Source: an uncultured bacterium (GTDB lineage: Bacteria; Oederibacteriota; JAAXVQ01; JAUVAV01). Taken from it: a stretch of DNA of 64,000 bases. This document shows, piece by piece, positions 1 through 64,000 of the stretch. Location: positions 1 to 64,000 of the forward strand of contig CAVQBK010000005.1 in the NCBI GenBank assembly GCA_963710755.1. Reading direction: 5' to 3'. Numbering within the stretch: position 1 is the first letter of the stretch; every line of letters begins with the position of its first letter. The notes beneath the pieces are model-generated. The model worked only from the letters and a program-made list of their open reading frames with translations. It was not told the origin of the DNA and ran no database searches. A program made the translations under genes and the position numbers.

Positions 1-961
1 TCAGATCATACCCGGTCATCTGGTTGATGGCATTGTAGGTCACATTGTTCCAGTGGTTGATGGTCACCAGTTCGCGCACTTCGGCGGTGTTGGCCACGAG
101 GGCGCCGATGAGACCGCTTTTGTCAGAGGCGATCATGAGCGGCCAATGGAGGGTGCCTGTTTGCCCCTGGGCCAGCAGGGCCAGGTTGGCGCCGGTGTTG
201 TTGGTGATCAGCAGGTCATCACCATTGATCACAGCTTCCGTGTAATCGGTGGCCTGGTCAAAGCTGTTGTAGGTATAGCCAAAGCGGTAAAGGTTGGTGA
301 TTTTGCCCGGTTCCGATGATCCCACGGTATGTTCATCCATATGCGCGCTGTAGGTTTCCTGGCGCTGAGTATGGCTTTCATAGGTGACCTGCACGTCGGT
401 CACGGTTTCCTTGTCCTTGCCCGTGGTGGAGCGGGTGATCTCGCGCCAGGCGCTGGGCCGGTTGAGGTTGTCATAGGTGGTGCTGACCCGTTTGGTGACC
501 GTGGCGCTATAGTCAAAGGGATGGAGCTTGGCATAGGCGCTCTGAACGGTCTGCCAGTCGGGCATGTCCAGCGCTGATTGATCGCCCAGGCCGGTCAGGG
601 CCTCGGACATCGCTGCGACCAGCGTGCCCAAAACAGCCAACTTTGATTTTGCCAGCGTGAAAAGATCGATGGTTTTTTGGACCAGGCTGCCGTCAAAGGC
701 ATTATTCACGGTCTCTGCCAAGGCTTGCAGCAATCCGGTTGCAGCAGCAAGGGCAGCATCGGTTATCCCTGCCACTTCATCAGTAAGCCAGGTGGTCATT
801 TGCGTAATGATGCTGCCGGTGTCGAGGGTAAGCAGATTGGCCAGGGTGAGCGTCTCTTCCAACCAGGCTTGGGTAACCTGCCCGAGGCTTTGAGTGGTCA
901 TGAGCCAGGCCGTAAAGCGGCGCACGGTGCCATTGGTCAGGTTTTCATCAGCCTGCCACAT
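1..961 (-). CDS. Continuation of the giant YD/Rhs-like repeat protein in a shifted frame; runs off the left window edge
   Basis: I read the minus frame by hand: no stop from 997 down to 2. It encodes the same repeat style (YTYNSFDQATDYTE, WNNVTYNAINQMTGYD). It is absent from the ORF track, probably because no stop lies in the window. First ATG is at 961. Confidence 0.85.
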   Translation of the reverse strand, partial: MWQADENLTNGTVRRFTAWLMTTQSLGQVTQAWLEETLTLANLLTLDTGSIITQMTTWLTDEVAGITDAALAAATGLLQALAETVNNAFDGSLVQKTIDLFTLAKSKLAVLGTLVAAMSEALTGLGDQSALDMPDWQTVQSAYAKLHPFDYSATVTKRVSTTYDNLNRPSAWREITRSTTGKDKETVTDVQVTYESHTQRQETYSAHMDEHTVGSSEPGKITNLYRFGYTYNSFDQATDYTEAVINGDDLLITNNTGANLALLAQGQTGTLHWPLMIASDKSGLIGALVANTAEVRELVTINHWNNVTYNAINQMTGYDL

Positions 962-3900
962 GGGTATAGGTGTTTTGCTGTCCCAGATGAGTGTAAGTCA
1001 TGCTGTCCATGATGGTCTGGGTTGGTTTTTCCGAAGCTTGCGTGCCCAGCGCCAGTTCCTGATAACCGGCCTGCAGGCCTTGATGGCGCCATAGGCGGCC
1101 ATCCGCATCAGGGCGAAGGCCAGTGGCGCCAATATAATCATTCCAGGTGGTGCCATTGTCATCGGAATAGCGGGTACTGTCATAATAGGTGATACCTGAG
1201 CGCAGCACATTGGCGGTGTTGGTAAAAGGCGTATTTTGACCGTCATCAATGGTGTCGGTCGTGGATTCCTGATAGGCTTCCAGCCTGCCGTCAGCATAAT
1301 AGAGGCTGTGGCTGCGGTCCACTTGGGTGGTTTTGGTCCCCTGAGGCGTATTCTTGACCGTGAGGCTGGTAAAGCGGTTGAGCTGGCCTTGGTCAGTGTA
1401 GCTGTCACTGAAGTCAGCCTGCCAATGGGTGTTTACTGCTTCGAGCTCAGTGTTGTTTTCAGTCAACCGGCTGTCCTGGATGTAATGGACCAATTGGCCT
1501 TTGCTGTTGTACCCGGCCACGCCGTCAGGCACCAACACGCCGTGGTCCATTTTAACCCCGGCCCGCCAGGTCAGGGTTTGATGCTGGCCTTTTCCAATAA
1601 AATCAGTGGCCTGCTCATAATACAGCCGCTGGCCCAATTGATTGTAATTTTGATTAACCGTTTGCCGCGTATAGCAGCCATCCCCCAAATTCCAGCCAAC
1701 TTCCTGAACTGCGGTCTGCCGGCTCAAAAGGTTATAGATCAACTCATACTGGACTTTTTCATAATAACCCGATTCATTCCAGCCTGATTCAGTGGAGCAC
1801 AGGATGCGGCCCAGGGCGTCATAAGCCTGGCCTGTGATTGGGGGCGCCATCCCGGCAGCCGCAAGTTGAGGAATCAGGGCTTCATCCAGCCCAGCTTTCC
1901 AGACACGGTCTTCAAAAGTGCCGCCGCTGATGCCCGATTCATGATAGCCCGTGATCCAGCCATGGCCTTCGTAGGTGATGGCCTCCCGGGTCAGGGCTGT
2001 GTTCACGCCTCCTGCTTGGCTATAACCATTTTCAATGGTTTTAGTGGCACGGCCCTGGGCATCAAAACTATCGGCCTGCCAGGTTTTTTCATACTGACCT
2101 GTTGTGGGACCGTTGCCAATTTCCTCAAAATAATCGAGGTGGCCTGCCGTATCATAGGCCATGCCAGAGCGCGTGGCAGTGGTCTCTTGTAGAGACAAGG
2201 CATGCCTTGTCTCTACAGATTCAACATACCATGTCAATTGGTTGTTATTATTATAGGCGGCATCATGCCAGGTCTTGTTCTCTTCCCTTTGATCCACCAC
2301 GTCGCCGCTGTCCGGCACCCGGGTCGTGATGGTGCTGTTTTCCACATAATGGGTTTGATTGCCCCTGAGATCATAGGCATCGTTAAAAGCAGCCGACCAA
2401 TCGGTGGTGGTTGTTTCATCTTGTAGAGACAAGGCATGCCTTGTCTCTACATCATGATACCCTATCAATTGCCCGAGGCCGTTGTACGCGCCCTGGCTCC
2501 AGGTTTTGTCCGTGACCACGCCCAGGTCATTGGTCATGATCTCCTGGTCATGCTGCTTTTGCCCCACGCTGTTGTAGCTGTCGCTAAAATCCAACCGCAC
2601 GGTCAATGTATACTTGGGCACATTGGTCTTGCTGCCCTCTTCCGTGTAACCCGTGAGCTGGCCCAGGCTGTTGTACGACAGACTGGTTTGGTCCTTGTCA
2701 TAGTCCTGGCTGCCATTGTCAGACTTATAGGTTTGATGATTAGTTTTGACCTGATCGAGCGCATTGTAGCTGCCGCTCCAAGCTTGGGTATAGTCCCCGG
2801 CCGTTGGCATGCTGCCGGTTTCCGAATAGGCGGTGTTGCGGCCATACACATCCCAGGCCGTGGCTTGCCAGTCCTTGTGGCCGGTGCCATCGCTGTTTTC
2901 CTCATGATAACTTTTCAGCTGGCCCTGGCCGGTATAAGTCTGGCCTGATTTATAGATGGTTTCAGTGGCATTGATTTCCTGGCCGGTGCTGTTGTCCCTG
3001 CCTTGCTGCGTGGTGGTTTGCGTGTAGGCCGTGACTTGCTGCAGGCTGTCATAATGAATGCTGTCTTTGGCCACCAGCGTCTTCAGGTCAGGCGTGGCAT
3101 TGGAGCGGATTTCCTCGCTGGTGGATAGAACCCGGCCGTCATCATCATAGCCCGTGGCCGTGCGTTTCACGGTTTGCGTTACATGATAACTTTGATCGGC
3201 GGAAACCTGATCGGTCATGCGCGTAAAGGTCTGCTGCTCGGCCCGGTTATTGTAGGTGATCCCAGCCAAGTTTTCGGTGGAAACCAGCCCTGAAGTCCGG
3301 CTGTCTTGGGTTTGCTCTGTTTGGCCAATCAAGCGGCCTTGGTTGTCATAGCTGGTGCCGCTTCGTGTCACTTGGACAGTATAACGGGGCGCTTCCAGCC
3401 CTGCCTTGGCCTGGCCGGTGGTGGTGCTGGTTTGTTCATAGCGCTGCAACTGGCCCAGGCTATTGTAAGTACCCTGGGTCCAATCGGTGACCGTGGTCAA
3501 AAGCAGCTCGGGCTGGGTGCTGACCTCGTGCCAGGCGGTCTGCTGGTTGAGCTCATTGTAGCTGATGCCAGCGCGTGTGCTAAGCTCTTGGCTCAGCACC
3601 TCCTGGGTGGCGGCGGTTTCCCGGCGCTGCTCCTGGTTGTATCCGGTCATCTGGCCGTAATCATTATACGTCTGCTGACTGCGGACAATGACTGTTTTCA
3701 AATCCTGCGCGCTGCTGGAGGTGGTCTCCTCGGTGTAACCGCTCTCCCGGCTGGCCGTGCTGTAGGTGATGCCTGATTTGCTGATGGTCACCACCCGGTT
3801 TAGGTTGGGCTCGGTGATGCTGCTGGTGGTCATCTTCTGTTTGCTCTCCACGGCCCGGTTGGCAGCATCAAAATCCTTGACCTCAAGCTCGGTGGTCACG

Positions 3901-6900
3901 ATGAGATCACTTTGATCGGAACTGACTTTTTTCTCCACGCTGTTGATCAGCCGGCCTTGGCTGTCATAAACCGTGGACTGCCGTGAGATTTCCACCGTGC
4001 GGTCCAAGGCCCGGCCCTGAAGCGGCTGTTCATGTGTAACTTCGTGATACGTCGCAAGGCGCGAAGCTTCATCATAGGTCATATGGTCACGGCTGGTGGT
4101 GGTAAGTGTGCCCTTGGAAGGCTCTTCCAAGGTTTCTGCATAGCCCGTGACCTGGCCGAGCAGATTGATGGTGGTGCTGCTGCGGGTGACCGTCTTGGTC
4201 AAATGATAGGGTTTGCTACTGATCTGGCCGGTCACATCCTGGATTTCCTCCCAGCTGACGGCTTGGCCCATGGCATCATAAACCTGACGGCTGTGATTGA
4301 CAGTGGTGACAAGGCCCGGGCTGTCGCTAGCGGTGAGCTCGTCCTGATAGGAGACGAGCCTGCCCTGGCGGTCATAGGTCATGCTGCCGCGGGTCGTGGT
4401 ATTGGTCAGGTCCACCAGCACGCCCTGGCTGTCCTGGGTTAATTGATGAACGGTTTCGTGGTACCCGGTCTGCTGATTGAGGGTGTTGTAGCTGATCTGA
4501 TCCTGGCTGGTGGTCCAGGTGGTGTTGCCCTGGGTTTTAATTTCCGTGGAGCTGGTCATACGGCCTTGCCTATCAAAGGCTGCGCTCCAGTTCCGGTCAA
4601 TAGCTTCCGTCGTGGCCGTGGAGGCTACTGTTTCATGATAATCGGTGACCTGGCCGGCCGGATTGGTGATGATTTGATCGCGGCTGATGCTTTGGCTGAT
4701 GTCCAGACTCTGGTTGCCATCCATCCCTGTTTGATGCCGCGTTTCCTGGTAACTCTCGGCCTGGCCCTTGGTATTGTAGCTGGTTTGTGTCCGGTCGGTG
4801 GTAGTGGTCATACCCTGGGGCGCGTCCACGCCTTTTTTGCCTTCAAAATGAATCTGACGGAAGGTGGCTTGCCTGCCCTGCTGGTCATAGCTCACATCCT
4901 GCAGGCTTTCGAGCACTACTTTATCAGGTGCGCTTCTGTCCGTATAGCGGTCCTGGCTGAAGACAAGCTGGCCAAGCGCATTGTATTGGGTATCGAGCCT
5001 TTGCTGCACCTTGCTTTGCTGCAGCCCGGGGCCTTGAACCCGGGTTTCCTGCTCAAAGCCTTGGAGCTGGCCCAGATTGTTGTAGGCGCCTTGGCTCCAG
5101 ATCACCGTGCTCGTGCTGTCCTGGCCTTCCACTAACGACTGGGTAATGCTGGCGGTTTTCTGGCCCAGGCTGTTGTAACGCTCATGATCAATGGTCCTGG
5201 TTTCCATTCTTTGATACATTAACCCCTGATCATCATAACCCTTGGTCACCACCGTTTCGTGCCTGCTCTTCTCGCGGCCCAAGCGGTCGGTTTTGATGTT
5301 GTCCACATCCGTGGTAGTGATCAGGCCTTGGCCATTGTCCCCGGTTTCATGGTAAGCCAGCAAATGGCCCTGGTCATCATAGCTCATGGCGCTGCGGGTG
5401 GTGGTATTGATCACTCCCGGAAGATCGGAGCGCTCATTACGCTCGGTATAGCCTGCCACCAGGCCGGTGGAGGTATAAATCATGGCGCTGCGGTGAGTGA
5501 GAGTTTGCAGATAAAAGCCCTGGCCCTGTTTTGACTGCTGCACAGTCTTCTCATCATACCCCGTCAACTGGCCCAGGGGATCGTAAACCATGGCGTTCAT
5601 CCAGCGCTCCAGCGTGAGCCCCGGGGTTACACTGGACCATTGGGTCTCGTGATAGCTCATGGTCTGATGGTGGCCATTGTAGGCGATGTTGTCGCGGATA
5701 GTGGTCTCCAAGCTGTCCAGGCCATTGCCCGTGGTATGAACCGTTTCCGTATAGCCTGACAACCGGCCCAGACTGTCCAACACCACCTGGTTCCGGGTGC
5801 GCGTCACCGTAAGATCCATGCTGGTTTGCACCATGACCATGCCCCCGGCGGTAAAGGAAAGGCTGACCTTTTGTTTGTCCACATCAAGCACGTCTACAGT
5901 CTTGCCGGCCAAAAGATCCTTCTGATCAGCATCACTGAGATCGTCCCACTTAATCTCAGTTCCGGCCTTGATCAAGGTCAAGCCTTCAAGAAATGATTGG
6001 TTCAACTGCCCGGCCTCAGGCAGGGCTTCTGTGCTGGTGCCTTGGGTGTGCTCGGTCTCCTCTTCCCCTGCCACCCGGCCCAGGCTGTCGTAAGTGCGGT
6101 TCTTAATTGCATTGGTTGTGATCAAATCAGGGGACTGGCTGTCTGTAACCGTCTCGTCATAGCCCAGAATCTGGCCTACATGGTTGTAGGTCATATTGGT
6201 GCGGATGGTGGTGGTTGTCCGCCCGGGATCAACGCTTCCTGGCCGGCTGGTTTGGGAAACCGTGGTTTCAGCCGCCACCAGCCCCGCACTGGTAAACCCT
6301 TGCGCCTGCCAGGTGGTGAACGTTTGATAGGGATTGCCCGCGCTCTGACGGTTCTCCTCATAACCCACCATACGTCCGGCCACATCGTAGGTGATGTGAT
6401 CGCGCACAGTCAGATCGGACAAATAGAGCAGGCTTTGCAAAACCCATTGATTGCCCTCTTGGACCAAACACAAGGTGCCCAGCTCCCCGACCACCACATT
6501 CTGCCCGGACAGCAACGCCTGCTTTTGGCTGTCCGATAAAGACGCCCAATTGATGCCATTGCCCAAATGATCCACTTGGTCTTGCAACACCGCGTTTTTT
6601 TGTTCATCGGTCAGGTTGTCCCAATCAGGCGGCAAAGTCAGGCTGCCCTGGCCGGTGCGCCTGCTGAGGGTAGTAGAAGCGGTCTGCTGATCCAAGCCAT
6701 TGTAAAGCAAGCCGCTCACGAAGCGTTCACTCACCAGGCCCGTAATGTCGCGCACCAATTCCTGATAGCCCATGATCTGGCCCTGGCTGTTGATGACCAT
6801 AGCCGAGCGTTCCACGGACATAATACCTGCCGGGGTGGCCTGATCCCAAACTTCATCGTGATAACCGGTGACCTGACCCAGGGCATTGCGCACCATGGCC

Positions 6901-9731
6901 GTGCGGGTGGTGATGACCGTATGATCCAAACCGTCAGCCACCGTCCGCCGCGTCTCTACCCGTCCAAAAGCCGTGATGTCCGTGACCGCCAAGCGCTCCT
7001 GCCAATCAAGCTGTGTGCCCTGGGGATCAAGACCGGTGGTCCTGGTGATTTGGGTGTATCCTTGTAGAGACAAGGCTTGCCTTGTCTCTACAAGCCCTGA
7101 TTGAAACGTCACATCCTCATACCAGGTTTTGGTGCTAAGATCCACCCAATGACCGTCTTGCGTGGTGCCCGTGGTAGTTTTAAGCTCTTCACCGCCACAG
7201 ACTTCACCATAGCTGTCATAAGCGCGGCCATGCACTTCGGTGGTGATGGTCACCTGCGGGTTTTCATCGCTCACGCTCACTTGGCGGCTGTCCTGGATGC
7301 GGCCGTAATCATCAAAACCTTGGGCTTGCCAGGTGGTCGTGACCTGATGGCCGCCGCTATCATTGATGACTTCATGGTAAGCGGTCATCTGATTGAGGGT
7401 GTTGTATTGGGTCTGATCCTGAAGGCGCGTGCTTTGATTGCCCCGACCGGAACTGATATTAGACGAAAGGGACGCCCCCTGGGCGCCTCGACCGGAACTG
7501 ATATTAGACGAAAGGGACGCCCCCTGGGCGCCTCGACCGGAACTGATATCAGACGAAAGGGACGCCCCCTGGGCGCCCGCACTGTCGCTGAAGGTTTCGG
7601 TCACTTCCAGCAACCGGCCAAAATCGTCATACACGGCGTCTCCCCAGTCATGGGTGGAGGTCAGGCCGCCGGGATAGGTCCACAGCTCCTGATAGCTGAT
7701 GAGCTGACTTAGTTGGTTGTACACCGCGTCTTGCCAGGTTTTTTTTATGCTGCTGCCATCGGCGCCAATGAAGGTTTCGTGATGACTCTGGCTGCGGCCA
7801 TAACGGTCATAAGTAGCGTCCGCGAAAACATGATAAGACACCTGGCCGTAAACATCGGTGACTTCTTCCATGTAATCCGTGAGTTGGCCATTTTGATTAT
7901 AACCGGATGAAGGGGATTGGTTTTTAAACACCTCGGCCGGATCGCCTTCAAATTTTCCGGCTCGCCAGCGGGTCTGGGTGCGATGACCAAAAACATCTTC
8001 CCTGATTTCCGTATAGGAGGCTTGATGATCGAGGTCATCATAGGCGGCGTCCTGCCACCAACGTTGGGACGTGTGGCCTAGAATGTCCGTCGCTGATTCA
8101 TGGTACCCCATCAGCCTGCCCAAATAATCATAGGTCCCCTGTTCCCATACCGTGCGGGTCGTATTGCCCAGGGGATCGGTCGTGCTTTCTTCATAGCTCA
8201 GCAGTTGATCCTTGCTATTGAATACGGCCCGGCCCCATTCATGAATGGTATGATAGCCTTTTTGATCGGTTTTAATTTCCTTGTAGCCTATAAGGCGGCC
8301 AAAGCGATCATAGAGTCCGTTTTGCCAGGATACTAAAGTTATGATGCCCAAGGGATCCATGACGGTCTCTTCGTAGGAGAGCACATCGCCCCACTGATCG
8401 TAAGTCAGGTGGTGTCGGTCTGTGATGGTCACATTACCCAATACATCTTTGCTCTTTTGGGTAAACCCTTTGAGGCGGTGATTGGTCTCATAGCCATAAG
8501 CTTCCCAATCCACGGTGGTGCTGGTGCCGTCAATGGCGGTTTTGATTTCCCGGTAACCCATTAAACGGCCATAGTGGTCATAGCGCCCTTTTTCCCAAAC
8601 CGTATGGCGATGACGGCCCAGGGCGTCGATCAGCTCTTCTTGATAACTAACCAGTTGCCCATAGCCGTCATAGCGGGCGTTACCCCAGATCCGGGTGCTG
8701 CTTACGCCATTACTGTCGGTAATAACCTCTTTATAGCCCACCAGCAGATACTCGGAGGCCGACTGGGTTTTGCCCGCTTTTTCATCAGCCTGGCTGTAGG
8801 CCGGATTCTTGATATAGGTGCCCGCGGTCCATAACCGGTGAGTCTTATTGCCCTTGGCGTCCAGGTTGTCTTCCTGGAATTCAGTGACTTGTTTTTGGTC
8901 GTCGTACTTGGCACCATACCAATGCTTGCTGCTTTGGTTGCCCCGTTCATCAGTAAAGGTTTCATTGTAGTTGATGAGCAGTTTGCCATCGTACTGGCCG
9001 TTGGTCCATTCCACCTTGGTCTTGTTGCCGTATTGATCTATGATTTCCTGGGTGTAGCTGGTCAAGAGTTTGTTGGCATGGGTATCATTGCCTGCATAAA
9101 ACACACTGTCATCAGTATAGGTGGCGCCGTACCATTTGGTATAGGTCACATTGCCCAGGCTGTCGGTGGTCTGGGCATCATAGCTGGTCAGCAAGCGCTT
9201 GCTGTTGTAGCTCATATTATAGGTATTGCGCAAACTCACATTACCGTGGGCATCAATGACCCGTTCATTTTCCACCAGCACGGCCAGGCCGTCTTTCATC
9301 CATACCCGTTTGCCATCATCATATTGAATATAATTGAACATGGCCTGCTGGCCTAAAATGGCAAAAACCTTTTGCCTGGCAGCCTGGGCTTCCTGCTTTA
9401 ATACTGCCATGCTTTGCTCATGATTAAAGACCGAGTCCCGGAGGTTTTTGGCAATTTTTTTGGTAACTTTTTCGTTTTTAGCTGCCAGCATTTTCTCCAG
9501 GCGGTTTTGATAATCAACTATCGCCTTTTGTTTGTTCATCTGCGATTGTACGGTATCAGGCGTAAAATACCCGGATTGATAGCGATCATATTGTTGTTTG
9601 AATTGATTGCTGACTACAAAAGCATGAACAGCAGGATCAAGATAGCTGGAATAGATAAAAAAGCTTAAAATAGTAATAGAAATTACTTTATTTAGCTTTT
9701 TTATCTTTCTTTTTGTTAATTTTAGCTTCAT
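948..9731 (-). CDS. Giant secreted/surface YD/Rhs-like beta-repeat protein (2927 aa segment, >3200 aa with the continuation)
   Basis: Basic N-terminus plus hydrophobic stretch (signal/anchor), GGAGG RBS, and dozens of repeats of the form Y[DN]xxG[QR]LxxYxE...T..W; Thr/Gln/Tyr-rich. Confidence 0.85.
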   Translation of the reverse strand: MKLKLTKRKIKKLNKVISITILSFFIYSSYLDPAVHAFVVSNQFKQQYDRYQSGYFTPDTVQSQMNKQKAIVDYQNRLEKMLAAKNEKVTKKIAKNLRDSVFNHEQSMAVLKQEAQAARQKVFAILGQQAMFNYIQYDDGKRVWMKDGLAVLVENERVIDAHGNVSLRNTYNMSYNSKRLLTSYDAQTTDSLGNVTYTKWYGATYTDDSVFYAGNDTHANKLLTSYTQEIIDQYGNKTKVEWTNGQYDGKLLINYNETFTDERGNQSSKHWYGAKYDDQKQVTEFQEDNLDAKGNKTHRLWTAGTYIKNPAYSQADEKAGKTQSASEYLLVGYKEVITDSNGVSSTRIWGNARYDGYGQLVSYQEELIDALGRHRHTVWEKGRYDHYGRLMGYREIKTAIDGTSTTVDWEAYGYETNHRLKGFTQKSKDVLGNVTITDRHHLTYDQWGDVLSYEETVMDPLGIITLVSWQNGLYDRFGRLIGYKEIKTDQKGYHTIHEWGRAVFNSKDQLLSYEESTTDPLGNTTRTVWEQGTYDYLGRLMGYHESATDILGHTSQRWWQDAAYDDLDHQASYTEIREDVFGHRTQTRWRAGKFEGDPAEVFKNQSPSSGYNQNGQLTDYMEEVTDVYGQVSYHVFADATYDRYGRSQSHHETFIGADGSSIKKTWQDAVYNQLSQLISYQELWTYPGGLTSTHDWGDAVYDDFGRLLEVTETFSDSAGAQGASLSSDISSGRGAQGASLSSNISSGRGAQGASLSSNISSGRGNQSTRLQDQTQYNTLNQMTAYHEVINDSGGHQVTTTWQAQGFDDYGRIQDSRQVSVSDENPQVTITTEVHGRAYDSYGEVCGGEELKTTTGTTQDGHWVDLSTKTWYEDVTFQSGLVETRQALSLQGYTQITRTTGLDPQGTQLDWQERLAVTDITAFGRVETRRTVADGLDHTVITTRTAMVRNALGQVTGYHDEVWDQATPAGIMSVERSAMVINSQGQIMGYQELVRDITGLVSERFVSGLLYNGLDQQTASTTLSRRTGQGSLTLPPDWDNLTDEQKNAVLQDQVDHLGNGINWASLSDSQKQALLSGQNVVVGELGTLCLVQEGNQWVLQSLLYLSDLTVRDHITYDVAGRMVGYEENRQSAGNPYQTFTTWQAQGFTSAGLVAAETTVSQTSRPGSVDPGRTTTTIRTNMTYNHVGQILGYDETVTDSQSPDLITTNAIKNRTYDSLGRVAGEEETEHTQGTSTEALPEAGQLNQSFLEGLTLIKAGTEIKWDDLSDADQKDLLAGKTVDVLDVDKQKVSLSFTAGGMVMVQTSMDLTVTRTRNQVVLDSLGRLSGYTETVHTTGNGLDSLETTIRDNIAYNGHHQTMSYHETQWSSVTPGLTLERWMNAMVYDPLGQLTGYDEKTVQQSKQGQGFYLQTLTHRSAMIYTSTGLVAGYTERNERSDLPGVINTTTRSAMSYDDQGHLLAYHETGDNGQGLITTTDVDNIKTDRLGREKSRHETVVTKGYDDQGLMYQRMETRTIDHERYNSLGQKTASITQSLVEGQDSTSTVIWSQGAYNNLGQLQGFEQETRVQGPGLQQSKVQQRLDTQYNALGQLVFSQDRYTDRSAPDKVVLESLQDVSYDQQGRQATFRQIHFEGKKGVDAPQGMTTTTDRTQTSYNTKGQAESYQETRHQTGMDGNQSLDISQSISRDQIITNPAGQVTDYHETVASTATTEAIDRNWSAAFDRQGRMTSSTEIKTQGNTTWTTSQDQISYNTLNQQTGYHETVHQLTQDSQGVLVDLTNTTTRGSMTYDRQGRLVSYQDELTASDSPGLVTTVNHSRQVYDAMGQAVSWEEIQDVTGQISSKPYHLTKTVTRSSTTINLLGQVTGYAETLEEPSKGTLTTTSRDHMTYDEASRLATYHEVTHEQPLQGRALDRTVEISRQSTVYDSQGRLINSVEKKVSSDQSDLIVTTELEVKDFDAANRAVESKQKMTTSSITEPNLNRVVTISKSGITYSTASRESGYTEETTSSSAQDLKTVIVRSQQTYNDYGQMTGYNQEQRRETAATQEVLSQELSTRAGISYNELNQQTAWHEVSTQPELLLTTVTDWTQGTYNSLGQLQRYEQTSTTTGQAKAGLEAPRYTVQVTRSGTSYDNQGRLIGQTEQTQDSRTSGLVSTENLAGITYNNRAEQQTFTRMTDQVSADQSYHVTQTVKRTATGYDDDGRVLSTSEEIRSNATPDLKTLVAKDSIHYDSLQQVTAYTQTTTQQGRDNSTGQEINATETIYKSGQTYTGQGQLKSYHEENSDGTGHKDWQATAWDVYGRNTAYSETGSMPTAGDYTQAWSGSYNALDQVKTNHQTYKSDNGSQDYDKDQTSLSYNSLGQLTGYTEEGSKTNVPKYTLTVRLDFSDSYNSVGQKQHDQEIMTNDLGVVTDKTWSQGAYNGLGQLIGYHDVETRHALSLQDETTTTDWSAAFNDAYDLRGNQTHYVENSTITTRVPDSGDVVDQREENKTWHDAAYNNNNQLTWYVESVETRHALSLQETTATRSGMAYDTAGHLDYFEEIGNGPTTGQYEKTWQADSFDAQGRATKTIENGYSQAGGVNTALTREAITYEGHGWITGYHESGISGGTFEDRVWKAGLDEALIPQLAAAGMAPPITGQAYDALGRILCSTESGWNESGYYEKVQYELIYNLLSRQTAVQEVGWNLGDGCYTRQTVNQNYNQLGQRLYYEQATDFIGKGQHQTLTWRAGVKMDHGVLVPDGVAGYNSKGQLVHYIQDSRLTENNTELEAVNTHWQADFSDSYTDQGQLNRFTSLTVKNTPQGTKTTQVDRSHSLYYADGRLEAYQESTTDTIDDGQNTPFTNTANVLRSGITYYDSTRYSDDNGTTWNDYIGATGLRPDADGRLWRHQGLQAGYQELALGTQASEKPTQTIMDSMTYTHLGQQNTYTHVAG
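2188..2217. repeat. Perfect 30-bp GTAG-type REP-like palindrome, in frame in the giant gene (VETRHALSLQ)
   Basis: TGTAGAGACAAGGCA-TGCCTTGTCTCTACA. Confidence 0.95.
2422..2451. repeat. Second identical 30-bp REP-like palindrome, in frame (VETRHALSLQ)
   Basis: Identical to 2188-2217. Confidence 0.95.
7063..7092. repeat. Third REP-like palindrome, in frame (VETRQALSLQ)
   Basis: One central mismatch versus the other two copies. Confidence 0.95.
7440..7577. repeat. Three tandem 45-bp units in frame in the giant gene (GAQGASLSS[DN]ISSGR x3), homologous to the tRNA-Pro-linked array
   Basis: Unit GCC[CT]CGACCGGAACTGATAT[TC]AGACGAAAGGGACGCCCCCTGGGC; 31/36 nt match to the reverse complement of the array sequence at about 40644-40679. 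Confidence 0.92.
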
Positions 9732-9962
9732 TTTCCCTCCAAATGCAGCTTTTAGTGACTATGGTGATCTAGGAAGTAAAAGAAAATAGTCAACCCCCAA
9801 TATAAGGTTTGACCGGAAAGTTGATTTTTTCTTTCATTTTTTATACCCTACAATGATTTTTTTAAGATGGCCTCACGCCAAAGCGCAAAGTAAAAATTAA
9901 GTTTTCAAAGTTAATAACTTTAAAACCATTATTTTTTAGTAAATATCTTAATACCTTTTTGG

Positions 9963-12900
9963 TTACATGGCGCCTTGGCGCATGGCATTTTTAATTTTCT
10001 CCAAAGCACTATAAAAGCAGGGCACCACAAAAAGGGTAAGAATACTACCGCTGGTCAACCCACCGATGACTGTAATAGCCAAGGGTTGCCACAACCCGGC
10101 TGATTCGCTGCGGTCCAGAGCCATGGGAATAAGGCCGCAAATGGTGGTAATCGTGGTAATGGCAATGGGCACCAGACGCTGGCGGCTTGACCAAATAATC
10201 AGTTTTTCCAATTTAATATGGGGATGGTTGAGTTTGAGCTGGTTGATGCGGTCAATGAGCATGATACCGTTGTTGACCACCATGCCGCCCAACATGAGCA
10301 GTCCGATGGATACCCCTAAAGTCACCGTGGTCCCGGTCATGGTCAAAGCCGCCACTGCCCCAATGGTGGAGAGCAGCACTGAGATCATAATTATGAAGGG
10401 TTGCAGCAAGGATTCAAAAACCGCGGCCATGACCATAAATACCAAGGCCACGGTCATAATCAGCGCCAGCTTGAAACTTTTATCAGCAGCCTGCATTTGC
10501 TCGAAGTCGCCGCCAATGTCAGCATAATAATCTTCAGGAAAATGAATGGTCACCAGCGCGGCCTTGATCTCCTGGGCCGCGTCCCCCAGGGAACGTTTGC
10601 CCAGGTTGGCACTCACCTGAATCATTCGGGTTTTATTTCGATGCCAAATTTCCGAAGGTGACAGGCCGAATTCAAAATGGGCCAAACCTTCCAGAGGTAT
10701 ATGCTCCTTGCGGTCGGAGAGCAACATCAATTGTTTTAACTGAGGCAACGTTTCACATTGCTTGGGCTCAAGACGGACAATGGTCTCGACCTCTTCCTGT
10801 TTGTCATAAAATTTAGTAGCTCGCAATCCCCGTAACTCGCCGTGCAAGGTTTCGGCCGTCTGTTGATTGGTCAGGCCCAGCAAGGCCACCTGGTTGCGGT
10901 TTAATTTCACCTTCAATTCCGGCCTGCCCGGACGATAACGCACCTTGGTATCGCTCAGCCCGCTGAGGCGACTCATTTTATTGGCTATCTGCATGGCCAA
11001 ATCAGCCAAGGTTTCGTAATTGTAGCCAAAGACTTCCACAAATATTTCCTTGCCGCTTTGTGGTTCGGAAAAGTAAATGAAAGTTTCATAGTCTTCACCG
11101 ATATGCACCAGTTCCTTACGCAGCTTGGCTATCACTTCAGCAGCACTTAAAGTACGCTCAGCCCGGGGCTTAAGGGTCACGTAAATTTTGGAGGACCAGC
11201 CTTCCACTTTAGAGGAAATGCTTTTAATCTGGTCCTTGACCTGGGATGTTTTTTGAATACGTTCTTCAATAGTTTTAACGATGCGGTTGGCAATATCAAG
11301 ACGCACGCCAGAGGCCATCTCTACAAAAACCACAAATTCATTCTGCTCCTGCGAGGCCAGAAAATCCTTGGGCACGATAAACAGAAATACCATGGCGCCT
11401 ATCACGACCAACCCCAGCATGGCCGCTATAACTTTAAAACGGTGCCTAAGCAAGCCGGCCAAGGCCAGGGGAAAATGCCAGAGCATCAGACTGCCAGTGG
11501 TAATAACCGCCAGGGCTAGGGCACTAAACACACTGGCTTGCCATCTCAAGCCCATGATAAGCCAGAACAGCGCCCCCAGTATAACGAAGCTCGCGCCACC
11601 CATAAGAAGCAGATGGCGGAAGACAAAATTTTTAATGAATTGTTTGAGACGTTTGGCTTTGACGTGTTCCACTTCCGCCGGCTCTGCCGGCTCCGGGGCG
11701 AGACGGTTTAAAAGCGCCGGCACCAAGCCAATGGCTGTAAACAATGACGCCAGCAGTATGGTGGTTACCGTAAAGGCAATGCCTGCATAGAGCAGCTGGG
11801 TTTGTTTTTGCAGCAGCGAAAAAGGCAGAAACACCACAATGGTGGTTAAGGTGCCGCCAATCATAGGTTGGATCATCTCCCGGCTGGCCAGATCCAGTAT
11901 CTCCTGTCGTGAACGGTCATAAGATTTTTTAAGCATTTGCTCCACGTTTTCCAGGACCACCACCGCATTATCCACCAACATGCCCACACCCAGAATAAGG
12001 CCGGATAGGGAGATCACATTCAGGCTTACGTGGTTGAAATACATCAACCCCAGGGTAAGGAGCAGGGACACGGGGATGGTAGAAGCCACAATGAACGCCG
12101 GCCAGAGATCGCGCCGCCAAAAAGCCGTGGCAAAGAGCAGCACCATCATGGCGATCACCACCACAATGGTTTTGTCCAGAGGCCAGCCATTGATCGTCAG
12201 CACCAGCAACAGTCCCAACAACACACTCAAGCAGATGGCGGCGATTTTCTTGGTAAACCGGCTTTTGCTTAAAAACAAACTCAAAACGAGGATCACCAAA
12301 GTCATGCCGTAAAACAAGGTCATCATGACGGAATAAAGAGCCTGCTTGATTAACTTGGCTTGGTTGGAAACCGTCACCAATTCCACATCGGAACTGATGT
12401 GTTGTTTAAATTGGCCGAGCACCTTTTCGCAGGCTTGGACCACGTCCACGGTGTTGGCCAGGCTTTCTTTTTGGATATAGAGGGTAACCGCTGATTTGCT
12501 GTTGAGCCGCGAGAAGGTTTCCGCTTCCAGATAATCATCTTTGACGGTGCCCAGATCCGCCAGGCGAATAATCCCGCCCGCAGGCGTCACGGCCACCCCA
12601 ATTTTTTTTATCTCTTCCACACTGTTAAAATTACCCTGCGTTCTTAGCCCCAGGGCGTGTTGTTGTCCGCTCACATCCCCGACGCGAACATTCAAATTGT
12701 TTTGTTCCAAAACAGATACGATTTTTTGAAAAGGCAGGCCATTGGCCACCAGCTTGGCACTGTCCAGGTCCACCAGGATTTTCCGGCTGCGGCCGCCGCC
12801 GATTTCAACATTGGCCACCCCGGGCACCCGCAGCAACTTGTCCTTCAAGGTCTCTTCCACCAATTGCCGCAGGGTTTCCGGCGTTTCGTGGGGCGAGGTC

Positions 12901-13391
12901 AAAGCCGCAATTAATACCGGTGTATCGGCCTCTTCGTAGTGAGCAATAACCGGTTTCTCTATTTCCTTGGGCAATTGGTGCTTAACCCGCAAAAACTTTT
13001 CCCTGGCCTCCAAGGTGGCCATGTTCATATTGGTGCCTGGTTCGAATTCCAGGGTCACTACGGAGCGATGATTTTTGGACGTGGAGATGATGTTTTTCAG
13101 TTTGGAAACCGTGGCCATGGCCTCTTCAATGGGCTTGGTTACCAGCCGTTCCACGTCCGGAGGCGGCATGCCCCCGCGCACGTCCACATAGATGGTGACA
13201 TTGCCATAGCTGATGTTGGGCATCATTTCCAAAGGCAACTTTTTCAGAGCCACCAAACCGCCTAAAACCACAAAAGCTATAAGCATCAAAAATGCCACCG
13301 GCCGCCTGATGCCAAAGCCCGGAATCTTTTTGGCAAAAACAATGACGAGCAGGCCAAAAAGAGCAATTTGCAATAATTGATTAAAATCCAT
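9963..13391 (-). CDS. RND (AcrB/SwrC-like) permease with extra transmembrane segments
   Basis: GMLVDNAVVVLEN, GMVVNNGIMLID, RLVPIAIT and AcrB-type periplasmic domains; 1142 aa. Confidence 0.93.
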   Translation of the reverse strand: MDFNQLLQIALFGLLVIVFAKKIPGFGIRRPVAFLMLIAFVVLGGLVALKKLPLEMMPNISYGNVTIYVDVRGGMPPPDVERLVTKPIEEAMATVSKLKNIISTSKNHRSVVTLEFEPGTNMNMATLEAREKFLRVKHQLPKEIEKPVIAHYEEADTPVLIAALTSPHETPETLRQLVEETLKDKLLRVPGVANVEIGGGRSRKILVDLDSAKLVANGLPFQKIVSVLEQNNLNVRVGDVSGQQHALGLRTQGNFNSVEEIKKIGVAVTPAGGIIRLADLGTVKDDYLEAETFSRLNSKSAVTLYIQKESLANTVDVVQACEKVLGQFKQHISSDVELVTVSNQAKLIKQALYSVMMTLFYGMTLVILVLSLFLSKSRFTKKIAAICLSVLLGLLLVLTINGWPLDKTIVVVIAMMVLLFATAFWRRDLWPAFIVASTIPVSLLLTLGLMYFNHVSLNVISLSGLILGVGMLVDNAVVVLENVEQMLKKSYDRSRQEILDLASREMIQPMIGGTLTTIVVFLPFSLLQKQTQLLYAGIAFTVTTILLASLFTAIGLVPALLNRLAPEPAEPAEVEHVKAKRLKQFIKNFVFRHLLLMGGASFVILGALFWLIMGLRWQASVFSALALAVITTGSLMLWHFPLALAGLLRHRFKVIAAMLGLVVIGAMVFLFIVPKDFLASQEQNEFVVFVEMASGVRLDIANRIVKTIEERIQKTSQVKDQIKSISSKVEGWSSKIYVTLKPRAERTLSAAEVIAKLRKELVHIGEDYETFIYFSEPQSGKEIFVEVFGYNYETLADLAMQIANKMSRLSGLSDTKVRYRPGRPELKVKLNRNQVALLGLTNQQTAETLHGELRGLRATKFYDKQEEVETIVRLEPKQCETLPQLKQLMLLSDRKEHIPLEGLAHFEFGLSPSEIWHRNKTRMIQVSANLGKRSLGDAAQEIKAALVTIHFPEDYYADIGGDFEQMQAADKSFKLALIMTVALVFMVMAAVFESLLQPFIIMISVLLSTIGAVAALTMTGTTVTLGVSIGLLMLGGMVVNNGIMLIDRINQLKLNHPHIKLEKLIIWSSRQRLVPIAITTITTICGLIPMALDRSESAGLWQPLAITVIGGLTSGSILTLFVVPCFYSALEKIKNAMRQGAM

Positions 13392-13408
13392 AGTCGTCCT
13401 TTACTGAT

Positions 13409-13436
13409 GAAGGCAACGGTTGCGACCGTTCCCTGC
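13409..13436. repeat. Degenerate GTAG-type REP-like palindrome (family GTAGGGAACGGTCGCGACCGTTCCCTAC)
   Basis: GAAGGCAACGGTTGCGACCGTTCCCTGC, between the two RND genes. Confidence 0.75.
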
Positions 13437-13442
13437 AACTAT

Positions 13443-16400
13443 TCATTTCATCACAGGCTTTTTCTTCACGATCTTTTCCTCCACTACCACCATCATGGCC
13501 GGCAGAACCAGTAAGGTAAGGAAGGTGGAAACAAAGAGCCCCGAGACCACCACCACGGCCATGGGGGCCTGCATTTGCGTGCCTTTTCCCAGGCCCAGGG
13601 CCAGGGGCAGCATGCCCAGAACCGTGGTGGCCGCAGTCATGACAATCGGCCGCAGGCGGATATGGCAGGCTTGCAGCAAGGTCTGACGTAAATCCCCGTG
13701 ATGATCCGGACGATGTTGATTAACATAGTCGATCAAAACAATGCCATTATTGACCACGATCCCGCACAGGAGCACCAGGCCCATGCCGGCCATGGCGGAA
13801 AAGGCATGGCCCGTGGCCAGCAGAGCCGGCGCCATGCCGATTAGGGCCAGGGGCACGGTCAGCAAAATGAGCAGCGGCTGCCATAAGGATTCAAACAAAG
13901 CAGCCATGATCATAAACACCAGCAGCAGTGATATAATAAGAACGCCGGTGAGACTATTAAAGGATTCCTTCATTTGCAGGGTTTCCCCGCTCAGGGCTAC
14001 TGCGAAGTCCGGATAATCGTCCCTTATTTTTTTAAGAATGGCGTTCAGGTCCGGGGTTACCTGTTCCAGTGTGTGTTTAAACAGCCCGGCCGAAACGACC
14101 ACCGTACGCTGCTGGTCAAGCCGAAGAATTTCACTCGGTCCCAGTTCAGGCTGAATATCGGCCACCGCTTCCAGCGGCAGGGTAACCTTGAGAGGCGAGC
14201 GCACCAAAAGCCGGTTCAAGGCTTCCTGGCTATTGCGCTGATCTTCCCTAAGCCGGACGGTAATGTCGATTTCTTTGCCTTCTTCTCTGTACTTGGAGGC
14301 CGTGGTTCCCCGAATGGCGGTCAGCAGGGACTTGGCCAGATCAGCCACGGAAAGATTGTAGGCGGCCGCGTCATCACGTTTGATTTTTAATCCAATTTCA
14401 GGAGCGTTAAGACTGAGGTTGCTTTTAATATTGGTGATGCCCGGAACTTGCCTCAACGCCCTGATCAAACGGTCATTGATGGCTTTCATTTTGGTCAGGT
14501 CGTAGCCTTTGAGCTCCACCATGACCGGATCGCTGTCAGAAGCCAGGGCGCTGATACCGTTTTCCTGACTCTTAAAATTGACAATCCCTCCGCCCAAGTC
14601 CATGGGCGCTAATTGCTCTTTTATGGTCTGCATAATCTCATCAGCAGACCGTTGCCGTTTGGAACTGAGGCTGACCACGATTTGGGCTTCATGCGGTCCC
14701 AGGGCTTGTACCCCCTCTTTGGCCATGGACCCCACCGCCACCAACTGATGATGAACTTCTTTAATTTGACTGAGCACCGATTCAATTTTTTCGGTGGTAC
14801 TATTGGTTACACTTAATTTGGATCCAATGGGCATGGTTAAAGCCAGGATGAATTCATCCTGATCCACCTTGGGAAACAGCCCTTTGGGCACGGTTATCCA
14901 TAACAAGGTTGCACTGATCAGCCAAAGAGCCAAGGTCAAAACCAGGGTTTTAGCCGGATGGGCAAGCGCTGCTTGAATCAATCGGTTCATGCCGGCTTGC
15001 AGCTTGCGGGCTAAATTTACCATGGACCCGTGCCAGGCCGGCCGGGAATGGACAGTTCCCTTGCCCAGGCCAGCCAGCATGGGGATAAGGGTAAAGGCCA
15101 CGGCCAGGGAGGCCAGTTGGGAATAGACAATGGCCCACGACAAGTCTTTAAACACCTGGCCAATGATCCCAAGGACAAATATAAGGGGTAGAAACACCAC
15201 CAAGGTGGTGCCAATGGAACTGGCGACAGCACCCAACATTTCCTGAGCGCCTTTTTCAGCAGCTTGGGACGGAGCCTCTCCTGCCTGTTGATAGCGGGTA
15301 ATGTTTTCAATGACCACAATGGCGCCGTCGACCAGTAGGCCAATACCAATGGCCAAGCCAGCCAAAGATACTGTGTTTAAAGTGATGCCCTGCATATAGA
15401 GCAGAAAAAGGGTGGCCAGTACCGAGGTGGGTATGGCCGCGGCCACAATAGCCGCCTGACGGGTGCTGCCCAAAAACAAATATAGTACCAAAAACGCCAA
15501 CAAGGCGCCTATCAGCCCTGATTCGATCATTTGTTCAATACCGGTCTTAATGTATTGAGACTGATCATAGATCAACTCCAGCTTGACCCCGGCCGGTAAT
15601 TTAGCCTGGATATCAGCCAGCCGGTCTTTAACGGCATCAGCCACCCGCACAATATTGGCATCACCTTGTTTGAGAATAGCCAGGGCGATATTTTCTTTAT
15701 GATCGTATCGGGAATAGCTGCTGCGGTCTTTGACCGTATCTTTGATACTGGCCAACGTGCCCAGCTTGATGACTTGCGGGCCGCCGTAAGTAGTATTTTC
15801 CTGATTGCTTTGTTTTTCAGGTTGATGAAAGTCGCGGTTAATAGCAGCGCTGGGAAGGATTTTTTCCCGGTCCACTTTGACAATTATATTTGCAAGGTCT
15901 TCCGGCTTGGCAACCGCGCCGTCAATACGCACCACATAATCATAGGTAGCGTCTTTTAAATTACCGGCAGGATAGGTGATGTTGCCCTCTTTCACGGCTT
16001 CGACCACATCCATAATGGGCAGATGATGAGCAGCCAATTGATTTTGGTCCATATCCACCAGGATCTGGCGTTCTGCTCCGCCCGTGATGGAAACTGCGGC
16101 CACACCCGGGACTTTTTCCAACAGCTCTGTCACTGGACGTTTGGCGATTTTCAACAGCTCCAGGGCATCCCGGCTTCCGCTCAAGCTCAATATGGTCACC
16201 GGCAGGGCAAATGGGTTAAAGCGCTCGATGCGCGGTTCTTCGGCTTCCCGGGGAAGCTTAATTTTGATCAGGTCAATTTTTTCACGCAGATTAAGCGAGG
16301 CAAAATCCATATCCGTGCCCCACTGAAATTCCACAGTGACCAGCGAGACCCCCTCTTTGGAAACGGAATGAATACGTTTGACGCCGGCCACGGTACCACT

Positions 16401-16610
16401 GGCTTCTTCCACAACTTTGGTAATCAGGGTTTCAATTTCCTGGCTGGAGGCATTGGGATAGCTGGTAATGACCATCAGTTGGGGAAAATCAAGATTGGGC
16501 ATAAACTCCCGGGGAAGCCGGTTCCAGGCAATGATTCCCAAAAGCGCGACGAAAGCGTAAACCATACTCACCGTGACGCGCCGCTTAACTGCAGTTTTAA
16601 TAAAACTCAT
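13443..16610 (-). CDS. RND (AcrB/SwrC-like) permease
   Basis: GLLVDGAIVVIEN, GIVVNNGIVLID, RLRPIVMT; 1055 aa. Confidence 0.95.
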   Translation of the reverse strand: MSFIKTAVKRRVTVSMVYAFVALLGIIAWNRLPREFMPNLDFPQLMVITSYPNASSQEIETLITKVVEEASGTVAGVKRIHSVSKEGVSLVTVEFQWGTDMDFASLNLREKIDLIKIKLPREAEEPRIERFNPFALPVTILSLSGSRDALELLKIAKRPVTELLEKVPGVAAVSITGGAERQILVDMDQNQLAAHHLPIMDVVEAVKEGNITYPAGNLKDATYDYVVRIDGAVAKPEDLANIIVKVDREKILPSAAINRDFHQPEKQSNQENTTYGGPQVIKLGTLASIKDTVKDRSSYSRYDHKENIALAILKQGDANIVRVADAVKDRLADIQAKLPAGVKLELIYDQSQYIKTGIEQMIESGLIGALLAFLVLYLFLGSTRQAAIVAAAIPTSVLATLFLLYMQGITLNTVSLAGLAIGIGLLVDGAIVVIENITRYQQAGEAPSQAAEKGAQEMLGAVASSIGTTLVVFLPLIFVLGIIGQVFKDLSWAIVYSQLASLAVAFTLIPMLAGLGKGTVHSRPAWHGSMVNLARKLQAGMNRLIQAALAHPAKTLVLTLALWLISATLLWITVPKGLFPKVDQDEFILALTMPIGSKLSVTNSTTEKIESVLSQIKEVHHQLVAVGSMAKEGVQALGPHEAQIVVSLSSKRQRSADEIMQTIKEQLAPMDLGGGIVNFKSQENGISALASDSDPVMVELKGYDLTKMKAINDRLIRALRQVPGITNIKSNLSLNAPEIGLKIKRDDAAAYNLSVADLAKSLLTAIRGTTASKYREEGKEIDITVRLREDQRNSQEALNRLLVRSPLKVTLPLEAVADIQPELGPSEILRLDQQRTVVVSAGLFKHTLEQVTPDLNAILKKIRDDYPDFAVALSGETLQMKESFNSLTGVLIISLLLVFMIMAALFESLWQPLLILLTVPLALIGMAPALLATGHAFSAMAGMGLVLLCGIVVNNGIVLIDYVNQHRPDHHGDLRQTLLQACHIRLRPIVMTAATTVLGMLPLALGLGKGTQMQAPMAVVVVSGLFVSTFLTLLVLPAMMVVVEEKIVKKKPVMK

Positions 16611-16634
16611 CGTTCCCTCTCAATCCCCTTTACT

Positions 16635-16662
16635 GTAGGGAACGGTCGCGACCATTCCCTAC
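16635..16662. repeat. GTAG-type REP-like palindrome
   Basis: GTAGGGAACGGTCG-CGACCATTCCCTAC, one mismatch. Confidence 0.85.
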
Positions 16663-16688
16663 GATTAACAGAACGCCCGTATCCAAGG

Positions 16689-17756
16689 CTACAATTCCTT
16701 ATAAACCTCAGGCTTGCCATAGCGCACTTGCTCGCCCGGTTGGACGTCAGCATAGCCGGGCCTGGCCACTACCAGATCATGGTCTTTAAGTCCATCCACT
16801 ATGGACACATAATCCCTGGAAGCATACCCCAACTGCACGGCTCGCTCCTCAATCTTATGGTCTTCATTAACTACCAGCACCCGTTCCCCATCCTGCAGCA
16901 AGGCGGTCTTAGGAATAACTGTCGACGTTTGATCATAGGTGACAATACTGCATGAGGCCGATAAGCCCGGCCGAAGTTGATGACTTACTTTGGGATCAAT
17001 TTTAATCCTTACGGGGATCATGCGGCTGGTGGTGGTAATTTCAGGGGACACACTCAGCACATAGCCGGCAATGGGGTCCTGGGAGATAGCGGGAATATCA
17101 ATCCGTGCTTTTTGACCGTTAACGATTTCGGATAGATGTTTTTCAATCACACTTACTTCCAGGTAAAAATAATCCTCTTCACTTACAAAATAGGCGATGG
17201 GATGAGCACGATTAACCAATTCCCCTTCCTGAATCACCACTTCGCCCAAGCGCCCGTTTTTGGGAGCCCGGATAAAAGTGTCTTCATAATCTTTTCGGGC
17301 CAATTTGACCATTTCTGCTGATTCTTCCAATTCCGTGCGGGAGGCGCCGCCAACATCATAAAGGGATTTCTTTCTTTGATTGGCAATTTCAGCCTGCCGT
17401 AGTTTGGAATGGGTGCGCACGTGATCCAGTTCGGCGATGATCTGGCCTTTTTTGACATAAGCACCCGGTTTAAAATGATAGCTTACCAGGATTTCTTCCT
17501 GATTGGATTTAAGCTCCAAAGAAGAACTTTTAATGGTACCCATCAGCCCGGTCAAAGCATCTTTAAAGGACTGTTTCTCCACCTGAAAAACCTGAACATA
17601 TTTTTTACTGCTTTGTTGTTTCCGCGCCGCTTCTTGCTGATAGCGGCGGCGCTCTTGCGATTGGTGCCACTTCCAGACAGCACCCAGGCCCAACAGCACG
17701 GCCACACAGACCACAGCAATGATTTTAAACCGATGTTTCTCCAATTGTGCTTTCAT
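16689..17756 (-). CDS. RND periplasmic adaptor (membrane fusion protein)
   Basis: N-terminal TM, lipoyl-like halves (PGAYVKKGQIIAELD / IRAPKNG), LRPGLSA, VIPKTAL. Confidence 0.92.
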   Translation of the reverse strand: MKAQLEKHRFKIIAVVCVAVLLGLGAVWKWHQSQERRRYQQEAARKQQSSKKYVQVFQVEKQSFKDALTGLMGTIKSSSLELKSNQEEILVSYHFKPGAYVKKGQIIAELDHVRTHSKLRQAEIANQRKKSLYDVGGASRTELEESAEMVKLARKDYEDTFIRAPKNGRLGEVVIQEGELVNRAHPIAYFVSEEDYFYLEVSVIEKHLSEIVNGQKARIDIPAISQDPIAGYVLSVSPEITTTSRMIPVRIKIDPKVSHQLRPGLSASCSIVTYDQTSTVIPKTALLQDGERVLVVNEDHKIEERAVQLGYASRDYVSIVDGLKDHDLVVARPGYADVQPGEQVRYGKPEVYKEL

Positions 17757-17777
17757 AAACCTTCTCTCCTGTTATTT

Positions 17778-17804
17778 GTAAAAAACGGTCGTGCCCTTCC
17801 CTAC
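17778..17804. repeat. Degenerate copy of the same REP-like family
   Basis: GTAAAAAACGGTCGTGCCCTTCCCTAC in the tolC-adaptor gap. Confidence 0.6.
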
Positions 17805-17927
17805 AACGTTTTGACCAACCATGGCTTCGGCCGTCTCTTCTTTTTAGATTGGGAGCATGAACGCGATGGTCCATGCTCCCTGGGCTGCACCATAGTACTC
17901 TTGCTTTCAGCTTTGAATTCTCGTCCC

Positions 17928-19322
17928 CTAACGAGCCTTAGCAGTTACGTCCTCGATCCCCACTGCTTTGTCCAAAGCTGAGAGGGCCACCAGGTAATAA
18001 ACCTGGGCCTCCCGCAAGCCACTATGAGCAGCGGCCACCTTGTTGCGGGCTTCCGCGACATCGGCAATACTGGTTTTCTCATCGCGCAGGTGAATTTCCT
18101 GAATGGACAATTCCCGTTCCGCCAAGTCCGATTCCAACTGAGCGTTCTCCACCTGGGCCATGCCTTTTTGCACATTGTAAAAAGCTTCTTTCACATCCAT
18201 GACCATGGTTTGATAAGCTTTTTCCCGGTTATACCGGGCTTGATGAAGCTGCCATTGAGCTTCTTTTTTCTCTGCCGCTGATTTATAGCCGTCCAAAATT
18301 CCAAAGGCGGCTGTAGCGGTATCGGCTTCTGTGCGCGTGGATTGGCCCAATTTGGGGCTGGTTTTTTGTTTAAATCCCGAAAGCGCCAGTGAATTCCAGG
18401 CAATATTCTGTGTAAGCTTGAGGCTGATGTTGTAATCTTCTTTTAGGTCAAAGTTTTCACTGTTATAGGCCCCGCCACTGCGCCCGTAAAAGCCGCTTAA
18501 TTCCAATTTGGGCCAATCCTGGCTGTGTTTTATTTTATTTTCAAAAGCACTGGCTTCCCAGCTAAGTTGCTGGATTTGATAATCAGGATTATGGGTTTTG
18601 GCCAAGGTCAGGCAGTGATTTAGGTCTATATGCTTTTTCTCGAAAGGAAGACGGACAGGCATAGCCCAGGCTTCGGGATTCTCCAACCCCATGGCCGCAG
18701 CCAGATTCCATTTGAATTTTTCCATATCCGCCATAGTGGTTTGTTTTTGATAAAGGCTGTTATTTTTTTGGACTTCTGTGGCCAGCAAATACTTTTTATT
18801 AATGGTGCCATCTTGGTAGAGTTTTTTGGCCATACGCAGATAGCGCGTGCAATCTTCAACCGTCTTATCATAATCTTTGGCGTTGAGCGTCAGGCGCACC
18901 AGATTCCAGTAGGCTTCTTTTACCTGGTGTTGCATTTCCAGTTCCGCTTTAAGCACTTTAGTTTTGGCGATTTTTTCATTGATGGTTGCCTGTTGAAAAG
19001 TCGACCAAAGTTTTCCTCCCTGAAAAAGGGTTTGCGAGAGTTCCACGCCGTAGCTGGCTTCCTTGAATCCCGGCGTCCCCAGCTCCACAATAGCAGCGCC
19101 TTTGGTGGCCTCACCTTTTACACTCAGATTGGGCCAGAGCGCCCGCCCTGCTTCACCGGCTTTGGCTTTGCTGACCTCCACCTCTTCGACCGCTAATTGC
19201 AGTGGTTGATATTGGGCACCCGCTTGGGCAAGTGCTGCCCGCAGACTGAGCGCGGCCATTTCGGCGCCTGCTATTTTAACCAGCAGCAATGCTGCCAGCA
19301 TGATGCCTATCCTTATTTTCAT
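17928..19322 (-). CDS. TolC-family outer membrane efflux protein
   Basis: Signal peptide and two OEP repeats (LWPNLSV...LSQTLFQGG; WPKLELSG...VKEAFYNV). Confidence 0.92.
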   Translation of the reverse strand: MKIRIGIMLAALLLVKIAGAEMAALSLRAALAQAGAQYQPLQLAVEEVEVSKAKAGEAGRALWPNLSVKGEATKGAAIVELGTPGFKEASYGVELSQTLFQGGKLWSTFQQATINEKIAKTKVLKAELEMQHQVKEAYWNLVRLTLNAKDYDKTVEDCTRYLRMAKKLYQDGTINKKYLLATEVQKNNSLYQKQTTMADMEKFKWNLAAAMGLENPEAWAMPVRLPFEKKHIDLNHCLTLAKTHNPDYQIQQLSWEASAFENKIKHSQDWPKLELSGFYGRSGGAYNSENFDLKEDYNISLKLTQNIAWNSLALSGFKQKTSPKLGQSTRTEADTATAAFGILDGYKSAAEKKEAQWQLHQARYNREKAYQTMVMDVKEAFYNVQKGMAQVENAQLESDLAERELSIQEIHLRDEKTSIADVAEARNKVAAAHSGLREAQVYYLVALSALDKAVGIEDVTAKAR

Positions 19323-19340
19323 CTTAACTATTATCCCCTT

Positions 19341-19631
19341 TTACTGCTGAAGCTGGTTCAAGCGGTTAATGGCTTGAACTTGTCGCATTGTTTGTCCCGT
19401 ATTTTGCAAACCAGGCAAAGTAGCGGAGGCGGGGCCTGTCTTCTGCCTGGCCGCCGGCAATATTAATCCAGTTTGAATATTGAGATCCGCCACTTCTTGG
19501 CGGCTTAATTGGCGTTGATTTTCCCCAGCTATCATTGCCGCGGAGGCTTGATGACAGGTCAGCATATACCCCATGACCACCGTGGCTGCAATCAACGTGA
19601 TGCTAATGATCAGGACCATACCTTTAAACAT
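19341..19631 (-). CDS. Small N-terminally membrane-anchored Gln-rich hypothetical protein
   Basis: GGAGG RBS, hydrophobic N-terminus, 19 bp upstream of the tolC start. Confidence 0.65.
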   Translation of the reverse strand: MFKGMVLIISITLIAATVVMGYMLTCHQASAAMIAGENQRQLSRQEVADLNIQTGLILPAARQKTGPASATLPGLQNTGQTMRQVQAINRLNQLQQ

Positions 19632-19719
19632 TCACGCCTCCTTCAGTCGCGTTCTATCAGATCCCGTGCCTCCAAGATCCAGCTTGTTGGCTCGGATAAC
19701 AGGGACTTTATTAGTTAAG

Positions 19720-19747
19720 GTAAGGGCACGGCCTAAGATGCCCTTAC
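19720..19747. repeat. REP-like hairpin
   Basis: GTAAGGGCA-N10-TGCCCTTAC. Confidence 0.55.
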
Positions 19748-19792
19748 CCATTAAGTCCTGTATAAAAGATGTCTTTCCGCAATAAAGACCGC

Positions 19793-20812
19793 CTACTTAT
19801 TTTCCTCAAACTTAAACTCGATTTTTTCATCACCGTTATCTTTGGAGGGATGATATTCCTTGGAGACCAACAGACGATCGCCATTGTAAATATTCAATTG
19901 CACCATGGAGTTTTTAACCAAATGAGCATGCTCCTTATTAAAGAAGGGATCCAGGCTAAGACGGTAACCCGTTTCCAAGGAAGCTGATTCCACACTTTCC
20001 GGATCGCGGTCCACAGTCTTGCGCCAGGGCAACTTCACATCATCCAGAGTTTCCGTATCAATGCCCAGGCCGGAAAGCCAGTAGGACAAATATTCCACTT
20101 CCTGCAGATAGGGCCTGCCTTCATGAATGGGCTTCACCAGCACTTCGAAGGTATAATTGCGGCTGTGTTGATGATGTTTACGATGATGGTGGGCAGGAGC
20201 CTGCTGCGATGTCCGGACCTGTTGTCCGTCTATTTCCACCGACCCTATGCTGGCCTCAGCTCCCGCCGTGGACACATTCACCATGTTGTTGGCACCAAAG
20301 GTCAAGGTAATCTGAGCATTCGGTGTTTGCGGGGACGGTTCGTAAACTTTTTTCTCCAGCAATTTATCGCCTCGGGATATCTTTAAAACAATGCGGGTGT
20401 TTTTCATTTTTTTAAAGTCTTTGCTGTGGGAAACAGCATCGACGGTCTTGTCATAGGTGACAATCAAATTGGCACTCATGATGCCCTGACCGCTGATGGT
20501 TTTAACCCAGGGCAATTCCTGATCAGTGACCATGGCCGTGCTGGTGCTCAGACCGGCCAGGGCGTAATGAATTTGATCCATGCGCTTAAGAAATGGCCGG
20601 CCTTTTTTAATAGGTCGGGCCAGCACTTCCAAAGTATAGGTCACTGCGTTTTCCGGATTGGTCCCTACATCAACCCCGGCTGTATAACTGCCGCCGGTTA
20701 GGTTGCTGTTGATGTTGACCATGCCTTGCACATCGGTTTTGACTTCATAGTTGGCGGCCTGACTTACAGTGGCCAAGGCCAGCAAACAAAGGGTAATAAT
20801 CGTTTGTTTCAT
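19793..20812 (-). CDS. Secreted hypothetical protein with two copies of a ~125-aa beta-rich domain and a His-rich linker
   Basis: Start reassigned to ATG 20812 (GAGGA RBS, signal peptide MKQTIITLCLLALATVSQA); internal duplication YTLEVLARPI..GRPFL..LPWVKT / YTFEVLVKPI..GRPYL..LPWRKT. Confidence 0.8.
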   Translation of the reverse strand: MKQTIITLCLLALATVSQAANYEVKTDVQGMVNINSNLTGGSYTAGVDVGTNPENAVTYTLEVLARPIKKGRPFLKRMDQIHYALAGLSTSTAMVTDQELPWVKTISGQGIMSANLIVTYDKTVDAVSHSKDFKKMKNTRIVLKISRGDKLLEKKVYEPSPQTPNAQITLTFGANNMVNVSTAGAEASIGSVEIDGQQVRTSQQAPAHHHRKHHQHSRNYTFEVLVKPIHEGRPYLQEVEYLSYWLSGLGIDTETLDDVKLPWRKTVDRDPESVESASLETGYRLSLDPFFNKEHAHLVKNSMVQLNIYNGDRLLVSKEYHPSKDNGDEKIEFKFEENK

Positions 20813-20832
20813 GGTGGTCCTCTCTAAAAATG

Positions 20833-20861
20833 AGGTGAGACAGCCCGAAGCTGTCTCACCT
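20833..20861 (-). terminator. Intrinsic terminator-like hairpin after the lipoprotein gene
   Basis: 12-bp perfect stem AGGTGAGACAGC/GCTGTCTCACCT, followed by CATTTTT on the minus strand. Confidence 0.65.
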
Positions 20862-20882
20862 GAATGGGGATTGCTCAATCAA

Positions 20883-21338
20883 CTATTGTACTGACCAAGA
20901 AATTTCACAGGAAGCATCATCCACCGAGGGGGTGAATTGATCTGAAGCTACCACGGTACCGTTCTTTTTGATGGAGAGTTTAACCCGCGTATTGGCAGCT
21001 TTATTTGTTCCATCGGGATGGGTAAGAATATTAAAGGTATCGGAATAAGTGACATTGATCTCAGCTGCTGCGCCCAAGGTCATGGAAGCCGTAGTTGAGA
21101 AAGGCAAGGCTTTATTGTAATAGGTCGCGGAACCGGCCCCTACACCACTGGCCACGTAGGTAAGAAGATCTGCGGTCTGTAAATAGGCCTGACCGGGCGT
21201 GATGGCTTCAGCAGTAACATCGAATTGCACATCCACATTCACCACAGGATCGGTTGGTTTTTCTCCACACCCACTCAAATTCAGGGCCAGTAAACCTGCA
21301 ACGGCCAAAAGGCTGATTTTCCCTACTAATTTCTTCAT
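20883..21338 (-). CDS. Lipoprotein with one copy of the same beta-rich domain
   Basis: AAGGAG RBS, lipobox LSGC, FDVTAEAI..GQAYL..LPFSTT..NTRVKLSI..FTPS. Confidence 0.85.
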   Translation of the reverse strand: MKKLVGKISLLAVAGLLALNLSGCGEKPTDPVVNVDVQFDVTAEAITPGQAYLQTADLLTYVASGVGAGSATYYNKALPFSTTASMTLGAAAEINVTYSDTFNILTHPDGTNKAANTRVKLSIKKNGTVVASDQFTPSVDDASCEISWSVQ

Positions 21339-21890
21339 ATGATTTTCGTCTCCTTTTTTTAATGAATAATTGAAATTAATATAGTTAATTATCCACGACC
21401 TTCAAGCGACGATACCACCACCTCCATCTGAGTTATTCCCCCCAACGTTCCCAAGGCAACTTTCGGGAACCGCTTTAACTATTTGACTGGATAATCCAAA
21501 AATCCTTTCATTATTTTTTAAAAAAAAATAATGGCAGGGAAATAATTTTTTTTACCCCTGCAAAATACCCTTCACATAACAGATAAAACTGACGATTTTT
21601 CTTTTTCTTAGTTTCAGGCGCATCCTTGCAGCAAACAACCGCTACAATTCAGGAATGGGATAATTCCTTGAATATCAAGGAATTTTGAGGTATGGACTAT
21701 TTCAAGTAGCTTTTAAGGTATACCAAAATAATTTACCAAATGCAAATGAGAGAAGCTTTTTATAGTTATTTCCTATACTAATCTTATAAAAAGCTGATAT
21801 ATCGCATCTTTCCTAGGAGTCTGTCGGACTTAAAATCATTAAAAACCTTATGTATGTTGCGTCTCCATTAATAACTGCACCTATATGCTT

Positions 21891-21929
21891 TTTCCCCCTT
21901 TTGCAAAGGGGGATACAGGGGGATTTGAT
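21891..21929. repeat. Inner inverted repeat, left copy (hairpin CCCCCTTTTGCAAAGGGGG)
   Basis: 39 bp, about 35/39 identical to the reverse complement of 23667-23705; abuts the transposase stop codon. Confidence 0.9.
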
Positions 21930-23293
21930 TATACCTGAGATGATTTCAGCCCGTGCAGCCGCTTCATGTTCCGAGCCAGACAGACCAAAGTCCATTCGCT
22001 GCTGACAGCTTGCAAACCTCGCAGCATGAACTGGCGAAAGCCCATGGCAGATTTAATAATTCCAAATACCGGCTCAACCGTGCTTTTACGTCGGGCATAC
22101 AGTTTTCGGCCAGCTGGCATTTGCAACCGCCGCTTCATTCTTTCCACCGCATCAGCACGTTCAGGCAACGGCGGTGGTCCTGAAAAACGTTTTTTTAGCG
22201 ATGGGTAGTGTTGCTCCCGCCTGTTGGCAATATATGGTTTGATCCCCTTGGATTCGCAAAGTTTAACATTGCTTTGGCTAAAGTATCCGCTGTCTGCTAC
22301 CAATGCTTTTGCCTTTCCCAGCTCTTCTGGAAGAGCGGTTAATTGCACAAGTGCAGGCTCAAGTTGTTCTTTATCATTGGTCGCTTGAGTAACATGCTCA
22401 GTGACTATCAACATCGTTTCCATGTCCACCCCGGCTTGCGCATTATAAGCTTGTTCGAACCCGCCACCGGAAACAGGCATGATGCGCGACTCGCCGTCGG
22501 TCAGGTTAACCTGATCTTTTGCTTGTGGGCCTTTATCGCTTGGCGGTTGTGGTTCTGGACCGCGGGATTTTTGACCTCTTTTATTTTCACGCTCACGACG
22601 CTCGGTCAGCTTCTGTTCATACTCTTTTTGGGCTTGTTGGTCACGTTCAACGGCTCGTTGCTTGATGGCTGCTTTGGCTTTGGCAATAGCAGCCAAGCGG
22701 TCTTCGCGACGAGCCAGCTCATCGGGCAGGTTCATCCCGTCAGGCTGGTCGGCCTCATCGGCTGCTTCGGCCAGTTGCAATAGGCGATTCACTTCCGCCC
22801 GGAGTTGCTTCTCTATCTTGTTGGCATATCCCCAGGAAAGGGCACGATGTTTTGATGCATTCGCATGAACCTTGCTCCCGTCCAAACTGATTTTACCGAG
22901 CTTCAATAGTTTCATGTCCTGAGCCAGGACCAGGACTTGTACGAATAATGATTCCAATTCGGGGAGAAATCGTTTGCGGAATTGGGCTATTGTATCATGA
23001 TCGGGATGGGTGTTTGCCGCCGGATAACGAAAAGCTATCGAATCATAAGTGCTGCGTTCCAGCTGACGGCTCGAGAATAGGCCCGTGGCATATCCATACA
23101 CCAGCACAGCCAGCAACATTTCAGGATGATAGGCCGACGATCCCCGCCCCGCATATGATTCTTTTAACTTCGTCAAGTCAAGTTGGGCGACAATTTCCGT
23201 TACAAACCGCGCCAAATGATTGACTGGGAGCCAATCATTCAACGATGGCGGCAGTAAAAAATCCGTATCACGATCGCAGGGAACAAAACTCAT
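21929..23293 (-). CDS. IS1182-family DDE transposase
   Basis: DUF772-like N-terminus (YHPEMLLAVLVYGY, PDHDTIAQFRKR), catalytic motifs LDGSKVHANAS, ADSGY, VEPVFG; ATG 23293 follows GGAGG. Confidence 0.93.
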   Translation of the reverse strand: MSFVPCDRDTDFLLPPSLNDWLPVNHLARFVTEIVAQLDLTKLKESYAGRGSSAYHPEMLLAVLVYGYATGLFSSRQLERSTYDSIAFRYPAANTHPDHDTIAQFRKRFLPELESLFVQVLVLAQDMKLLKLGKISLDGSKVHANASKHRALSWGYANKIEKQLRAEVNRLLQLAEAADEADQPDGMNLPDELARREDRLAAIAKAKAAIKQRAVERDQQAQKEYEQKLTERRERENKRGQKSRGPEPQPPSDKGPQAKDQVNLTDGESRIMPVSGGGFEQAYNAQAGVDMETMLIVTEHVTQATNDKEQLEPALVQLTALPEELGKAKALVADSGYFSQSNVKLCESKGIKPYIANRREQHYPSLKKRFSGPPPLPERADAVERMKRRLQMPAGRKLYARRKSTVEPVFGIIKSAMGFRQFMLRGLQAVSSEWTLVCLARNMKRLHGLKSSQV

Positions 23294-23664
23294 AATGCCT
23301 CCCTGCTTTGCAGGCAAGCTTGAGCCAGGATTTGCTTCAAGACGCCTTCCGTGTTTATGAACACGTCGCGATCGGAAAAACGCAATATCTGCAAGCCTTG
23401 CGTTTTCAAATAACGGTCACGTTCCGCATCGCGGAGGATTCCATCGTCGGTATAATGCTGACCGCCATCCAGTTCAATTACCAGGCTTGCTTTGGGACAG
23501 AAAAAATCCACGATGTAGTTGCCGATGATTTTTTGCCGATAGAATTGCAAGCCGCCAATTTGTTTTCCGCGAAGCCGTTTCCATAGATGTTTTTCAGCTT
23601 CGGTCATGTTATTCCTGAGAACCTGCGAGTTTCGTTTGAGGCCGCGATGGTAGGTTAAAATCAT
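23290..23664 (-). CDS. DUF559 / Vsr-like PD-(D/E)XK endonuclease
   Basis: LRNNMTEAEKHLWKRLR, FYRQ, YIVDFFC, LVIELDGGQH, DAERDRYL, LRF. Confidence 0.93.
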   Translation of the reverse strand: MILTYHRGLKRNSQVLRNNMTEAEKHLWKRLRGKQIGGLQFYRQKIIGNYIVDFFCPKASLVIELDGGQHYTDDGILRDAERDRYLKTQGLQILRFSDRDVFINTEGVLKQILAQACLQSREAL

Positions 23665-23666
23665 TT

Positions 23667-23705
23667 ATCAAATCCCCCTTGATCCCCCTTTGCAAAAGGG
23701 GGGAA
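23667..23705. repeat. Inner inverted repeat, right copy
   Basis: ATCAAATCCCCCTTGATCCCCCTTTGCAAAAGGGGGGAA, 2 nt upstream of the DUF559 ATG. Confidence 0.9.
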
Positions 23706-24094
23706 CTTCGTTATTATACCATATCATCAAACGAAAAAGTCCGACAGGCTCCTAGGTGGAAGAAATTGGGAAATAGCCTTTCTTACTGGAGTGGATTTAT
23801 TACTGGATTAAAAGCTTGCACTCGGTTTATCGCTATCTTTTTTTCAGCTAGCCTATCTTCATTAAATCTACTTGCCGGTCTTGGAATTAAACAATCCACT
23901 GCTATCGTCCGATCAACAGCGCTTCTGGCAGCATCTGGACGGCCATCGCTCTTTTTAATTTTGAGTTTATTATTTTTTACTTGCTATTATATTAGCTTAA
24001 TCTTATATTTTTATTTGCTTATGTTTTAACCATTCCCAATTATGCACATACCTATTTTTCGGGATGGGTATTATCGGCCAAGCCGGAGGTTTCC

Positions 24095-24637
24095 ATGGTT
24101 CCTCGTTCACGCTCTCAAAAACTTATTGCCGTTCGTCCGTATGTACAGTGGACGTCGACCATTTCATTTATTGTGGCCATGGGTTGGTTCCAATTAAATC
24201 TATGGTGGGTATTGCTTGCCGGCATTGCCACCGCACCTTTTGGCGGTAAATTTTTCTGTCGTTGGCTTTGCCCCATGGGATTGTTGATGGAGACCATGTC
24301 GCACAGTCTCGACGAAAAGTCCCGGGCTCAGCAGCATTATCACTATTACAAGCTTGGTTGTCCGATTGCCTGGGCAGGAGGCCTGTTTAATCGCTGGTCC
24401 TTATTTAAAATAAAATTCAACCCGGATAATTGCACGCATTGCGGTAAATGCGACAGCCATTGCTATCTGCCGGCCAATGCCCATCAAACCAGCCTACACC
24501 GGCCTAAGGCGCGCTTCGCCGCCCACACCTACCAATGCTCACGCTGTGGTGCTTGTGTTTCCGCTTGCTCCTCCCAGGCCCTTTCTCTTGGGATTGGATC
24601 CGACCGAACGATCAATACAAAGGAGATAAAATCATGA
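24095..24637 (+). CDS. Membrane 4Fe-4S binding protein (NapH/YccM-like, short)
   Basis: GGAGG RBS, FCRWLCPMG, CTHCGKCDSHC, CSRCGACVSAC. Confidence 0.85.
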   Translation: MVPRSRSQKLIAVRPYVQWTSTISFIVAMGWFQLNLWWVLLAGIATAPFGGKFFCRWLCPMGLLMETMSHSLDEKSRAQQHYHYYKLGCPIAWAGGLFNRWSLFKIKFNPDNCTHCGKCDSHCYLPANAHQTSLHRPKARFAAHTYQCSRCGACVSACSSQALSLGIGSDRTINTKEIKS

Positions 24638-25821
24638 AGACCATTTTAGTTCTGGGCGGTGGGATCGCCGGTGTGGAAGCGGCTATTGCACTGAGTAATG
24701 AATTCAAGCATCGCGGCGGAGTTAATCTTAAGCTTATCTCCGACCGGGCTAATCTTTTTATCTATCCCCTTTCCATTTGGGTGGCTGCAGGTACGCGCTC
24801 TAGCGAGAGTATTTCCATGCCTTTGCACGATCTGTCTCAAAAGCGCCATTTTGCTTTTTATCAAGAAAAAGTTGAACGCATTGAAAGCAAACATAACCGG
24901 GTGATCACGGACAAACAAACCCACGCCTATGATTATCTGGTTGTGGCGTTGGGCGCCGATAAATTGAAACCTTCCGGAATCGAACATACGCTGTCCATTT
25001 GCGGCGGGCCACAGGAATCGGAAGTGATCCGTGACCGCTTCCGGAAGCTGCCGGAAGGCAGCACCATTGCCTGCGGGTTCTCGGGTAATCCCAAGGACAG
25101 CACGGGCGTGCGCGGCGGGCCGGTGTTTGAAATACTGTTTAATCTTGACCACTGGCTACGCCGTCAACAACGTCGCGACAAATACCGGCTGGTCTTTTTT
25201 AGCCCCGCCGCAGACGCAGGCAAGCGTTTGGGCGGCCCTGGCCTCAAAGCCTTGGAAAAATTGTTTGCCAAGCATGAAATTGAGCCAATGGTGGGTAAAA
25301 AAATCAAAGCTTTCCAAAATGACGGTATTGTCTGGGAGGATGGCCGTTTTTTGCCCACCCAGTTAACCCTGTTTACACCCGGTCTGCAAGGGCCGGCGAT
25401 TCTTAAAAACACTGATTTGCCCCTTACCGATGCAGGCTTTGTACCAGTCAATAGTCATGCCCAAGTAGTTGCTCCAGCCGGTCAGGAGCCGGCTCCCGAC
25501 AATTGTTATGTCATTGGTGACAGCGCTGCTTACGATGGTCCGCCTTGGCGGGCTAAACAAGGGCATTTTGCAGAAGTGATGGCCCATGTGGCGGCCAAGA
25601 ATATTCGGCTCCGTGAAACCGGCAAACCACAAAGTGCTACCTTTAGCGGGCATTTTAATATTTTATGCATCATGGATCTCGGACGGGAGGCGGTCTTTGT
25701 TTACCGTGATGAGCACAAGGCTTTCGCCCCCAAGGGGATTTGGGCTCATTGGGCAAAAGTAGGCTGGGAATGGTATTACAAACTGAATAAAAAAGGGTTG
25801 GTGCCCCGCCTGCCGATGTAA
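24634..25821 (+). CDS. FAD/NAD(P)-dependent oxidoreductase, sulfide:quinone oxidoreductase-like
   Basis: Start reassigned to ATG 24634 (AAGGAG, ATGA overlap with the upstream gene); GGGIAG, YDYLVVALG, SICGG, YVIGD, KQGH, LCIMDLG. Confidence 0.8.
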   Translation: MKTILVLGGGIAGVEAAIALSNEFKHRGGVNLKLISDRANLFIYPLSIWVAAGTRSSESISMPLHDLSQKRHFAFYQEKVERIESKHNRVITDKQTHAYDYLVVALGADKLKPSGIEHTLSICGGPQESEVIRDRFRKLPEGSTIACGFSGNPKDSTGVRGGPVFEILFNLDHWLRRQQRRDKYRLVFFSPAADAGKRLGGPGLKALEKLFAKHEIEPMVGKKIKAFQNDGIVWEDGRFLPTQLTLFTPGLQGPAILKNTDLPLTDAGFVPVNSHAQVVAPAGQEPAPDNCYVIGDSAAYDGPPWRAKQGHFAEVMAHVAAKNIRLRETGKPQSATFSGHFNILCIMDLGREAVFVYRDEHKAFAPKGIWAHWAKVGWEWYYKLNKKGLVPRLPM

Positions 25822-26212
25822 CGTTCACCTGGTTGTAATTTAAATATCCGCTTGACAGCAGTCTGACTATAAACATTATCCGCTTAATTTAAATTCTATT
25901 TTTTATTAGTGGCCACTATAGCCTCTCCGTCTCAGATTAATCTCTATTTTCCATTCATACTTCCCGCTTCATTTCCAATCTGGTAGAAACACTTAACCTC
26001 TGCTTTTCCATTATTAGTACAATAATTCTTCATGTCTTTTAAAATCTCCGATTTATCTTCAAGCCTGGTCTCTCCAGACAGCCATTCAACACCGTGCTAC
26101 TGCACCCTGTTGCGCCATTGCCCGCCGTGACATCTTTTTGACAATAAATTGACGGACTATTGAATCTCTGTATCTACAATTATTTTAAACTTAAGTCAGA
26201 TCATTTCATAAC

Positions 26213-26575
26213 ATGGGAAACCCCGGATTAAAGGAGATGGTGATGATGATCAATTTTCTCAGAAATGTAAATCAAGACCAAATCGCAAATGACATCCCAA
26301 CTAACGACGAGTTGGTGGACGAACAACTCCTGGCGCAATGCCTTAAGGTAAACCCGGAAAATGCGCTTAACCTTTTCAATGCCCTTTACCGGGAACATCT
26401 CCAAAACCGTCAGGTTGCGAGTTTGGTGCTTTATTATTTGGGACTGGCTTATGAAGCGCGACAGGAAATCAGCACAGCTTTACGCTATTTCAATCATCTC
26501 TTGCTCAATTATGAAGATCAGCCCAAACTGCTGGCCAGAGCTGCTGCCAAACTACACTCACTGAGCCAACAATGA
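26213..26575 (+). CDS. Small TPR-like helical protein
   Basis: LYYLGLAYEARQEISTALRYF TPR-like motif; the true start may be near 26243. Confidence 0.55.
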   Translation: MGNPGLKEMVMMINFLRNVNQDQIANDIPTNDELVDEQLLAQCLKVNPENALNLFNALYREHLQNRQVASLVLYYLGLAYEARQEISTALRYFNHLLLNYEDQPKLLARAAAKLHSLSQQ

Positions 26576-26719
26576 CCAGGACGGTCTATTGTCCCACTGT
26601 GAGCAGCTTTTTTATTTTCAGTAAGCTTATAAGCTTACTCCGCCTCCCCATCACAAAAATTCAAGCTGATTTCTTTGAACCGAACCGAGAACCTAAACTG
26701 TTACCTACCCATTACCCTT

Positions 26720-26746
26720 TGCTCCTTGAGCCTGTCGAAGGGAGCA
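26720..26746. repeat. Short palindromic repeat of the TGAGCCTGTCGAAG type
   Basis: TGCTCCT-TGAGCCTGTCGAA-GGGAGCA hairpin; single copy in this window. Confidence 0.5.
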
Positions 26747-26955
26747 GATACATCAAGTAGCGTGGCTGGCACCGCATTCAATAATCGTATTATCTAACAA
26801 CGTCCTCTATTTATTCGTTATTGTTGGAAAAAAGTCATCGGTTAATTACCACTTTTAAGCTTACTCCAGGATAGAGTGGCCCACACCGGGTTTCGACAAC
26901 CTAATTCGATTTTTAGATGTGATTTTTCCCCACGCTAAAGTCGGAAAACCCAAAC

Positions 26956-29900
26956 TTACTTGTAATTCACACTATAAATCGGTGACGGCACTGTCGGATA
27001 AGCCCGAAATATATGCAAAAACACATTCTCTGCTTTGGTTTTTACCTCTTCCTCATTATAAACATCAACGGGTAGGCCGGTTTCGTCCTGCCACAGAAAA
27101 TCCTTTATTTCCAATCTAACCGCATCACGGGTTGATTCCCCCTCTTTCCAGTGGTCTATAGGTGCAATTTTTTCTTTTAAAAGTTCCAAAAGGCCAACGG
27201 CCACTTTTTTAATCTGTTTAATCTCATTTGGCTTTAAATTCGTCTTTTTTAATAAGTCAAAGATCGCCAGTGACTCTTCATCCAGGTCTTCTTTAACAGC
27301 TCTTGTTTTTTCTTCATCCAGTTCACGAATAAACTTCACCAAGGTTTCAAAGGTTTTTTCAATGGTAACTCTATCTTTTTCACGATTGTACTCGGCAATG
27401 ATTTCTTCAAATCGCTGCTGATAATTAGTGCGCATCGGGTTTTGATCAAGCAAACGCTGTAATTTCATCTCAATAGCTTGCCTCAAGCTTTGAACTGTTG
27501 TATGTTTTTTTTGGCTTCGTTCAAATTCCTTTCGCAAGCGCTCAAAATCAATATTGCTGATGTCATAAACATCTTGAGTTTCTTTGACCCGATTTTCATC
27601 CACCTCTATAGCGTCATCTATCACTTCATGTAATTGTTTTATAATAGCTGAAATATCTGCATGTTCGCGATCTTCTTGTAGACATTTATAAATAAAATTA
27701 ATGGCATCATAATCAGCACGGTATTGATTGATACCTTTATTATTAATACAGGCCTTGAATATTTTAAATACGCTGCGGCACATCACTTCAAATCGTTTAC
27801 GTGACTCATCATTTTCATTGACTGCTTCTTTGATCAAATCAATCGCTTTGATACGCTCAAATCCTTCGGCTTTTTGCATAGCATCAAGCGATGCACCCTT
27901 ATCTTTTAAAATTGCTTTGATATAGGAGATGGCTTCTGCCAGATCATCGAGCAAACGATCATCAGTCTCCAGCGGATCTTTTTTCCTGTCATCTCCCGGT
28001 TTACCCGTAAACGTTGCCAAGGCTTTTCTAAGATTCTTTAATATGCCGCAATAGTCAACGACCAAGCCATTATTTTTACCTTCATTCACACGATTGGCCC
28101 GGGCAATGGCTTGCATCAAGGTATGGGCTTTTAAGGGTTTATCCAGATACAGCGTCGAGAGGCTGGGTACATCAAAGCCGGTTAGCCACATCGCACAGAC
28201 AATGACAATCCGAAAAGGATGTTCTTGTGCTTTAAAGGCATCGTCAAGAGGCATGCGCTGCTTATTGATATATTCCGGTTTTTGACGCATGCTTTCCGGC
28301 AATTCCATGCCCTCTTTAATTAACTTTCGATGAGGTATAATATCCAGATCCCATTTACGAAACTTGTCTACTTCCCCTTGTTCTTCACTGATCACCACCG
28401 CCATCTGTGTCTCAGCCATCCAGTTGATCCAGCGTTTTCTAAAAATATGTTCTTGTTCATCTTCATGCTTATTTTTATTGATTTGTAATGCTTTAATCCG
28501 TTCTTGCCAATAGAACTCAATCAATTTGTGCATACGCACACAGGTAATCTTATCAATGCAGACCAGCATGGCTTTGCCGGTCTCCCAGGCATTGGAATAA
28601 TGCTCGACAAAATCACGGGCAATCTGATCAAGACGCTTTCCGGCTGTGATTACATGATAATCACGCATCAATTCTTTTTCTAAGCGCAGTTGTTCTTCAA
28701 TGCCTTCTGCTTCCCACTCTTCCAGCTTTTCGGCAATACGCTCATTCATATCATCAATGGCAATACCGAGTTTCTCACCGCGTGCATCATAGTAAAGTGG
28801 TACGGTAGCCTTATCTTCAACAGCACGGCTAAAATCATAAGTGGACACATAATCCCCAAACACCCGGCGGGTAATCTGGTCATCATTAAACAGTGGTGTT
28901 CCGGTAAAACCGATAAAACTGGCATTTTTGAGCGCATTGCGCATATTAAGCGCCAAGGTGCCGTATTGAGTGCGATGAGCCTCGTCGGTAATGACAATCA
29001 CATCATCCCGTTCCGTATAAGGCTGCTCTGGTTCTACTTTTTGATTGAATTTTTGAATCAGCGAAAAGATATAGGCTTTATGCTCTTGTAATAATTGGTT
29101 TAAATGCTTGCCGCTCGCTGCCCGGCAAGGCGATTTATCGTTATCAGCCAATCCGCAACCGGCGAAGGTTTTATAAATCTGCGTGTCCAGATCTTCACGG
29201 TCCGTTAATATTAAAAAGGTATAATTGCCGCCCAATTTGCGATGCACTTTTTGCGTAAAAAAAGCGATGGAATAACTTTTGCCGGCCCCTTGGGTATGCC
29301 AGAAAACCCCTAGTTTGCCCTGACGGTTTTTGCGATCTTTAACAGCCTCTATCGCCCGATTAACCCCCAGCACCTGATGATTACGGGCCACTATCTTTCT
29401 GGTCTCACCTGATGAATCATCAAAAATAATAAAGTTTTCCAGAATATCCAGAAAGTTGGCCTTACTGCAAACACCTTTGAGCAAGGTCTGCATATCCACC
29501 ACACCTGGATCATCTTCATCCAAACGTTTCCACTCATGAAAATGAGCCCACTGGCTGCTGATTGAACCGATCTTGGCATTGATGCCATTGGCAAACATGA
29601 CAATCGCATTGTGATGGAACAAATGCGGAATGGTATCTTTGTAATCGGAAAAATTCTTTTCAAAGGCAGTACGAAGGTTTTTATGGATGTTTTTACATTC
29701 TATAAAAAGCAAGGGCAATCCATTAACAAACCCGGCAATATCCACCCGACGACGATATAGATCGCCTTTTACCCACAGCTCACGAACACACAAAAAATGA
29801 TTATTATCAGGGCGATTGAAATCAATGAGCATAAGCCGCTGCTTGTCCAGTTCACCCTTCGCATTGCGAAAAGTAACCTGCACACCCTCTTTAATGAGTT

Positions 29901-30186
29901 GATACTTTTCACGATTAGTCGCCAGCATGGTCTGGCTGGCCATGACAGTTGCCACCTGCCGCACTGCATCATCATAAGCACTAACAGGTAAACCGGGATT
30001 GATAACACTAAGCTGCTGACGCAGATAACGAACCAACACCACCTCTTTATCAGACATCCGGCCTAACAAACCATCAACACCAAAAGATTCGTTGTTATAA
30101 GCATAAGCCGATTCCCAGCCAAGCTGGTCAGCGAGGTAATTGGCAGTGGTTTGTTGGACTAAAGAGTCTTCGGTGTATTGGTTCAT
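26956..30186 (-). CDS. hsdR: Type I restriction endonuclease subunit R
   Basis: VNGLPLLFIECK nuclease motif, WHTQGAGKS, TDEAHR, GFTGTP, MWLTGFDVP, QAIARANR. Confidence 0.97.
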   Translation of the reverse strand: MNQYTEDSLVQQTTANYLADQLGWESAYAYNNESFGVDGLLGRMSDKEVVLVRYLRQQLSVINPGLPVSAYDDAVRQVATVMASQTMLATNREKYQLIKEGVQVTFRNAKGELDKQRLMLIDFNRPDNNHFLCVRELWVKGDLYRRRVDIAGFVNGLPLLFIECKNIHKNLRTAFEKNFSDYKDTIPHLFHHNAIVMFANGINAKIGSISSQWAHFHEWKRLDEDDPGVVDMQTLLKGVCSKANFLDILENFIIFDDSSGETRKIVARNHQVLGVNRAIEAVKDRKNRQGKLGVFWHTQGAGKSYSIAFFTQKVHRKLGGNYTFLILTDREDLDTQIYKTFAGCGLADNDKSPCRAASGKHLNQLLQEHKAYIFSLIQKFNQKVEPEQPYTERDDVIVITDEAHRTQYGTLALNMRNALKNASFIGFTGTPLFNDDQITRRVFGDYVSTYDFSRAVEDKATVPLYYDARGEKLGIAIDDMNERIAEKLEEWEAEGIEEQLRLEKELMRDYHVITAGKRLDQIARDFVEHYSNAWETGKAMLVCIDKITCVRMHKLIEFYWQERIKALQINKNKHEDEQEHIFRKRWINWMAETQMAVVISEEQGEVDKFRKWDLDIIPHRKLIKEGMELPESMRQKPEYINKQRMPLDDAFKAQEHPFRIVIVCAMWLTGFDVPSLSTLYLDKPLKAHTLMQAIARANRVNEGKNNGLVVDYCGILKNLRKALATFTGKPGDDRKKDPLETDDRLLDDLAEAISYIKAILKDKGASLDAMQKAEGFERIKAIDLIKEAVNENDESRKRFEVMCRSVFKIFKACINNKGINQYRADYDAINFIYKCLQEDREHADISAIIKQLHEVIDDAIEVDENRVKETQDVYDISNIDFERLRKEFERSQKKHTTVQSLRQAIEMKLQRLLDQNPMRTNYQQRFEEIIAEYNREKDRVTIEKTFETLVKFIRELDEEKTRAVKEDLDEESLAIFDLLKKTNLKPNEIKQIKKVAVGLLELLKEKIAPIDHWKEGESTRDAVRLEIKDFLWQDETGLPVDVYNEEEVKTKAENVFLHIFRAYPTVPSPIYSVNYK

Positions 30187-32456
30187 TCGGTTTCCCTATC
30201 TGTAGAAATAAGCTTCACCATGCCATCAAAATGGTTGCTATCAACTTTTTTCATCATTTCAACAATACATTTCATTACTTCTACTGTCTCACCTAGAATC
30301 GTCGGGTCATGCTCCGGTTCACTAACCCCTCCAGAATGTGAGTACGTATGTAACAATCTCAATATCTTAGTTTTCTTGTCCACATCGTAGTCAACACGCT
30401 CAAAGCGTTTTCTTAAATCACCGCAGCAATCTGGATATCGGTATGAAAAAAACGTTTCAAGCAACCGACGTGCAATATTAGGCATACCATAATATTGTGA
30501 TAATTCAGATCCTGTCGGGTTGCTATTAGCTACATCATAGACATGTCTAAACAAAAAGTGATATTCTGATTCGAATTCTTCCAGTAATGGATCAATTGAC
30601 GACAGTTTAGCGTTTCTTTGATCACCATCTTTTATAGCCAACAATGCATAGAAACGCCCAGGACGTTGTGTAATATCATTTTTCTTTTGTCCTGGCAAAT
30701 GATGAAACCAATTTTTAATTTGACGAAAGAATGCAAAATTATGTGTCAGAACAAATAACTGTTGGCATTCTTTTGTCCGCTCTTTCATGTAGCCAAATGC
30801 GGCAAACAATGCATTTGCATCAAGGCTTGAGACAGGATCATCAATCACAACAACGCCATTTTTTATATCAAATTTCTTATCTTCCAATGATTTTAAAAAA
30901 TAAAGAAATGTTATTGCTGTACGCTCACCCTCACTCAAGTCTTTTGCTGGAATTCCAGCACGAGTTAGCACATATCCTGTATCTTTGACTTGAAATTGTA
31001 ATTCATCCCGCCCGAGATAATCTTTTAATTCTTTATTCAATTCTTCAGCGGGACGACGGTGTTCGATTATTTCACGCTCAACAACCTCAATCTGTTTACT
31101 TATTTCTTCAGGTTTGTTCTTAACATTGTCATATTCTCTTTGCCTCTCAATAACTGTTTTGCATAATTCATCATATTCAGTATATGTCTCAAGAACATAA
31201 TCCTGCTCTAATAATTTATATGCCTCATCAATTTTATCATTTAAATTTTCTGTTATCTCGTTATGTTCATCAATGAAAGCATTCAGTGAATCAATTGCTT
31301 CCAAAAGGGATTGGGGTTCTCCTTTTTCAATTGTAACTACCTTAAATGGTGATGTCATTTTTTGTGACAAAGCATTTTTGTATTTACTAAGTTCATTATT
31401 AACATTTTTTATTATTTCTTTTGCTGCAGTAACAGCATTTTTATACTTCGCTGTTAGATTTTCATATAACCTTGACTCATCAGAAAACACCACATTTCCA
31501 ATAACATCCATGTGTCCATTAATTTCAGTGATCAGATCTTCTATATCTTTTTGAAATTCATTAAAAGCATCATTGAAATGTCCTTCTAATTCTTCGCGAC
31601 GCGCACCAGATATAACATTACCGCAAAACCTACATGTACCAGACTGATATTCACCCTCGTGTAATTCGAGACCCCTTTTCACCCATGAAGCGACATCCGC
31701 ATCATTCGCTAAAGCTTCAATTACCTGTGAAGCAATCATGCGTTTAAGTAAATCCGATGTTTTTATATAAAGATCATTTAAATCCGGACAAGAAAAATTA
31801 ATACGAGCAACATTATTTTTTGCCTGTAACTCTTTTTGTATTCTTAAGCTGTTTTTTTCTTCATCAGACAGTTTCGTAGGTCGTGGTACTTTTCCTTTAA
31901 GCTCTTTCGCAGCAGTATCATATCTCCTTTTATCATAAGTGGCATGTTGGGCAGAGCCAAGCAAGGCTTCTTTTATTAATTTAGCTTTGCCTATACAAAA
32001 ATCATCCAATGCTTTATCTGCATTACGTTTATTATTATCTGTCTCATCCAACGTCTTATTAGCAGATTCAAGTTCTTTCTTTAATTGTTCGATTTCCTTT
32101 TGTTTGCCAATATTCTCTTCTCCGATAAAATAAATAGGCGTCACATTATCCTGATCAACGGATTCAATTGTTTTTTTAACGAATGACCGATTGAATACTC
32201 TAACGGCGGGTGTCGTTATTTTCGATAAGTTAGAACCAGATATTTTATTTCCATTATCCAATTCAAATGCAACTTCGCCTTCTGTAATATCACGTTTGTC
32301 TTGAACATGCTCAAACAGTGAAGAAACCGTTGTCTTCCCGGTTCCATTCCATCCGTAAATCACATTAAATTGAGCAAAAGAAGTCAAATCATCCGGCCAG
32401 CTAAATTCTCGGAATATCCGGTGGTTTTTAATTTTCGAAATACGAGAAATTTTCAT
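30183..32456 (-). CDS. rloC: RloC-like AAA_13/SMC-type ATPase with zinc hook and C-terminal HEPN anticodon-nuclease domain
   Basis: Walker A GWNGTGKT, RVFN, CRFC hook in coiled coil, LSEGE signature, IDDPVSSLD, LTHN, NIARRLLE and RLLHTYSH; located inside an hsd locus. Confidence 0.8.
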   Translation of the reverse strand: MKISRISKIKNHRIFREFSWPDDLTSFAQFNVIYGWNGTGKTTVSSLFEHVQDKRDITEGEVAFELDNGNKISGSNLSKITTPAVRVFNRSFVKKTIESVDQDNVTPIYFIGEENIGKQKEIEQLKKELESANKTLDETDNNKRNADKALDDFCIGKAKLIKEALLGSAQHATYDKRRYDTAAKELKGKVPRPTKLSDEEKNSLRIQKELQAKNNVARINFSCPDLNDLYIKTSDLLKRMIASQVIEALANDADVASWVKRGLELHEGEYQSGTCRFCGNVISGARREELEGHFNDAFNEFQKDIEDLITEINGHMDVIGNVVFSDESRLYENLTAKYKNAVTAAKEIIKNVNNELSKYKNALSQKMTSPFKVVTIEKGEPQSLLEAIDSLNAFIDEHNEITENLNDKIDEAYKLLEQDYVLETYTEYDELCKTVIERQREYDNVKNKPEEISKQIEVVEREIIEHRRPAEELNKELKDYLGRDELQFQVKDTGYVLTRAGIPAKDLSEGERTAITFLYFLKSLEDKKFDIKNGVVVIDDPVSSLDANALFAAFGYMKERTKECQQLFVLTHNFAFFRQIKNWFHHLPGQKKNDITQRPGRFYALLAIKDGDQRNAKLSSIDPLLEEFESEYHFLFRHVYDVANSNPTGSELSQYYGMPNIARRLLETFFSYRYPDCCGDLRKRFERVDYDVDKKTKILRLLHTYSHSGGVSEPEHDPTILGETVEVMKCIVEMMKKVDSNHFDGMVKLISTDRETE

Positions 32457-33649
32457 ACCACCAATTCTCCGTTCATCAGTTTGGGCAATAGTAAATCTCG
32501 GGCTTTAATAAGTTGTCTATTCATTGCTTGCAGGTTCTTTATTTTAGCGAGAAATGGGCCAACGTGATTCCGAAACATTTCCAGAATTACTTCATCCGGA
32601 AGAACCATTTCGTATTCGCGTATTACTTGCTGGCTGATATTTCTTTGAGCAGCGCCTTGGCCGAGATTGCGCAAGCCTTCTTTATTTGATAGAAAAAACA
32701 TAAATGCATGTTCATAGCTTGTTCCTTTAAACTTCGGCATAACTGCGCAACATGCTTGATTACAGGTTGACTCATCAACTATTACACCAACTTGGCCAAT
32801 TGTAGCTCCATACATTGCAATTAATACGGTATTGGCGGGCAGCAACTTTGCCGATGACATTTTTATTGCATTCTCAGTTATGTGTTCTTCTGTATCAAAC
32901 AAGAAGCAATCCAACAATTCTTGAGTTTTCACCCACTTAATATCACCGCCATAGAATTCTTGATTCTTTCGGTTTGGAGTACCTCCCGATGTTGTATCAT
33001 AAAAGTCCCTTACCACTCCTTTCTCCCACCCTTCCGGCACGCCGTTTTTTATTTTGACATGCTCATGTCCGGGAAAGCGGAAGTGGACGAACCATTCTTT
33101 GTACAAAAGCCTGGCTGATTGTTCGAGCAATTGTATTCTGCGGCGGTTGTTTTCGATCAGATCGTCGTAGGCGGAAAGGATGGAGGCGATTTTTCTCTGT
33201 TCTGACAGCCCGCAGTCAAGTATTTCTCCACGCAATACAGTCTCCGCATCTACCGCTGGATAGGATGTTCCTTTTGCATTATTTGCTAAATAATTTGTGA
33301 ATTTCTGATCGGTAACCGCATAATATATAAAACGAGGCTCAGTATTATTCTTTGATCGTAATACTGCAAAACCAGTGGAAACGATCAAATTATTTTTAGG
33401 GTCTTTTAAAAATAAAAAAGAACGCAAATTAGGTCGCACCATAGAAAGAATAGTATCCCCATCTTTAACTTTTCTTTTTGCCCTACTTGGTGCTTCAGAT
33501 AATTGTAGTAATTTTGGACTTTCAATTAACTGTCCCGTACCAACTGATGAAATATCAATATATTCGATTTCATTTTCAGCATATGATTTTGATATTGACT
33601 CGGGATTTATCTCAACAAATTTTTGCAAAGGTGTTGTTTTCTTACTCAT
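32453..33649 (-). CDS. hsdS: Type I R-M specificity subunit S
   Basis: Two TRDs with conserved EQRKIASILSAYDDLIENN and ARDLLLPKLMNG; start at ATG 33649 after GGAG. Confidence 0.95.
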   Translation of the reverse strand: MSKKTTPLQKFVEINPESISKSYAENEIEYIDISSVGTGQLIESPKLLQLSEAPSRAKRKVKDGDTILSMVRPNLRSFLFLKDPKNNLIVSTGFAVLRSKNNTEPRFIYYAVTDQKFTNYLANNAKGTSYPAVDAETVLRGEILDCGLSEQRKIASILSAYDDLIENNRRRIQLLEQSARLLYKEWFVHFRFPGHEHVKIKNGVPEGWEKGVVRDFYDTTSGGTPNRKNQEFYGGDIKWVKTQELLDCFLFDTEEHITENAIKMSSAKLLPANTVLIAMYGATIGQVGVIVDESTCNQACCAVMPKFKGTSYEHAFMFFLSNKEGLRNLGQGAAQRNISQQVIREYEMVLPDEVILEMFRNHVGPFLAKIKNLQAMNRQLIKARDLLLPKLMNGELVV

Positions 33650-33680
33650 GTTAATTCTCCAGCTACACATCATTTGATAT

Positions 33681-34700
33681 TTAAAAATCCTTACCTTCCA
33701 ACCGTTTCACTTCTTTGTCAAAATCAGAACTATAATTTTGATCCTGGATTTGACGGAAGGTTTGGTATTCCTGCTCGGCTTTGAGTTTGGCTTCCAGGGC
33801 TGTGATTTTGCCGCTGTCTTGCAGGATGGGATAATCAGAGAGTTTTAGGAAGTCATCTAAAAAGGTGCTCCACTCCTGCATTTTGGTAGCGATCTGGCGC
33901 TCGGCCCGGCTTTCTGCCAGATCGAGATAGGCCGATACGATGCGATTAAGCTCTTTGATATGCGCTTCATTAAGATAGTTTTTAGCGATGGTGACATCGG
34001 ATTTTAAGATTTTGCCTTCCGGTGCTTGTTTCCAACTGGTCAATCCCATATAAAGCTTAGTCGCATCTGCTGAATGATAGATAATCTCTGCCGCGGTTTG
34101 GCCGGTGATAGCCCAATGCAGTTTGTTCTGCACTGTTGCGAAGAATGCTTTGGTCACAGGCGCGTTTTTATCATAATCAATGGCCAGGCTATAAATATCG
34201 GTAATCTTTTGATAAAAGCGGCGTTCACTAGCCCTGATCTCGCGTACGCGCTCTAATAATTCGCCAAAATAATCTTTGCCAAACTTTGGACCTTGTTTTA
34301 AGCGCTCATCATCCATGACAAAGCCTTTGATAATGTACTCTTTTAATGTTTTGGTAGCCCAGATGCGGAATTGGGTGGCTTCATAGGAGTTGACACGGTA
34401 ACCTAGAGCTATAATGGCATCAAGATTGTAGAATTCTACATTGCGTTCAACCTGACGATTCCCTTCAGATTGAACTATCCGGAATTTCCGGATAGTTGCT
34501 TCTTTCTCTAATTCCTTATTTTTGAATATATTTTGTAGATGTTCGTTTACTGTTCGGACATCTACAGCAAACAATTCAGCCATTCTTTTTTGCGACAGCC
34601 AAAAGGTCTCATCTTGGTACATAACTTCAATATGGACTTTGCCCTGAGGCGTGGAATAGAAAATAATATTTGATTGTTCTATGGCGTTGTTGTCTTCCAT
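33681..34700 (-). CDS. rhuM: RhuM-family protein
   Basis: ETFWLSQKRMAELF, YNLDAIIALGYRVNS, IRASERRFYQKITDIY, VQNKLHWAITGQTAAE. Confidence 0.9.
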   Translation of the reverse strand: MEDNNAIEQSNIIFYSTPQGKVHIEVMYQDETFWLSQKRMAELFAVDVRTVNEHLQNIFKNKELEKEATIRKFRIVQSEGNRQVERNVEFYNLDAIIALGYRVNSYEATQFRIWATKTLKEYIIKGFVMDDERLKQGPKFGKDYFGELLERVREIRASERRFYQKITDIYSLAIDYDKNAPVTKAFFATVQNKLHWAITGQTAAEIIYHSADATKLYMGLTSWKQAPEGKILKSDVTIAKNYLNEAHIKELNRIVSAYLDLAESRAERQIATKMQEWSTFLDDFLKLSDYPILQDSGKITALEAKLKAEQEYQTFRQIQDQNYSSDFDKEVKRLEGKDF

Positions 34701-36748
34701 TAGATACCCAGTTCCTCAAAGTTTTTCTTGATGATCTTGGCCAGTTTGTTAGCTTCCTGATTCAAGTCTTCCAATTCGACATGGATCTCGCGCATGGTCT
34801 CTTCAAAATCAAAGTTTTCATCTTCTTCCTCCGGCGCGACGCCAACATACCTGCCTGGTGTCAGACTCCAGTCATTGGATGCCAATGTTTTATGATCCAC
34901 CAGCTTGACCAGACCTTCTACATCTTGCAGTTTGGCTTCCGGGAAACGACCAGTCAGCCAATGAGCCTGTTTCCAGAAATAGCGTACTTGTTTGAGCTGT
35001 TCCACCGCGATTTGGCGGTATTGGTCGATTTCTTTTAAGTTGCGCTGGCTGCTTCGTGAGGCCTGGCCTTCTGTATTGGATATTAATTTGTAAATCAAAT
35101 CAGTCTGCTTGACCAGATCACGGCTGGTTTCACCTAATCCGCTTAGACGATCGACAGCTTGTTTTAAAGCGCCATTGCTCTTTTTCTGTGCTTGCCATAA
35201 TTTTTTTTGCTCGTTAATGGTTTTATTAAATGCTTCACTATCTTTTTCAAAGGTTTTTAGATTATGGGTAATCTCTTTTTTGTTTTCACTATTTTCTGTC
35301 AATGTTGGCAGCAGCTCTTTCATCCCTGCTATAAATTGCGGGAGCGGTTGAATAGCCTGGCTATCATCATCTTTAGTTTTAAAACAGGCTTCTGCTTCTT
35401 GGATGATGTTATGACAATAATTGCCGACTACATCTAAATAGTAGCTGGTTTGTCCCTTATAGAGTGAGACAATGGCCAGTAAGTTATTTTCCTGCTCCGG
35501 ACTAAAATCAAATATTTTACGGGTAACCTTGCGATAGATTTGACGGGCATCGATCATCAGGACTTTGTCTTTATGTTGTTTAGGTTTGTTACGGTCTAAA
35601 AACCATAGTTCACAAGGCACGGTTCGGGTATAGAAAAAGTTGGACCTGATGGCAATCATGATGTCCACACTGCCTGATTCAATCAGCTTTTGCCTGACCT
35701 TGGCTTCATCCCGGCCGGCACTGGAGGCCTGAGAGGACATGACAAATCCGGCTCTGCCCTGCTCATTTAAAAAACTGTAAAAGTAACTGATCCAGATATA
35801 ATTGCCGTTACTGATTTTTTTCTTTTTATTCACCCCCGGCAGTCCAAAAGGCAGTCGCTCTTTATCATTTTTTACCTTGGCCTCGTCAATCTCATCGACA
35901 TTAAAGGGCGGATTGGCCATGACAAAATCAGCTTTGCCGGTCAGGTGATGTGGTTCTTCATAATAGGTAATCGCTTTATTGATATTGCCTTCCAGGCCAT
36001 GAACAGCCAGATTCATTTTGGCCAGACGGATGGTAGTGGCATTTTTTTCCAAGCCGTAAAAAGTCAATTTTTCCGAAGGATTTTGATGCCGGCTTTCTAC
36101 TACCTTGGCGCTTTGGACAAACATACCACCTGACCCGCAAGCTGGATCAAGAATGATCCCCTTTTCCGGATTAATCACATGGGCGATTAATGAAACCAAA
36201 GAAACAGGCGTAAAAAACTCGCCGCCATCATGGGCTTTTTGATCGGCAAATTGAGTGAGAAAATATTCGTAAATGCGGCCAAAGACATCACCAGATACTT
36301 TTTTTAATTCTTCAGGATTGAGGGTGCGCAAGAGTTCGCCCAAGACTTCATTATCCAGTTCTTTATATTCATTTTTAGGCAAAACACCTTTTAGGTTTTC
36401 ATAGTCTTTTTCTATGGATTCCATGGCATCAATAATCGCTTGCGCCCGGTCCTGATCTTCACTTAAAGCAACCAGATGATCAAACTGCGCTTGGGGCTGG
36501 AGATAGATGGCGCTTTCTCGGGAAAAATCTTCTTTGGTAAGCGGCCTGGTGTGACCGCCCCGCTTAGGCAGGTTGGGTTCTATTTTGGCTTTGATCGTCA
36601 AATAACGGCTATAGGCATGGCGTAAAAAAATCAAGCCCATGACGGGCAGAAAATATTCATTACTGGCATAATTGGAATTGGCTCTTAAGGTATCCGCAGC
36701 GCTCCAGAGTCGTTTTTCAATAGCTTCAATGTGTTCAAGTTGTGCCAT
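34700..36748 (-). CDS. hsdM: Type I R-M N6-adenine methyltransferase subunit M
   Basis: LWSAADTLR, GEFFTP, DPACGSGGM, NPPF, LTPGRYVG. Confidence 0.97.
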   Translation of the reverse strand: MAQLEHIEAIEKRLWSAADTLRANSNYASNEYFLPVMGLIFLRHAYSRYLTIKAKIEPNLPKRGGHTRPLTKEDFSRESAIYLQPQAQFDHLVALSEDQDRAQAIIDAMESIEKDYENLKGVLPKNEYKELDNEVLGELLRTLNPEELKKVSGDVFGRIYEYFLTQFADQKAHDGGEFFTPVSLVSLIAHVINPEKGIILDPACGSGGMFVQSAKVVESRHQNPSEKLTFYGLEKNATTIRLAKMNLAVHGLEGNINKAITYYEEPHHLTGKADFVMANPPFNVDEIDEAKVKNDKERLPFGLPGVNKKKKISNGNYIWISYFYSFLNEQGRAGFVMSSQASSAGRDEAKVRQKLIESGSVDIMIAIRSNFFYTRTVPCELWFLDRNKPKQHKDKVLMIDARQIYRKVTRKIFDFSPEQENNLLAIVSLYKGQTSYYLDVVGNYCHNIIQEAEACFKTKDDDSQAIQPLPQFIAGMKELLPTLTENSENKKEITHNLKTFEKDSEAFNKTINEQKKLWQAQKKSNGALKQAVDRLSGLGETSRDLVKQTDLIYKLISNTEGQASRSSQRNLKEIDQYRQIAVEQLKQVRYFWKQAHWLTGRFPEAKLQDVEGLVKLVDHKTLASNDWSLTPGRYVGVAPEEEDENFDFEETMREIHVELEDLNQEANKLAKIIKKNFEELGI

Positions 36749-37253
36749 GAGTCTCCTAATATAAAATCATTTTTAAAATTGCTGGTTTTAAAGATAATTC
36801 AAGAAATGCAATTCAGTTATTATATAGGCGCCCGAAAGTGTAGTCAATTAAACAGAAATCCGGATTTGCGATCAAGTAGTAACAACCAGGATAATCACAA
36901 AATTGTCACACATGGTTTTGGAGAGGAAATTAAATATTTTTACATCGGGCATACTAATCATGATGGTCGTATTTTAGCATCACCATCAACGCTACCTAAT
37001 CCCCAATTACCCTCAATAGCGTTATCTAATTTAAAGAGGAGTTTTTTATTATGGCTAAAGTACCTGATAGAAGGGCCAAGAATTCCGGTGCCAGCCACAT
37101 TTGCAATGTCCTGCTCCGTCAGGCAGCCTTCATTGAGCGCCTTGCAAAAATGACAATGAGCAATGAATCTGTTGGGTTTTATATTTTCCCCTCGCCTTTC
37201 CCGGAAAGATAAATTAAAATAACGTCAGGAGAAGTAATCATGACGTTTAGTTG

Positions 37254-37283
37254 CTCGACTTCAGCAAATTTGCTGAAGTCGAG
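37254..37283. repeat. Perfect 30-bp intergenic palindrome
   Basis: CTCGACTTCAGCAAA-TTTGCTGAAGTCGAG. Confidence 0.85.
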
Positions 37284-37532
37284 TAGGTATTTAAAAACCC
37301 TCCCGATAGCTGCCCAGTCGGAAATTATTCATTGCGGGCGCTACCGGGCAAGTCAGCGATGACCGCTTAAACCGCGCCAAGTATAACCTTGTTTTATATT
37401 TGTCCATATCTGGGTTAGCTCCGGATGTTGCGCTGCGGATGCGTCCCAATGATATATATTTTTCCGGTCGGGATGGATAATCCGGATTTACAGCCTCTTA
37501 TCCAGCTCTGCCGGACAGCCAAATCAGGATAG

Positions 37533-39221
37533 TTGAAGCCGGTGATTACCTTTTTCAAAGATCAATTTAACCGTTATATTCTTCCGATTGATACCCGTAT
37601 TCTTTTGGGCATCACTTTTGCCGGCGTCCTATGTCTTCATTTTGGTTTATCAAATTCCGGTTGGGCTCTTGTGCTTGCCGCATTTGCGGTTCTTCTTTTC
37701 AAGAACCTTGACGTACAGCTCGCAAAACAATCTTCAATCTCTCCCCGGACTGAAATCATCGTCCTTATATTAATAATTGCTGTCGCGGCATTTTTCAGAT
37801 GGTGGCAGCTATCCAAACTGCCGCCGGCTTGCTGGTATGACGAAGCGGAAAACGGCCTGGCTGTCCTAAAATTCATGCACGGGCAATGGTTTCTATTTAC
37901 AGCCAACCGGCACGGTATTCTCCTGTACTTATGGGTCCTGCCGTTTTTTAAGTTCCTTGAGCCGACCATTTTCACTTTGCGTTTCGCCACTTCGGTATTG
38001 GGGCTGGCAACCATTCCCCTGGCATGGCTGCTTTTTCGGCAATGGACAACAAAAGAAAATGCCTTGATCGCCGGCTTTCTTCTTGCCACCGCATTTTGGC
38101 CTGTTTTATTAAGTCGCATTGCTTTTGTTGCCATTGCCACTCCGCTCTTTGACGCCCTCATGATATTTTTTCTATGGCAGTACTCCGAATCCCGCGCACT
38201 GAGATGGCTTATCTTGGCCGGATTCACCGCTGGTATGGCAAACTATGGCTATTCCGCCTCACGGCTCAGTTTGTTTCTGCTGATCATAGGAAGCTGGCTG
38301 TTTTCTCCCCATCTTAAAGGTCGTCTTTTTAAACGGCTGGCCATCGTCGGTCTTGGTCCCCTGGCCGCGGGCATAATCATGCTCCCGTTATTTTTTTACG
38401 CGCTTCACCATAGCCAACATTTCACCCAACGAAGCCATGAAGTTTCCGAGATTTCAGAAATCGTGTCAAATCGCACCTTAAAACCGTTTTTTAATAATCT
38501 GAGAGCTTATTTTCGAATGTTACATGAACGCGGCGACGGGAATCTTCGTCATAATATCCCGCATAGACCCATGCTCGATCCCATAACCGGATTCTTGTTT
38601 ATAACCGGCATCATTGCAGGGATTAAGAACCGGCGGCTTCCACATATAAAATTCTTATGGTGGTGGTTGCTGATATATCCCGTGGCTGCGTCTTTCACCA
38701 AGTCCGCCCCTCATGCGCTGCGAACTTTTTCGATTATTATTCCCATCTGTTTTTTATGCAGCCTGGGGTTAAACTTTGTGCTTAATCGCTTTTATTTAAC
38801 ACATAAATTAAAACTGGCCGCAATTTTGACGGTATTAGCCTTGATCGGCAGTATAAATTTTTTCAATTATTTTAAGTCCTATGCGAATTATCACGGCTTA
38901 AGCAGTGAATTTTCACCCTTGGCCCATGCGGTCGGTTTGTATTTACAAGATTATCCATCCCAACATCGCATTATTTTGGATGCTTCCATAAGCTCCAGCG
39001 TAGTTCGATTTATTGCCAATCAAACCAAAGATGAAATCCTGGATATAAATAAACGAAAGCAACCCCATGCAAACGATGTCTATATTTTCCGGACTCTTGA
39101 AACCGCCAAACTCTTTATAAATATCAACCAATACCAATATCAGGAGATAAACCGAAACTTTGGCATGAGATTTTGGCTATTTGAGCCCATGCTTAAACAC
39201 GGGTCCCCTATATCCCCATAA
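37533..39221 (+). CDS. GT-C fold glycosyltransferase (ArnT/PMT_2-like)
   Basis: Multi-TM, WYDEA motif in the first loop, TLRFATSVLG, LSRIAF; start uncertain. Confidence 0.82.
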   Translation: MKPVITFFKDQFNRYILPIDTRILLGITFAGVLCLHFGLSNSGWALVLAAFAVLLFKNLDVQLAKQSSISPRTEIIVLILIIAVAAFFRWWQLSKLPPACWYDEAENGLAVLKFMHGQWFLFTANRHGILLYLWVLPFFKFLEPTIFTLRFATSVLGLATIPLAWLLFRQWTTKENALIAGFLLATAFWPVLLSRIAFVAIATPLFDALMIFFLWQYSESRALRWLILAGFTAGMANYGYSASRLSLFLLIIGSWLFSPHLKGRLFKRLAIVGLGPLAAGIIMLPLFFYALHHSQHFTQRSHEVSEISEIVSNRTLKPFFNNLRAYFRMLHERGDGNLRHNIPHRPMLDPITGFLFITGIIAGIKNRRLPHIKFLWWWLLIYPVAASFTKSAPHALRTFSIIIPICFLCSLGLNFVLNRFYLTHKLKLAAILTVLALIGSINFFNYFKSYANYHGLSSEFSPLAHAVGLYLQDYPSQHRIILDASISSSVVRFIANQTKDEILDINKRKQPHANDVYIFRTLETAKLFININQYQYQEINRNFGMRFWLFEPMLKHGSPISP

Positions 39222-39586
39222 TGGAGGAAACCGGTGGCTGGCACAGGTTTTCAGAAAAAAGATTTCCGATCTTTTACATGCCAGCGGCCATTGCCTTCCG
39301 CTATGTTGGCAACAATGGAAAATGTCGCACGGTTTAGTTGATCAACAAGATAAAATGTTCCTCTTGGAAAAGTCCCGGTTATTTTGGATATTTCGGCGGC
39401 AAAGGTTACGGATTTTTGGTAGACCAGAAAATTTGGAAAAACCTTTTATGGCCATTAGATAAAATTAATAAAAATCGAAAGGTGAAAGGCGATAGGAGAT
39501 TGTGAGGCGAAAGGTGACCGCAGGGGATCGGCTTGCCGTTTCCCCTATCCCCTCTTCCCTGCTCCGTTTTTCGCGGAGCGAAAAAC

Positions 39587-39663
39587 TGGCGTCCCAGCCA
39601 GGATTCGAACCCGGGGCCGACGGATTAGAAATCCGTTGCTCTATCCAGCTGAGCTACTGGGAC
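39587..39663 (-). tRNA. tRNA-Arg(UCU)
   Basis: GTCCCAG acceptor stem, TAGCTCAGCTGGATAGAGC D arm, ACGGA-TTTCTAA-TCCGT anticodon arm, GTTCGAATC, encoded CCA. Confidence 0.97.
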
Positions 39664-40004
39664 GTTGACACCGGCTTTTGCCTTGCATAGCGCGCGGCAA
39701 TGGTGAATTGATAGAAATAGTTGTTCCAAAATTCCGCGGTCATGCCCCATTCATTCCGGGCGGCAAAATAATCAGCAAAGGTTTCCCGGGCGCGGACGAC
39801 TTCTTTTAAACGCATTTTATTTTTTTCATCTTCGAGAGTCAAATCAAACAATTCCAGCGCCCGGTCAAAGGCCTTTTGCGCCGAGACCGCGTTGCCCTTG
39901 GCGCGCCAGTTGATGGCTCGACCAACCTCACTGCCGATATTGGCCATTTGTTCCATCAGACTAAATTTTTTCCAGCGCCCGGCAGCCATAGAGCTATGCT
40001 GCAT
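39654..40004 (-). CDS. Conserved-looking hypothetical helical protein (EQMANIGSEV motif)
   Basis: Starts 1 nt after the stop of the upstream DUF5674 gene; stop codon overlaps the tRNA-Arg 5' end. Confidence 0.7.
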   Translation of the reverse strand: MQHSSMAAGRWKKFSLMEQMANIGSEVGRAINWRAKGNAVSAQKAFDRALELFDLTLEDEKNKMRLKEVVRARETFADYFAARNEWGMTAEFWNNYFYQFTIAARYARQKPVSTSQ

Positions 40005-40005
40005 G

Positions 40006-40346
40006 TTAAAACACCACTACTTTGTCGATTAATTCCAATATCCTTGTGCGAATATGTTCATCTTCCACACCCCGGCTGCGGTTGTTCATGGAAGGACGTA
40101 TATTGATCATGGAATCAAATTCCACAAAATCTTCCCGCGGGTTATCAGGGTACAAATTTATCCCCCAGAGATTTTTTGCTCCGATCCGTTTTGAATCAGC
40201 AGGGATTCCAAGCCGGCTTGCAATTCGGCATCCAGCGCAATCAGCTTTTTTTCCACATCTACCACCGCTTTCACCATGTCACCGAAATAATTGCCTGTCA
40301 TGGCTTTGACTTCATGGATCGTGATCACCTCGCCAATGATTTGCAT
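40006..40346 (-). pseudogene. DUF5674-family gene with a 1-nt frameshift in an A6 tract
   Basis: GGAGG RBS and MQII...MVKAVVDVEK...GSEQK; adding one A at 40172-40177 restores NLWGINLYP..FVEFDSMINIRPS.NNRSRGVED through to TAA at 40006. Confidence 0.8.
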
Positions 40347-40544
40347 GCTCAGATGCCTCCACTTCAAATCAATTCCCCGGGCCCCTGATCAGACTGCTCC
40401 TACGCGGCCACTCAGAATCGGATCGGAGTTGTATCCTTTTCTTTGCAGGTGAGCCCATGTTCCATATTGCGCCTCATCATGGGGAAGGCGGAAGATGACT
40501 ATGCGGTCGTACGGATAGGCTTGAACCATTTGGTTAAACCATGG

Positions 40545-40978
40545 CCGGTCGGGGCTGCGGAAGTCATCGAAGATGACTGCAGCGTCCCTTTTTGATAATA
40601 TCCATTCCGGTCGGGGCTGCGGAAGTCATCGAAGATGGCTGCAGCGTCCCTTTTATATAATATCTATTCCGGTCGGGGCTGCCGAAGGCGTCCCTTTTAT
40701 ACAATATCCGAACCAGTCGGGGCTGCGGAAGTCATCGAAGATGACTGCAGCGTCCCTTTTATATAATATCTATTCTGCTCGGGGCTGCCGAAGGCGTCCC
40801 TTTTATACAATATCCGAACCAGTCGGGGCTGCCGAAGGCGTCCCTTTTTGATAATATCCATTCCGGTCGGGGCTGCGGAAGTCATCGAAGATGACTGAAG
40901 CGTCCCTTTTATATAATATCTATTCTGCTCGGGGCTGCCGAAGGCGTCCCTTTTATACAATATCCGAACTGGTCGGGG
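40545..40978. repeat. tRNA-Pro-linked tandem array of 8 modular units (62,62,44,62,44,44,62,44 bp)
   Basis: TCGGGGCTGC starts at 40549, 40611, 40673, 40717, 40779, 40823, 40867 and 40929; the ninth TCGGGG (40973) is the tRNA 3' end. Confidence 0.95.
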
Positions 40979-41045
40979 TGGAAGGATTCGAACCTTCGGC
41001 CCCCTGCTCCCAAAGCAGGTGCGCTAGCCACTGCGCTACACCCCG
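40970..41045 (-). tRNA. tRNA-Pro(UGG)
   Basis: CGGGGTG acceptor stem, CCTGC-TTTGGGA-GCAGG anticodon arm, GTTCGAATC, ends CACCCCGACCA. Confidence 0.97.
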
Positions 41046-41280
41046 TACACGCAAAGAGTATCATATTTATATCTTTTCATCACTTTTTTCAAGTCATTTT
41101 TTGGATTTTACAATCCCTCTACCAATCATTGGCCCTTTATTTTTATTCACCTCTGTTACCTGAACAACGCAGCGCATCCATGGACTTGTAAAATATTTGT
41201 TCATCACAATAAATGTTTCTTAACCTTTTACCGTGGCTATGACCAGATAGGCACCAACAATGCTACAAAGAGGCTCTATT

Positions 41281-41766
41281 GTGAAACCTGCTGTCTTGGT
41301 ACTGGGACTAGGAAATCCCCTGCTTAGCGATGACACCATTGGCCTGCATATTGTGGAAACAGCCTCCGAACAACTGGGCCCTGCTTTTCCCAATGTCGCT
41401 TTTAAGGTCAACTATTCGGGTAGTTTTGATTTGTTGGAAGACTTGGCCGGGTTTACCCACCTGTTGGTCATTGACAGTATTGATGCACCCAGCCAGCCAC
41501 TGGGATCTGTTTTTGAGTATACCCTGGAGGATTTCCAGGAGCACACCCAGCAGGCTGTGCTCAACTGGCACAGTGTCAATATTCCTACCCTCATTGAGGT
41601 AGGGCGCAAATGTGCCTATGCTCTGCCGGAGACCATTATATTTTTTGGCATCGTGGGCCATCAGTTTATCGCCTTTTCCGAAGAACCGGCATCGGAGCTC
41701 AAGCTTATCATCAAGCAAACCGTAACTGATGTTAAGACCCAGTTAAATAGATGGTTAAATAAATGA
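41281..41766 (+). CDS. Hydrogenase maturation protease
   Basis: VLGLGNPLLSDDTIG, LLVIDS; GTG start after AGAGG (alternative ATG at 41260). Confidence 0.9.
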   Translation: MKPAVLVLGLGNPLLSDDTIGLHIVETASEQLGPAFPNVAFKVNYSGSFDLLEDLAGFTHLLVIDSIDAPSQPLGSVFEYTLEDFQEHTQQAVLNWHSVNIPTLIEVGRKCAYALPETIIFFGIVGHQFIAFSEEPASELKLIIKQTVTDVKTQLNRWLNK

Positions 41767-41805
41767 TGGTTTATTATTTTATTCAACTTCCTAAGTGGTG
41801 GACTG

Positions 41806-43749
41806 ATGCCTAAATTAAAAACCGGTTTGGTCTTGTGTGCCTGTGGCAGCAATATATCCAATTTCATCGACCTTGACGCTATCAGCCAATGGGCCAAGGC
41901 CCAGCATAAAGTTGATTTTGTGGCAACCCACGAATTGCTTTGTTCTCCTGAAGGCAAGGCGTTTATCCGTACCGTTTTCCAAAAACAAAAACCTGACCGT
42001 CTTATTATCGCCGCCTGCTCCCCGCGGCAGCACGAAGCTACCTTTCAACGACTGGCTCAGGAGAGTGGGGCCAATTTGGCTGATGTACAGATGGCCAATA
42101 TCCGTGAATTTTGTGCCTGGGTCACCCCCGACAAAGAAGAGGCCACCAAAAAAGCCATGGCCTTGATCAATGCAGCCATTACCCGCAGCCATGAGCATCA
42201 ACAACTGACCAAACGCAGCATGCCTGTTAATACGGATGTGGTGGTGATTGGCGGCGGCTTGGCAGGCATGGAAGCGGCGCTGCTAGCTTCCCAGGCAGGC
42301 CGGCATGTCACCATTATCGAAAAAAACATCAGCCTCGGCGGCAGGATTATGCAAAGCGAAGACCTGGTGCCCACTCTGGAATGTGCACCCTGTTTGATTT
42401 CACCACGCTTATTTGCCGTTAAAGACGATCCCAACATCACCGTCTTGGCCAATGCGGAAGTTAAAGAAATAATGGGTTTTTATGGCAATTTCACGGTCCA
42501 AGGGGTGCGCCAAGCCCGCTTTGTCAACGAGTCTTGTATCGGCTGCGAAGCTTGTTTTGAGGCTTGCCCGGTCTCCGTGAAAAGCGATTTCCATCTTGGT
42601 CTGGGCAACCGCAAGGCTGTGTACACTCTTTTTCCCGGGGCTGTGCCGGCCACGGCTGCCATTGACCCGGAACATTGTCTTCATTTTCAAAATGGTGATT
42701 GTCAGGCTTGCGCTGAAGTCTGTCCCTTCTCTTCCATTGACTTCGAAGAAAAAGAACACCCCTTCAGCTTGACTGCAGGGGCGATCATTTTGGCCACAGG
42801 ATTTGACAGCACCATAACCAAAGGCCTGGACCGTTTGGGCTATCACCTCAGCGAGCAGGTGGTCACCTTGCCTGAGTTTGAACGGCTAATTAATTCCAGC
42901 GGGCCCACCCAAGGACAACTTACCCTGGCCAATGGCCAGGCTCCCAAATCCATTGCAATTATTCACTGCGCTGGATCACTCAGCCAGGAGGGCCTTCCTT
43001 ATTGTTCCGGTATTTGCTGCCAGTTGTCTCTGAAAGTGGATGAGTTGGCGCGAAAACAATTGCCCCACCTGCAAGTGGTTCATCTCCATGACAGGCTGGT
43101 CCTGGATAATGTACCTAGCCAGCAGTTTTATGAAACCCAGGTCAACCACGGGTCGCGTTTCATTAAAACCGCGCATTTGGATCAACTCCAAGTAAAATCC
43201 AAGGGCCGGGCCTTGAAGATTAGTGGTAAGGATTTTTCTTCGCTCACCGTGGATATGGTGGTTTTGGTTACAGGTATGATGCCCGGCAAAGATACGGCCG
43301 CGCTCGCCGACCTGGCCCATGTGGACCAAAACCAAGAAGGTTTTTTCAAGGCCGAGCAGTACTTCCTCAGGCAAAACAACACTACTGCTGATGGCATCTA
43401 TGCGGTTGGCGGTTGCAGTGGTCCCTGCATGCTCACCCAGGCGGTGACCCAGGCCAAGGCTGCCGCCGGCGATATTGTCAGCCGGCTCGTGCCGGGCCGT
43501 CAGATCGAGCTGGAAACCATGACCGCTCATATCAACGCCGAGGTTTGCAGTGGCTGCAAGCTTTGTATTGCCTCCTGCCCTTACCGTGCCATCAAGTTCC
43601 ATGATAAGGAGCATGTTTCAGAAGTGAATGAAGCCATTTGCCGCGGCTGCGGCACTTGCGCGGCCAATTGTCCCAGCGGAGCGGCGCAAGCGCGTCATTT
43701 TACCCATGAGCAATTGGAAGCTGAATTGAACGGGGTGCTGCATGAGTGA
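41806..43749 (+). CDS. hdrA: Heterodisulfide reductase subunit A-like flavo-iron-sulfur protein
   Basis: CACGSNI, AACSPRQHE, NIREFCAW, GGGLAG, inserted and C-terminal ferredoxin motifs, YCSGICC. Confidence 0.93.
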   Translation: MPKLKTGLVLCACGSNISNFIDLDAISQWAKAQHKVDFVATHELLCSPEGKAFIRTVFQKQKPDRLIIAACSPRQHEATFQRLAQESGANLADVQMANIREFCAWVTPDKEEATKKAMALINAAITRSHEHQQLTKRSMPVNTDVVVIGGGLAGMEAALLASQAGRHVTIIEKNISLGGRIMQSEDLVPTLECAPCLISPRLFAVKDDPNITVLANAEVKEIMGFYGNFTVQGVRQARFVNESCIGCEACFEACPVSVKSDFHLGLGNRKAVYTLFPGAVPATAAIDPEHCLHFQNGDCQACAEVCPFSSIDFEEKEHPFSLTAGAIILATGFDSTITKGLDRLGYHLSEQVVTLPEFERLINSSGPTQGQLTLANGQAPKSIAIIHCAGSLSQEGLPYCSGICCQLSLKVDELARKQLPHLQVVHLHDRLVLDNVPSQQFYETQVNHGSRFIKTAHLDQLQVKSKGRALKISGKDFSSLTVDMVVLVTGMMPGKDTAALADLAHVDQNQEGFFKAEQYFLRQNNTTADGIYAVGGCSGPCMLTQAVTQAKAAAGDIVSRLVPGRQIELETMTAHINAEVCSGCKLCIASCPYRAIKFHDKEHVSEVNEAICRGCGTCAANCPSGAAQARHFTHEQLEAELNGVLHE

Positions 43750-44173
43750 GTTTCAGCCAAAAATCATTGCCTTTTTATGCAATTGGTGCGCCTACGGCGG
43801 GGCCGATCAGGCCGGTGGTTCCAAACTAACCTATTCTGCCAACGTAACCCCCATTCGGGTCATGTGCAGCGGCCGGGTGGACCCGCAATTGGTCATGCAG
43901 GCTTATCAGAAAGGAGCAGACGCTGTTATGGTGCTCGGCTGCCATCCCGGCGACTGCCATTACCGCGATGGCAACCTAAAAGCCCGCAGGCGCTTTACCC
44001 TCTTTCAAAAAATGCTGCGCCAATTCGGCATCCACGAGGACCGGTTTTTGCTCGATTGGGTGGCTGCCTCGGAAGGTAAGAAGTTCCAGCGCTTGGCTAA
44101 TGAAATCACGGAACGTATTAAAGTGCTTGGCCCCCTGGAATTAAAAGGCTGGGTGGACGAGGGGGCAGCCTAA
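43742..44173 (+). CDS. mvhD: Methyl-viologen-reducing hydrogenase delta subunit
   Basis: FLCNWCAYGGAD, RVMCSGRVDP, GCHPGDCHY. Confidence 0.95.
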   Translation: MSEFQPKIIAFLCNWCAYGGADQAGGSKLTYSANVTPIRVMCSGRVDPQLVMQAYQKGADAVMVLGCHPGDCHYRDGNLKARRRFTLFQKMLRQFGIHEDRFLLDWVAASEGKKFQRLANEITERIKVLGPLELKGWVDEGAA

Positions 44174-45246
44174 TGAAAAAAACAACTAAAAAAACCTCTT
44201 CTAAAAAAAGTGTGCATCCCAAAACGGCGGCCCGGCCTAAACCCAAAGCCGTTAAAAAAACCATGAAAAAACCGGTTGCCAAACCCAAAGTCGCTTTTTA
44301 TTGGTGCTCTTCCTGCGGTGGCTGTGAAGAAACCATTGTGGATTTCAATGAAAAGCTGCTGGACGTGGTGGGACTGGTGGATATTGTGTTTTGGCCTTGT
44401 GCTCTGGATTTCAAAACCAGTGATGTGGAAGCCATGGCAGACCAAAGCCTGGCGGCAGCGTTTATCAATGGCGCCATCCGCACCTCCGAACAGGAGACCA
44501 TGGTTCAATTGCTTAGAAAAAAAGCCAAGCTCGTGGTGGCCTTTGGCAGTTGCGCTTCTCAGGGTGGCCTACCGGCCCTGGCCAACCTCACCAATAAAGA
44601 GGCCATTTTAAACCGGGCGTATGTGGAGACGGAAACCACGGTTAATCCGGAAGGTGTGCTGCCCCAGGAAAAATGGACGGACAACGACGTCACCCTGACC
44701 TTGCCCCGCTTTTACGACAGTGTCTCCAAGTTGGATGATGTTATTAGGGTAGATTATTATCTTCCCGGCTGCCCGCCTACAGTCCGTTTAGTGGAAGGCG
44801 CCCTACAAGCCCTTTTAAGCGGCCAATTGCCGCCGGCCGGCACGGTGCTGGCCCCCAACCGCGCCTTGTGTTTCAGTTGTACCCGCAATAGCAGCAAACC
44901 TGACCATCTCACGATCAGTGAATTGAAGCGGGTTCATCAGGTCGAGCTTGATCCTGAGCGCTGTTTTTTAGCCCAAGGCGTATTGTGCATGGGACCGGCC
45001 ACCCGTGATGGATGCGGCCAAATGTGCATCAACGGTCACATGCCCTGCACCGGTTGTTTTGGCCCGCTGGACAACATTGATCAAGGTGCCAAATTTTTAG
45101 CGGCCATTGGCGGCTTATATCAAGGTCAGGGCCAACCAGAAGCCCAGCGCCTGGCGAACAGCATCCCTGATCCAGCCGGGACCTTTTACCGCTACGGACT
45201 GGCCGGTGCCCTGCTGGGAAAAAGAAAACCAATTCCAAAAGAGTAG
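44173..45246 (+). CDS. mvhG: [NiFe] group 3c hydrogenase small subunit
   Basis: CSSCGGC, AFGSCA, PGCPP, CFLAQGVLCMGPATRDGC, PCTGCFG; Lys-rich N-terminal extension. Confidence 0.93.
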   Translation: MKKTTKKTSSKKSVHPKTAARPKPKAVKKTMKKPVAKPKVAFYWCSSCGGCEETIVDFNEKLLDVVGLVDIVFWPCALDFKTSDVEAMADQSLAAAFINGAIRTSEQETMVQLLRKKAKLVVAFGSCASQGGLPALANLTNKEAILNRAYVETETTVNPEGVLPQEKWTDNDVTLTLPRFYDSVSKLDDVIRVDYYLPGCPPTVRLVEGALQALLSGQLPPAGTVLAPNRALCFSCTRNSSKPDHLTISELKRVHQVELDPERCFLAQGVLCMGPATRDGCGQMCINGHMPCTGCFGPLDNIDQGAKFLAAIGGLYQGQGQPEAQRLANSIPDPAGTFYRYGLAGALLGKRKPIPKE

Positions 45247-45288
45247 TCCCTTACTTCAAGGGGTCACACTGATCTCAGGAGTCAGATC

Positions 45289-46788
45289 ATGCCAAAAAAA
45301 ATTACCATTGATCCTGTCACCCGTTTGGAAGGCCACGGCAAAATAGAAATTTTTCTCAATGATGACGGCAATGTGGACAAAGCTTACTTTCAAATTCCTG
45401 AATTGCGCGGTTTTGAAAAATTCGTTGAAGGCCGTCCGGCGGAGGATATGCCACAGATCACCTCGCGTATTTGCGGGGTCTGCCCCAGTGCCCATCATAT
45501 GGCCTCCACCAAAGCACTGGACAGCCTCTACGGCGTGGAGCCGCCCCTGACGGCCCGGTTAATCCGCCAGGTTTTTTATGATCTGTTTATGTATGAAGAT
45601 CATTTACTGCATTTTTTCTTCCTTGGCGGACCGGATTTCATTGTTGGTCCCGATGCGCCCAAGGCCCAGCGTAACATCCTGGGTGTGATTGACAAGGTTG
45701 GCGTTGAGACGGGAAAAAAGGTCATTGCCACCCGCAGTCAAGCGCGGGCGTTGATGGAAGCACTGGGCGGCAAAGTCATTCATCCGGTATTGGGCTTGCC
45801 CGGAGGGGTGGCCAAGCCCATGAGCAAAGACGTACAGCAAGAGCTGAAACGCTTTGCCCGGGAAGCTGTGGGCTTTGCCCAGTTTGCCCTGCAAGCCTTT
45901 CATACCTTGGTAGTCGAAAATAAGAATTATGTAGAGATGATTCTTTCCGAGGGGTTCACCCAAAAAACCTATTATATGGGTCTGGTGGATGAGCGCAATC
46001 AGATTAACTTCTACGACGGCCATCTGCGTATCATGACCCCCGGCGGTCAGGAATGGAAAAAATTCCATCCTAAATATTATCAACAAGTGCTGAGTGAACA
46101 TGTCGAACCTTGGTCTTATATCAAATTCCCTTATCTTAAAGACCTGGGATGGCATGGGTTCTTTGCTGATGACACCAACGGATTGTACCGGGTGGCTCCC
46201 CTAGCCCGTCTTAATGCCACGGAAGGCATGCCCACACCTCTGGCCCAGGCGGAGTATGAGCGCTTTTACGACACCCTGGGTGGCAAACCAATCCATCACA
46301 CCCTGGCTATCCATTGGGCCCGCCTGATCGAAACGCTCTATGCCGCAGAACATTTGGTGATTCTCGCTGATCAGGCCGAGCTGCTTGGGGATCACATCCG
46401 CAATATGGACCTGCAACCGCCCCGTGAAGGTATCGGCGTGGTAGAAGCCCCCAGAGGCACCCTGATTCACCATTACACCACCGATGACCAAGGACTCATG
46501 AAAACAGCCAACTTAATCGTGGCCTCCCAGCATAATAGTGCCGCCATGTGCCTGGCAATCGAACAGTCGGCCCGGGCCCTGATTCATGATGGCGTGGTGA
46601 ATGACGGCTTGCTCAACAAAATCGAGATGGCTTTTCGTGCCTTTGATCCCTGTTTTGGCTGCGCCACCCACTGCCTGCCCGGCAAACTCCCTTTGGCCGT
46701 GAGCATTAAAAACCACAGCGGGCAAAACCTCATGCGCCTGCTGCGTGATCATCAAGGGGTGGAAAGAACATTGACAGATAAAAGCTAG
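45289..46788 (+). CDS. mvhA: [NiFe] group 3c hydrogenase large subunit
   Basis: [11 protein letters not shown]1 [16 protein letters not shown]2 DPCFGCATH plus cleavable C-terminal extension. Confidence 0.95.
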
Positions 46789-46829
46789 CGCCTTAAAATG
46801 CCTGCATGTTATTGAAGAGGATTTAAGCG

Positions 46830-47048
46830 ATGGCTGTTATGTTGGATTGCAAAGCGTTATATTATCCCCGGCCTATTCTTAAAACCGCGCTGAAATTAAG
46901 AACCCTTCCCCAAGGCACCATGTTGGAAGTACATGCCGATGGCATAAGTTTTCCCGCCCAACGCCGGGAATGGTGCAAGGCCACGGGCCGGCCACTGATC
47001 AACCTTACCGAAGCTGATCGTCATGTCGTGGCCACACTGCGCAGTTGA
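46830..47048 (+). CDS. TusA/SirA-like protein lacking the CPxP cysteine
   Basis: LDCKALYYPRPILK...LEVHAD...WC. Confidence 0.75.
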   Translation: MAVMLDCKALYYPRPILKTALKLRTLPQGTMLEVHADGISFPAQRREWCKATGRPLINLTEADRHVVATLRS

Positions 47049-47060
47049 AATCAGGTTGCC

Positions 47061-47429
47061 ATGCATGAATTTTCTATTTGTGAAAATCTTGTTCAAACCA
47101 TCCTGCAACAATTGCAACAACAGGATCCGCTGCCAACCAAAGTCCTCACCGTCAAGGTGGTTATCGGAAGGCTTCGCCAAGTAGTGCCGGATTATTTGGA
47201 GTTTGCCTACCAGACCCTTAGCCAAGACACGCTGCTGCAGGGCTCCATACTGGAGATCGAACAGTTGCCCATTCGCTTAAAATGCCGTCATTGCGGCGCC
47301 GAAAACGGAACCGACAGTCCTGTGTTTCAATGTCCACGCTGCGGATCCAGGGATTTGGAAACTGTGGCAGGCATGGAATTATATTTAGAATCTATCGAGG
47401 TGGAATCCAATTATGAGTCAAACCATTAA
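47061..47429 (+). CDS. hypA: Hydrogenase nickel metallochaperone
   Basis: MHEFSI, two CxxC motifs, GMELYLESIEVE. Confidence 0.96.
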   Translation: MHEFSICENLVQTILQQLQQQDPLPTKVLTVKVVIGRLRQVVPDYLEFAYQTLSQDTLLQGSILEIEQLPIRLKCRHCGAENGTDSPVFQCPRCGSRDLETVAGMELYLESIEVESNYESNH

Positions 47430-48069
47430 AATTTACAAAGATCTTATGGGGGCCAACGACGAATGGGCCGCCAAAACCCGCGCTGTATTGAAAGACAAAG
47501 CGCTGCCCATGGTCAATATCATCGGTTCGCCAGGTGCCGGCAAAACAGCCGTGCTCGAGAAAACCGCCCAACTTCTGAGCGGCCAATTCAAATTCGCTGT
47601 ACTGGAAGGCGATGTGGAAACCACCAAGGACGCCGAGCGGATGGCTGCCTTGTCCATTCCAGTCAGTCAATTATTGACCGGCGGCGCCTGCCATCTGGAA
47701 GCCAAACTGGTCCACCATGCCTTGGTGGAGCTGCCGCTCGATAACCTTAACATGGTGGTGGTGGAAAACGTGGGCAACCTGGTTTGCCCCGCCGAATTTG
47801 ACATCGGAGAATTGATGAAAATCGCCGTGCTCTCCGTGACGGAAGGCGAAGAAAAAGCCCTCAAGTATCCCTTGCTTTTCCGCGAAGCCAAGGCTATTGT
47901 GATCACCAAAATCGACCTATTACCTCATCTGCCGTTTAATCTTGACCGCTGTCTGGAAGCTATTCGTCAAATCAATCCCCACAGCCCAGTTTTTCAAGTA
48001 TCCAGTTACAAGGGCACAGGCATGCAGGAATGGGCTTCATGGTTTTCCAAGCTGAGCCTCTCGGCCTGA
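47413..48069 (+). CDS. hypB: Hydrogenase nickel incorporation GTPase
   Basis: GSPGAGKT, GACHL, ENVGNLVCPA, TKIDL. Confidence 0.97.
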   Translation: MSQTIKIYKDLMGANDEWAAKTRAVLKDKALPMVNIIGSPGAGKTAVLEKTAQLLSGQFKFAVLEGDVETTKDAERMAALSIPVSQLLTGGACHLEAKLVHHALVELPLDNLNMVVVENVGNLVCPAEFDIGELMKIAVLSVTEGEEKALKYPLLFREAKAIVITKIDLLPHLPFNLDRCLEAIRQINPHSPVFQVSSYKGTGMQEWASWFSKLSLSA

Positions 48070-48072
48070 AAA

Positions 48073-50337
48073 ATGCCGGAACGTCTGCGTTTTAAAATTG
48101 CTGGCCGCGTGCAGGGCGTGGGCTTCCGCCCTGCCATTTACCGGTTGGCCACCAGCCTTGGTTTAACAGGATGGGTACGCAACACTGTCCAGGGCGTGGT
48201 GGTGGAAGTGGAAGGTGAAAATGCCGAATTGGACGAATTTAAAACCCGCCTTCCCCTCAGCTATCCTCCCATGGCCAAGGTTTCGGCCTTGGCGGTTGAA
48301 GCACTACCTGCAGAACATAGTCAGACCTTTACCGTAGATCCAAGCACCCGTTCCGGAGAGGTCTCAACCGGCATGCCTCCTGATATTGCCACCTGTCCCG
48401 ATTGTATCAAGGAATTACGCGATCCCCAAAACAAGCGTTTTGCTTATCCCTTCATTAATTGCACCAACTGTGGTCCTCGTTTTACCATTATTTCTGCTCT
48501 ACCCTACGATCGGCCCCTAACCTCCATGCACGACTTTGCGCTCTGCCCGGACTGCGCTCGTGACTACGCCGATCCCCTGGACCGCCGTTTTGAAGCCCAG
48601 CCCATTGCCTGCCCTGATTGTGGGCCGGTGTTGCAGCTTCTTGACGGCCATGGTGCGGTGATATCGCCTGCCGACCCCCTGGGCGGTTTGATCGCAGCCC
48701 TCAACCAAGGCCGCATTGCAGCCATTAAAGGCCTGGGCGGATTTCATTTATGCTGTGAGGCAGGCAATGAGCAAGCTATTACCCGCTTGCGAACGCGAAA
48801 GCACCGGCCGCACAAGGCTCTGGCCGTCATGTTTCGCTCCCTGGAGGAATTATTGACTTATTGCGAGGCCGGCCCTCTGGAACAAGAACTTCTAACCTCA
48901 CCGGCAGCGCCTATCGTGCTCTTGCAGCGTGCACCTGGATGTCCTTTGCCTCAATCCATTGCCCCTGATACCAATACTATTGGCGCTTTTTTGCCTTACA
49001 CACCTTTGCATCACCTGTTACTGTCTCAAATAAGCCCTTTGATCATGACCAGTGCCAATATCAGTGACGAGCCCATGGCCATGACAGAACCTGACCTGCA
49101 CGGCCTGTTAGGACCGATCGCAGACCTGGCCCTCATCCATAACCGTCCCATTCTCAGACGGGCCGACGATTCGGTCATGGCGGTGAGAGGAAATGCACCG
49201 GTCATGCTCCGCCGCTCCCGGGGCATAGTCCCTGAGCCCTTGCTACTGCCCTTTTCCGGGCCCAGTGTTTTGGCCTGCGGCAGTGATATGAAAAACACCT
49301 TTGCCCTGACCAAGGCCAACCAGGTAGTGCTCTCCCAATATATCGGCGATCTCGCCGACCGCCATACCAAATTGTTCTATCAGCAGCAAATCGGGGATTT
49401 AAAACACCTGCTTCAGGTTACCCCGGCCTTGGTGGTGCATGATCTTCATCCTGGTTATGTTTCCAGTACTTTGGCTTCCACTTTGGCCGAAGCACCGCTG
49501 CTGGCGGTCCAGCATCATCACGCTCATCTGGCCGCCTGTATGGCGGAACACCAATTGACGCAACCGGTCATCGGCCTCATTCTCGATGGCACTGGTTATG
49601 GCAGCGACAGTCATCTCTGGGGCGGAGAAGTTTTGGTCGGTGATTATACCGGCTTCACACGACCGCTGCATTTCGAAGAAGTGCCCCTGCCTGGTCTGGA
49701 GCAAGCCATTCTCCACCCCAGCCGTATGGCCTATGCTTACCTTTTTTCGGTCTTTGGTCCTGAGGACGCGCTCAGCTATGGGCAGCACTGGTTGCCGGCT
49801 TTATCCAGTGAAGAGATGGACCTTCTCAATCAAATGCTGACCCATGGGGTGCGTAGTCCCTTGACCTCAAGTGCCGGCCGCCTCTTTGATGCTGTGGCGG
49901 CCTTACTGGGGTTTGACAATCCGGTCACCTATGAAGGCCAGGCCGCCGTTCGCCTGGAAGCTCTGGCCAAGTCCACGGTCTTGCAGGAACATTATACTTT
50001 CGAGCTCCATCATGACCGCATCAGTTTTAAAAGCATGCTGGCCGGCCTGGTATCGGATTTGCAACATCACCTGGCCAAAGAACGAATAGCCGCTAAATTT
50101 CACAGCACCGTGGTGCAGGCCTTGCTGGCTGCTGCCTTAAGGGTACGTGAGGAAACCGGGCTGGAAGATGTGATTCTCTCCGGTGGCGTCTTCCAAAACA
50201 AAGTGGTATTGGAGGCCGGCCTGAATACCCTGGGCCGAGCGGGATTTAAGGTTTATACGCACCATCAGGTACCCACCCATGATGGCGGCCTGGCCCTGGG
50301 ACAGGCCGCCATTGGTATGGCCAAATTACAACCATAG
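48073..50337 (+). CDS. hypF: Carbamoyltransferase
   Basis: GRVQGVGFRP, zinc fingers CTNCGPR, KGLGGFHL, HDLHPGY, QHHHAH, DGGLALGQ. Confidence 0.97.
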   Translation: MPERLRFKIAGRVQGVGFRPAIYRLATSLGLTGWVRNTVQGVVVEVEGENAELDEFKTRLPLSYPPMAKVSALAVEALPAEHSQTFTVDPSTRSGEVSTGMPPDIATCPDCIKELRDPQNKRFAYPFINCTNCGPRFTIISALPYDRPLTSMHDFALCPDCARDYADPLDRRFEAQPIACPDCGPVLQLLDGHGAVISPADPLGGLIAALNQGRIAAIKGLGGFHLCCEAGNEQAITRLRTRKHRPHKALAVMFRSLEELLTYCEAGPLEQELLTSPAAPIVLLQRAPGCPLPQSIAPDTNTIGAFLPYTPLHHLLLSQISPLIMTSANISDEPMAMTEPDLHGLLGPIADLALIHNRPILRRADDSVMAVRGNAPVMLRRSRGIVPEPLLLPFSGPSVLACGSDMKNTFALTKANQVVLSQYIGDLADRHTKLFYQQQIGDLKHLLQVTPALVVHDLHPGYVSSTLASTLAEAPLLAVQHHHAHLAACMAEHQLTQPVIGLILDGTGYGSDSHLWGGEVLVGDYTGFTRPLHFEEVPLPGLEQAILHPSRMAYAYLFSVFGPEDALSYGQHWLPALSSEEMDLLNQMLTHGVRSPLTSSAGRLFDAVAALLGFDNPVTYEGQAAVRLEALAKSTVLQEHYTFELHHDRISFKSMLAGLVSDLQHHLAKERIAAKFHSTVVQALLAAALRVREETGLEDVILSGGVFQNKVVLEAGLNTLGRAGFKVYTHHQVPTHDGGLALGQAAIGMAKLQP

Positions 50338-50456
50338 GTCAGCAACCTGGGTCACAGACATGGTGGTGACCTAGAAGCCATTTAAGCCATTATCCAAAAC
50401 CATGATTTATGATATACTTAGCCCCAATAGTCAATCTCTTAGTGGAGTGTAAACCT

Positions 50457-50684
50457 ATGTGTTTAGCCGTACCTGTTAAAGTTATCGACGTCCACGACCA
50501 AACTGCGCTCATTGACATTGACGGCGTGCAGCGGGAAGTTAATGTGGCCTTGATTGACAAGGTTGCGCCCGGTGATTTTGTAATCATCCATGCCGGGTTT
50601 GCCATTCAAAAGTGGGACCAGGAAGATATTGAAGACTATGCCTCTATTATGGAGGCTATGAATGAGAGCGATCCGGCCCTATGA
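50457..50684 (+). CDS. hypC: Hydrogenase assembly chaperone
   Basis: MCLAVP start after GGAG, IHAGFAI. Confidence 0.96.
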   Translation: MCLAVPVKVIDVHDQTALIDIDGVQREVNVALIDKVAPGDFVIIHAGFAIQKWDQEDIEDYASIMEAMNESDPAL

Positions 50685-51751
50685 CCACGCCGGTTAAAGA
50701 CCATCTGGCCAATCTCAACCGATTAGCCGCCCGCCTGGAAAAGCCCATCAAACTAATGGAAGTTTGCGGCACCCATACCATGGCTGCTTTTCGCTCAGGC
50801 CTGCGTTCGGCCTTGCCCGATCAGATCCGATTAATCTCAGGCCCAGGTTGTCCGGTTTGTGTCACCCCGGTGGGTTATGTGGACCATGCCTTGGCCTTGG
50901 CTCAACTGCCGGAGGTGATCATCACCACTTTTGGCGATATGATCCGTGTACCCGGCTCAAGCCATGCCCTGGAAACCGCCCGGGCCCAGGGTGCTGATGT
51001 ACGGGTTGTCTATGCACCTACTGATGCCCTGGCCTTGGCCCAGGCCCATCCTGAAAAAACCGTGGTCTTCCTGGGCGTGGGCTTTGAAACCACGGTCCCG
51101 GCCGTGGCCTGGACCATCAAGGAAGCCCAACATCTCAATGTGTCCAATTTCAAAGTCCTCTGCGCCCACAAAACCATGCCCCAAGCTATGGAGGCGCTGC
51201 TCAAAGATCAAACCATTGGGCTCAACGGGTTTGTTTGCCCCGGACATGTGAGTGTTGTTATCGGCGCCGACAGCTACCAGTTCATTGCCCGTGACTTCAA
51301 AATCCCGGCGGTGGTGACAGGGTTTGAACCCATCGATATGGTATTGGGCATTGAGATGCTGGTAAAACAGCTGCTGGAACACCGGGCCCAAGTAGAAATT
51401 CAATACACACGCAGCGTGGATTTCCAGGGGAATCAGGCTGCCCAACAATTAATCCATGAGGTTTTCGAGCCAGCGGACACCCAATGGCGGGGCCTGGGCA
51501 CCATTGCCCAAAGCGGTCTGGCCATTCGTGCAGCTTACAGCAGCTTTGACGCGGCTGCCCATTTCCACAACATCACGGTGCCCGAACCTCAGGAACCCAA
51601 GGGCTGCTTATGCGGCCAAGTACTTCGCGGTGTGGCCATACCCCCTGATTGTCCTTTATACAAAACTCGTTGTACCCCGCGCACACCAGTAGGTGCTTGT
51701 ATGGTTTCCGGCGAGGGAACTTGCGCGGCCTATTATAAATACGGTCTGTAG
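50681..51751 (+). CDS. hypD: Hydrogenase formation protein
   Basis: MEVCGTHT, SGPGCPVC, GFETT, PGHVS, GACMVSGEGTC. Confidence 0.97.
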   Translation: MTTPVKDHLANLNRLAARLEKPIKLMEVCGTHTMAAFRSGLRSALPDQIRLISGPGCPVCVTPVGYVDHALALAQLPEVIITTFGDMIRVPGSSHALETARAQGADVRVVYAPTDALALAQAHPEKTVVFLGVGFETTVPAVAWTIKEAQHLNVSNFKVLCAHKTMPQAMEALLKDQTIGLNGFVCPGHVSVVIGADSYQFIARDFKIPAVVTGFEPIDMVLGIEMLVKQLLEHRAQVEIQYTRSVDFQGNQAAQQLIHEVFEPADTQWRGLGTIAQSGLAIRAAYSSFDAAAHFHNITVPEPQEPKGCLCGQVLRGVAIPPDCPLYKTRCTPRTPVGACMVSGEGTCAAYYKYGL

Positions 51752-51898
51752 AGCCTGTTATGGTGATGTGTCCTTAAAAGTCGGGGCGTATTGCCCCCTT
51801 ACACGGGGATCCATGACCCTATGCCCTTACACAGGCCCGGCATTAAAAAACGTCTTTCCATACCAGAAACCAATTAATTGATCATTTAGGAGCATGCC

Positions 51899-52918
51899 AT
51901 GTCTTCCTTTCAGGAATCCCTTATATTACTTGCCCATGGCGGTGGTGGTGATCAGACCAACAGCCTTATCAAGGACCTGATCTTATCCAAATTTGCCAAT
52001 CCTATTCTTGAGCAACTCGATGACAGTGCTTGCCTGACCCTGCCTTCCAACCAGGTGGTGTTCACGACGGATTCCTATGTGGTCAATCCCCTGTTTTTCC
52101 CTGGCGGTGACATCGGCAAATTGGCAGCCTGTGGCACTTTAAACGATTTGGCCATGCAAGGCGCCAAACCGCTTTACCTGAGTATGGGATTGATCCTGGA
52201 AGAAGGGTTGGAAATAAGTGCGCTGGACCGGATTTTAAAGAGCATGGCCGACGTGATCAATCCGCTCGGGGTCAAGGTTGTGACTGGTGACACCAAAGTA
52301 GTGCAGCGGGGTCACGGCCATGGGTGTTTCATCAACACGACCGGTTTGGGAGTGGCTTTGCCGGGTATTGATGTGCATGCGGGCAACGCCAAGCCCGGGG
52401 ACAAAATTATCTTAACCGGCACCATGGGGGATCACGGCATGGCCATCATGTGCCAGCGGGAAGGCTTAAAATTGTCTTCCCCCTTGCTCAGCGATACCGC
52501 AGCCCTTTGGCCTATGATGGAATCACTTCTGAACGGTATTCCAGAGGTTTCAGTGCTGCGTGATCCTACCCGTGGCGGGGTGGCAGCTGCTTTAAACGAT
52601 ATTGCGCGGGCCTCAGGCTGCGGTATCAACATAATGGAATCACGCCTTCCGATACGGCCGGAAGTACGCGGCGCAGCCAGTCTCTTGGGTTTGGATCCCC
52701 TTGCCATTGCCAATGAAGGTAAGGCCATCGTGGTTTGCCCATCGGCCAAGGCGGACGATGCCCTTAAACTGATCCAATCATCACCTTTAGGACAGGACGC
52801 GGCCATCATTGGCGAGGTGGCCGCAGAACATCCCGACCAGGTCTTCCTGCAGACCACCCTTGCAGGCAGACGGTTGCTTGATTATCCCAGCGGGGAAATG
52901 TTGCCAAGGATTTGCTGA
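51899..52918 (+). CDS. hypE: Carbamoyl dehydratase
   Basis: AHGGGG, TTDSYVVNPLFFPGGDIG, RDPTRGG, C-terminal PRIC. Confidence 0.97.
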   Translation: MSSFQESLILLAHGGGGDQTNSLIKDLILSKFANPILEQLDDSACLTLPSNQVVFTTDSYVVNPLFFPGGDIGKLAACGTLNDLAMQGAKPLYLSMGLILEEGLEISALDRILKSMADVINPLGVKVVTGDTKVVQRGHGHGCFINTTGLGVALPGIDVHAGNAKPGDKIILTGTMGDHGMAIMCQREGLKLSSPLLSDTAALWPMMESLLNGIPEVSVLRDPTRGGVAAALNDIARASGCGINIMESRLPIRPEVRGAASLLGLDPLAIANEGKAIVVCPSAKADDALKLIQSSPLGQDAAIIGEVAAEHPDQVFLQTTLAGRRLLDYPSGEMLPRIC

Positions 52919-52940
52919 AGGTGTGGTTTATAACAAGGAC

Positions 52941-53366
52941 CTAGTGGACTTCGGAACGGTAAAGATTATTGTCCTGAAGGAATTGTTTGAAGCGTGGTTG
53001 ATGTTCTGCATCGATCTGACAGAATTTGACGCCAATACTATAATTGTTGCTCTCCGCTTCCCGGCACCATACCAATTCTGCCAACACCAGCACGGGCGTG
53101 CATTCCTCTTCCCCATAGCATTCTTTGGTAATTTCCATAGACCCGTTGCTTTCGTTGGGAATAAAAAGATTCATCATGATGTGCTGGCCGGTAGGTATGA
53201 AGCGATCCGAGGTGGCCCCCAAACCCATGGCGCCCAAATCTTTGCTGGTGGCTTCAAGAGCGTGGAAGACTTTGCCTTCTTCAAAATACTTGTAATGAAC
53301 GGGCAATTCGATTTTGGTCCTTGGATAGGCACGCGTTTTTAACAGCTTGCGCGTTGTTTTCTCCAT
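52941..53366 (-). CDS. PilZ-domain protein
   Basis: RAYPR (RxxxR) and DLGAMG ([DN]xSxxG-like) motifs, LVWCR, IGVKF. Confidence 0.85.
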   Translation of the reverse strand: MEKTTRKLLKTRAYPRTKIELPVHYKYFEEGKVFHALEATSKDLGAMGLGATSDRFIPTGQHIMMNLFIPNESNGSMEITKECYGEEECTPVLVLAELVWCREAESNNYSIGVKFCQIDAEHQPRFKQFLQDNNLYRSEVH

Positions 53367-53617
53367 CTCGATCCCCTCCTTCCGACCTTCTCACCCGGTT
53401 CCAAGACAACTTTCCACAGTCAACTGATGCTGTTAGCATTTAATTGACACTTTCCTGGAGAACCATCCTACCTTGTTCTCCACTATTATTTTCACGCTGC
53501 CGGCTTAATCGCGCAAGGGTTTTATTGAGCTCCGCTTGGATTTTCAGAATCCCGGACGAGAAGTTGACGCACACCTTTTTCCGGTCGTTTTGGAAACCAT
53601 AAATCGACGCTCAAGAC

Positions 53618-54214
53618 CTAAAGTCTTTTTTTTATCACATCAACGATTTTAATCAGCGCCAGGGCACGATGAGAGATGGCGTTTTTTTCGCGGGGACTCA
53701 TTTGCGCAAAGGTACGACACTCCCCGCGGGGAATAAATAAAGGATCATAACCAAAGCCAGCCTGCCCTTGCGGCGCCTCGGCAATGGAGCCCCAGATCTT
53801 CCCTAGGCGGGTAAAGCTTTTTTCACCGGGAAAGGCGAGCGCCATGACCGTGGCAAAATAGGCTCTGCGTTCCCGACCCTTAAACGGTTTCATGGCTCGC
53901 AACAATTTACGGTTGTTGGCTGACGTATCACAGGCCGGACCGGCATAGCGGGCAGATTTCACCCCTGGCTGATTGTCCAGGGCCGGGACGAATAAACCCG
54001 AATCATCCGCCAAGACGGGACGGTTGAAAGCCTTGGCCATGGTTTGGGCCTTTTTCAGAGCATTGGCCGTTAGGGTGTCGCCGTCCTCCTTGATATCCGG
54101 CAGGGGCGGGAAGGCAGACAGCGGTTTAATCTGATAGGCGCTGCCCCGTAGCATCTTTTTAATTTCCCTGACCTTATGCTCATTCTTGGTGGCCATAATG
54201 ATAACTTTTTTCAT
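53618..54214 (-). CDS. rdgB: Non-canonical purine NTP pyrophosphatase
   Basis: ATKNEHK, ADDSGL, PGVKSARY, GFGYDPLF, KNAISHR. Confidence 0.96.
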   Translation of the reverse strand: MKKVIIMATKNEHKVREIKKMLRGSAYQIKPLSAFPPLPDIKEDGDTLTANALKKAQTMAKAFNRPVLADDSGLFVPALDNQPGVKSARYAGPACDTSANNRKLLRAMKPFKGRERRAYFATVMALAFPGEKSFTRLGKIWGSIAEAPQGQAGFGYDPLFIPRGECRTFAQMSPREKNAISHRALALIKIVDVIKKRL

Positions 54215-54237
54215 GGGGTGTACCTCTTAGAGTCTCT

Positions 54238-54276
54238 GTCTGAATTATCTAGGCGGGACGCTTAGATAATTCAGAC
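54238..54276. other. Long intergenic hairpin between rph and rdgB
   Basis: GTCTGAATTATCTAGGCG-GGA-CGCTTAGATAATTCAGAC, 18-bp stem with one G.T pair. Confidence 0.75.
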
Positions 54277-54303
54277 TAGAGCCTCTTATCCAGCTTCGCT
54301 GGG

Positions 54304-55014
54304 TTACGATAACAGCGCTTTTTGCTTGGCCAGTAACTGGTTAATGCCCTTTTCTGCCAAATCCAACATCCGGTCCAGGTCCTGCCTTGAAAAAGCTTCT
54401 TTTTCCGCCGTGCCCTGAATTTCGATCAACTTGCCCGAACCGGTCATGATCACATTCATATCCACATCAGCCTGGCTGTCTTCCTCGTAGCATAAATCCA
54501 GCAACAACTTCCCTTTGACCATTCCCAGGGAAACCGCGGCGACTTGGTCTTTCAGGGGAGATGTGGTCAGCTTGTTCTGGCTGAGCAGCACCTGCACGGC
54601 GTCAGCCAGGGCCACATAAGCGCCGGTAATACTGGCCGTGCGTGTACCACCGTCCGCCTGAATGACATCACAATCAAGAATGATGGTGCGCTCGCCCAAT
54701 TTTTCCAAATCCACCACCGTACGCAAGACACGGCCAATCAAACGCTGGATTTCCTGGGTTCTGCCGCTTTTATGTCCTCCGGATTCCCGCTTAATGCGTG
54801 TGGGAGAGCTTCGCGGCAGCATGCCATATTCAGCCGTGACCCACCCCTGTTTTTTACCTTTCAAAAAGGGTGGTACATCCTCCAAAATGGTGGCTGTACA
54901 CAATACTTTGGTATAGCCGGTTTCAATCAAAACCGCCCCCTCCACATCTTTTAAATAATTTTTGGTCATGTTCAAAGGACGTAATTCGTCGGCTTGACGT
55001 TGATCAATTCTCAT
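54304..55014 (-). CDS. rph: Ribonuclease PH
   Basis: [44 protein letters not shown]. Confidence 0.98.
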
Positions 55015-55778
55015 GCATTCAGCTCCTGTTTGATAATTTGAAGGCAGCCCAAGGCCCCTGTATATTCCGGAAAAGACGGCACCATCACTTCATAGCCGGC
55101 CTTTTGCAAATAATGCACCAATGCCGTGTGATGGGCGCCACCGCCGGTAAAAACCAGTTTTTTTTCAGGCCAGTGGTCCAGCATGGGTCTGATCCTCATG
55201 AAGGTGGAATGGTTGACACCGGCACACAAGCGTGCCAGGGAAACGCCGTCGGCAATTTTCCCGATCAATTCCGATTCCGCATAGGTTGCACAAGTGGTGG
55301 ATAAAGCCTCAGGATCCTGATAGTAACTGCCCAGCTCTTCCAGCGATATCTCCATGACCTGGGCCATGGCTTCCAGATAACGGCCGCTGCCGGCTGCACA
55401 TTTGTCATTAATCTGAAAATCATCCACATGGCCGTCCTGAACCAGAATGACTTTGGTGTCTTGACCGCCCAGGTCGAGCAATAGAAATTCCTTCCACGGC
55501 ACCTGGCCTGCGGCGCCCAAGGCATGCGCTTGGATTTCACTGATGACCCGCACCTGGTGAAAGTGGATGTTGTTGCGCCCATAGCCCGTGGCCACCATTT
55601 GATCGGGCACGGCAAGCTTCAAGGTGCCAAAATCAAAGCCCAACGACGCAGAATCATTGAGCTTTAAAACATCCTTGTAAAAACGGGTGGTGGGCCAGCA
55701 CAGCCTTTGTTGTTGCCCGTTGGCTTCCCAGACCAGTTTAACTTGTCGTGATCCAATATCCATACCCAGCAGCATCAT
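55011..55778 (-). CDS. ASKHA-type acyl-CoA dehydratase activase (HgdC/BadF-like)
   Basis: [45 protein letters not shown]. Confidence 0.92.
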
Positions 55779-56779
55779 GATCTTATCCTTTGCTTATGAC
55801 GGAGCATTTCCAAAAAAGCATCCAGCCTGGTTTTACTGCGGCCATCGAGCGCGCCCACGCGATCACCCTCCAGGGTTAAAACCGGTACGTTCAACTGCTT
55901 TTTAAAAACGGTGTCCTCCAACTGGTGATGACAAAAAGACTGCACATAATGAATACAGCCATCCAACTGCCTGAGCGCAATCTGACTTTTAATGTCCTCT
56001 AAGCGTCCGTAAACACTGTATGGGTAAGTATAGGTCAAATATTGATCAAGAAGATCCTTTTGGTAATTGGGCATGGCAAATTGCCGCGCCACTTCATGGT
56101 AAACCACCCTCGACCCCTGGGCTTCCAAATAGCCGTGGAGATTGGTGTAAACGCCGGGCACGCCCAGGAGTCCCAACCGCACCCCGGGGGCGGATGGATT
56201 CGCTGATGTCCCCTGCTCAAGCTTCTCAAGTTCCAGATAAAAACTGTCCGGATCAGATTTGAAATCAGAACAATTGATCAACGCTTCAAAATTATCCTGA
56301 CCGCTGACATCCCCGTCGTGCCAAGTGCGGTAGTCCAGATGGTGAGCCAGCGTCCTGATTTGATTCAATCGTCCGTGGGCGTCCTCTACCGTGTCCCAAC
56401 CAACCCCGAAGAGGGCCATCAGCTTCTGCATTTCCACCCGCAACTGTTCCCGCACCTTTCCATAGGGATAGGCAAAAGGAATGAATTCCACATCACTGGG
56501 AAGAAGGGTTTCCAGCATGGTCACCACATGAGCACAATCGCCCTGTACCACGCCGATAACTTTTTTGATCTTCTGTTTCAGAATGGCGCTGTATAGGCCT
56601 TTAACCCAGGTACAGGTAGACCGGGGCAATCCTGCCCGTTCAGCGGTTGCAATCAGGTCCAGGGGCGCTTCATCGGTGATAAACACATTATTCAGATCTA
56701 CCGGCTGACGCCGGGCGGCATATATAATTTCCACGGGAATGGTGGAGGTTATACCTATTTTTTCCTGGTTCACGGTCAT
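55775..56779 (-). CDS. 2-hydroxyacyl-CoA dehydratase (HgdB/FldC-like) single subunit
   Basis: PVEII, CTWVKG, GDC, YVQSFCHH, LEGD, TRLDAFLEM. Confidence 0.88.
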   Translation of the reverse strand: MTVNQEKIGITSTIPVEIIYAARRQPVDLNNVFITDEAPLDLIATAERAGLPRSTCTWVKGLYSAILKQKIKKVIGVVQGDCAHVVTMLETLLPSDVEFIPFAYPYGKVREQLRVEMQKLMALFGVGWDTVEDAHGRLNQIRTLAHHLDYRTWHDGDVSGQDNFEALINCSDFKSDPDSFYLELEKLEQGTSANPSAPGVRLGLLGVPGVYTNLHGYLEAQGSRVVYHEVARQFAMPNYQKDLLDQYLTYTYPYSVYGRLEDIKSQIALRQLDGCIHYVQSFCHHQLEDTVFKKQLNVPVLTLEGDRVGALDGRSKTRLDAFLEMLRHKQRIRS

Positions 56780-57541
56780 CTAAGCAATACCCATCAATTT
56801 ATGAATTTGCGGCAATAGGCGAACACGCTGATGATGACGCCGGGCGGTTTTAAGCAAGGGATAGCAATAGGCCGATTGGGATAGCTTTAGCTTTTTGTCC
56901 GCCAATGGTTGCAGAATAAGTTCCCATTCCGGCGATAATTGCTGCATGAGCTTGGCGATGGTCACCATCTCCCGGCCTGTGGTTTGGGGACTGACCACGG
57001 CTTTGATCCAACCTGTTTTTTTTCCTGCCATTTTTAAAAAAGCGCGGTGCAGCTTGAAAGGCATCGGTTTACCAGTGGTGGATTTAAGTTTCATATCCAT
57101 GGACACAGCATCCACATAAGGAAGAACCCGTCCCAATGCTTCCGCCCAAATTCCATTGGTTTCCAACATAACCGGCAAGGCCTGCGGCCATTTTTTCATA
57201 ATCCGCAAAAAAGCTTCCAAAAAGTCAACCTGTTCCAACGGCTCCCCGCCGGTTATAGCCAGACTGTGAAAAGGTCCGCATTTGGACATCAACTTTTCGA
57301 CCAAATAGGCCAGACCTTCGGGAGAAAAGGGATTGTTCAAGGACCAGTGTTTTTTGCCATTGGGCATGAAATAAACGCGCGCTTTTTTAGGGTTGTCTGA
57401 TTGTGCCCAGGCCGTATCGCAATAGGCACAGTCAAAATGACAACCCGCCAGGCGCACAAACAACTGATACCTGCCCATCCACAGCCCTTCACCTTGCAAG
57501 CTGGGAAAAACTTCGGCCACGATGCCCGTCTTAAGGCTCAT
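56780..57541 (-). CDS. queE: 7-carboxy-7-deazaguanine synthase (radical SAM)
   Basis: EVFPSLQGEG, FVRLAGCHFDCAYCDT, ITGGEP, LETNG, PQIHK; start 57541 or 57553. Confidence 0.94.
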   Translation of the reverse strand: MSLKTGIVAEVFPSLQGEGLWMGRYQLFVRLAGCHFDCAYCDTAWAQSDNPKKARVYFMPNGKKHWSLNNPFSPEGLAYLVEKLMSKCGPFHSLAITGGEPLEQVDFLEAFLRIMKKWPQALPVMLETNGIWAEALGRVLPYVDAVSMDMKLKSTTGKPMPFKLHRAFLKMAGKKTGWIKAVVSPQTTGREMVTIAKLMQQLSPEWELILQPLADKKLKLSQSAYCYPLLKTARRHHQRVRLLPQIHKLMGIA

Positions 57542-57905
57542 AATATCGAACAAAGGCGCGCGACGATTCCCAGACGATAACGGTCTTCATGCTCAGACGG
57601 GGAAAGGCTTTGATTTTCTCTCGGCATTCCCCATAAATGGTTTTCGCCAAATTTTCCGAAGTAGGATTGAGTTCCTTAAACGCCGGCAGCTCATTGAGCA
57701 TGGTATGATCATAGGCTTCCAATATATCCTTCAATATTTTCTTCAAAATACCAAAGTCAACAGCCAAGCCACAATCATCCTGCTCTTCGGCGCTCACCTC
57801 GAGCCTTATTTTCCAGTTGTGCCCATGAAAATTCTCGCATTTGCCCTGATAGCCCCGCAATTGATGCGCTGACGCAATATCCTGTTCCACAACTACATCA
57901 AACAT
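57531..57905 (-). CDS. queD: 6-carboxytetrahydropterin synthase
   Basis: SAHQL, CENFHGHNW, DHTMLNE, NPTSENLA, VWES. Confidence 0.95.
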   Translation of the reverse strand: MFDVVVEQDIASAHQLRGYQGKCENFHGHNWKIRLEVSAEEQDDCGLAVDFGILKKILKDILEAYDHTMLNELPAFKELNPTSENLAKTIYGECREKIKAFPRLSMKTVIVWESSRAFVRYYEP

Positions 57906-58741
57906 TATTTCCTTACCTCCGGTACAATCACCCGCTTAATAGAGGTGATTTTTCTGCCTATGATACGAGTCCCCACTTCTACAAACTGATCGGGAACATC
58001 GGTTACCAGATAATGTTGGACACCTTTTTTAACCGACGGTGTTAACAACTCATGGCTTCTTAAAACTTCAGTCAATTCCTTGGTCACCTCTTCCGCGGAA
58101 TCAATAATGGCCACCTGCTTCCCGCAAACCTGGGCAATCAATTCTTTCAGAGCGGGATAATGGGTGCATCCTAAAATCAGATGGTCTATCTTCTTTTTCA
58201 GAAGGGGCGCCAAGTATTTGCCGATGATCATCTTAGTCTCCTCGGCCTCCAGCCATCCTTCCTCCACCAAAGGTACCAGTAAGGGACAAGGGGCGCCGAC
58301 CACCTTTCGCCGGGGATCAAGTTGATGAATGATCTTGGTATAGGTCTGGGAGTGAATGGTTGCCCGGGTGCCTATAATTCCAACCGTACCCTGGTGTCCG
58401 TCTTTGAGTGCGGCCCGTGCGCCGGGGCCGATAACACCAAGGATAGGAAAAGAAAAATGTCGCTGCAAAGCGGGCAATGCGTAAGCCGAAGCCGTATTGC
58501 AGGCCACCACCAGCGCCTTGATGTGTTGGTCCGCCAGGACCTGCACACATTCCTGAGTGAATCGTTTTACCGTTTCCCCGGCTTTGGTCCCGTAGGGTGT
58601 CCGGGCCGTATCCCCCAGATAGATCAGCGACTCATGCGGCAATTGCCGGTGAATTTCCTTGGCCACAGTCAAGCCTCCCACCCCGGAATCAAAAATACCG
58701 ATCGGGGCTTTGGCCTGTGGTATAAGTTTTCTTAGCGCCAT
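57905..58741 (-). CDS. murI: Glutamate racemase
   Basis: FDSGVGGLTV, PYGTK, ACNTAS, LGCTHYP. Confidence 0.98.
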   Translation of the reverse strand: MALRKLIPQAKAPIGIFDSGVGGLTVAKEIHRQLPHESLIYLGDTARTPYGTKAGETVKRFTQECVQVLADQHIKALVVACNTASAYALPALQRHFSFPILGVIGPGARAALKDGHQGTVGIIGTRATIHSQTYTKIIHQLDPRRKVVGAPCPLLVPLVEEGWLEAEETKMIIGKYLAPLLKKKIDHLILGCTHYPALKELIAQVCGKQVAIIDSAEEVTKELTEVLRSHELLTPSVKKGVQHYLVTDVPDQFVEVGTRIIGRKITSIKRVIVPEVRK

Positions 58742-60303
58742 TTTTTATCGTTTCTTAGTTTGTATTCGATGGCATCAATCAAAGCCTCCCATGATGCTTC
58801 GATGATATTGGTGGAAACACCGACGGTTCCCCATACGTTGCGTTCATCCTGACTTTCCACAAAAACCCGGACTTTGGCATCGGTGCCGGTCTTGGATTCC
58901 AACACCCGGACTTTGTAATCCACCAGCCGCATTTGCTTCAAGCTGCGGTAATAGGGCTCAAAAGCTTTTCTTAAGGCATTATCCATGGCATTAACCGGCC
59001 CGTCTCCTTCGGCGGCCGTGTAGATCAGCTCTCCTTTAATCCGGACTTTGACGGTGGCCTCTGACACCATGGTATTGCCCCGCTGTTCCACGATCACCCG
59101 GTACCCTTCCAAATCAAAAAAAGGATTGGAATGATTTAATTGGCGGTGAACCAGCAGGCGAAAACTGCCGTCTGCCCCCTCGAATTTATAGCCCAGATGC
59201 TCCAGTTCTTTGATCTTTTGAATAATGCTTTTAGCCTCCGTCGACCCGGGTTCAATGGCAAACCCCATTTGATCTGCCTTAAACAGGACCGATGCCACCC
59301 CGGCCTGTTCGGAAACAATGATTCTGCGTTCATTGCCGACCAATTCGGGGTTGATATGTTCATAGGATACAGGGTTCTTTCTCACCGCATCCACATGCAG
59401 ACCACCTTTGTGGGCAAAGGCATTCATCCCCACATAGGGGCTTTGTTCCCGGGGGGTAACATTGGCGATTTCCGCCACTGTTCTTGAGAGTACCGTCAGC
59501 TTGCCCAGTTGTTTGGCATTCAGACAGGCCTGATGCATCTTCAGTTGCAGATTGGGAATGACGGAGCAGAGATTGGCATTACCGCACCGCTCACCATAGC
59601 CATTAATCGTGCCTTGTACCATGGTGGCACCACCGCGAACCGCAGCCAGAGAGTTGGCCACCGCCAGTTCGGTGTCATTGTGAGCATGAATGCCAACAGC
59701 GGTGGGAAAGCTCTCCACCACCAGCCGGGTAATCCGTTCAATGTCATTGGGCATAGTGCCCCCATTGGTGTCGCACAACACCAGCCAGTCCGCACCCGAT
59801 TCAGAGGCTGCCTTTAACACTTTCATGGCATAGGTCTCGTTGGCGAAAAAAGCATCGTAAAAATGCTCAGCATCAAAAAAAACTTTTTTATGCTTGGACT
59901 TTAAATAGCTGACCGTATCTTTGATCATATTCAGGTTTTCTTCCAGGGTGGTGCGGATAACATCTTTCACATGCAAATCCCAGGTTTTACCCACCACCGC
60001 GATAACCGGTGCGGCGGTGTCCAACAAAGCCTGTACCGCCGGATCATCCTTTACTTTATATTTAGCGCGGCGTGTACTGCCAAACGCCACCACTTGGGCA
60101 TGCTTAAAAGGTTGTTTTTGTATGGCTTTGTAAAATTCCAAATCTTTGGTATTGCTTGGTGCCGGATAGCCGCCTTCAATATAGGGAATACGCATGTCAT
60201 CCAAATGACGGGCAATGGCCAGTTTATCTTCCAAGGTAAACTGAATTTCCTCTGCCTGAGAGCCGTCCCGCAAGGTGGTATCATAAATCATTATTTTGGA
60301 CAT
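58732..60303 (-). CDS. cimA: Citramalate synthase
   Basis: DTTLRDGSQ, AFGSTRR, GKTWDLHV, DAEHF, AHKGGLH and C-terminal regulatory domain. Confidence 0.93.
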   Translation of the reverse strand: MSKIMIYDTTLRDGSQAEEIQFTLEDKLAIARHLDDMRIPYIEGGYPAPSNTKDLEFYKAIQKQPFKHAQVVAFGSTRRAKYKVKDDPAVQALLDTAAPVIAVVGKTWDLHVKDVIRTTLEENLNMIKDTVSYLKSKHKKVFFDAEHFYDAFFANETYAMKVLKAASESGADWLVLCDTNGGTMPNDIERITRLVVESFPTAVGIHAHNDTELAVANSLAAVRGGATMVQGTINGYGERCGNANLCSVIPNLQLKMHQACLNAKQLGKLTVLSRTVAEIANVTPREQSPYVGMNAFAHKGGLHVDAVRKNPVSYEHINPELVGNERRIIVSEQAGVASVLFKADQMGFAIEPGSTEAKSIIQKIKELEHLGYKFEGADGSFRLLVHRQLNHSNPFFDLEGYRVIVEQRGNTMVSEATVKVRIKGELIYTAAEGDGPVNAMDNALRKAFEPYYRSLKQMRLVDYKVRVLESKTGTDAKVRVFVESQDERNVWGTVGVSTNIIEASWEALIDAIEYKLRNDKKWR

Positions 60304-60318
60304 TAGCTGTGTCCTCCT

Positions 60319-62016
60319 TTAATAAGCTTTCAAGTCCTTTAATTCCAATTGGACCGTGGTAGTGCCATTCCAACGGTTCTCACCGGGCGAGCCCACCATA
60401 TCCAAGCTGCCGGCATTTTCAAGCTCCGGCAGTCGGTCACTCATACCAAATCCGATGACCTCCAATCGATGATTGCGGTCATCTCTCACTGCTAATTTTA
60501 AGTGCCTGTCCCCAACCACGCGCGGATAGCCGGCCAATTTTATCCCTCGAACCAACACCAAAGGTTTGTGATTCCCAAAACCAAAAGGTTCAAACCTGCT
60601 TAGTTCCCTGGTTAATTGATAATTGATTTGTCCCAGGTCTGCTTCCGCGTCGATAATCAGTTCGGGCTTAAGGCTGTCTTGGTCGAATATTTTATCTGCA
60701 AGCTCAGCCAAAGTCTGCTTAAAAATAGATAATTTTTCCCGATGCAAGGTGACGCCGGCCGCCATCTCATGGCCGCCCCATTTAAGCAGCAAAGGTGCCA
60801 TCTCATCCAATATCTGATGCAAGGGAAATCCTTTAATGCTTCTGCCCGAGCCCTTGACGATGTTATCTTCAACGGAAAGGGCGAAACAGGGGCGATAGTA
60901 TTTTTCACACAAACGGGCGGCCACCAACCCCACTACCCCATGGGGCCAATTCATCCCATAAACCGTAATCGCCGCGGGCAGGTGATCACGATCCAATTGC
61001 TGCTCGGCTTCCTGGAGTACTTTTTTTTGCACTAACTGGCGTTTGCTGTTTTCCTCATTAAGTTTGGCGGCCAAGCCATCCGCTTCCAAGGCATCTTTGG
61101 CCAACAATAAATTCAAACTGTGGTGGGCATCTCCCATTCTGCCGGCGGCATTGAGGCGCGGGGCAATTTTAAAAGCCAAATCCGTGGAATTCATCGGTTC
61201 CAACCCCAGCCCGGCCAACGTGGTCAGGGCTTTTAAACCCAAACGATGACCGCGATTGAGAACCGCCAGACCGGCTTTGGCCAAAAGACGGTTCTCCCCT
61301 ATCAAGGGTACCACATCAGCGACCGTGCCCAAGGCTACCAAATCCAGATGCTGACGTAATTTTTCCGTATCTTTTTCACCCAAGGCCGCAGCTGTGGCCC
61401 GTATGACCTGCAACCCTACCCCCACGCCTGCCAAGAGCCGTAAGTCGTCGGGACCGGTTACTTTGGGATTGACCACCACATCCGCATTCGGCAAAACGGC
61501 ACCGGGTTCATGATGATCCGTGACCAGGACGGTCATTCCCTTTTCTTTGGCCAGGGCGATTTCTTCAATAGCGGTAACCCCACAATCCACCGTCAGGAGT
61601 ACTTGCGTTCCCTGGGCGGCGGCTTTCTCAACAAAGGCGCGGTTAAGACCATAACCTTCGCTATAGCGGTCAGGCAGATAAGGGACAATCTGACCGCCCC
61701 GGGCGAGAATGAATTCCACCATTACCGCCGACGCCGTCACGCCATCGACATCATAATCACCAAAGAGCATGATCTTGGCTTTGGTCCGGATGGCCTGCGC
61801 CAACAGCTCTCCCGCTGCGACCGCACCGGGCAGCAAACGAAAATCACTTAGCCGTTGGTTTTTGCTTTCCAGAAAACGTTGTATGGCCGGTGTCGTATCA
61901 AACCCGCGCCGGATTAAAATGGCAGCGGTCAGTGGTTGAATAGCCAACTGGCGGGCAAACTCGTCCGCCTGATTGACGTCCACCGGCGTGGGTAAAATCC
62001 AATGTTTTAAATTCAC
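60319..62016 (-). CDS. recJ: ssDNA-specific exonuclease
   Basis: GDYDVDG, TVDCG, TDHH, GTVADVVPL, PRLNAAGR, GGHEMAAG. Confidence 0.98.
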   Translation of the reverse strand: MNLKHWILPTPVDVNQADEFARQLAIQPLTAAILIRRGFDTTPAIQRFLESKNQRLSDFRLLPGAVAAGELLAQAIRTKAKIMLFGDYDVDGVTASAVMVEFILARGGQIVPYLPDRYSEGYGLNRAFVEKAAAQGTQVLLTVDCGVTAIEEIALAKEKGMTVLVTDHHEPGAVLPNADVVVNPKVTGPDDLRLLAGVGVGLQVIRATAAALGEKDTEKLRQHLDLVALGTVADVVPLIGENRLLAKAGLAVLNRGHRLGLKALTTLAGLGLEPMNSTDLAFKIAPRLNAAGRMGDAHHSLNLLLAKDALEADGLAAKLNEENSKRQLVQKKVLQEAEQQLDRDHLPAAITVYGMNWPHGVVGLVAARLCEKYYRPCFALSVEDNIVKGSGRSIKGFPLHQILDEMAPLLLKWGGHEMAAGVTLHREKLSIFKQTLAELADKIFDQDSLKPELIIDAEADLGQINYQLTRELSRFEPFGFGNHKPLVLVRGIKLAGYPRVVGDRHLKLAVRDDRNHRLEVIGFGMSDRLPELENAGSLDMVGSPGENRWNGTTTVQLELKDLKAY

Positions 62017-62308
62017 AAAGCGCCCCTTGGATGCGTAATAATCATTAGTATGGGTTTGTGCTGATGCCGAAGAATGGTAAAAGAAGGACGATTATACCTT
62101 AAAACCCTTATGTTGACTAGATATCAATTGGGGAATATGAACGATGGAAGAATGGTTTATAAAAGAGATAAGAAGGTAGGGGCTCAAGTTGTGGAACCCC
62201 TGCCGTAAAGGAGACCGCAAAAACAGACCAACTCTATTTTTGAAGTCTTTAACTTTTCGTTCTTTGCGGTTTGGCGTGAGCGCTAAAAACTGTTCCGCAC
62301 CAACCGGT

Positions 62309-64000
62309 TTAGGAGGCCACCCGTAATAATTCTTCGTACGAGGTTTGCCCGGTTACCACTTTTTTCGCCACCAGGGCTTTTAAAGAAATGAACCCCGGCG
62401 TTTCCAATATAGCTTTACGCATCAGAGCAGCTGAGGTTTTGTTGATGATGGCTTCCCGCAAATTCTCTTTGATAGGAATGATTTCAAAAACAGCCTGACG
62501 CCCGCGATACCCTGTTTTGGAACAAGCTTCGCATCCTTTGCCCCGGTATAATTGCGCCTGTTTGCCGCTCATGCCCAAATATTTGGCAATGCCGGCCGGG
62601 GCCTCATAGGCCTCCTTGCACTTGGGACAGATGGACCGTACCAGCCGCTGATTGACAATAGCCGTCAAGGCCGAACCCAATAGGTAAGGCTCGATGCCCA
62701 TGTTGATGAGGTACTGGATGGCAGACACCGGATCATTGCTATGCATGGTGGTGATGACCATATGACCAGTGGGTACGGCATCCAGGACTTGCCGGGTGGA
62801 CTCCAGATCGTGCATCTCGCCCACCAGCAACACATCTGAATCCTGATCCAACATGGACCTTACACCATCGGCATAGCCAACGCCTTTATGTTCGTTGATC
62901 ACCACTTGGTTGACGCCTGGTAGAGAATAGTCTACGGCTTCATCCACAGCACTGACGTTCTTGGTTGATTTGTTCAAAGCGTTAAGGGTGGCATAGGAGG
63001 TTATCGTTTTGCCACTGGCTTTAGGACCTACAATTAGAACCAGACCATAAGGCTGCTGGATAATTCTTCGATAAAGGTCATATTGGGCTGGTTCCATACC
63101 CAATTTGTCCAACTCCAGAATGGTATTTTCCACGTTGAGCAAATGCATAACCACCTTTTCACCCCACATGGTGGGAGCGATCAGAATAGAGAGCGAGACA
63201 TCCTTACCCGGAATTTTAAGCCGCATACGTCCCCGTTGAGCCAGGCCTTTGACTTGTTGATCCATCTCGGCCATAACTTTTAACCGTCCGGCTAGGGCAT
63301 TGGCCAAGGAACGGGGCGGTGACTGCACTTCTTGCAAAATACCGTCAATACGCCACCTTATCCGAAAACTCGTTTCATAGGGTTCAAAATGGATGTCGGT
63401 GGCGCCAACTTTATTGGCTTCCACCAGCACACTGGTTAAGAAATTAATCACCGGCGTGTCACCCCCGGCTCCGCCGGCTGAAATGGTGGGAATGGAAGAG
63501 GCCATGGAAACCGGAGTATCCTGGAACTTGGAGGCAGCAGCTTTGGCGGCAGCATCCATACTCGCGACTTTACTATAATCAGGTCCCGCCGCTGAGGCCG
63601 CAGGTGTGGGGGCGCTAAATCCACCACCACCACCCATGCCGCTGGGGGCCTCCCCAAAGGTATCATCAGCCTTGGAGGATTTAACCAACTCGCCTGTGTC
63701 TTCTTCCTTGAATCCAAAATAGTTATCCACTGCTTGCTTGATTTCCTTTTCCGAGGACAAGCGCAGCTCCAAATCACAGCGGGTGGCTAATTTAATATCA
63801 TCGGTAACAAACACATTGGTGGGATCGGCCATGGCCAGAATAAGGGTATTGCCCTTTTTATCCACTGGAATGACATGCTGACTACGCATCAATTGTTCGG
63901 GAATGAGCTTCAACAGCGCTTTGGAAATAGCTTTCATTTCCGAGAGCGAGACATAGGGCACGCCCATCTGATTGCCTAAAAAAGCCATCAGCACTTCCAA
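62309..64000 (-). CDS. PilB/GspE-family secretion ATPase, 5'-truncated by the window edge, divergent motifs
   Basis: LAMADP, ATDIHFEP, RIDGILQ, GPKASGKT, VGEMHD, QRLVRSICPKC, GCEAC..TGYRGR. Confidence 0.9.
   Translation of the reverse strand: MEVLMAFLGNQMGVPYVSLSEMKAISKALLKLIPEQLMRSQHVIPVDKKGNTLILAMADPTNVFVTDDIKLATRCDLELRLSSEKEIKQAVDNYFGFKEEDTGELVKSSKADDTFGEAPSGMGGGGGFSAPTPAASAAGPDYSKVASMDAAAKAAASKFQDTPVSMASSIPTISAGGAGGDTPVINFLTSVLVEANKVGATDIHFEPYETSFRIRWRIDGILQEVQSPPRSLANALAGRLKVMAEMDQQVKGLAQRGRMRLKIPGKDVSLSILIAPTMWGEKVVMHLLNVENTILELDKLGMEPAQYDLYRRIIQQPYGLVLIVGPKASGKTITSYATLNALNKSTKNVSAVDEAVDYSLPGVNQVVINEHKGVGYADGVRSMLDQDSDVLLVGEMHDLESTRQVLDAVPTGHMVITTMHSNDPVSAIQYLINMGIEPYLLGSALTAIVNQRLVRSICPKCKEAYEAPAGIAKYLGMSGKQAQLYRGKGCEACSKTGYRGRQAVFEIIPIKENLREAIINKTSAALMRKAILETPGFISLKALVAKKVVTGQTSYEELLRVAS

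Follow-up and report, generated by a model that had tools for sequence, protein, structure and literature searches.

The locus described here raises the question of why an IS1182-family insertion sequence (IS) carries a gene for a DUF559 nuclease-like protein within its ends, where this gene came from and what it may do for the element. No function has been assigned to the small members of the very large DUF559 family. In the passages covered by our literature search no assay of a small DUF559 protein was reported, and in these, in titles and in abstract openings no description was found of DUF559 inside an IS or together with hairpin repeats. The element sets DUF559 in a defined active context, namely a known transposase, known ends and a cognate hairpin pair.

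Organisation of the element

The window is the whole stretch of DNA that was analysed, 64,000 nucleotides in length. Positions 21817-23751 are occupied by an IS1182-family insertion sequence of 1,935 bp with the following features.

21813-21816: CTAG flank, first side (sequence); target site, either duplicated or part of a palindromic end
21817-21831: GAGTCTGTCGGACTT, TIR downstream of the transposase gene; inverted-repeat pair, the same TIR bounds canonical IS1182 relatives
21891-21929: inner hairpin-plus-tail repeat, downstream arm, 39 nt; inverted-repeat pair, 92% complementary, with a 9-bp stem
21929-23293, minus strand: IS1182-family DDE transposase, 454 aa from its ATG; domains DUF772, DDE_Tnp_1 and DDE_Tnp_1_6; NF033551
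23290-23664, minus strand: DUF559 (Vsr-fold PD-(D/E)XK) nuclease-like gene, 124 aa; PF04480, E 8.8e-35
23667-23705: inner hairpin-plus-tail repeat, upstream arm, 39 nt; inverted-repeat pair
23713-23721, minus strand: extended -10 promoter-like site TGGTATAAT between TIR and hairpin, found by eye
23737-23751: TIR at the promoter end, AAGTCCGACAGGCTC; inverted-repeat pair, found in canonical relatives
23752-23755: CTAG flank, second side (sequence)

The ends, the hairpins, both genes and the ATGA overlap listed in the original prediction were all found in place. Its description as a 'nested' IS is misleading, because only a single IS is present. If the flanking CCTAGG is included, the 15-nt TIRs extend to arms of 20 nt with 95% complementarity. 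Each arm of the inner repeat contains an 8-9-bp stem (CCCCCTTT/AAAGGGGG). The DUF559 ATG lies 2 nt away from the upstream inner repeat, whose G-rich tail, read by eye, takes the position expected of the DUF559 ribosome-binding site. The DUF559 TGA and the transposase ATG overlap (ATGA at 23290-23293), and the transposase TAA (21929-21931) shares 1 nt with the downstream inner repeat.

The transposase belongs to the IS1182 family (359.5 bits against NF033551, cut-off 270), and its homologues are 452-456 aa long. Unlike the single-ORF elements of this family, the element has two coupled ORFs. The second protein is a member of the DUF559 family (119.3 bits against PF04480, cut-off 20.6) and matches the structure 3hrl_A at E 8.7e-20. 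PF04480 is its only Pfam match, apart from PF18741 below its cut-off. In an alignment, the residues D53, E64, D66 and H70 were invariant in all 25 DUF559 sequences.

Vsr and the homing endonuclease I-Bth0305I have the same fold superfamily as DUF559. The recognition form of Vsr is CTWGG, which the IS junction CTAGG fits. However, the Pfam search gave no match of the DUF559 protein to the Vsr family PF03852, and the element has neither a Dcm partner nor a methyltransferase ORF within it or next to it, so that it differs from Vsr proper. I-Bth0305I is a PD-(D/E)XK enzyme and is grouped with DUF559 in the relevant passage of PMC3424549; its structure 3r3p has no sequence match to our protein at E up to 1, and the DUF559 gene does not lie in an intron. 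The EDxHD family is mentioned in a passage of PMC9403480.

Copies in the host genome

The original prediction regarded the nuclease as cargo within the IS ends rather than as an interrupted host gene. The genome of origin contains four full copies, 99-100% identical over 1,939-1,943 bp, and one fragment, and the flanks of the four copies are all different and unrelated to one another. Since the whole unit including DUF559 is found at four places, the nuclease travels inside the element, as predicted. Several copies in unrelated flanks are also the mark of mobility in the IS1182 family.

Flanking CTAG was likewise predicted. We found it at seven of the eight junctions and on both sides in three of the four copies, the exception being the C3 copy with CCAG on one side. 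Because CTAG is palindromic, it could be either a target duplication or the outermost portion of the element. A search of five relatives gave no empty site for the window copy, the sole match being to its left flank (G001:C77, 71%). The genome G001, which is of the same genus, gave 48 matches, mostly IS ends of 53-140 nt at contig ends, 90-100% identical.

Both genes are intact in only two of the four copies. The C1 copy is frameshifted by a 1-bp deletion in the transposase gene and the C6 copy by a 4-bp deletion in DUF559. Such lesions are expected of any decaying IS, and the C6 copy is a natural null allele.

Canonical relatives without DUF559

The element shares its transposase and its ends with a large clade of ~1.6-kb single-gene IS1182 elements. 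Neither DUF559 nor hairpins occurred in any of 158 relatives with 54-65% identical transposases (0/80 genome and 0/78 metagenome loci), which bears out the earlier statement that IS1182 elements are normally transposase-only. Only 2 of 80 metagenome loci had DUF559 and a hairpin, both 99-100% identical to the window. The median TIR-to-TIR lengths of the canonical relatives are 1,599 and 1,601 bp. With up to 3 mismatches, the TIR was present upstream in 72/80 and downstream in 69/80 genome relatives (68/78 and 70/78 in metagenome relatives). CTAG adjoined these TIRs in 68/72 and 67/69 cases in the genomes and in 65/68 and 69/70 in the metagenomes. Canonical elements, for example in Pelobacter propionicus, have the same transposase family and domain set, the TIR sAGyCTGTCGGACTT, CTAG flanks and, as here, a promoter-like site immediately within one of the ends. 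They are ~1.6 kb long and have one ORF, whereas our element has 1,935 bp, a coupled DUF559 gene and a subterminal hairpin pair.

DUF559 would be dispensable for the transposition chemistry, because these 158 relatives do without it. This bears on the idea of a two-protein transposase in which DUF559 cuts the strand left uncut by the DDE enzyme, as in the TnsA+TnsB pair of Tn7. The translational coupling and the conserved gene order inside the element would suit such a partnership, and TnsA and DUF559 are both placed in the PD-(D/E)XK superfamily in PMC3424549. However, canonical relatives with these ends and this target lack a second gene, DUF559 modules also exist free-standing without a transposase, and the TnsA family PF08722 had no match in the element (Pfam search). 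We regard a TnsA-like partner as very improbable. A complex prediction for the transposase and DUF559 gave a score of zero, i.e. no answer, and counts neither for nor against binding.

Promoter and transcription

In the ends found in G001, G013, G005 and G008, the promoter-like site is conserved and reads TGGTATAAT or TGATATAAT. A scan with a two-hexamer promoter consensus gave no minus-strand promoter and missed the extended -10 site. Contigs from RNA libraries, whose strand is not readable and in which DNA carry-over is possible, bridge the DUF559/transposase junction in 3/3 libraries (23193-23703, 23172-23322 and 23194-23483). The flanks 21400-21810 and 23760-24200 were without contig cover in four runs, from which we draw no conclusion. 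RNA contigs bridging both genes are new here, as are MITEs combining IS ends and hairpins.

With the promoter-like site outside the inner 39-nt repeats and the operon inside, recombination between the repeats might flip DUF559 and the transposase gene away from the end promoter and so switch expression on and off. In line with this, a passage of PMC9881135 lists 'DUF559 domain-containing protein' as enriched (odds ratio 14.3) among predicted targets of programmed inversion. We consider such a switch highly unlikely. DUF559 lies at the promoter end in all readable elements (the four copies, L150, G005:C28, G013:C205 and G001:C395), the element encodes no recombinase, and 0/3 element joints change strand in the contigs of four runs, although contigs drop rare variants.

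Diverged elements with the same layout

The association of DUF559 with the IS could have been a one-off accident, which was named beforehand as the outcome that would count against the cargo proposal. The layout recurs in diverged elements of related genomes (G005, G013) and of metagenomes, so it is no one-off. The locus G005:C28 reads TIR-hairpin-DUF559 (64% aa identity)-transposase remnant-hairpin-TIR; the stop of its 121-aa ORF (L121), at 1866, again falls near the transposase start (residue 2 at 1872). Deletion derivatives with both hairpins were found in G013 and G008. DUF559 matches of 73-79% identity are 122-124 aa long, and the contigs of two of them, 1,940 and 2,418 bp long, equal in size those of the transposase matches P0004 and P0005. 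These intermediate elements (70-80% identity) could be read in pieces and through equal-sized contigs only, and the assemblies of G001, G002, G005, G010 and G013 contain fragments and deletion derivatives but no full-length copy.

A C-terminal extension is common to 12/12 IS-clade DUF559 rows. In a quick tree, all nine IS-labelled DUF559 rows fall in one 15-row clade (SH-aLRT 88), six rows of which are without known context. Judged from these sequences, the association of DUF559 with the IS appears to be old and kept, the cargo being special to a subclade.

MITEs

The lineage is accompanied by MITEs of ~160 bp and ~75 bp in which the IS ends are combined with hairpins. Of eight hairpin doublets examined in the closest relatives (family f1), seven are MITEs with the TIRs of the IS. 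Six were measured end to end (160-162 bp, with one more partial), and the flanks of these six are CTAG or one-letter variants. The pattern of TIR plus hairpin is numerous in only 7/99 genomes; G002 gave 323 matches. By their IS ends, non-coding sequence, target-type flanks and many copies, the short relatives in G002, G005, G008 and G010 qualify as MITEs. Their subterminal DNA is unlike that of the full-length element, and direct descent is unsupported. With their IS ends, the MITEs would depend for their movement on the DDE transposase and not on the nuclease.

Free-standing DUF559 modules and dispersed hairpins

Among the DUF559 homologues of the phylum, the eight closest (53-62%) comprise seven free-standing genes and the IS copy of G005. 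At all seven free-standing loci a CCCCTTT..AAAGGGG hairpin lies ~60 nt or less from the ORF with no transposase, and the TIR of the element was found at none. In this module the stop codon falls within the inverted tail. For 21 more distant homologues, the same regular expression gave no such hairpin up to 150 nt from the ORF. For 11/24 DUF559 genes of the phylum, the inverted-repeat bracket scores above all 135 shifted controls, and the DUF559 paralogues in the window genome show the same design with a different hairpin family. The original prediction took the element for a DDE transposon fused to a DUF559 unit with flanking hairpins. This reading is supported, as the nearest relatives are free-standing hairpin-DUF559-hairpin modules without TIRs or transposase. 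In those modules the gene stands alone, whereas here it is coupled to and co-linear with an intact transposase gene in an autonomous multicopy IS. The arrangement may explain the enrichment of DUF559 among genes with flanking inverted repeats that a passage of PMC9881135 describes.

In the element, the downstream hairpin follows the transposase gene and not DUF559, so that a simple one-step insertion of a module fails to explain the layout. A candidate remnant of a second hairpin at the DUF559/transposase junction reached a local alignment score of 21, no better than the rest of the element, and was rejected.

It had also been suggested that the nuclease may spread the hairpins as RAYTs spread REPs; the IS would then be just one of its vehicles. 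In REPtrons (REP/REPIN-RAYT) a small gene is, as here, bracketed by inverted hairpin repeats, and the repeat is dispersed or in arrays in relatives. Our hairpin repeat family matches 51/99 phylum genomes, up to 403 times (0-3 for a reversed control pattern), and an ungapped scan found TIR-less hairpin arrays in G058 and G009. Close DUF559 proteins (E 1e-30 or better) occur in 8/21 hairpin-rich genomes (at least 10 matches) against 4/78 others, a tally made over related genomes that are not independent samples.

In contrast to REPtrons, whose gene encodes a Y1 (HUH) transposase and whose repeat is dispersed in the same genome, our gene is a DUF559 and the nine sites of the hairpin core in this genome all lie within IS copies or the fragment. 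Scans for the hairpin core and for TIR plus hairpin found no solo hairpins and no MITEs there. RAYT-like spreading is therefore unsupported in this genome, and the nuclease has no obvious substrate except the IS itself. Moreover, the nearby doublets are mostly MITEs with DDE-type ends and CTAG-type flanks. Two repeat-rich genomes, G058 (94% complete; 263 hairpin-pattern matches) and G008 (71 matches), gave no DUF559 match at E 1e-10, and thus the repeats persist without the gene. To our knowledge, PD-(D/E)XK nucleases have no strand-transfer chemistry. Dissemination of the repeats by DUF559 itself seems improbable to us.

Proposed origin and role

Our preferred explanation, which we hold to be somewhat better than an even chance, is that of an active multicopy IS1182-family IS whose ancestor took up a hairpin-DUF559 module. 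The ancestor of the IS subclade would have done so once, between the end promoter and the transposase start. The extended -10 promoter at the right end would drive one mRNA starting at the 5' hairpin, which would encode DUF559 and then, via the ATGA overlap, the transposase, and end at the 3' hairpin. The DDE transposase would move the unit and probably also the hairpin-bearing MITEs with common ends.

As to the role of the protein, we tentatively propose that DUF559 is a selfish nuclease that recognises its own cognate hairpin repeats by structure or by sequence; we give this part distinctly less than an even chance. It could cut 'empty' hairpin doublets, for example in MITEs, and repair could copy in the gene-bearing form in a homing-like manner. 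Alternatively, it could nick the hairpins of the element and thereby raise persistence. Neither a DUF559 cut site nor an empty allele or a conversion event was seen in this analysis.

DUF559 could instead be a pure passenger, either neutral or a host-type repair gene, with the hairpins acting on the RNA as 5' and 3' stem-loops, which would give the transposase mRNA stability or insulation as REP sequences do. The hairpins lie exactly at the predicted mRNA start and right behind the last stop codon; moreover, transposition proceeds without DUF559 in 158 relatives, a frameshift has already removed it from one copy, and some genomes retain hairpin repeats but gave no DUF559 match. However, the gene, its overlap with the transposase gene and the four acidic/histidine residues are kept despite divergence of DUF559 to 59-79% identity. 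The hairpins are kept also in gene-less MITEs, where no mRNA needs protection, and different DUF559 subfamilies with different hairpin families show the same design. The element also has no cytosine methyltransferase partner, and PF03852 gave no match. A passenger is in our view unlikely.

A wider form of the preferred proposal, to which we give about one chance in five, is that small DUF559 proteins and their cognate hairpin-plus-tail repeats make up an undescribed class of selfish nuclease-repeat elements that home into empty doublets. They would correspond, within the PD-(D/E)XK superfamily, to RAYT/REPIN or to free-standing homing endonucleases, the nuclease recognising 'empty' hairpin doublets and driving its own copying into them. 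Fusion with IS1182 would then have added true transposition and MITEs as homing targets, so that two selfish elements cooperate.

Insertion sequences with passenger or accessory genes are known from transporter IS and from IS200/IS605 and IS607 with TnpB/IscB, and TnpB is an accessory nuclease thought to aid retention of the element. As in the TnpB/IscB elements, the extra gene described here lies inside the IS ends and travels with the transposase. In contrast to them, it encodes a small protein-only predicted nuclease of the Vsr fold in a DDE element, with its own hairpins and no guide RNA evident. Such a nuclease would join the few accessory nucleases known on bacterial transposons. With the null allele in C6 and the MITEs as gene-less derivatives, the element offers a natural system for DUF559 function, be it that of a hairpin-specific nuclease, a transposition helper or a homing device.

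In a plasmid collection, DUF559 relatives occurred in 38 records, each of them either distant or truncated, and in the single region inspected (H38) no transposase lies close to the DUF559 relative. A repeated segment of Legionella pneumophila strain Paris is mentioned in PMC12308824, in the passage concerned solely as a hotspot of mutation and recombination. Compared by description only, its transposase family, ends and hairpins being undescribed in that passage, the segment combines a transposase with a DUF559 protein as here and occurs three times.

Structure of the element and its copies

The layout that the original prediction had read from the sequence (CTAG, TIRs, inner repeats, two genes and their overlaps) was borne out by inspection. 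The IS1182-family element contains the following features:

21813-21816 and 23752-23755, CTAG flanks on both sides of the element
21817-21831 and 23737-23751, terminal inverted repeats (TIRs), 15 nt
21891-21929 and 23667-23705, inner inverted repeat with 39-nt arms, 92% complementary
21929-23293, minus strand, transposase, 454 aa from ATG, with DUF772, DDE_Tnp_1 and DDE_Tnp_1_6
23290-23664, minus strand, DUF559 protein, 124 aa, PF04480 with E 8.8e-35

If the palindromic CCTAGG is included, the TIRs extend to 20-nt arms with 95% complementarity. Each inner arm consists of an 8-9-bp stem (CCCCCTTT/AAAGGGGG) and then a second GGGGG "tail". The inner arms enclose both minus-strand genes: the DUF559 ATG stands 2 nt from one arm, the TGA of DUF559 and the ATG of the transposase overlap in the ATGA at 23290-23293, and the transposase TAA extends 1 nt into the other arm. 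The transposase reaches 359.5 bits against the NCBIfam IS1182 equivalog (cut-off 270) and has homologues of equal length, while the DUF559 protein matches the solved DUF559 protein 3hrl with E 8.7e-20. In the available part of one study, DUF559 is grouped with Vsr and the homing endonuclease 3r3p (PMC3424549). The window copy lies in an AT-rich intergenic stretch (21339-24094) where no gene appears interrupted, bordered on one side by a pair of minus-strand ORFs (19793-21338) whose N-termini resemble signal peptides and on the other by a cysteine-rich plus-strand ORF (24095-24637).

In the window's genome (G000; 3.44 Mb, 13 contigs) we found four copies of the element that are 99-100% identical over 1,939-1,943 bp, with about 20 substitutions and two indels between them. 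Their flanks are unrelated, and the junctions read CTAG in seven of eight cases and CCAG in one. Since the copy on C1 has a 1-bp deletion in the transposase gene and that on C6 a 4-bp deletion in DUF559, both genes are intact in two of the four. There is also one dead fragment without a TIR (G000:C4:7170-7468), comprising the promoter region, the hairpin and DUF559 codons 1-76; it lies 1.6 kb from a DUF559 pseudogene that belongs with a second hairpin family (family B, see below). The same-genus genome G001 (500 contigs) gave 48 matches, and the majority are IS ends of 53-140 nt situated at contig ends (90-100% identity), the signature of many unassembled copies. Moreover, in public metagenome runs labelled salt-marsh, marsh or wetland, the IS is present and the window's flanks are absent.

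Very-short-patch repair makes the change from CTWGG to CCWGG. A flank of CCAG(G) instead of CTAG(G), read inward, was seen at three of 20 junctions examined (G000:C3:904317 and both junctions of locus L246 on G005:C98), too few to judge.

Relatives with and without the nuclease

We compared transposase relatives in two sets of 80 loci, one from species-representative genomes and the other from metagenomes. At the genome loci (54-65% identity), no DUF559 match was found within 2.5 kb, and the hairpin was absent from all 80. Neither occurs at 78 of the 80 metagenome loci (56-65% identity); the remaining two possess both and share 99-100% identity with the window element. The canonical TIR sAGyCTGTCGGACTT, allowing up to three mismatches, is present upstream at 72 and downstream at 69 of the 80 genome loci, and at 68 and 70, respectively, of the 78 metagenome loci. 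These TIRs are immediately flanked by CTAG on their outer side in 68/72 and 67/69 cases (genomes) and in 65/68 and 69/70 (metagenomes). As TIR and CTAG are common to the canonical relatives, the window element is bounded by ordinary IS1182 ends. From TIR to TIR these relatives have medians of 1,599 and 1,601 bp (range 1,498-1,748), and the additional ~335 bp of the window element are the DUF559 gene with its hairpins. The DDE element and its cargo form one transposable unit, and the relatives work without the cargo. DUF559 would be dispensable for the chemistry of transposition; that it acts as a TnsA-like second-strand nuclease is among the readings to which we give low odds.

Nor is the element an isolated case: diverged versions in related genomes share its layout. 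The version on G005:C28 (locus L121) has TIR, hairpin, DUF559, a transposase gene with an internal deletion, hairpin and TIR. Its DUF559 is intact (121 aa, 64% amino acid identity to that of the window) and stops at 1866, about where the transposase match begins (aa 2, at 1872); the transposase joins aa 2-62 to 346-452, with 72-77% identity. Shorter deletion derivatives on G013:C205, G013:C86 and G008:C77 retain both TIRs and both hairpins. In a large protein collection, DUF559 matches of 73-79% identity measure 122-124 aa. Two of these are on contigs of 1,940 and 2,418 bp, and transposase matches of 79% identity come from contigs of the same sizes and source, which is consistent with shared contigs but is not proof of them.

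We aligned 25 DUF559 proteins. Each of the 12 rows in the IS group is extended at the C-terminus by about 7-9 residues, up to the transposase start. The full extension is found in none of the 13 free-standing-type rows, 11 of which end at about 115 aa and two of which run 3-6 residues longer. D53, E64, D66 and H70 are invariant in all 25. A quick maximum-likelihood tree with 112 rows places all nine rows labelled IS-borne in a single clade of 15 (SH-aLRT 88), together with six rows that bear no context label. With moderate confidence, these comparisons suggest that DUF559 was captured once by the IS lineage and then kept.

Free-standing DUF559 modules

DUF559 was found in 47 of 99 genomes of the phylum. 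Among the eight closest loci, seven are free-standing (53-62% identity) and the eighth (64%) is the IS copy of G005. At all seven free-standing loci, a CCCCTTT..AAAGGGG hairpin lies no more than about 60 nt from the ORF and a transposase is absent; using the same regular expression, no such hairpin was found within 150 nt of the ORF at 21 more distant DUF559 loci, two of which show variant hairpins by eye. An IS TIR was found at none of the free-standing loci. The modules are strictly built, reading hairpin, G-rich tail, start codon to stop codon, inverted tail and hairpin, with the DUF559 stop codon inside the inverted repeat. The IS has the same bracket, but around DUF559 plus the transposase gene, and the transposase TAA takes the position that the DUF559 stop has in the modules. 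Across the phylum, an inverted repeat scoring above all 135 shifted control pairs brackets 11 of 24 measurable DUF559 genes.

For the three DUF559 paralogues of the window's genome, 39-51% identical to the IS-borne protein, the bracket consists of another hairpin family. This family B (CCTCTCCCC..GGGGAGAGG plus GGTGAGGGG) has the same design as the hairpin-plus-tail repeat of the element (family A) and gives 29 hairpin matches in that genome, some in arrays:

G000:C1:329423-339273, family-B site, including a cluster
G000:C3:84350-85177, family-B site, including an array with a 246-bp period
G000:C4:9011-9300, family-B site; the DUF559 paralogue has an in-frame TGA

As the paralogues have their own hairpin family, nuclease subfamily and repeat family vary together. 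This co-variation is our main argument for a functional link between DUF559 and the repeats, and it is circumstantial. DUF559 would most likely be a nuclease cognate to its hairpins.

At another locus (L114, G009:C2:470500-474500), a free-standing DUF559 of 47% identity lies between three and two family-A-like repeats, all five in the same orientation, i.e. direct and not inverted.

Hairpins and MITEs beyond the element

The original prediction had envisaged, among other roles for the nuclease, a RAYT/REP-like spread of the inner repeats, to be checked by a genome-wide count of solo copies. This was not borne out in the window's genome, where the 19-nt hairpin core occurs at nine sites, all in IS copies or the fragment, and none is solo. 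Elsewhere in the phylum, the hairpin-plus-tail pattern is found in 51 of 99 genomes, with overlapping matches counted separately (403 in G002, 263 in G058, 80 in G087, 71 in G008; 0-3 for a reversed control pattern). TIR-less hairpin arrays are present in G058 and G009, and neither G058 nor G008 has a DUF559 match at E 1e-10. A RAYT-like dissemination of the hairpins by DUF559 thus receives low odds from us, and the hairpin family is older and more widespread than the IS.

One array in G058 (L113, G058:C1:23500-28500) spans about 2 kb without IS ends and holds more than 30 hairpin-plus-tail units about 45 nt apart, in two subtypes of alternating orientation.

Seven of eight convergent doublets fetched from G005 and G008 have IS1182 TIRs and one has none. 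Six of the seven have a TIR-to-TIR length of 160-162 bp and flanks of CTAG or one-letter variants; the seventh is partial. Forms of about 75 bp, in which a pair of IS1182 TIRs encloses one family-A hairpin, occur beside these ~160-bp two-hairpin MITEs in G002, G008 and G010 (e.g. G008:C8:82440-82514 and G010:C213:1543-1618). The TIR-plus-hairpin pattern is numerous in only seven of 99 genomes, six of the window's family and one of its sister family, with 323 matches in G002. Hence, a prolific family of MITEs that retain the hairpins beside the ends goes along with this IS lineage. Since MITEs and the full-length element differ in subterminal DNA, we do not claim that the former descend directly from the latter. 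For the nuclease, we tentatively favour, at less than even odds, a selfish role in which it would either convert empty doublets, these MITEs for example, in a homing-type process or nick near the ends in a way that favours persistence.

IS that carry passenger genes are already known, as are transposons with accessory nucleases. In the available portions of the literature searched, we found no mention of a DUF559 gene within an IS or of its hairpin bracket, although the element may already be named in ISfinder. The nearest published hints to a DUF559-bearing IS come from two papers, as far as their accessible text goes: PMC12308824 mentions in passing a repeated "transposase + DUF559" segment in Legionella pneumophila strain Paris, and in PMC9881135 "DUF559 domain-containing protein" is enriched among predicted inversion targets. 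That the inner repeats form an invertible switch is nevertheless improbable, as DUF559 lies at the promoter end in all eight elements with readable orientation.

Expression

An extended -10 site (TGGTATAAT) can be made out by eye on the minus strand at 23721-23713, between the right TIR and the hairpin; a two-hexamer promoter scan did not report it. The ends of G001, G013, G005 and G008 retain the putative site as TGGTATAAT or TGATATAAT. Transcription starting about 7 nt downstream would place the hairpin at the extreme 5' end of the mRNA. That the hairpins act at the RNA level, with DUF559 a mere passenger, nonetheless seems unlikely to us, and a nuclease cognate to the hairpins remains our preferred reading. 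Contigs from three metatranscriptome runs span the DUF559/transposase junction (23193-23703, 23172-23322 and 23194-23483); they carry neither strand nor level, and DNA carry-over is possible. A single mRNA may encode both proteins; it would begin at about 23706-23708 and terminate at the 3' hairpin.

Metagenome and metatranscriptome contigs also contain internally deleted forms of the element, with joints 22090>22931, 22423>23064 and 23223>23512 that skip 840, 640 and 288 nt, respectively. In one 188-nt contig from an RNA library, a TIR is joined directly to hairpin sequence.

Follow-up and report, generated by a model that had tools for sequence, protein, structure and literature searches.

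A candidate minisatellite with a hairpin-bearing unit at the tRNA-Pro genes of an uncultured bacterium

The tandem array that begins at the 3' end of a tRNA-Pro(TGG) gene in the window (contig C5 of a 3.44-Mb, 13-contig genome; the whole 64,000-nucleotide stretch analysed here) is probably, if by a modest measure, one locus of an interspersed, non-autonomous minisatellite that is specific to its lineage and has a hairpin in each unit. Tandem units of 42-63 bp and dispersed loci with unrelated flanks, both features of a minisatellite, occur here. Slipped replication or unequal recombination would lengthen, shorten and homogenise arrays of this kind. New loci would be seeded by multi-unit pieces, for example circles popped out of an array, that recombine into the chromosome through short homology, using host functions and no element-encoded enzyme. 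The three tRNA-Pro genes of the genome may be favoured because their 3' ends are identical to the unit core over 8-11 bases, and they would then serve as short-homology anchors at which a crossover leaves the tRNA intact. Selection might subsequently retain the arrays that run in the same direction as the surrounding genes, as well as the frame-keeping arrays in tolerant protein segments.

The window array lies entirely on the minus strand. The tRNA-Pro(TGG) gene occupies 40970-41045 (ARAGORN; Rfam tRNA model, 72 bits), and CCCCGACCA at 40978-40970 is both the last nine bases of the tRNA and the core of the first repeat unit. From there eight units are arranged head to tail over 40555-40978, as located by Tandem Repeats Finder, by sequence reading and by eight nhmmer matches (best 41.2 bits). 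Units 1 (40978-40935), 3 (40872-40829), 4 (40828-40785) and 6 (40722-40679) are 44 bp long, and units 2 (40934-40873), 5 (40784-40723), 7 (40678-40617) and 8 (40616-40555) are 62 bp long. A closing core, CCCCGACCGG, can be read after the last hairpin at 40545-40554. Each unit consists of a core, CCCCGA(C/G)nn, followed by an AT-rich linker that contains GATATT(A/G)T, then AAAAGGGACGC, a hairpin and GCAG. Four hairpins are short (GCC-TTC-GGC on the tRNA strand) and four are longer by 18 nt. These two hairpin forms are combined in mixed order with three linker types, which have 3, 3 and 2 copies, and the periods of 44, 62, 106 and 150 given by Tandem Repeats Finder result from this. The window contains the 10-mer AAAGGGACGC 11 times where 0.16 occurrences are expected, and none of 100 shuffles reaches 11. 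The preliminary description of this DNA had proposed an array of eight modular units starting at the tRNA-Pro 3' end, with two hairpin modules and about three linker variants in mixed combinations; the coordinates, the repeat finder and the shuffles confirm the array, and the modules are as described when read on the tRNA strand.

A CRISPR array was considered and rejected for this locus. The variable part of the unit is only about 17 nt and is repeated within arrays rather than forming unique spacers, and the one CRISPR-DR match in a 2-kb Rfam search (40154-40197) falls outside the array with 16.4 bits against a gathering threshold of 50 (E 9.8). Elsewhere in the window, a gene cluster beside two tRNA genes (26956-36748) looks like a type I restriction-modification island. 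It includes an HsdM-type N6 DNA methylase gene (34700-36748) and a RhuM-family gene (33681-34700), both confirmed by Pfam, with three large ORFs (26956-33673) upstream of them.

A profile built from the unit core and run over the genome with nhmmer gave 135 matches. These comprise 123 units in 12 arrays (of 12, 14, 2, 4, 13, 21, 7, 13, 3, 8, 12 and 14 units), five solo units (21-28 bits) and seven weak single matches below 13 bits, which were excluded from the family count. The family therefore totals about 128 units at 17 loci, and two further degenerate solo units were also found. Unit lengths across the genome are 42, 43, 44, 45, 62 and 63 bp. The further copies whose existence had been left to a genome search are thus present in this genome, and three related genomes carry the repeat as well. 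In a set of 34 unit variants, drawn from four genomes that represent three genera, GGGACGC, GCAGCCCC and GACC are invariant or nearly so, and the constant part of the linker is GATATTAT. The hairpin loop or extension ranges from 3 to 25 nt with pairing kept. The short loops, read on the strand opposite to that of the tRNA, are GAA, GCA or GTA between C and G, and the stem there requires one bulged base and one G-T pair.

Within each array all nhmmer matches lie on a single strand, with no inverted pairs. Units are 93-99% identical within arrays and 55-90% identical between arrays. The arrays at C3:979929, C3:1081827 and C3:1101493 have a pattern of two unit types in common, and the C4 array is 96% alike to the array at tRNA-Pro(GGG). 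Because arrays share such block patterns, it appears that multi-unit blocks are copied between loci, and not the single 44-62 bp units whose spread had been envisaged. The neighbours of the arrays are unrelated housekeeping genes (MoxR/DUF58 and SHMT/deaminase, for example); one array of 574 bp separates the RNase J and FtsK genes, and another of 931 bp has a TsaD-family gene on one side and a GNAT acetyltransferase gene on the other. Apart from the tRNAs, the flanks of arrays in this genome have nothing in common, and in the nine arrays tested, terminal inverted repeats do not exceed chance. For these two reasons the idea of a larger composite element was rejected for this genome.

Past its last hairpin every array includes 0 to 10 letters of core and then ends. 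Two arrays, at C3:1081827 and C5:7441, have the core as their first part; those on C2, C4 and C7 and at C3:457714 and C3:1101493 start inside the hairpin. A fixed CCCCGAC boundary, as suggested in the preliminary description, is not supported by the non-tRNA arrays, which start at varying phases and mostly within the hairpin.

The genome has 45 tRNA genes, three of which are tRNA-Pro; all three have CCCCGACCA as their last bases, and a unit comes immediately after each. A full unit follows none of the other 42 tRNA genes, and a partial hairpin piece follows one of them, tRNA-Ser(CGA). In the sister species G001, the tRNA-Pro(GGG) and tRNA-Pro(CGG) genes also end in CCCCGACCA but continue into a native trailer hairpin with no unit, and the tRNA-Pro(TGG) gene is truncated by a contig end. 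The tRNA-Pro(GGG) locus can be aligned between the two species, with the upstream DNA, the tRNA and the downstream block all orthologous. Here, a diverged first unit and seven more units lie between two copies of CCCCGACCAGT, an 11-base direct repeat on both sides of the array, and the corresponding site in G001 is empty. Judged from this alignment, tRNA-Pro(GGG) is a filled allele in this genome and an empty allele in G001. A DNA search of G001 with the downstream flank of the window array found no match.

Three arrays lie inside long ORFs, which encode a giant protein, an OmpA-family protein and a DUF4388 protein. The first is in the window, where Tandem Repeats Finder detects three 45-bp units at 7440-7577 on the plus strand (3.1 copies, 97% matches). 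They are antisense to the ORF of the giant gene (948-9731, minus strand), a 2927-residue frame with recurring YD-type motifs for which the Pfam search gave no family above threshold and only one weak sub-threshold match. The reading frame translates the units as GAQGASLSS(D/N)ISSGR three times, so that the insertion is 135 bp in frame, or 3 x 15 residues. The match of 31 of 36 positions previously reported between these units and a unit of the tRNA-Pro(TGG) array is correct on sequence reading. Both homologues of the giant protein in the related genome G005 (63% and 46% identity) lack exactly these 45 residues, between FSDSA and GN, and the insertion junction has only four shared bases (GCCC). 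The G005 homologues (contigs C8 and C20) lie in open frames of 8540 and 9469 residues. In the OmpA-family protein, two units are in frame and the G001 orthologue contains units also; its distant homologues (36% identity) have gaps near the repeat, none of them clean. The DUF4388 protein carries 14 units of 63 bp within its linker, and its homologues in G003 and G005 have an unrelated linker at the array position. Since G001 has empty sites and the G005 homologues lack the 45 residues, arrays are gained, and the in-frame insertion of units into the giant protein is, by comparison of these sequences, real. Empty sites, which the preliminary description had proposed to look for at tRNA-Pro loci and in orthologous giant genes, thus exist at two G001 tRNA-Pro genes and in the G005 homologues. 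The three coding arrays all keep their frames. Its remark that only the coding copy has a unit length divisible by three holds within the window but fails genome-wide, where intergenic arrays have units of 42 and 45 bp.

Turnover of the arrays is also visible between species. G001 has no array in the TsaD-family/GNAT spacer or after an ABC permease gene where this genome does, and conversely has arrays at five loci where this genome has none. Four other genera that were searched have little or no spacer at the TsaD-family/GNAT site. For non-tRNA intergenic arrays the spacers of the two species are too different for an empty site to be defined at the base level. The OmpA-family site is filled in both species, with two units here and at least three, accompanied by a run of N, in G001. 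In this species-level comparison the units are identical within each species and differ at five positions between them, the mark of concerted evolution.

The repeat has a narrow distribution. The exact unit pattern is found in 3 of 41 related genomes, and a covariance model, R1, has matches in 4 of 99 genomes of the phylum under strict filters, with 64 candidates scored per genome. The positive genomes are this one and three of the ten other members of its family, with none among 88 genomes outside it. Across the 99 phylum genomes scored, the repeat therefore appears to be confined, in four of them, to one family of a lineage that resembles candidate division FCPU426. A scan of public collections returned 26 stretches, of which 12 are in one uncultured-bacterium MAG and four in a candidate division FCPU426 MAG; the remaining 10 are single pattern matches in other records. 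Literature searches on FCPU426 returned only community surveys among the matches listed. In two of the relatives the units have a different setting: all four pattern matches in G005 lie inside an element of about 250 bp with inverted ends, and the three loci seen in G006 all lie inside another element whose termini are inverted repeats. This genome lacks the sequences found at the ends of the G005 element.

The main rival to the minisatellite reading is a tiny site-specific mobile element that inserts 3' of a CCCCGAC(C) core and is moved in trans by a putative enzyme. Such an element would carry a new copy of the core at its own 3' end, and head-to-tail stacking would follow from this. We regard it as unlikely, even though it accounts for the unit at the CCCCGACCA end of every tRNA-Pro gene, the paired CCCCGACCAGT copies around a site that is empty in G001, the core-initiated arrays at C3:1081827 and C5:7441, the consistent array ends after a hairpin, and the nearly invariant stem and core. 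However, outside arrays there are 18 copies of CCCCGACC[AG]G, and 75 copies of CCCCGACC where base composition predicts about 100, and all of these are unoccupied; the 18 longer copies in particular speak against the general CCCCGAC insertion site of the preliminary description. Most non-tRNA arrays start inside the hairpin rather than at the core, the giant-gene junction has only GCCC in common, and the block patterns that arrays share argue for multi-unit transfer. Nor is any candidate enzyme linked to the arrays or correlated with them. No nuclease or transposase gene flanked by the repeat was found among the genes around arrays, and the dedicated trans-acting enzyme once postulated has no counterpart there, as no transposase, integrase or reverse transcriptase accompanies the arrays. 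The genome has seven full Y1_Tnp ORFs, none at an array locus, and all 11 genomes of the family carry Y1 transposase genes, although only four contain the repeat; a Y1 transposase was consequently rejected as the mover in this genome, its presence being uncorrelated with the repeat and adjacency lacking. A search for RVT_1 gave no match. The only two tyrosine recombinases (Phage_integrase family), at C7:9719 and C3:848701, are both about 300 residues long, and no integrase gene lies within or near the arrays. In a related and improbable scheme, a self-targeting, gene-less element would have a unit that ends in its own target (the 3' strand of the tRNA-Pro acceptor plus ACC), to which a host recombinase acting in trans would add units head to tail at tRNA-Pro genes or array ends, and occasionally in frame within proteins. 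The two Xer-like enzymes are the candidate recombinases here because the linker seems to resemble half of a candidate dif site. Xer/dif-type sites, such as those of IMEX and pdif modules, have two 11-base arms around a 6-8-base centre and resemble the host dif. If the arrays were Xer-dependent modules, the linker would be a degenerate dif half-site at which the two recombinases excise and insert array pieces. The presence of just these two enzymes is compatible with this idea, as is a site at C1:296141 (minus strand), a candidate dif with one mismatch from the consensus, that lies near the + to - GC-skew switch of contig C1. The linker agrees with this site at 8 of 11 positions in the right arm and 4 of 6 in the centre, but at only 3 of 11 in the left arm. 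The same loose pattern is matched equally well at 18 unrelated AT-rich genomic sites and is missing from many unit variants, which makes Xer-dependent modules very improbable.

Arrays could instead be functional RNAs, transcribed in the sense direction with a tRNA or operon, in which the hairpin ending in ...CCCCG-ACC acts as a processing or stabilising signal. The units are co-directional with both neighbouring genes at 13 of 17 loci, lie between divergent genes at two and are antisense at two. GC skew places the origin near C3:300 kb and makes the unit strand the leading strand at 13 of 17 loci, so the effects of gene orientation and of replication direction cannot be separated with confidence. 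At the two loci between divergent genes, the units are oriented toward the gene that comes after them; skew assigns both loci to the lagging side, so their direction agrees with that of the gene rather than with replication. If one A is bulged out, pairing in the hairpin has the same register as in the acceptor stem, and the hairpin extensions differ in length while pairing is kept. Against a functional RNA, a search of 39400-41400 with Rfam at loose thresholds returned two tRNAs only and no family matching the repeat, and the stem is invariant in the 34 unit variants, which leaves no covariation to count. When six unit types were each folded as three tandem copies, neither strand gave the more stable structure and pairing between units prevailed, and the likeness between unit and tRNA beyond GCCCCGACC is not above that of shuffles. 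Three of the arrays form parts of translated proteins, one in antisense orientation, and G001 does without arrays at the same operons. A functional RNA is accordingly judged distinctly improbable. Two narrower ideas about the hairpin were also discarded: the long form as a relic of the tRNA T arm, for which 1299 of 2000 shuffles did as well in local alignment upstream of the core, and the opposite strand as a row of terminators, since a consensus scan called none of the unit hairpins. The last alternative, that the array is an old local duplication or an assembly artefact, is extremely improbable. Such repeats do break short-read assemblies: at least nine G001 arrays are at contig ends and four have runs of N. 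However, the same family is present in four separately assembled genomes, arrays of up to 931 bp are found inside long contigs of the 13-contig assembly, and the coding arrays keep their reading frames. The copies elsewhere in this genome and in its relatives, together with the G005 homologues that lack the insertion, already contradict this alternative. The contigs of runs X1 and X2 are short pieces, none of which bridges an array.

Several observations weigh on the minisatellite reading itself. We infer the seeding of new loci, and only two insertion junctions, at tRNA-Pro(GGG) and in the giant gene, are resolved to the base. That all three tRNA-Pro genes are occupied, with a clean direct repeat of 11 bases, resembles targeted insertion more closely than random capture by short homology. 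Stem and core are almost constant in the four genomes, which belong to three genera, and this could indicate that a protein recognises them, rather than neutral drift. Spread in G005 and G006, where the units are inside inverted-end elements, may depend on a transposase. Finally, the orientation bias could reflect the direction of replication, as the unit strand is leading at most loci.

In behaviour the repeat is best likened to mycobacterial interspersed repetitive units (MIRUs) and to the boxB arrays of BOX elements, and its tolerance inside proteins to that of Rickettsia palindromic elements. No element-encoded enzyme is known for MIRUs or for the repeat described here, and the route by which bacterial minisatellites such as these reach new loci is, to our knowledge, still unexplained. 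MIRUs are said to have been placed by Supply et al. (1997, 2000) mostly between the genes of operons, in one direction relative to them. The repeat described here is similar in forming tandem units of tens of bases at many dispersed loci. It differs in its conserved hairpin, in a core identical to the tRNA-Pro 3' end, and in occupying all tRNA-Pro genes and, in frame, three proteins; no sequence relation is expected. For MIRU-VNTR, units of 46-101 bp at 41 loci are described in PMC3914561. Pneumococcal BOX elements have the arrangement boxA-(boxB)n-boxC with a variable tandem internal module, and in the account of them in PMC3049150 their large copies can form ORFs and changes in array size are ascribed to unequal crossing over or to circles that excise and reinsert. 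The units inside elements with terminal inverted repeats in G005 and G006 recall this organisation, whereas the arrays of this genome and of G001 are naked, with no flanking modules in common and no terminal inverted repeats. Rickettsia palindromic elements are small repeats found in frame in unrelated protein genes, according to PMC10969869. In contrast to the tandem arrays here, of which 3 of 17 loci are coding, they are single copies of about 150 bp and mostly intragenic.

The remaining comparisons involve hairpins, toxins and tRNA ends. REP and BIME sequences are short, GC-rich, imperfect hairpins with conserved mismatches in intergenic DNA, and RAYTs are Y1 transposases. This genome likewise has Y1 transposase genes, but its units are head to tail and never in inverted pairs, and no Y1 gene is flanked by them. 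The repeats of type III toxin-antitoxin systems form an array directly upstream of an endoribonuclease toxin gene. This assignment was rejected because the genes downstream of the arrays encode FtsK, GNAT, HD, acyltransferase, OmpA-family and other proteins. Directly downstream of E. coli tyrT there is a tandem repeat in which each unit repeats the tRNA 3' end. That repeat has longer units and is confined to one locus, whereas the 42-63 bp units described here have also spread to loci without a tRNA gene and into coding DNA. The duplicated tRNA 3' segment of integrase-borne tRNA insertions is present at tRNA-Pro(GGG), but an adjoining integrase gene is not. Among the literature matches listed for tRNA-linked repeats, only eukaryotic and mitochondrial cases appear.

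The repeat offers several handles on how minisatellites spread: a core of 8-11 bases common to a tRNA end, filled and empty tRNA alleles in two species of one genus, clean in-frame insertions in three proteins, and relatives with units in inverted-end elements. If spread is targeted, the repeat would be an element without genes that brings its target with it. If it is not, this would be a well-documented new minisatellite family in a barely studied candidate phylum. In practical terms, the arrays break short-read assemblies of this lineage.

Other tRNA-Pro genes and repeat loci in these genomes have neighbours of their own. In G005 (contig C31, locus L070), the tRNA-Pro(GGG) gene at 4391-4466 is followed, before its native trailer hairpin, by a different repeat of three 47-nt units, each of which ends in the last five bases of the tRNA (GACCA). 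In G004 (C72, L063/L069) and G002 (C16, L065), tRNA-Pro is followed by an insert of about 140 nt and then a second copy of the tRNA end, comprising the last 25 or so bases from the T arm to CCA. To judge from this duplication, the insert in each of these two further genera looks like the scar of a tiny integrated element. The arrays on G001 contigs C278, C319 and C379 (L086, L087 and L088) are preceded by the same leader of about 80 nt, a GC hairpin followed by an AT-rich stretch. A 30-37-nt piece of this leader is found at several loci of the present genome that are away from arrays, such as C2:240121, C13:358982 and C3:481324. G001 spacers beside repeat loci (L024, L076 and L081) contain a miniature element of about 75 nt with 15-base inverted ends, GTAACTACTCAGGTC, and these ends resemble those of the unit-carrying G005 element. 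A further motif, GATTTTCGATTCGGnCGATTnTCGAC, lies near two arrays of the present genome, at C4:179540-179660 and downstream of tRNA-Pro(GGG) (C3:~1169030), and is also present after the tRNA-Pro genes of G001. Four more loci, at C3:110774, C3:799674, C7:10258 and C13:42981, match the C4 flank in which a copy of this motif lies.
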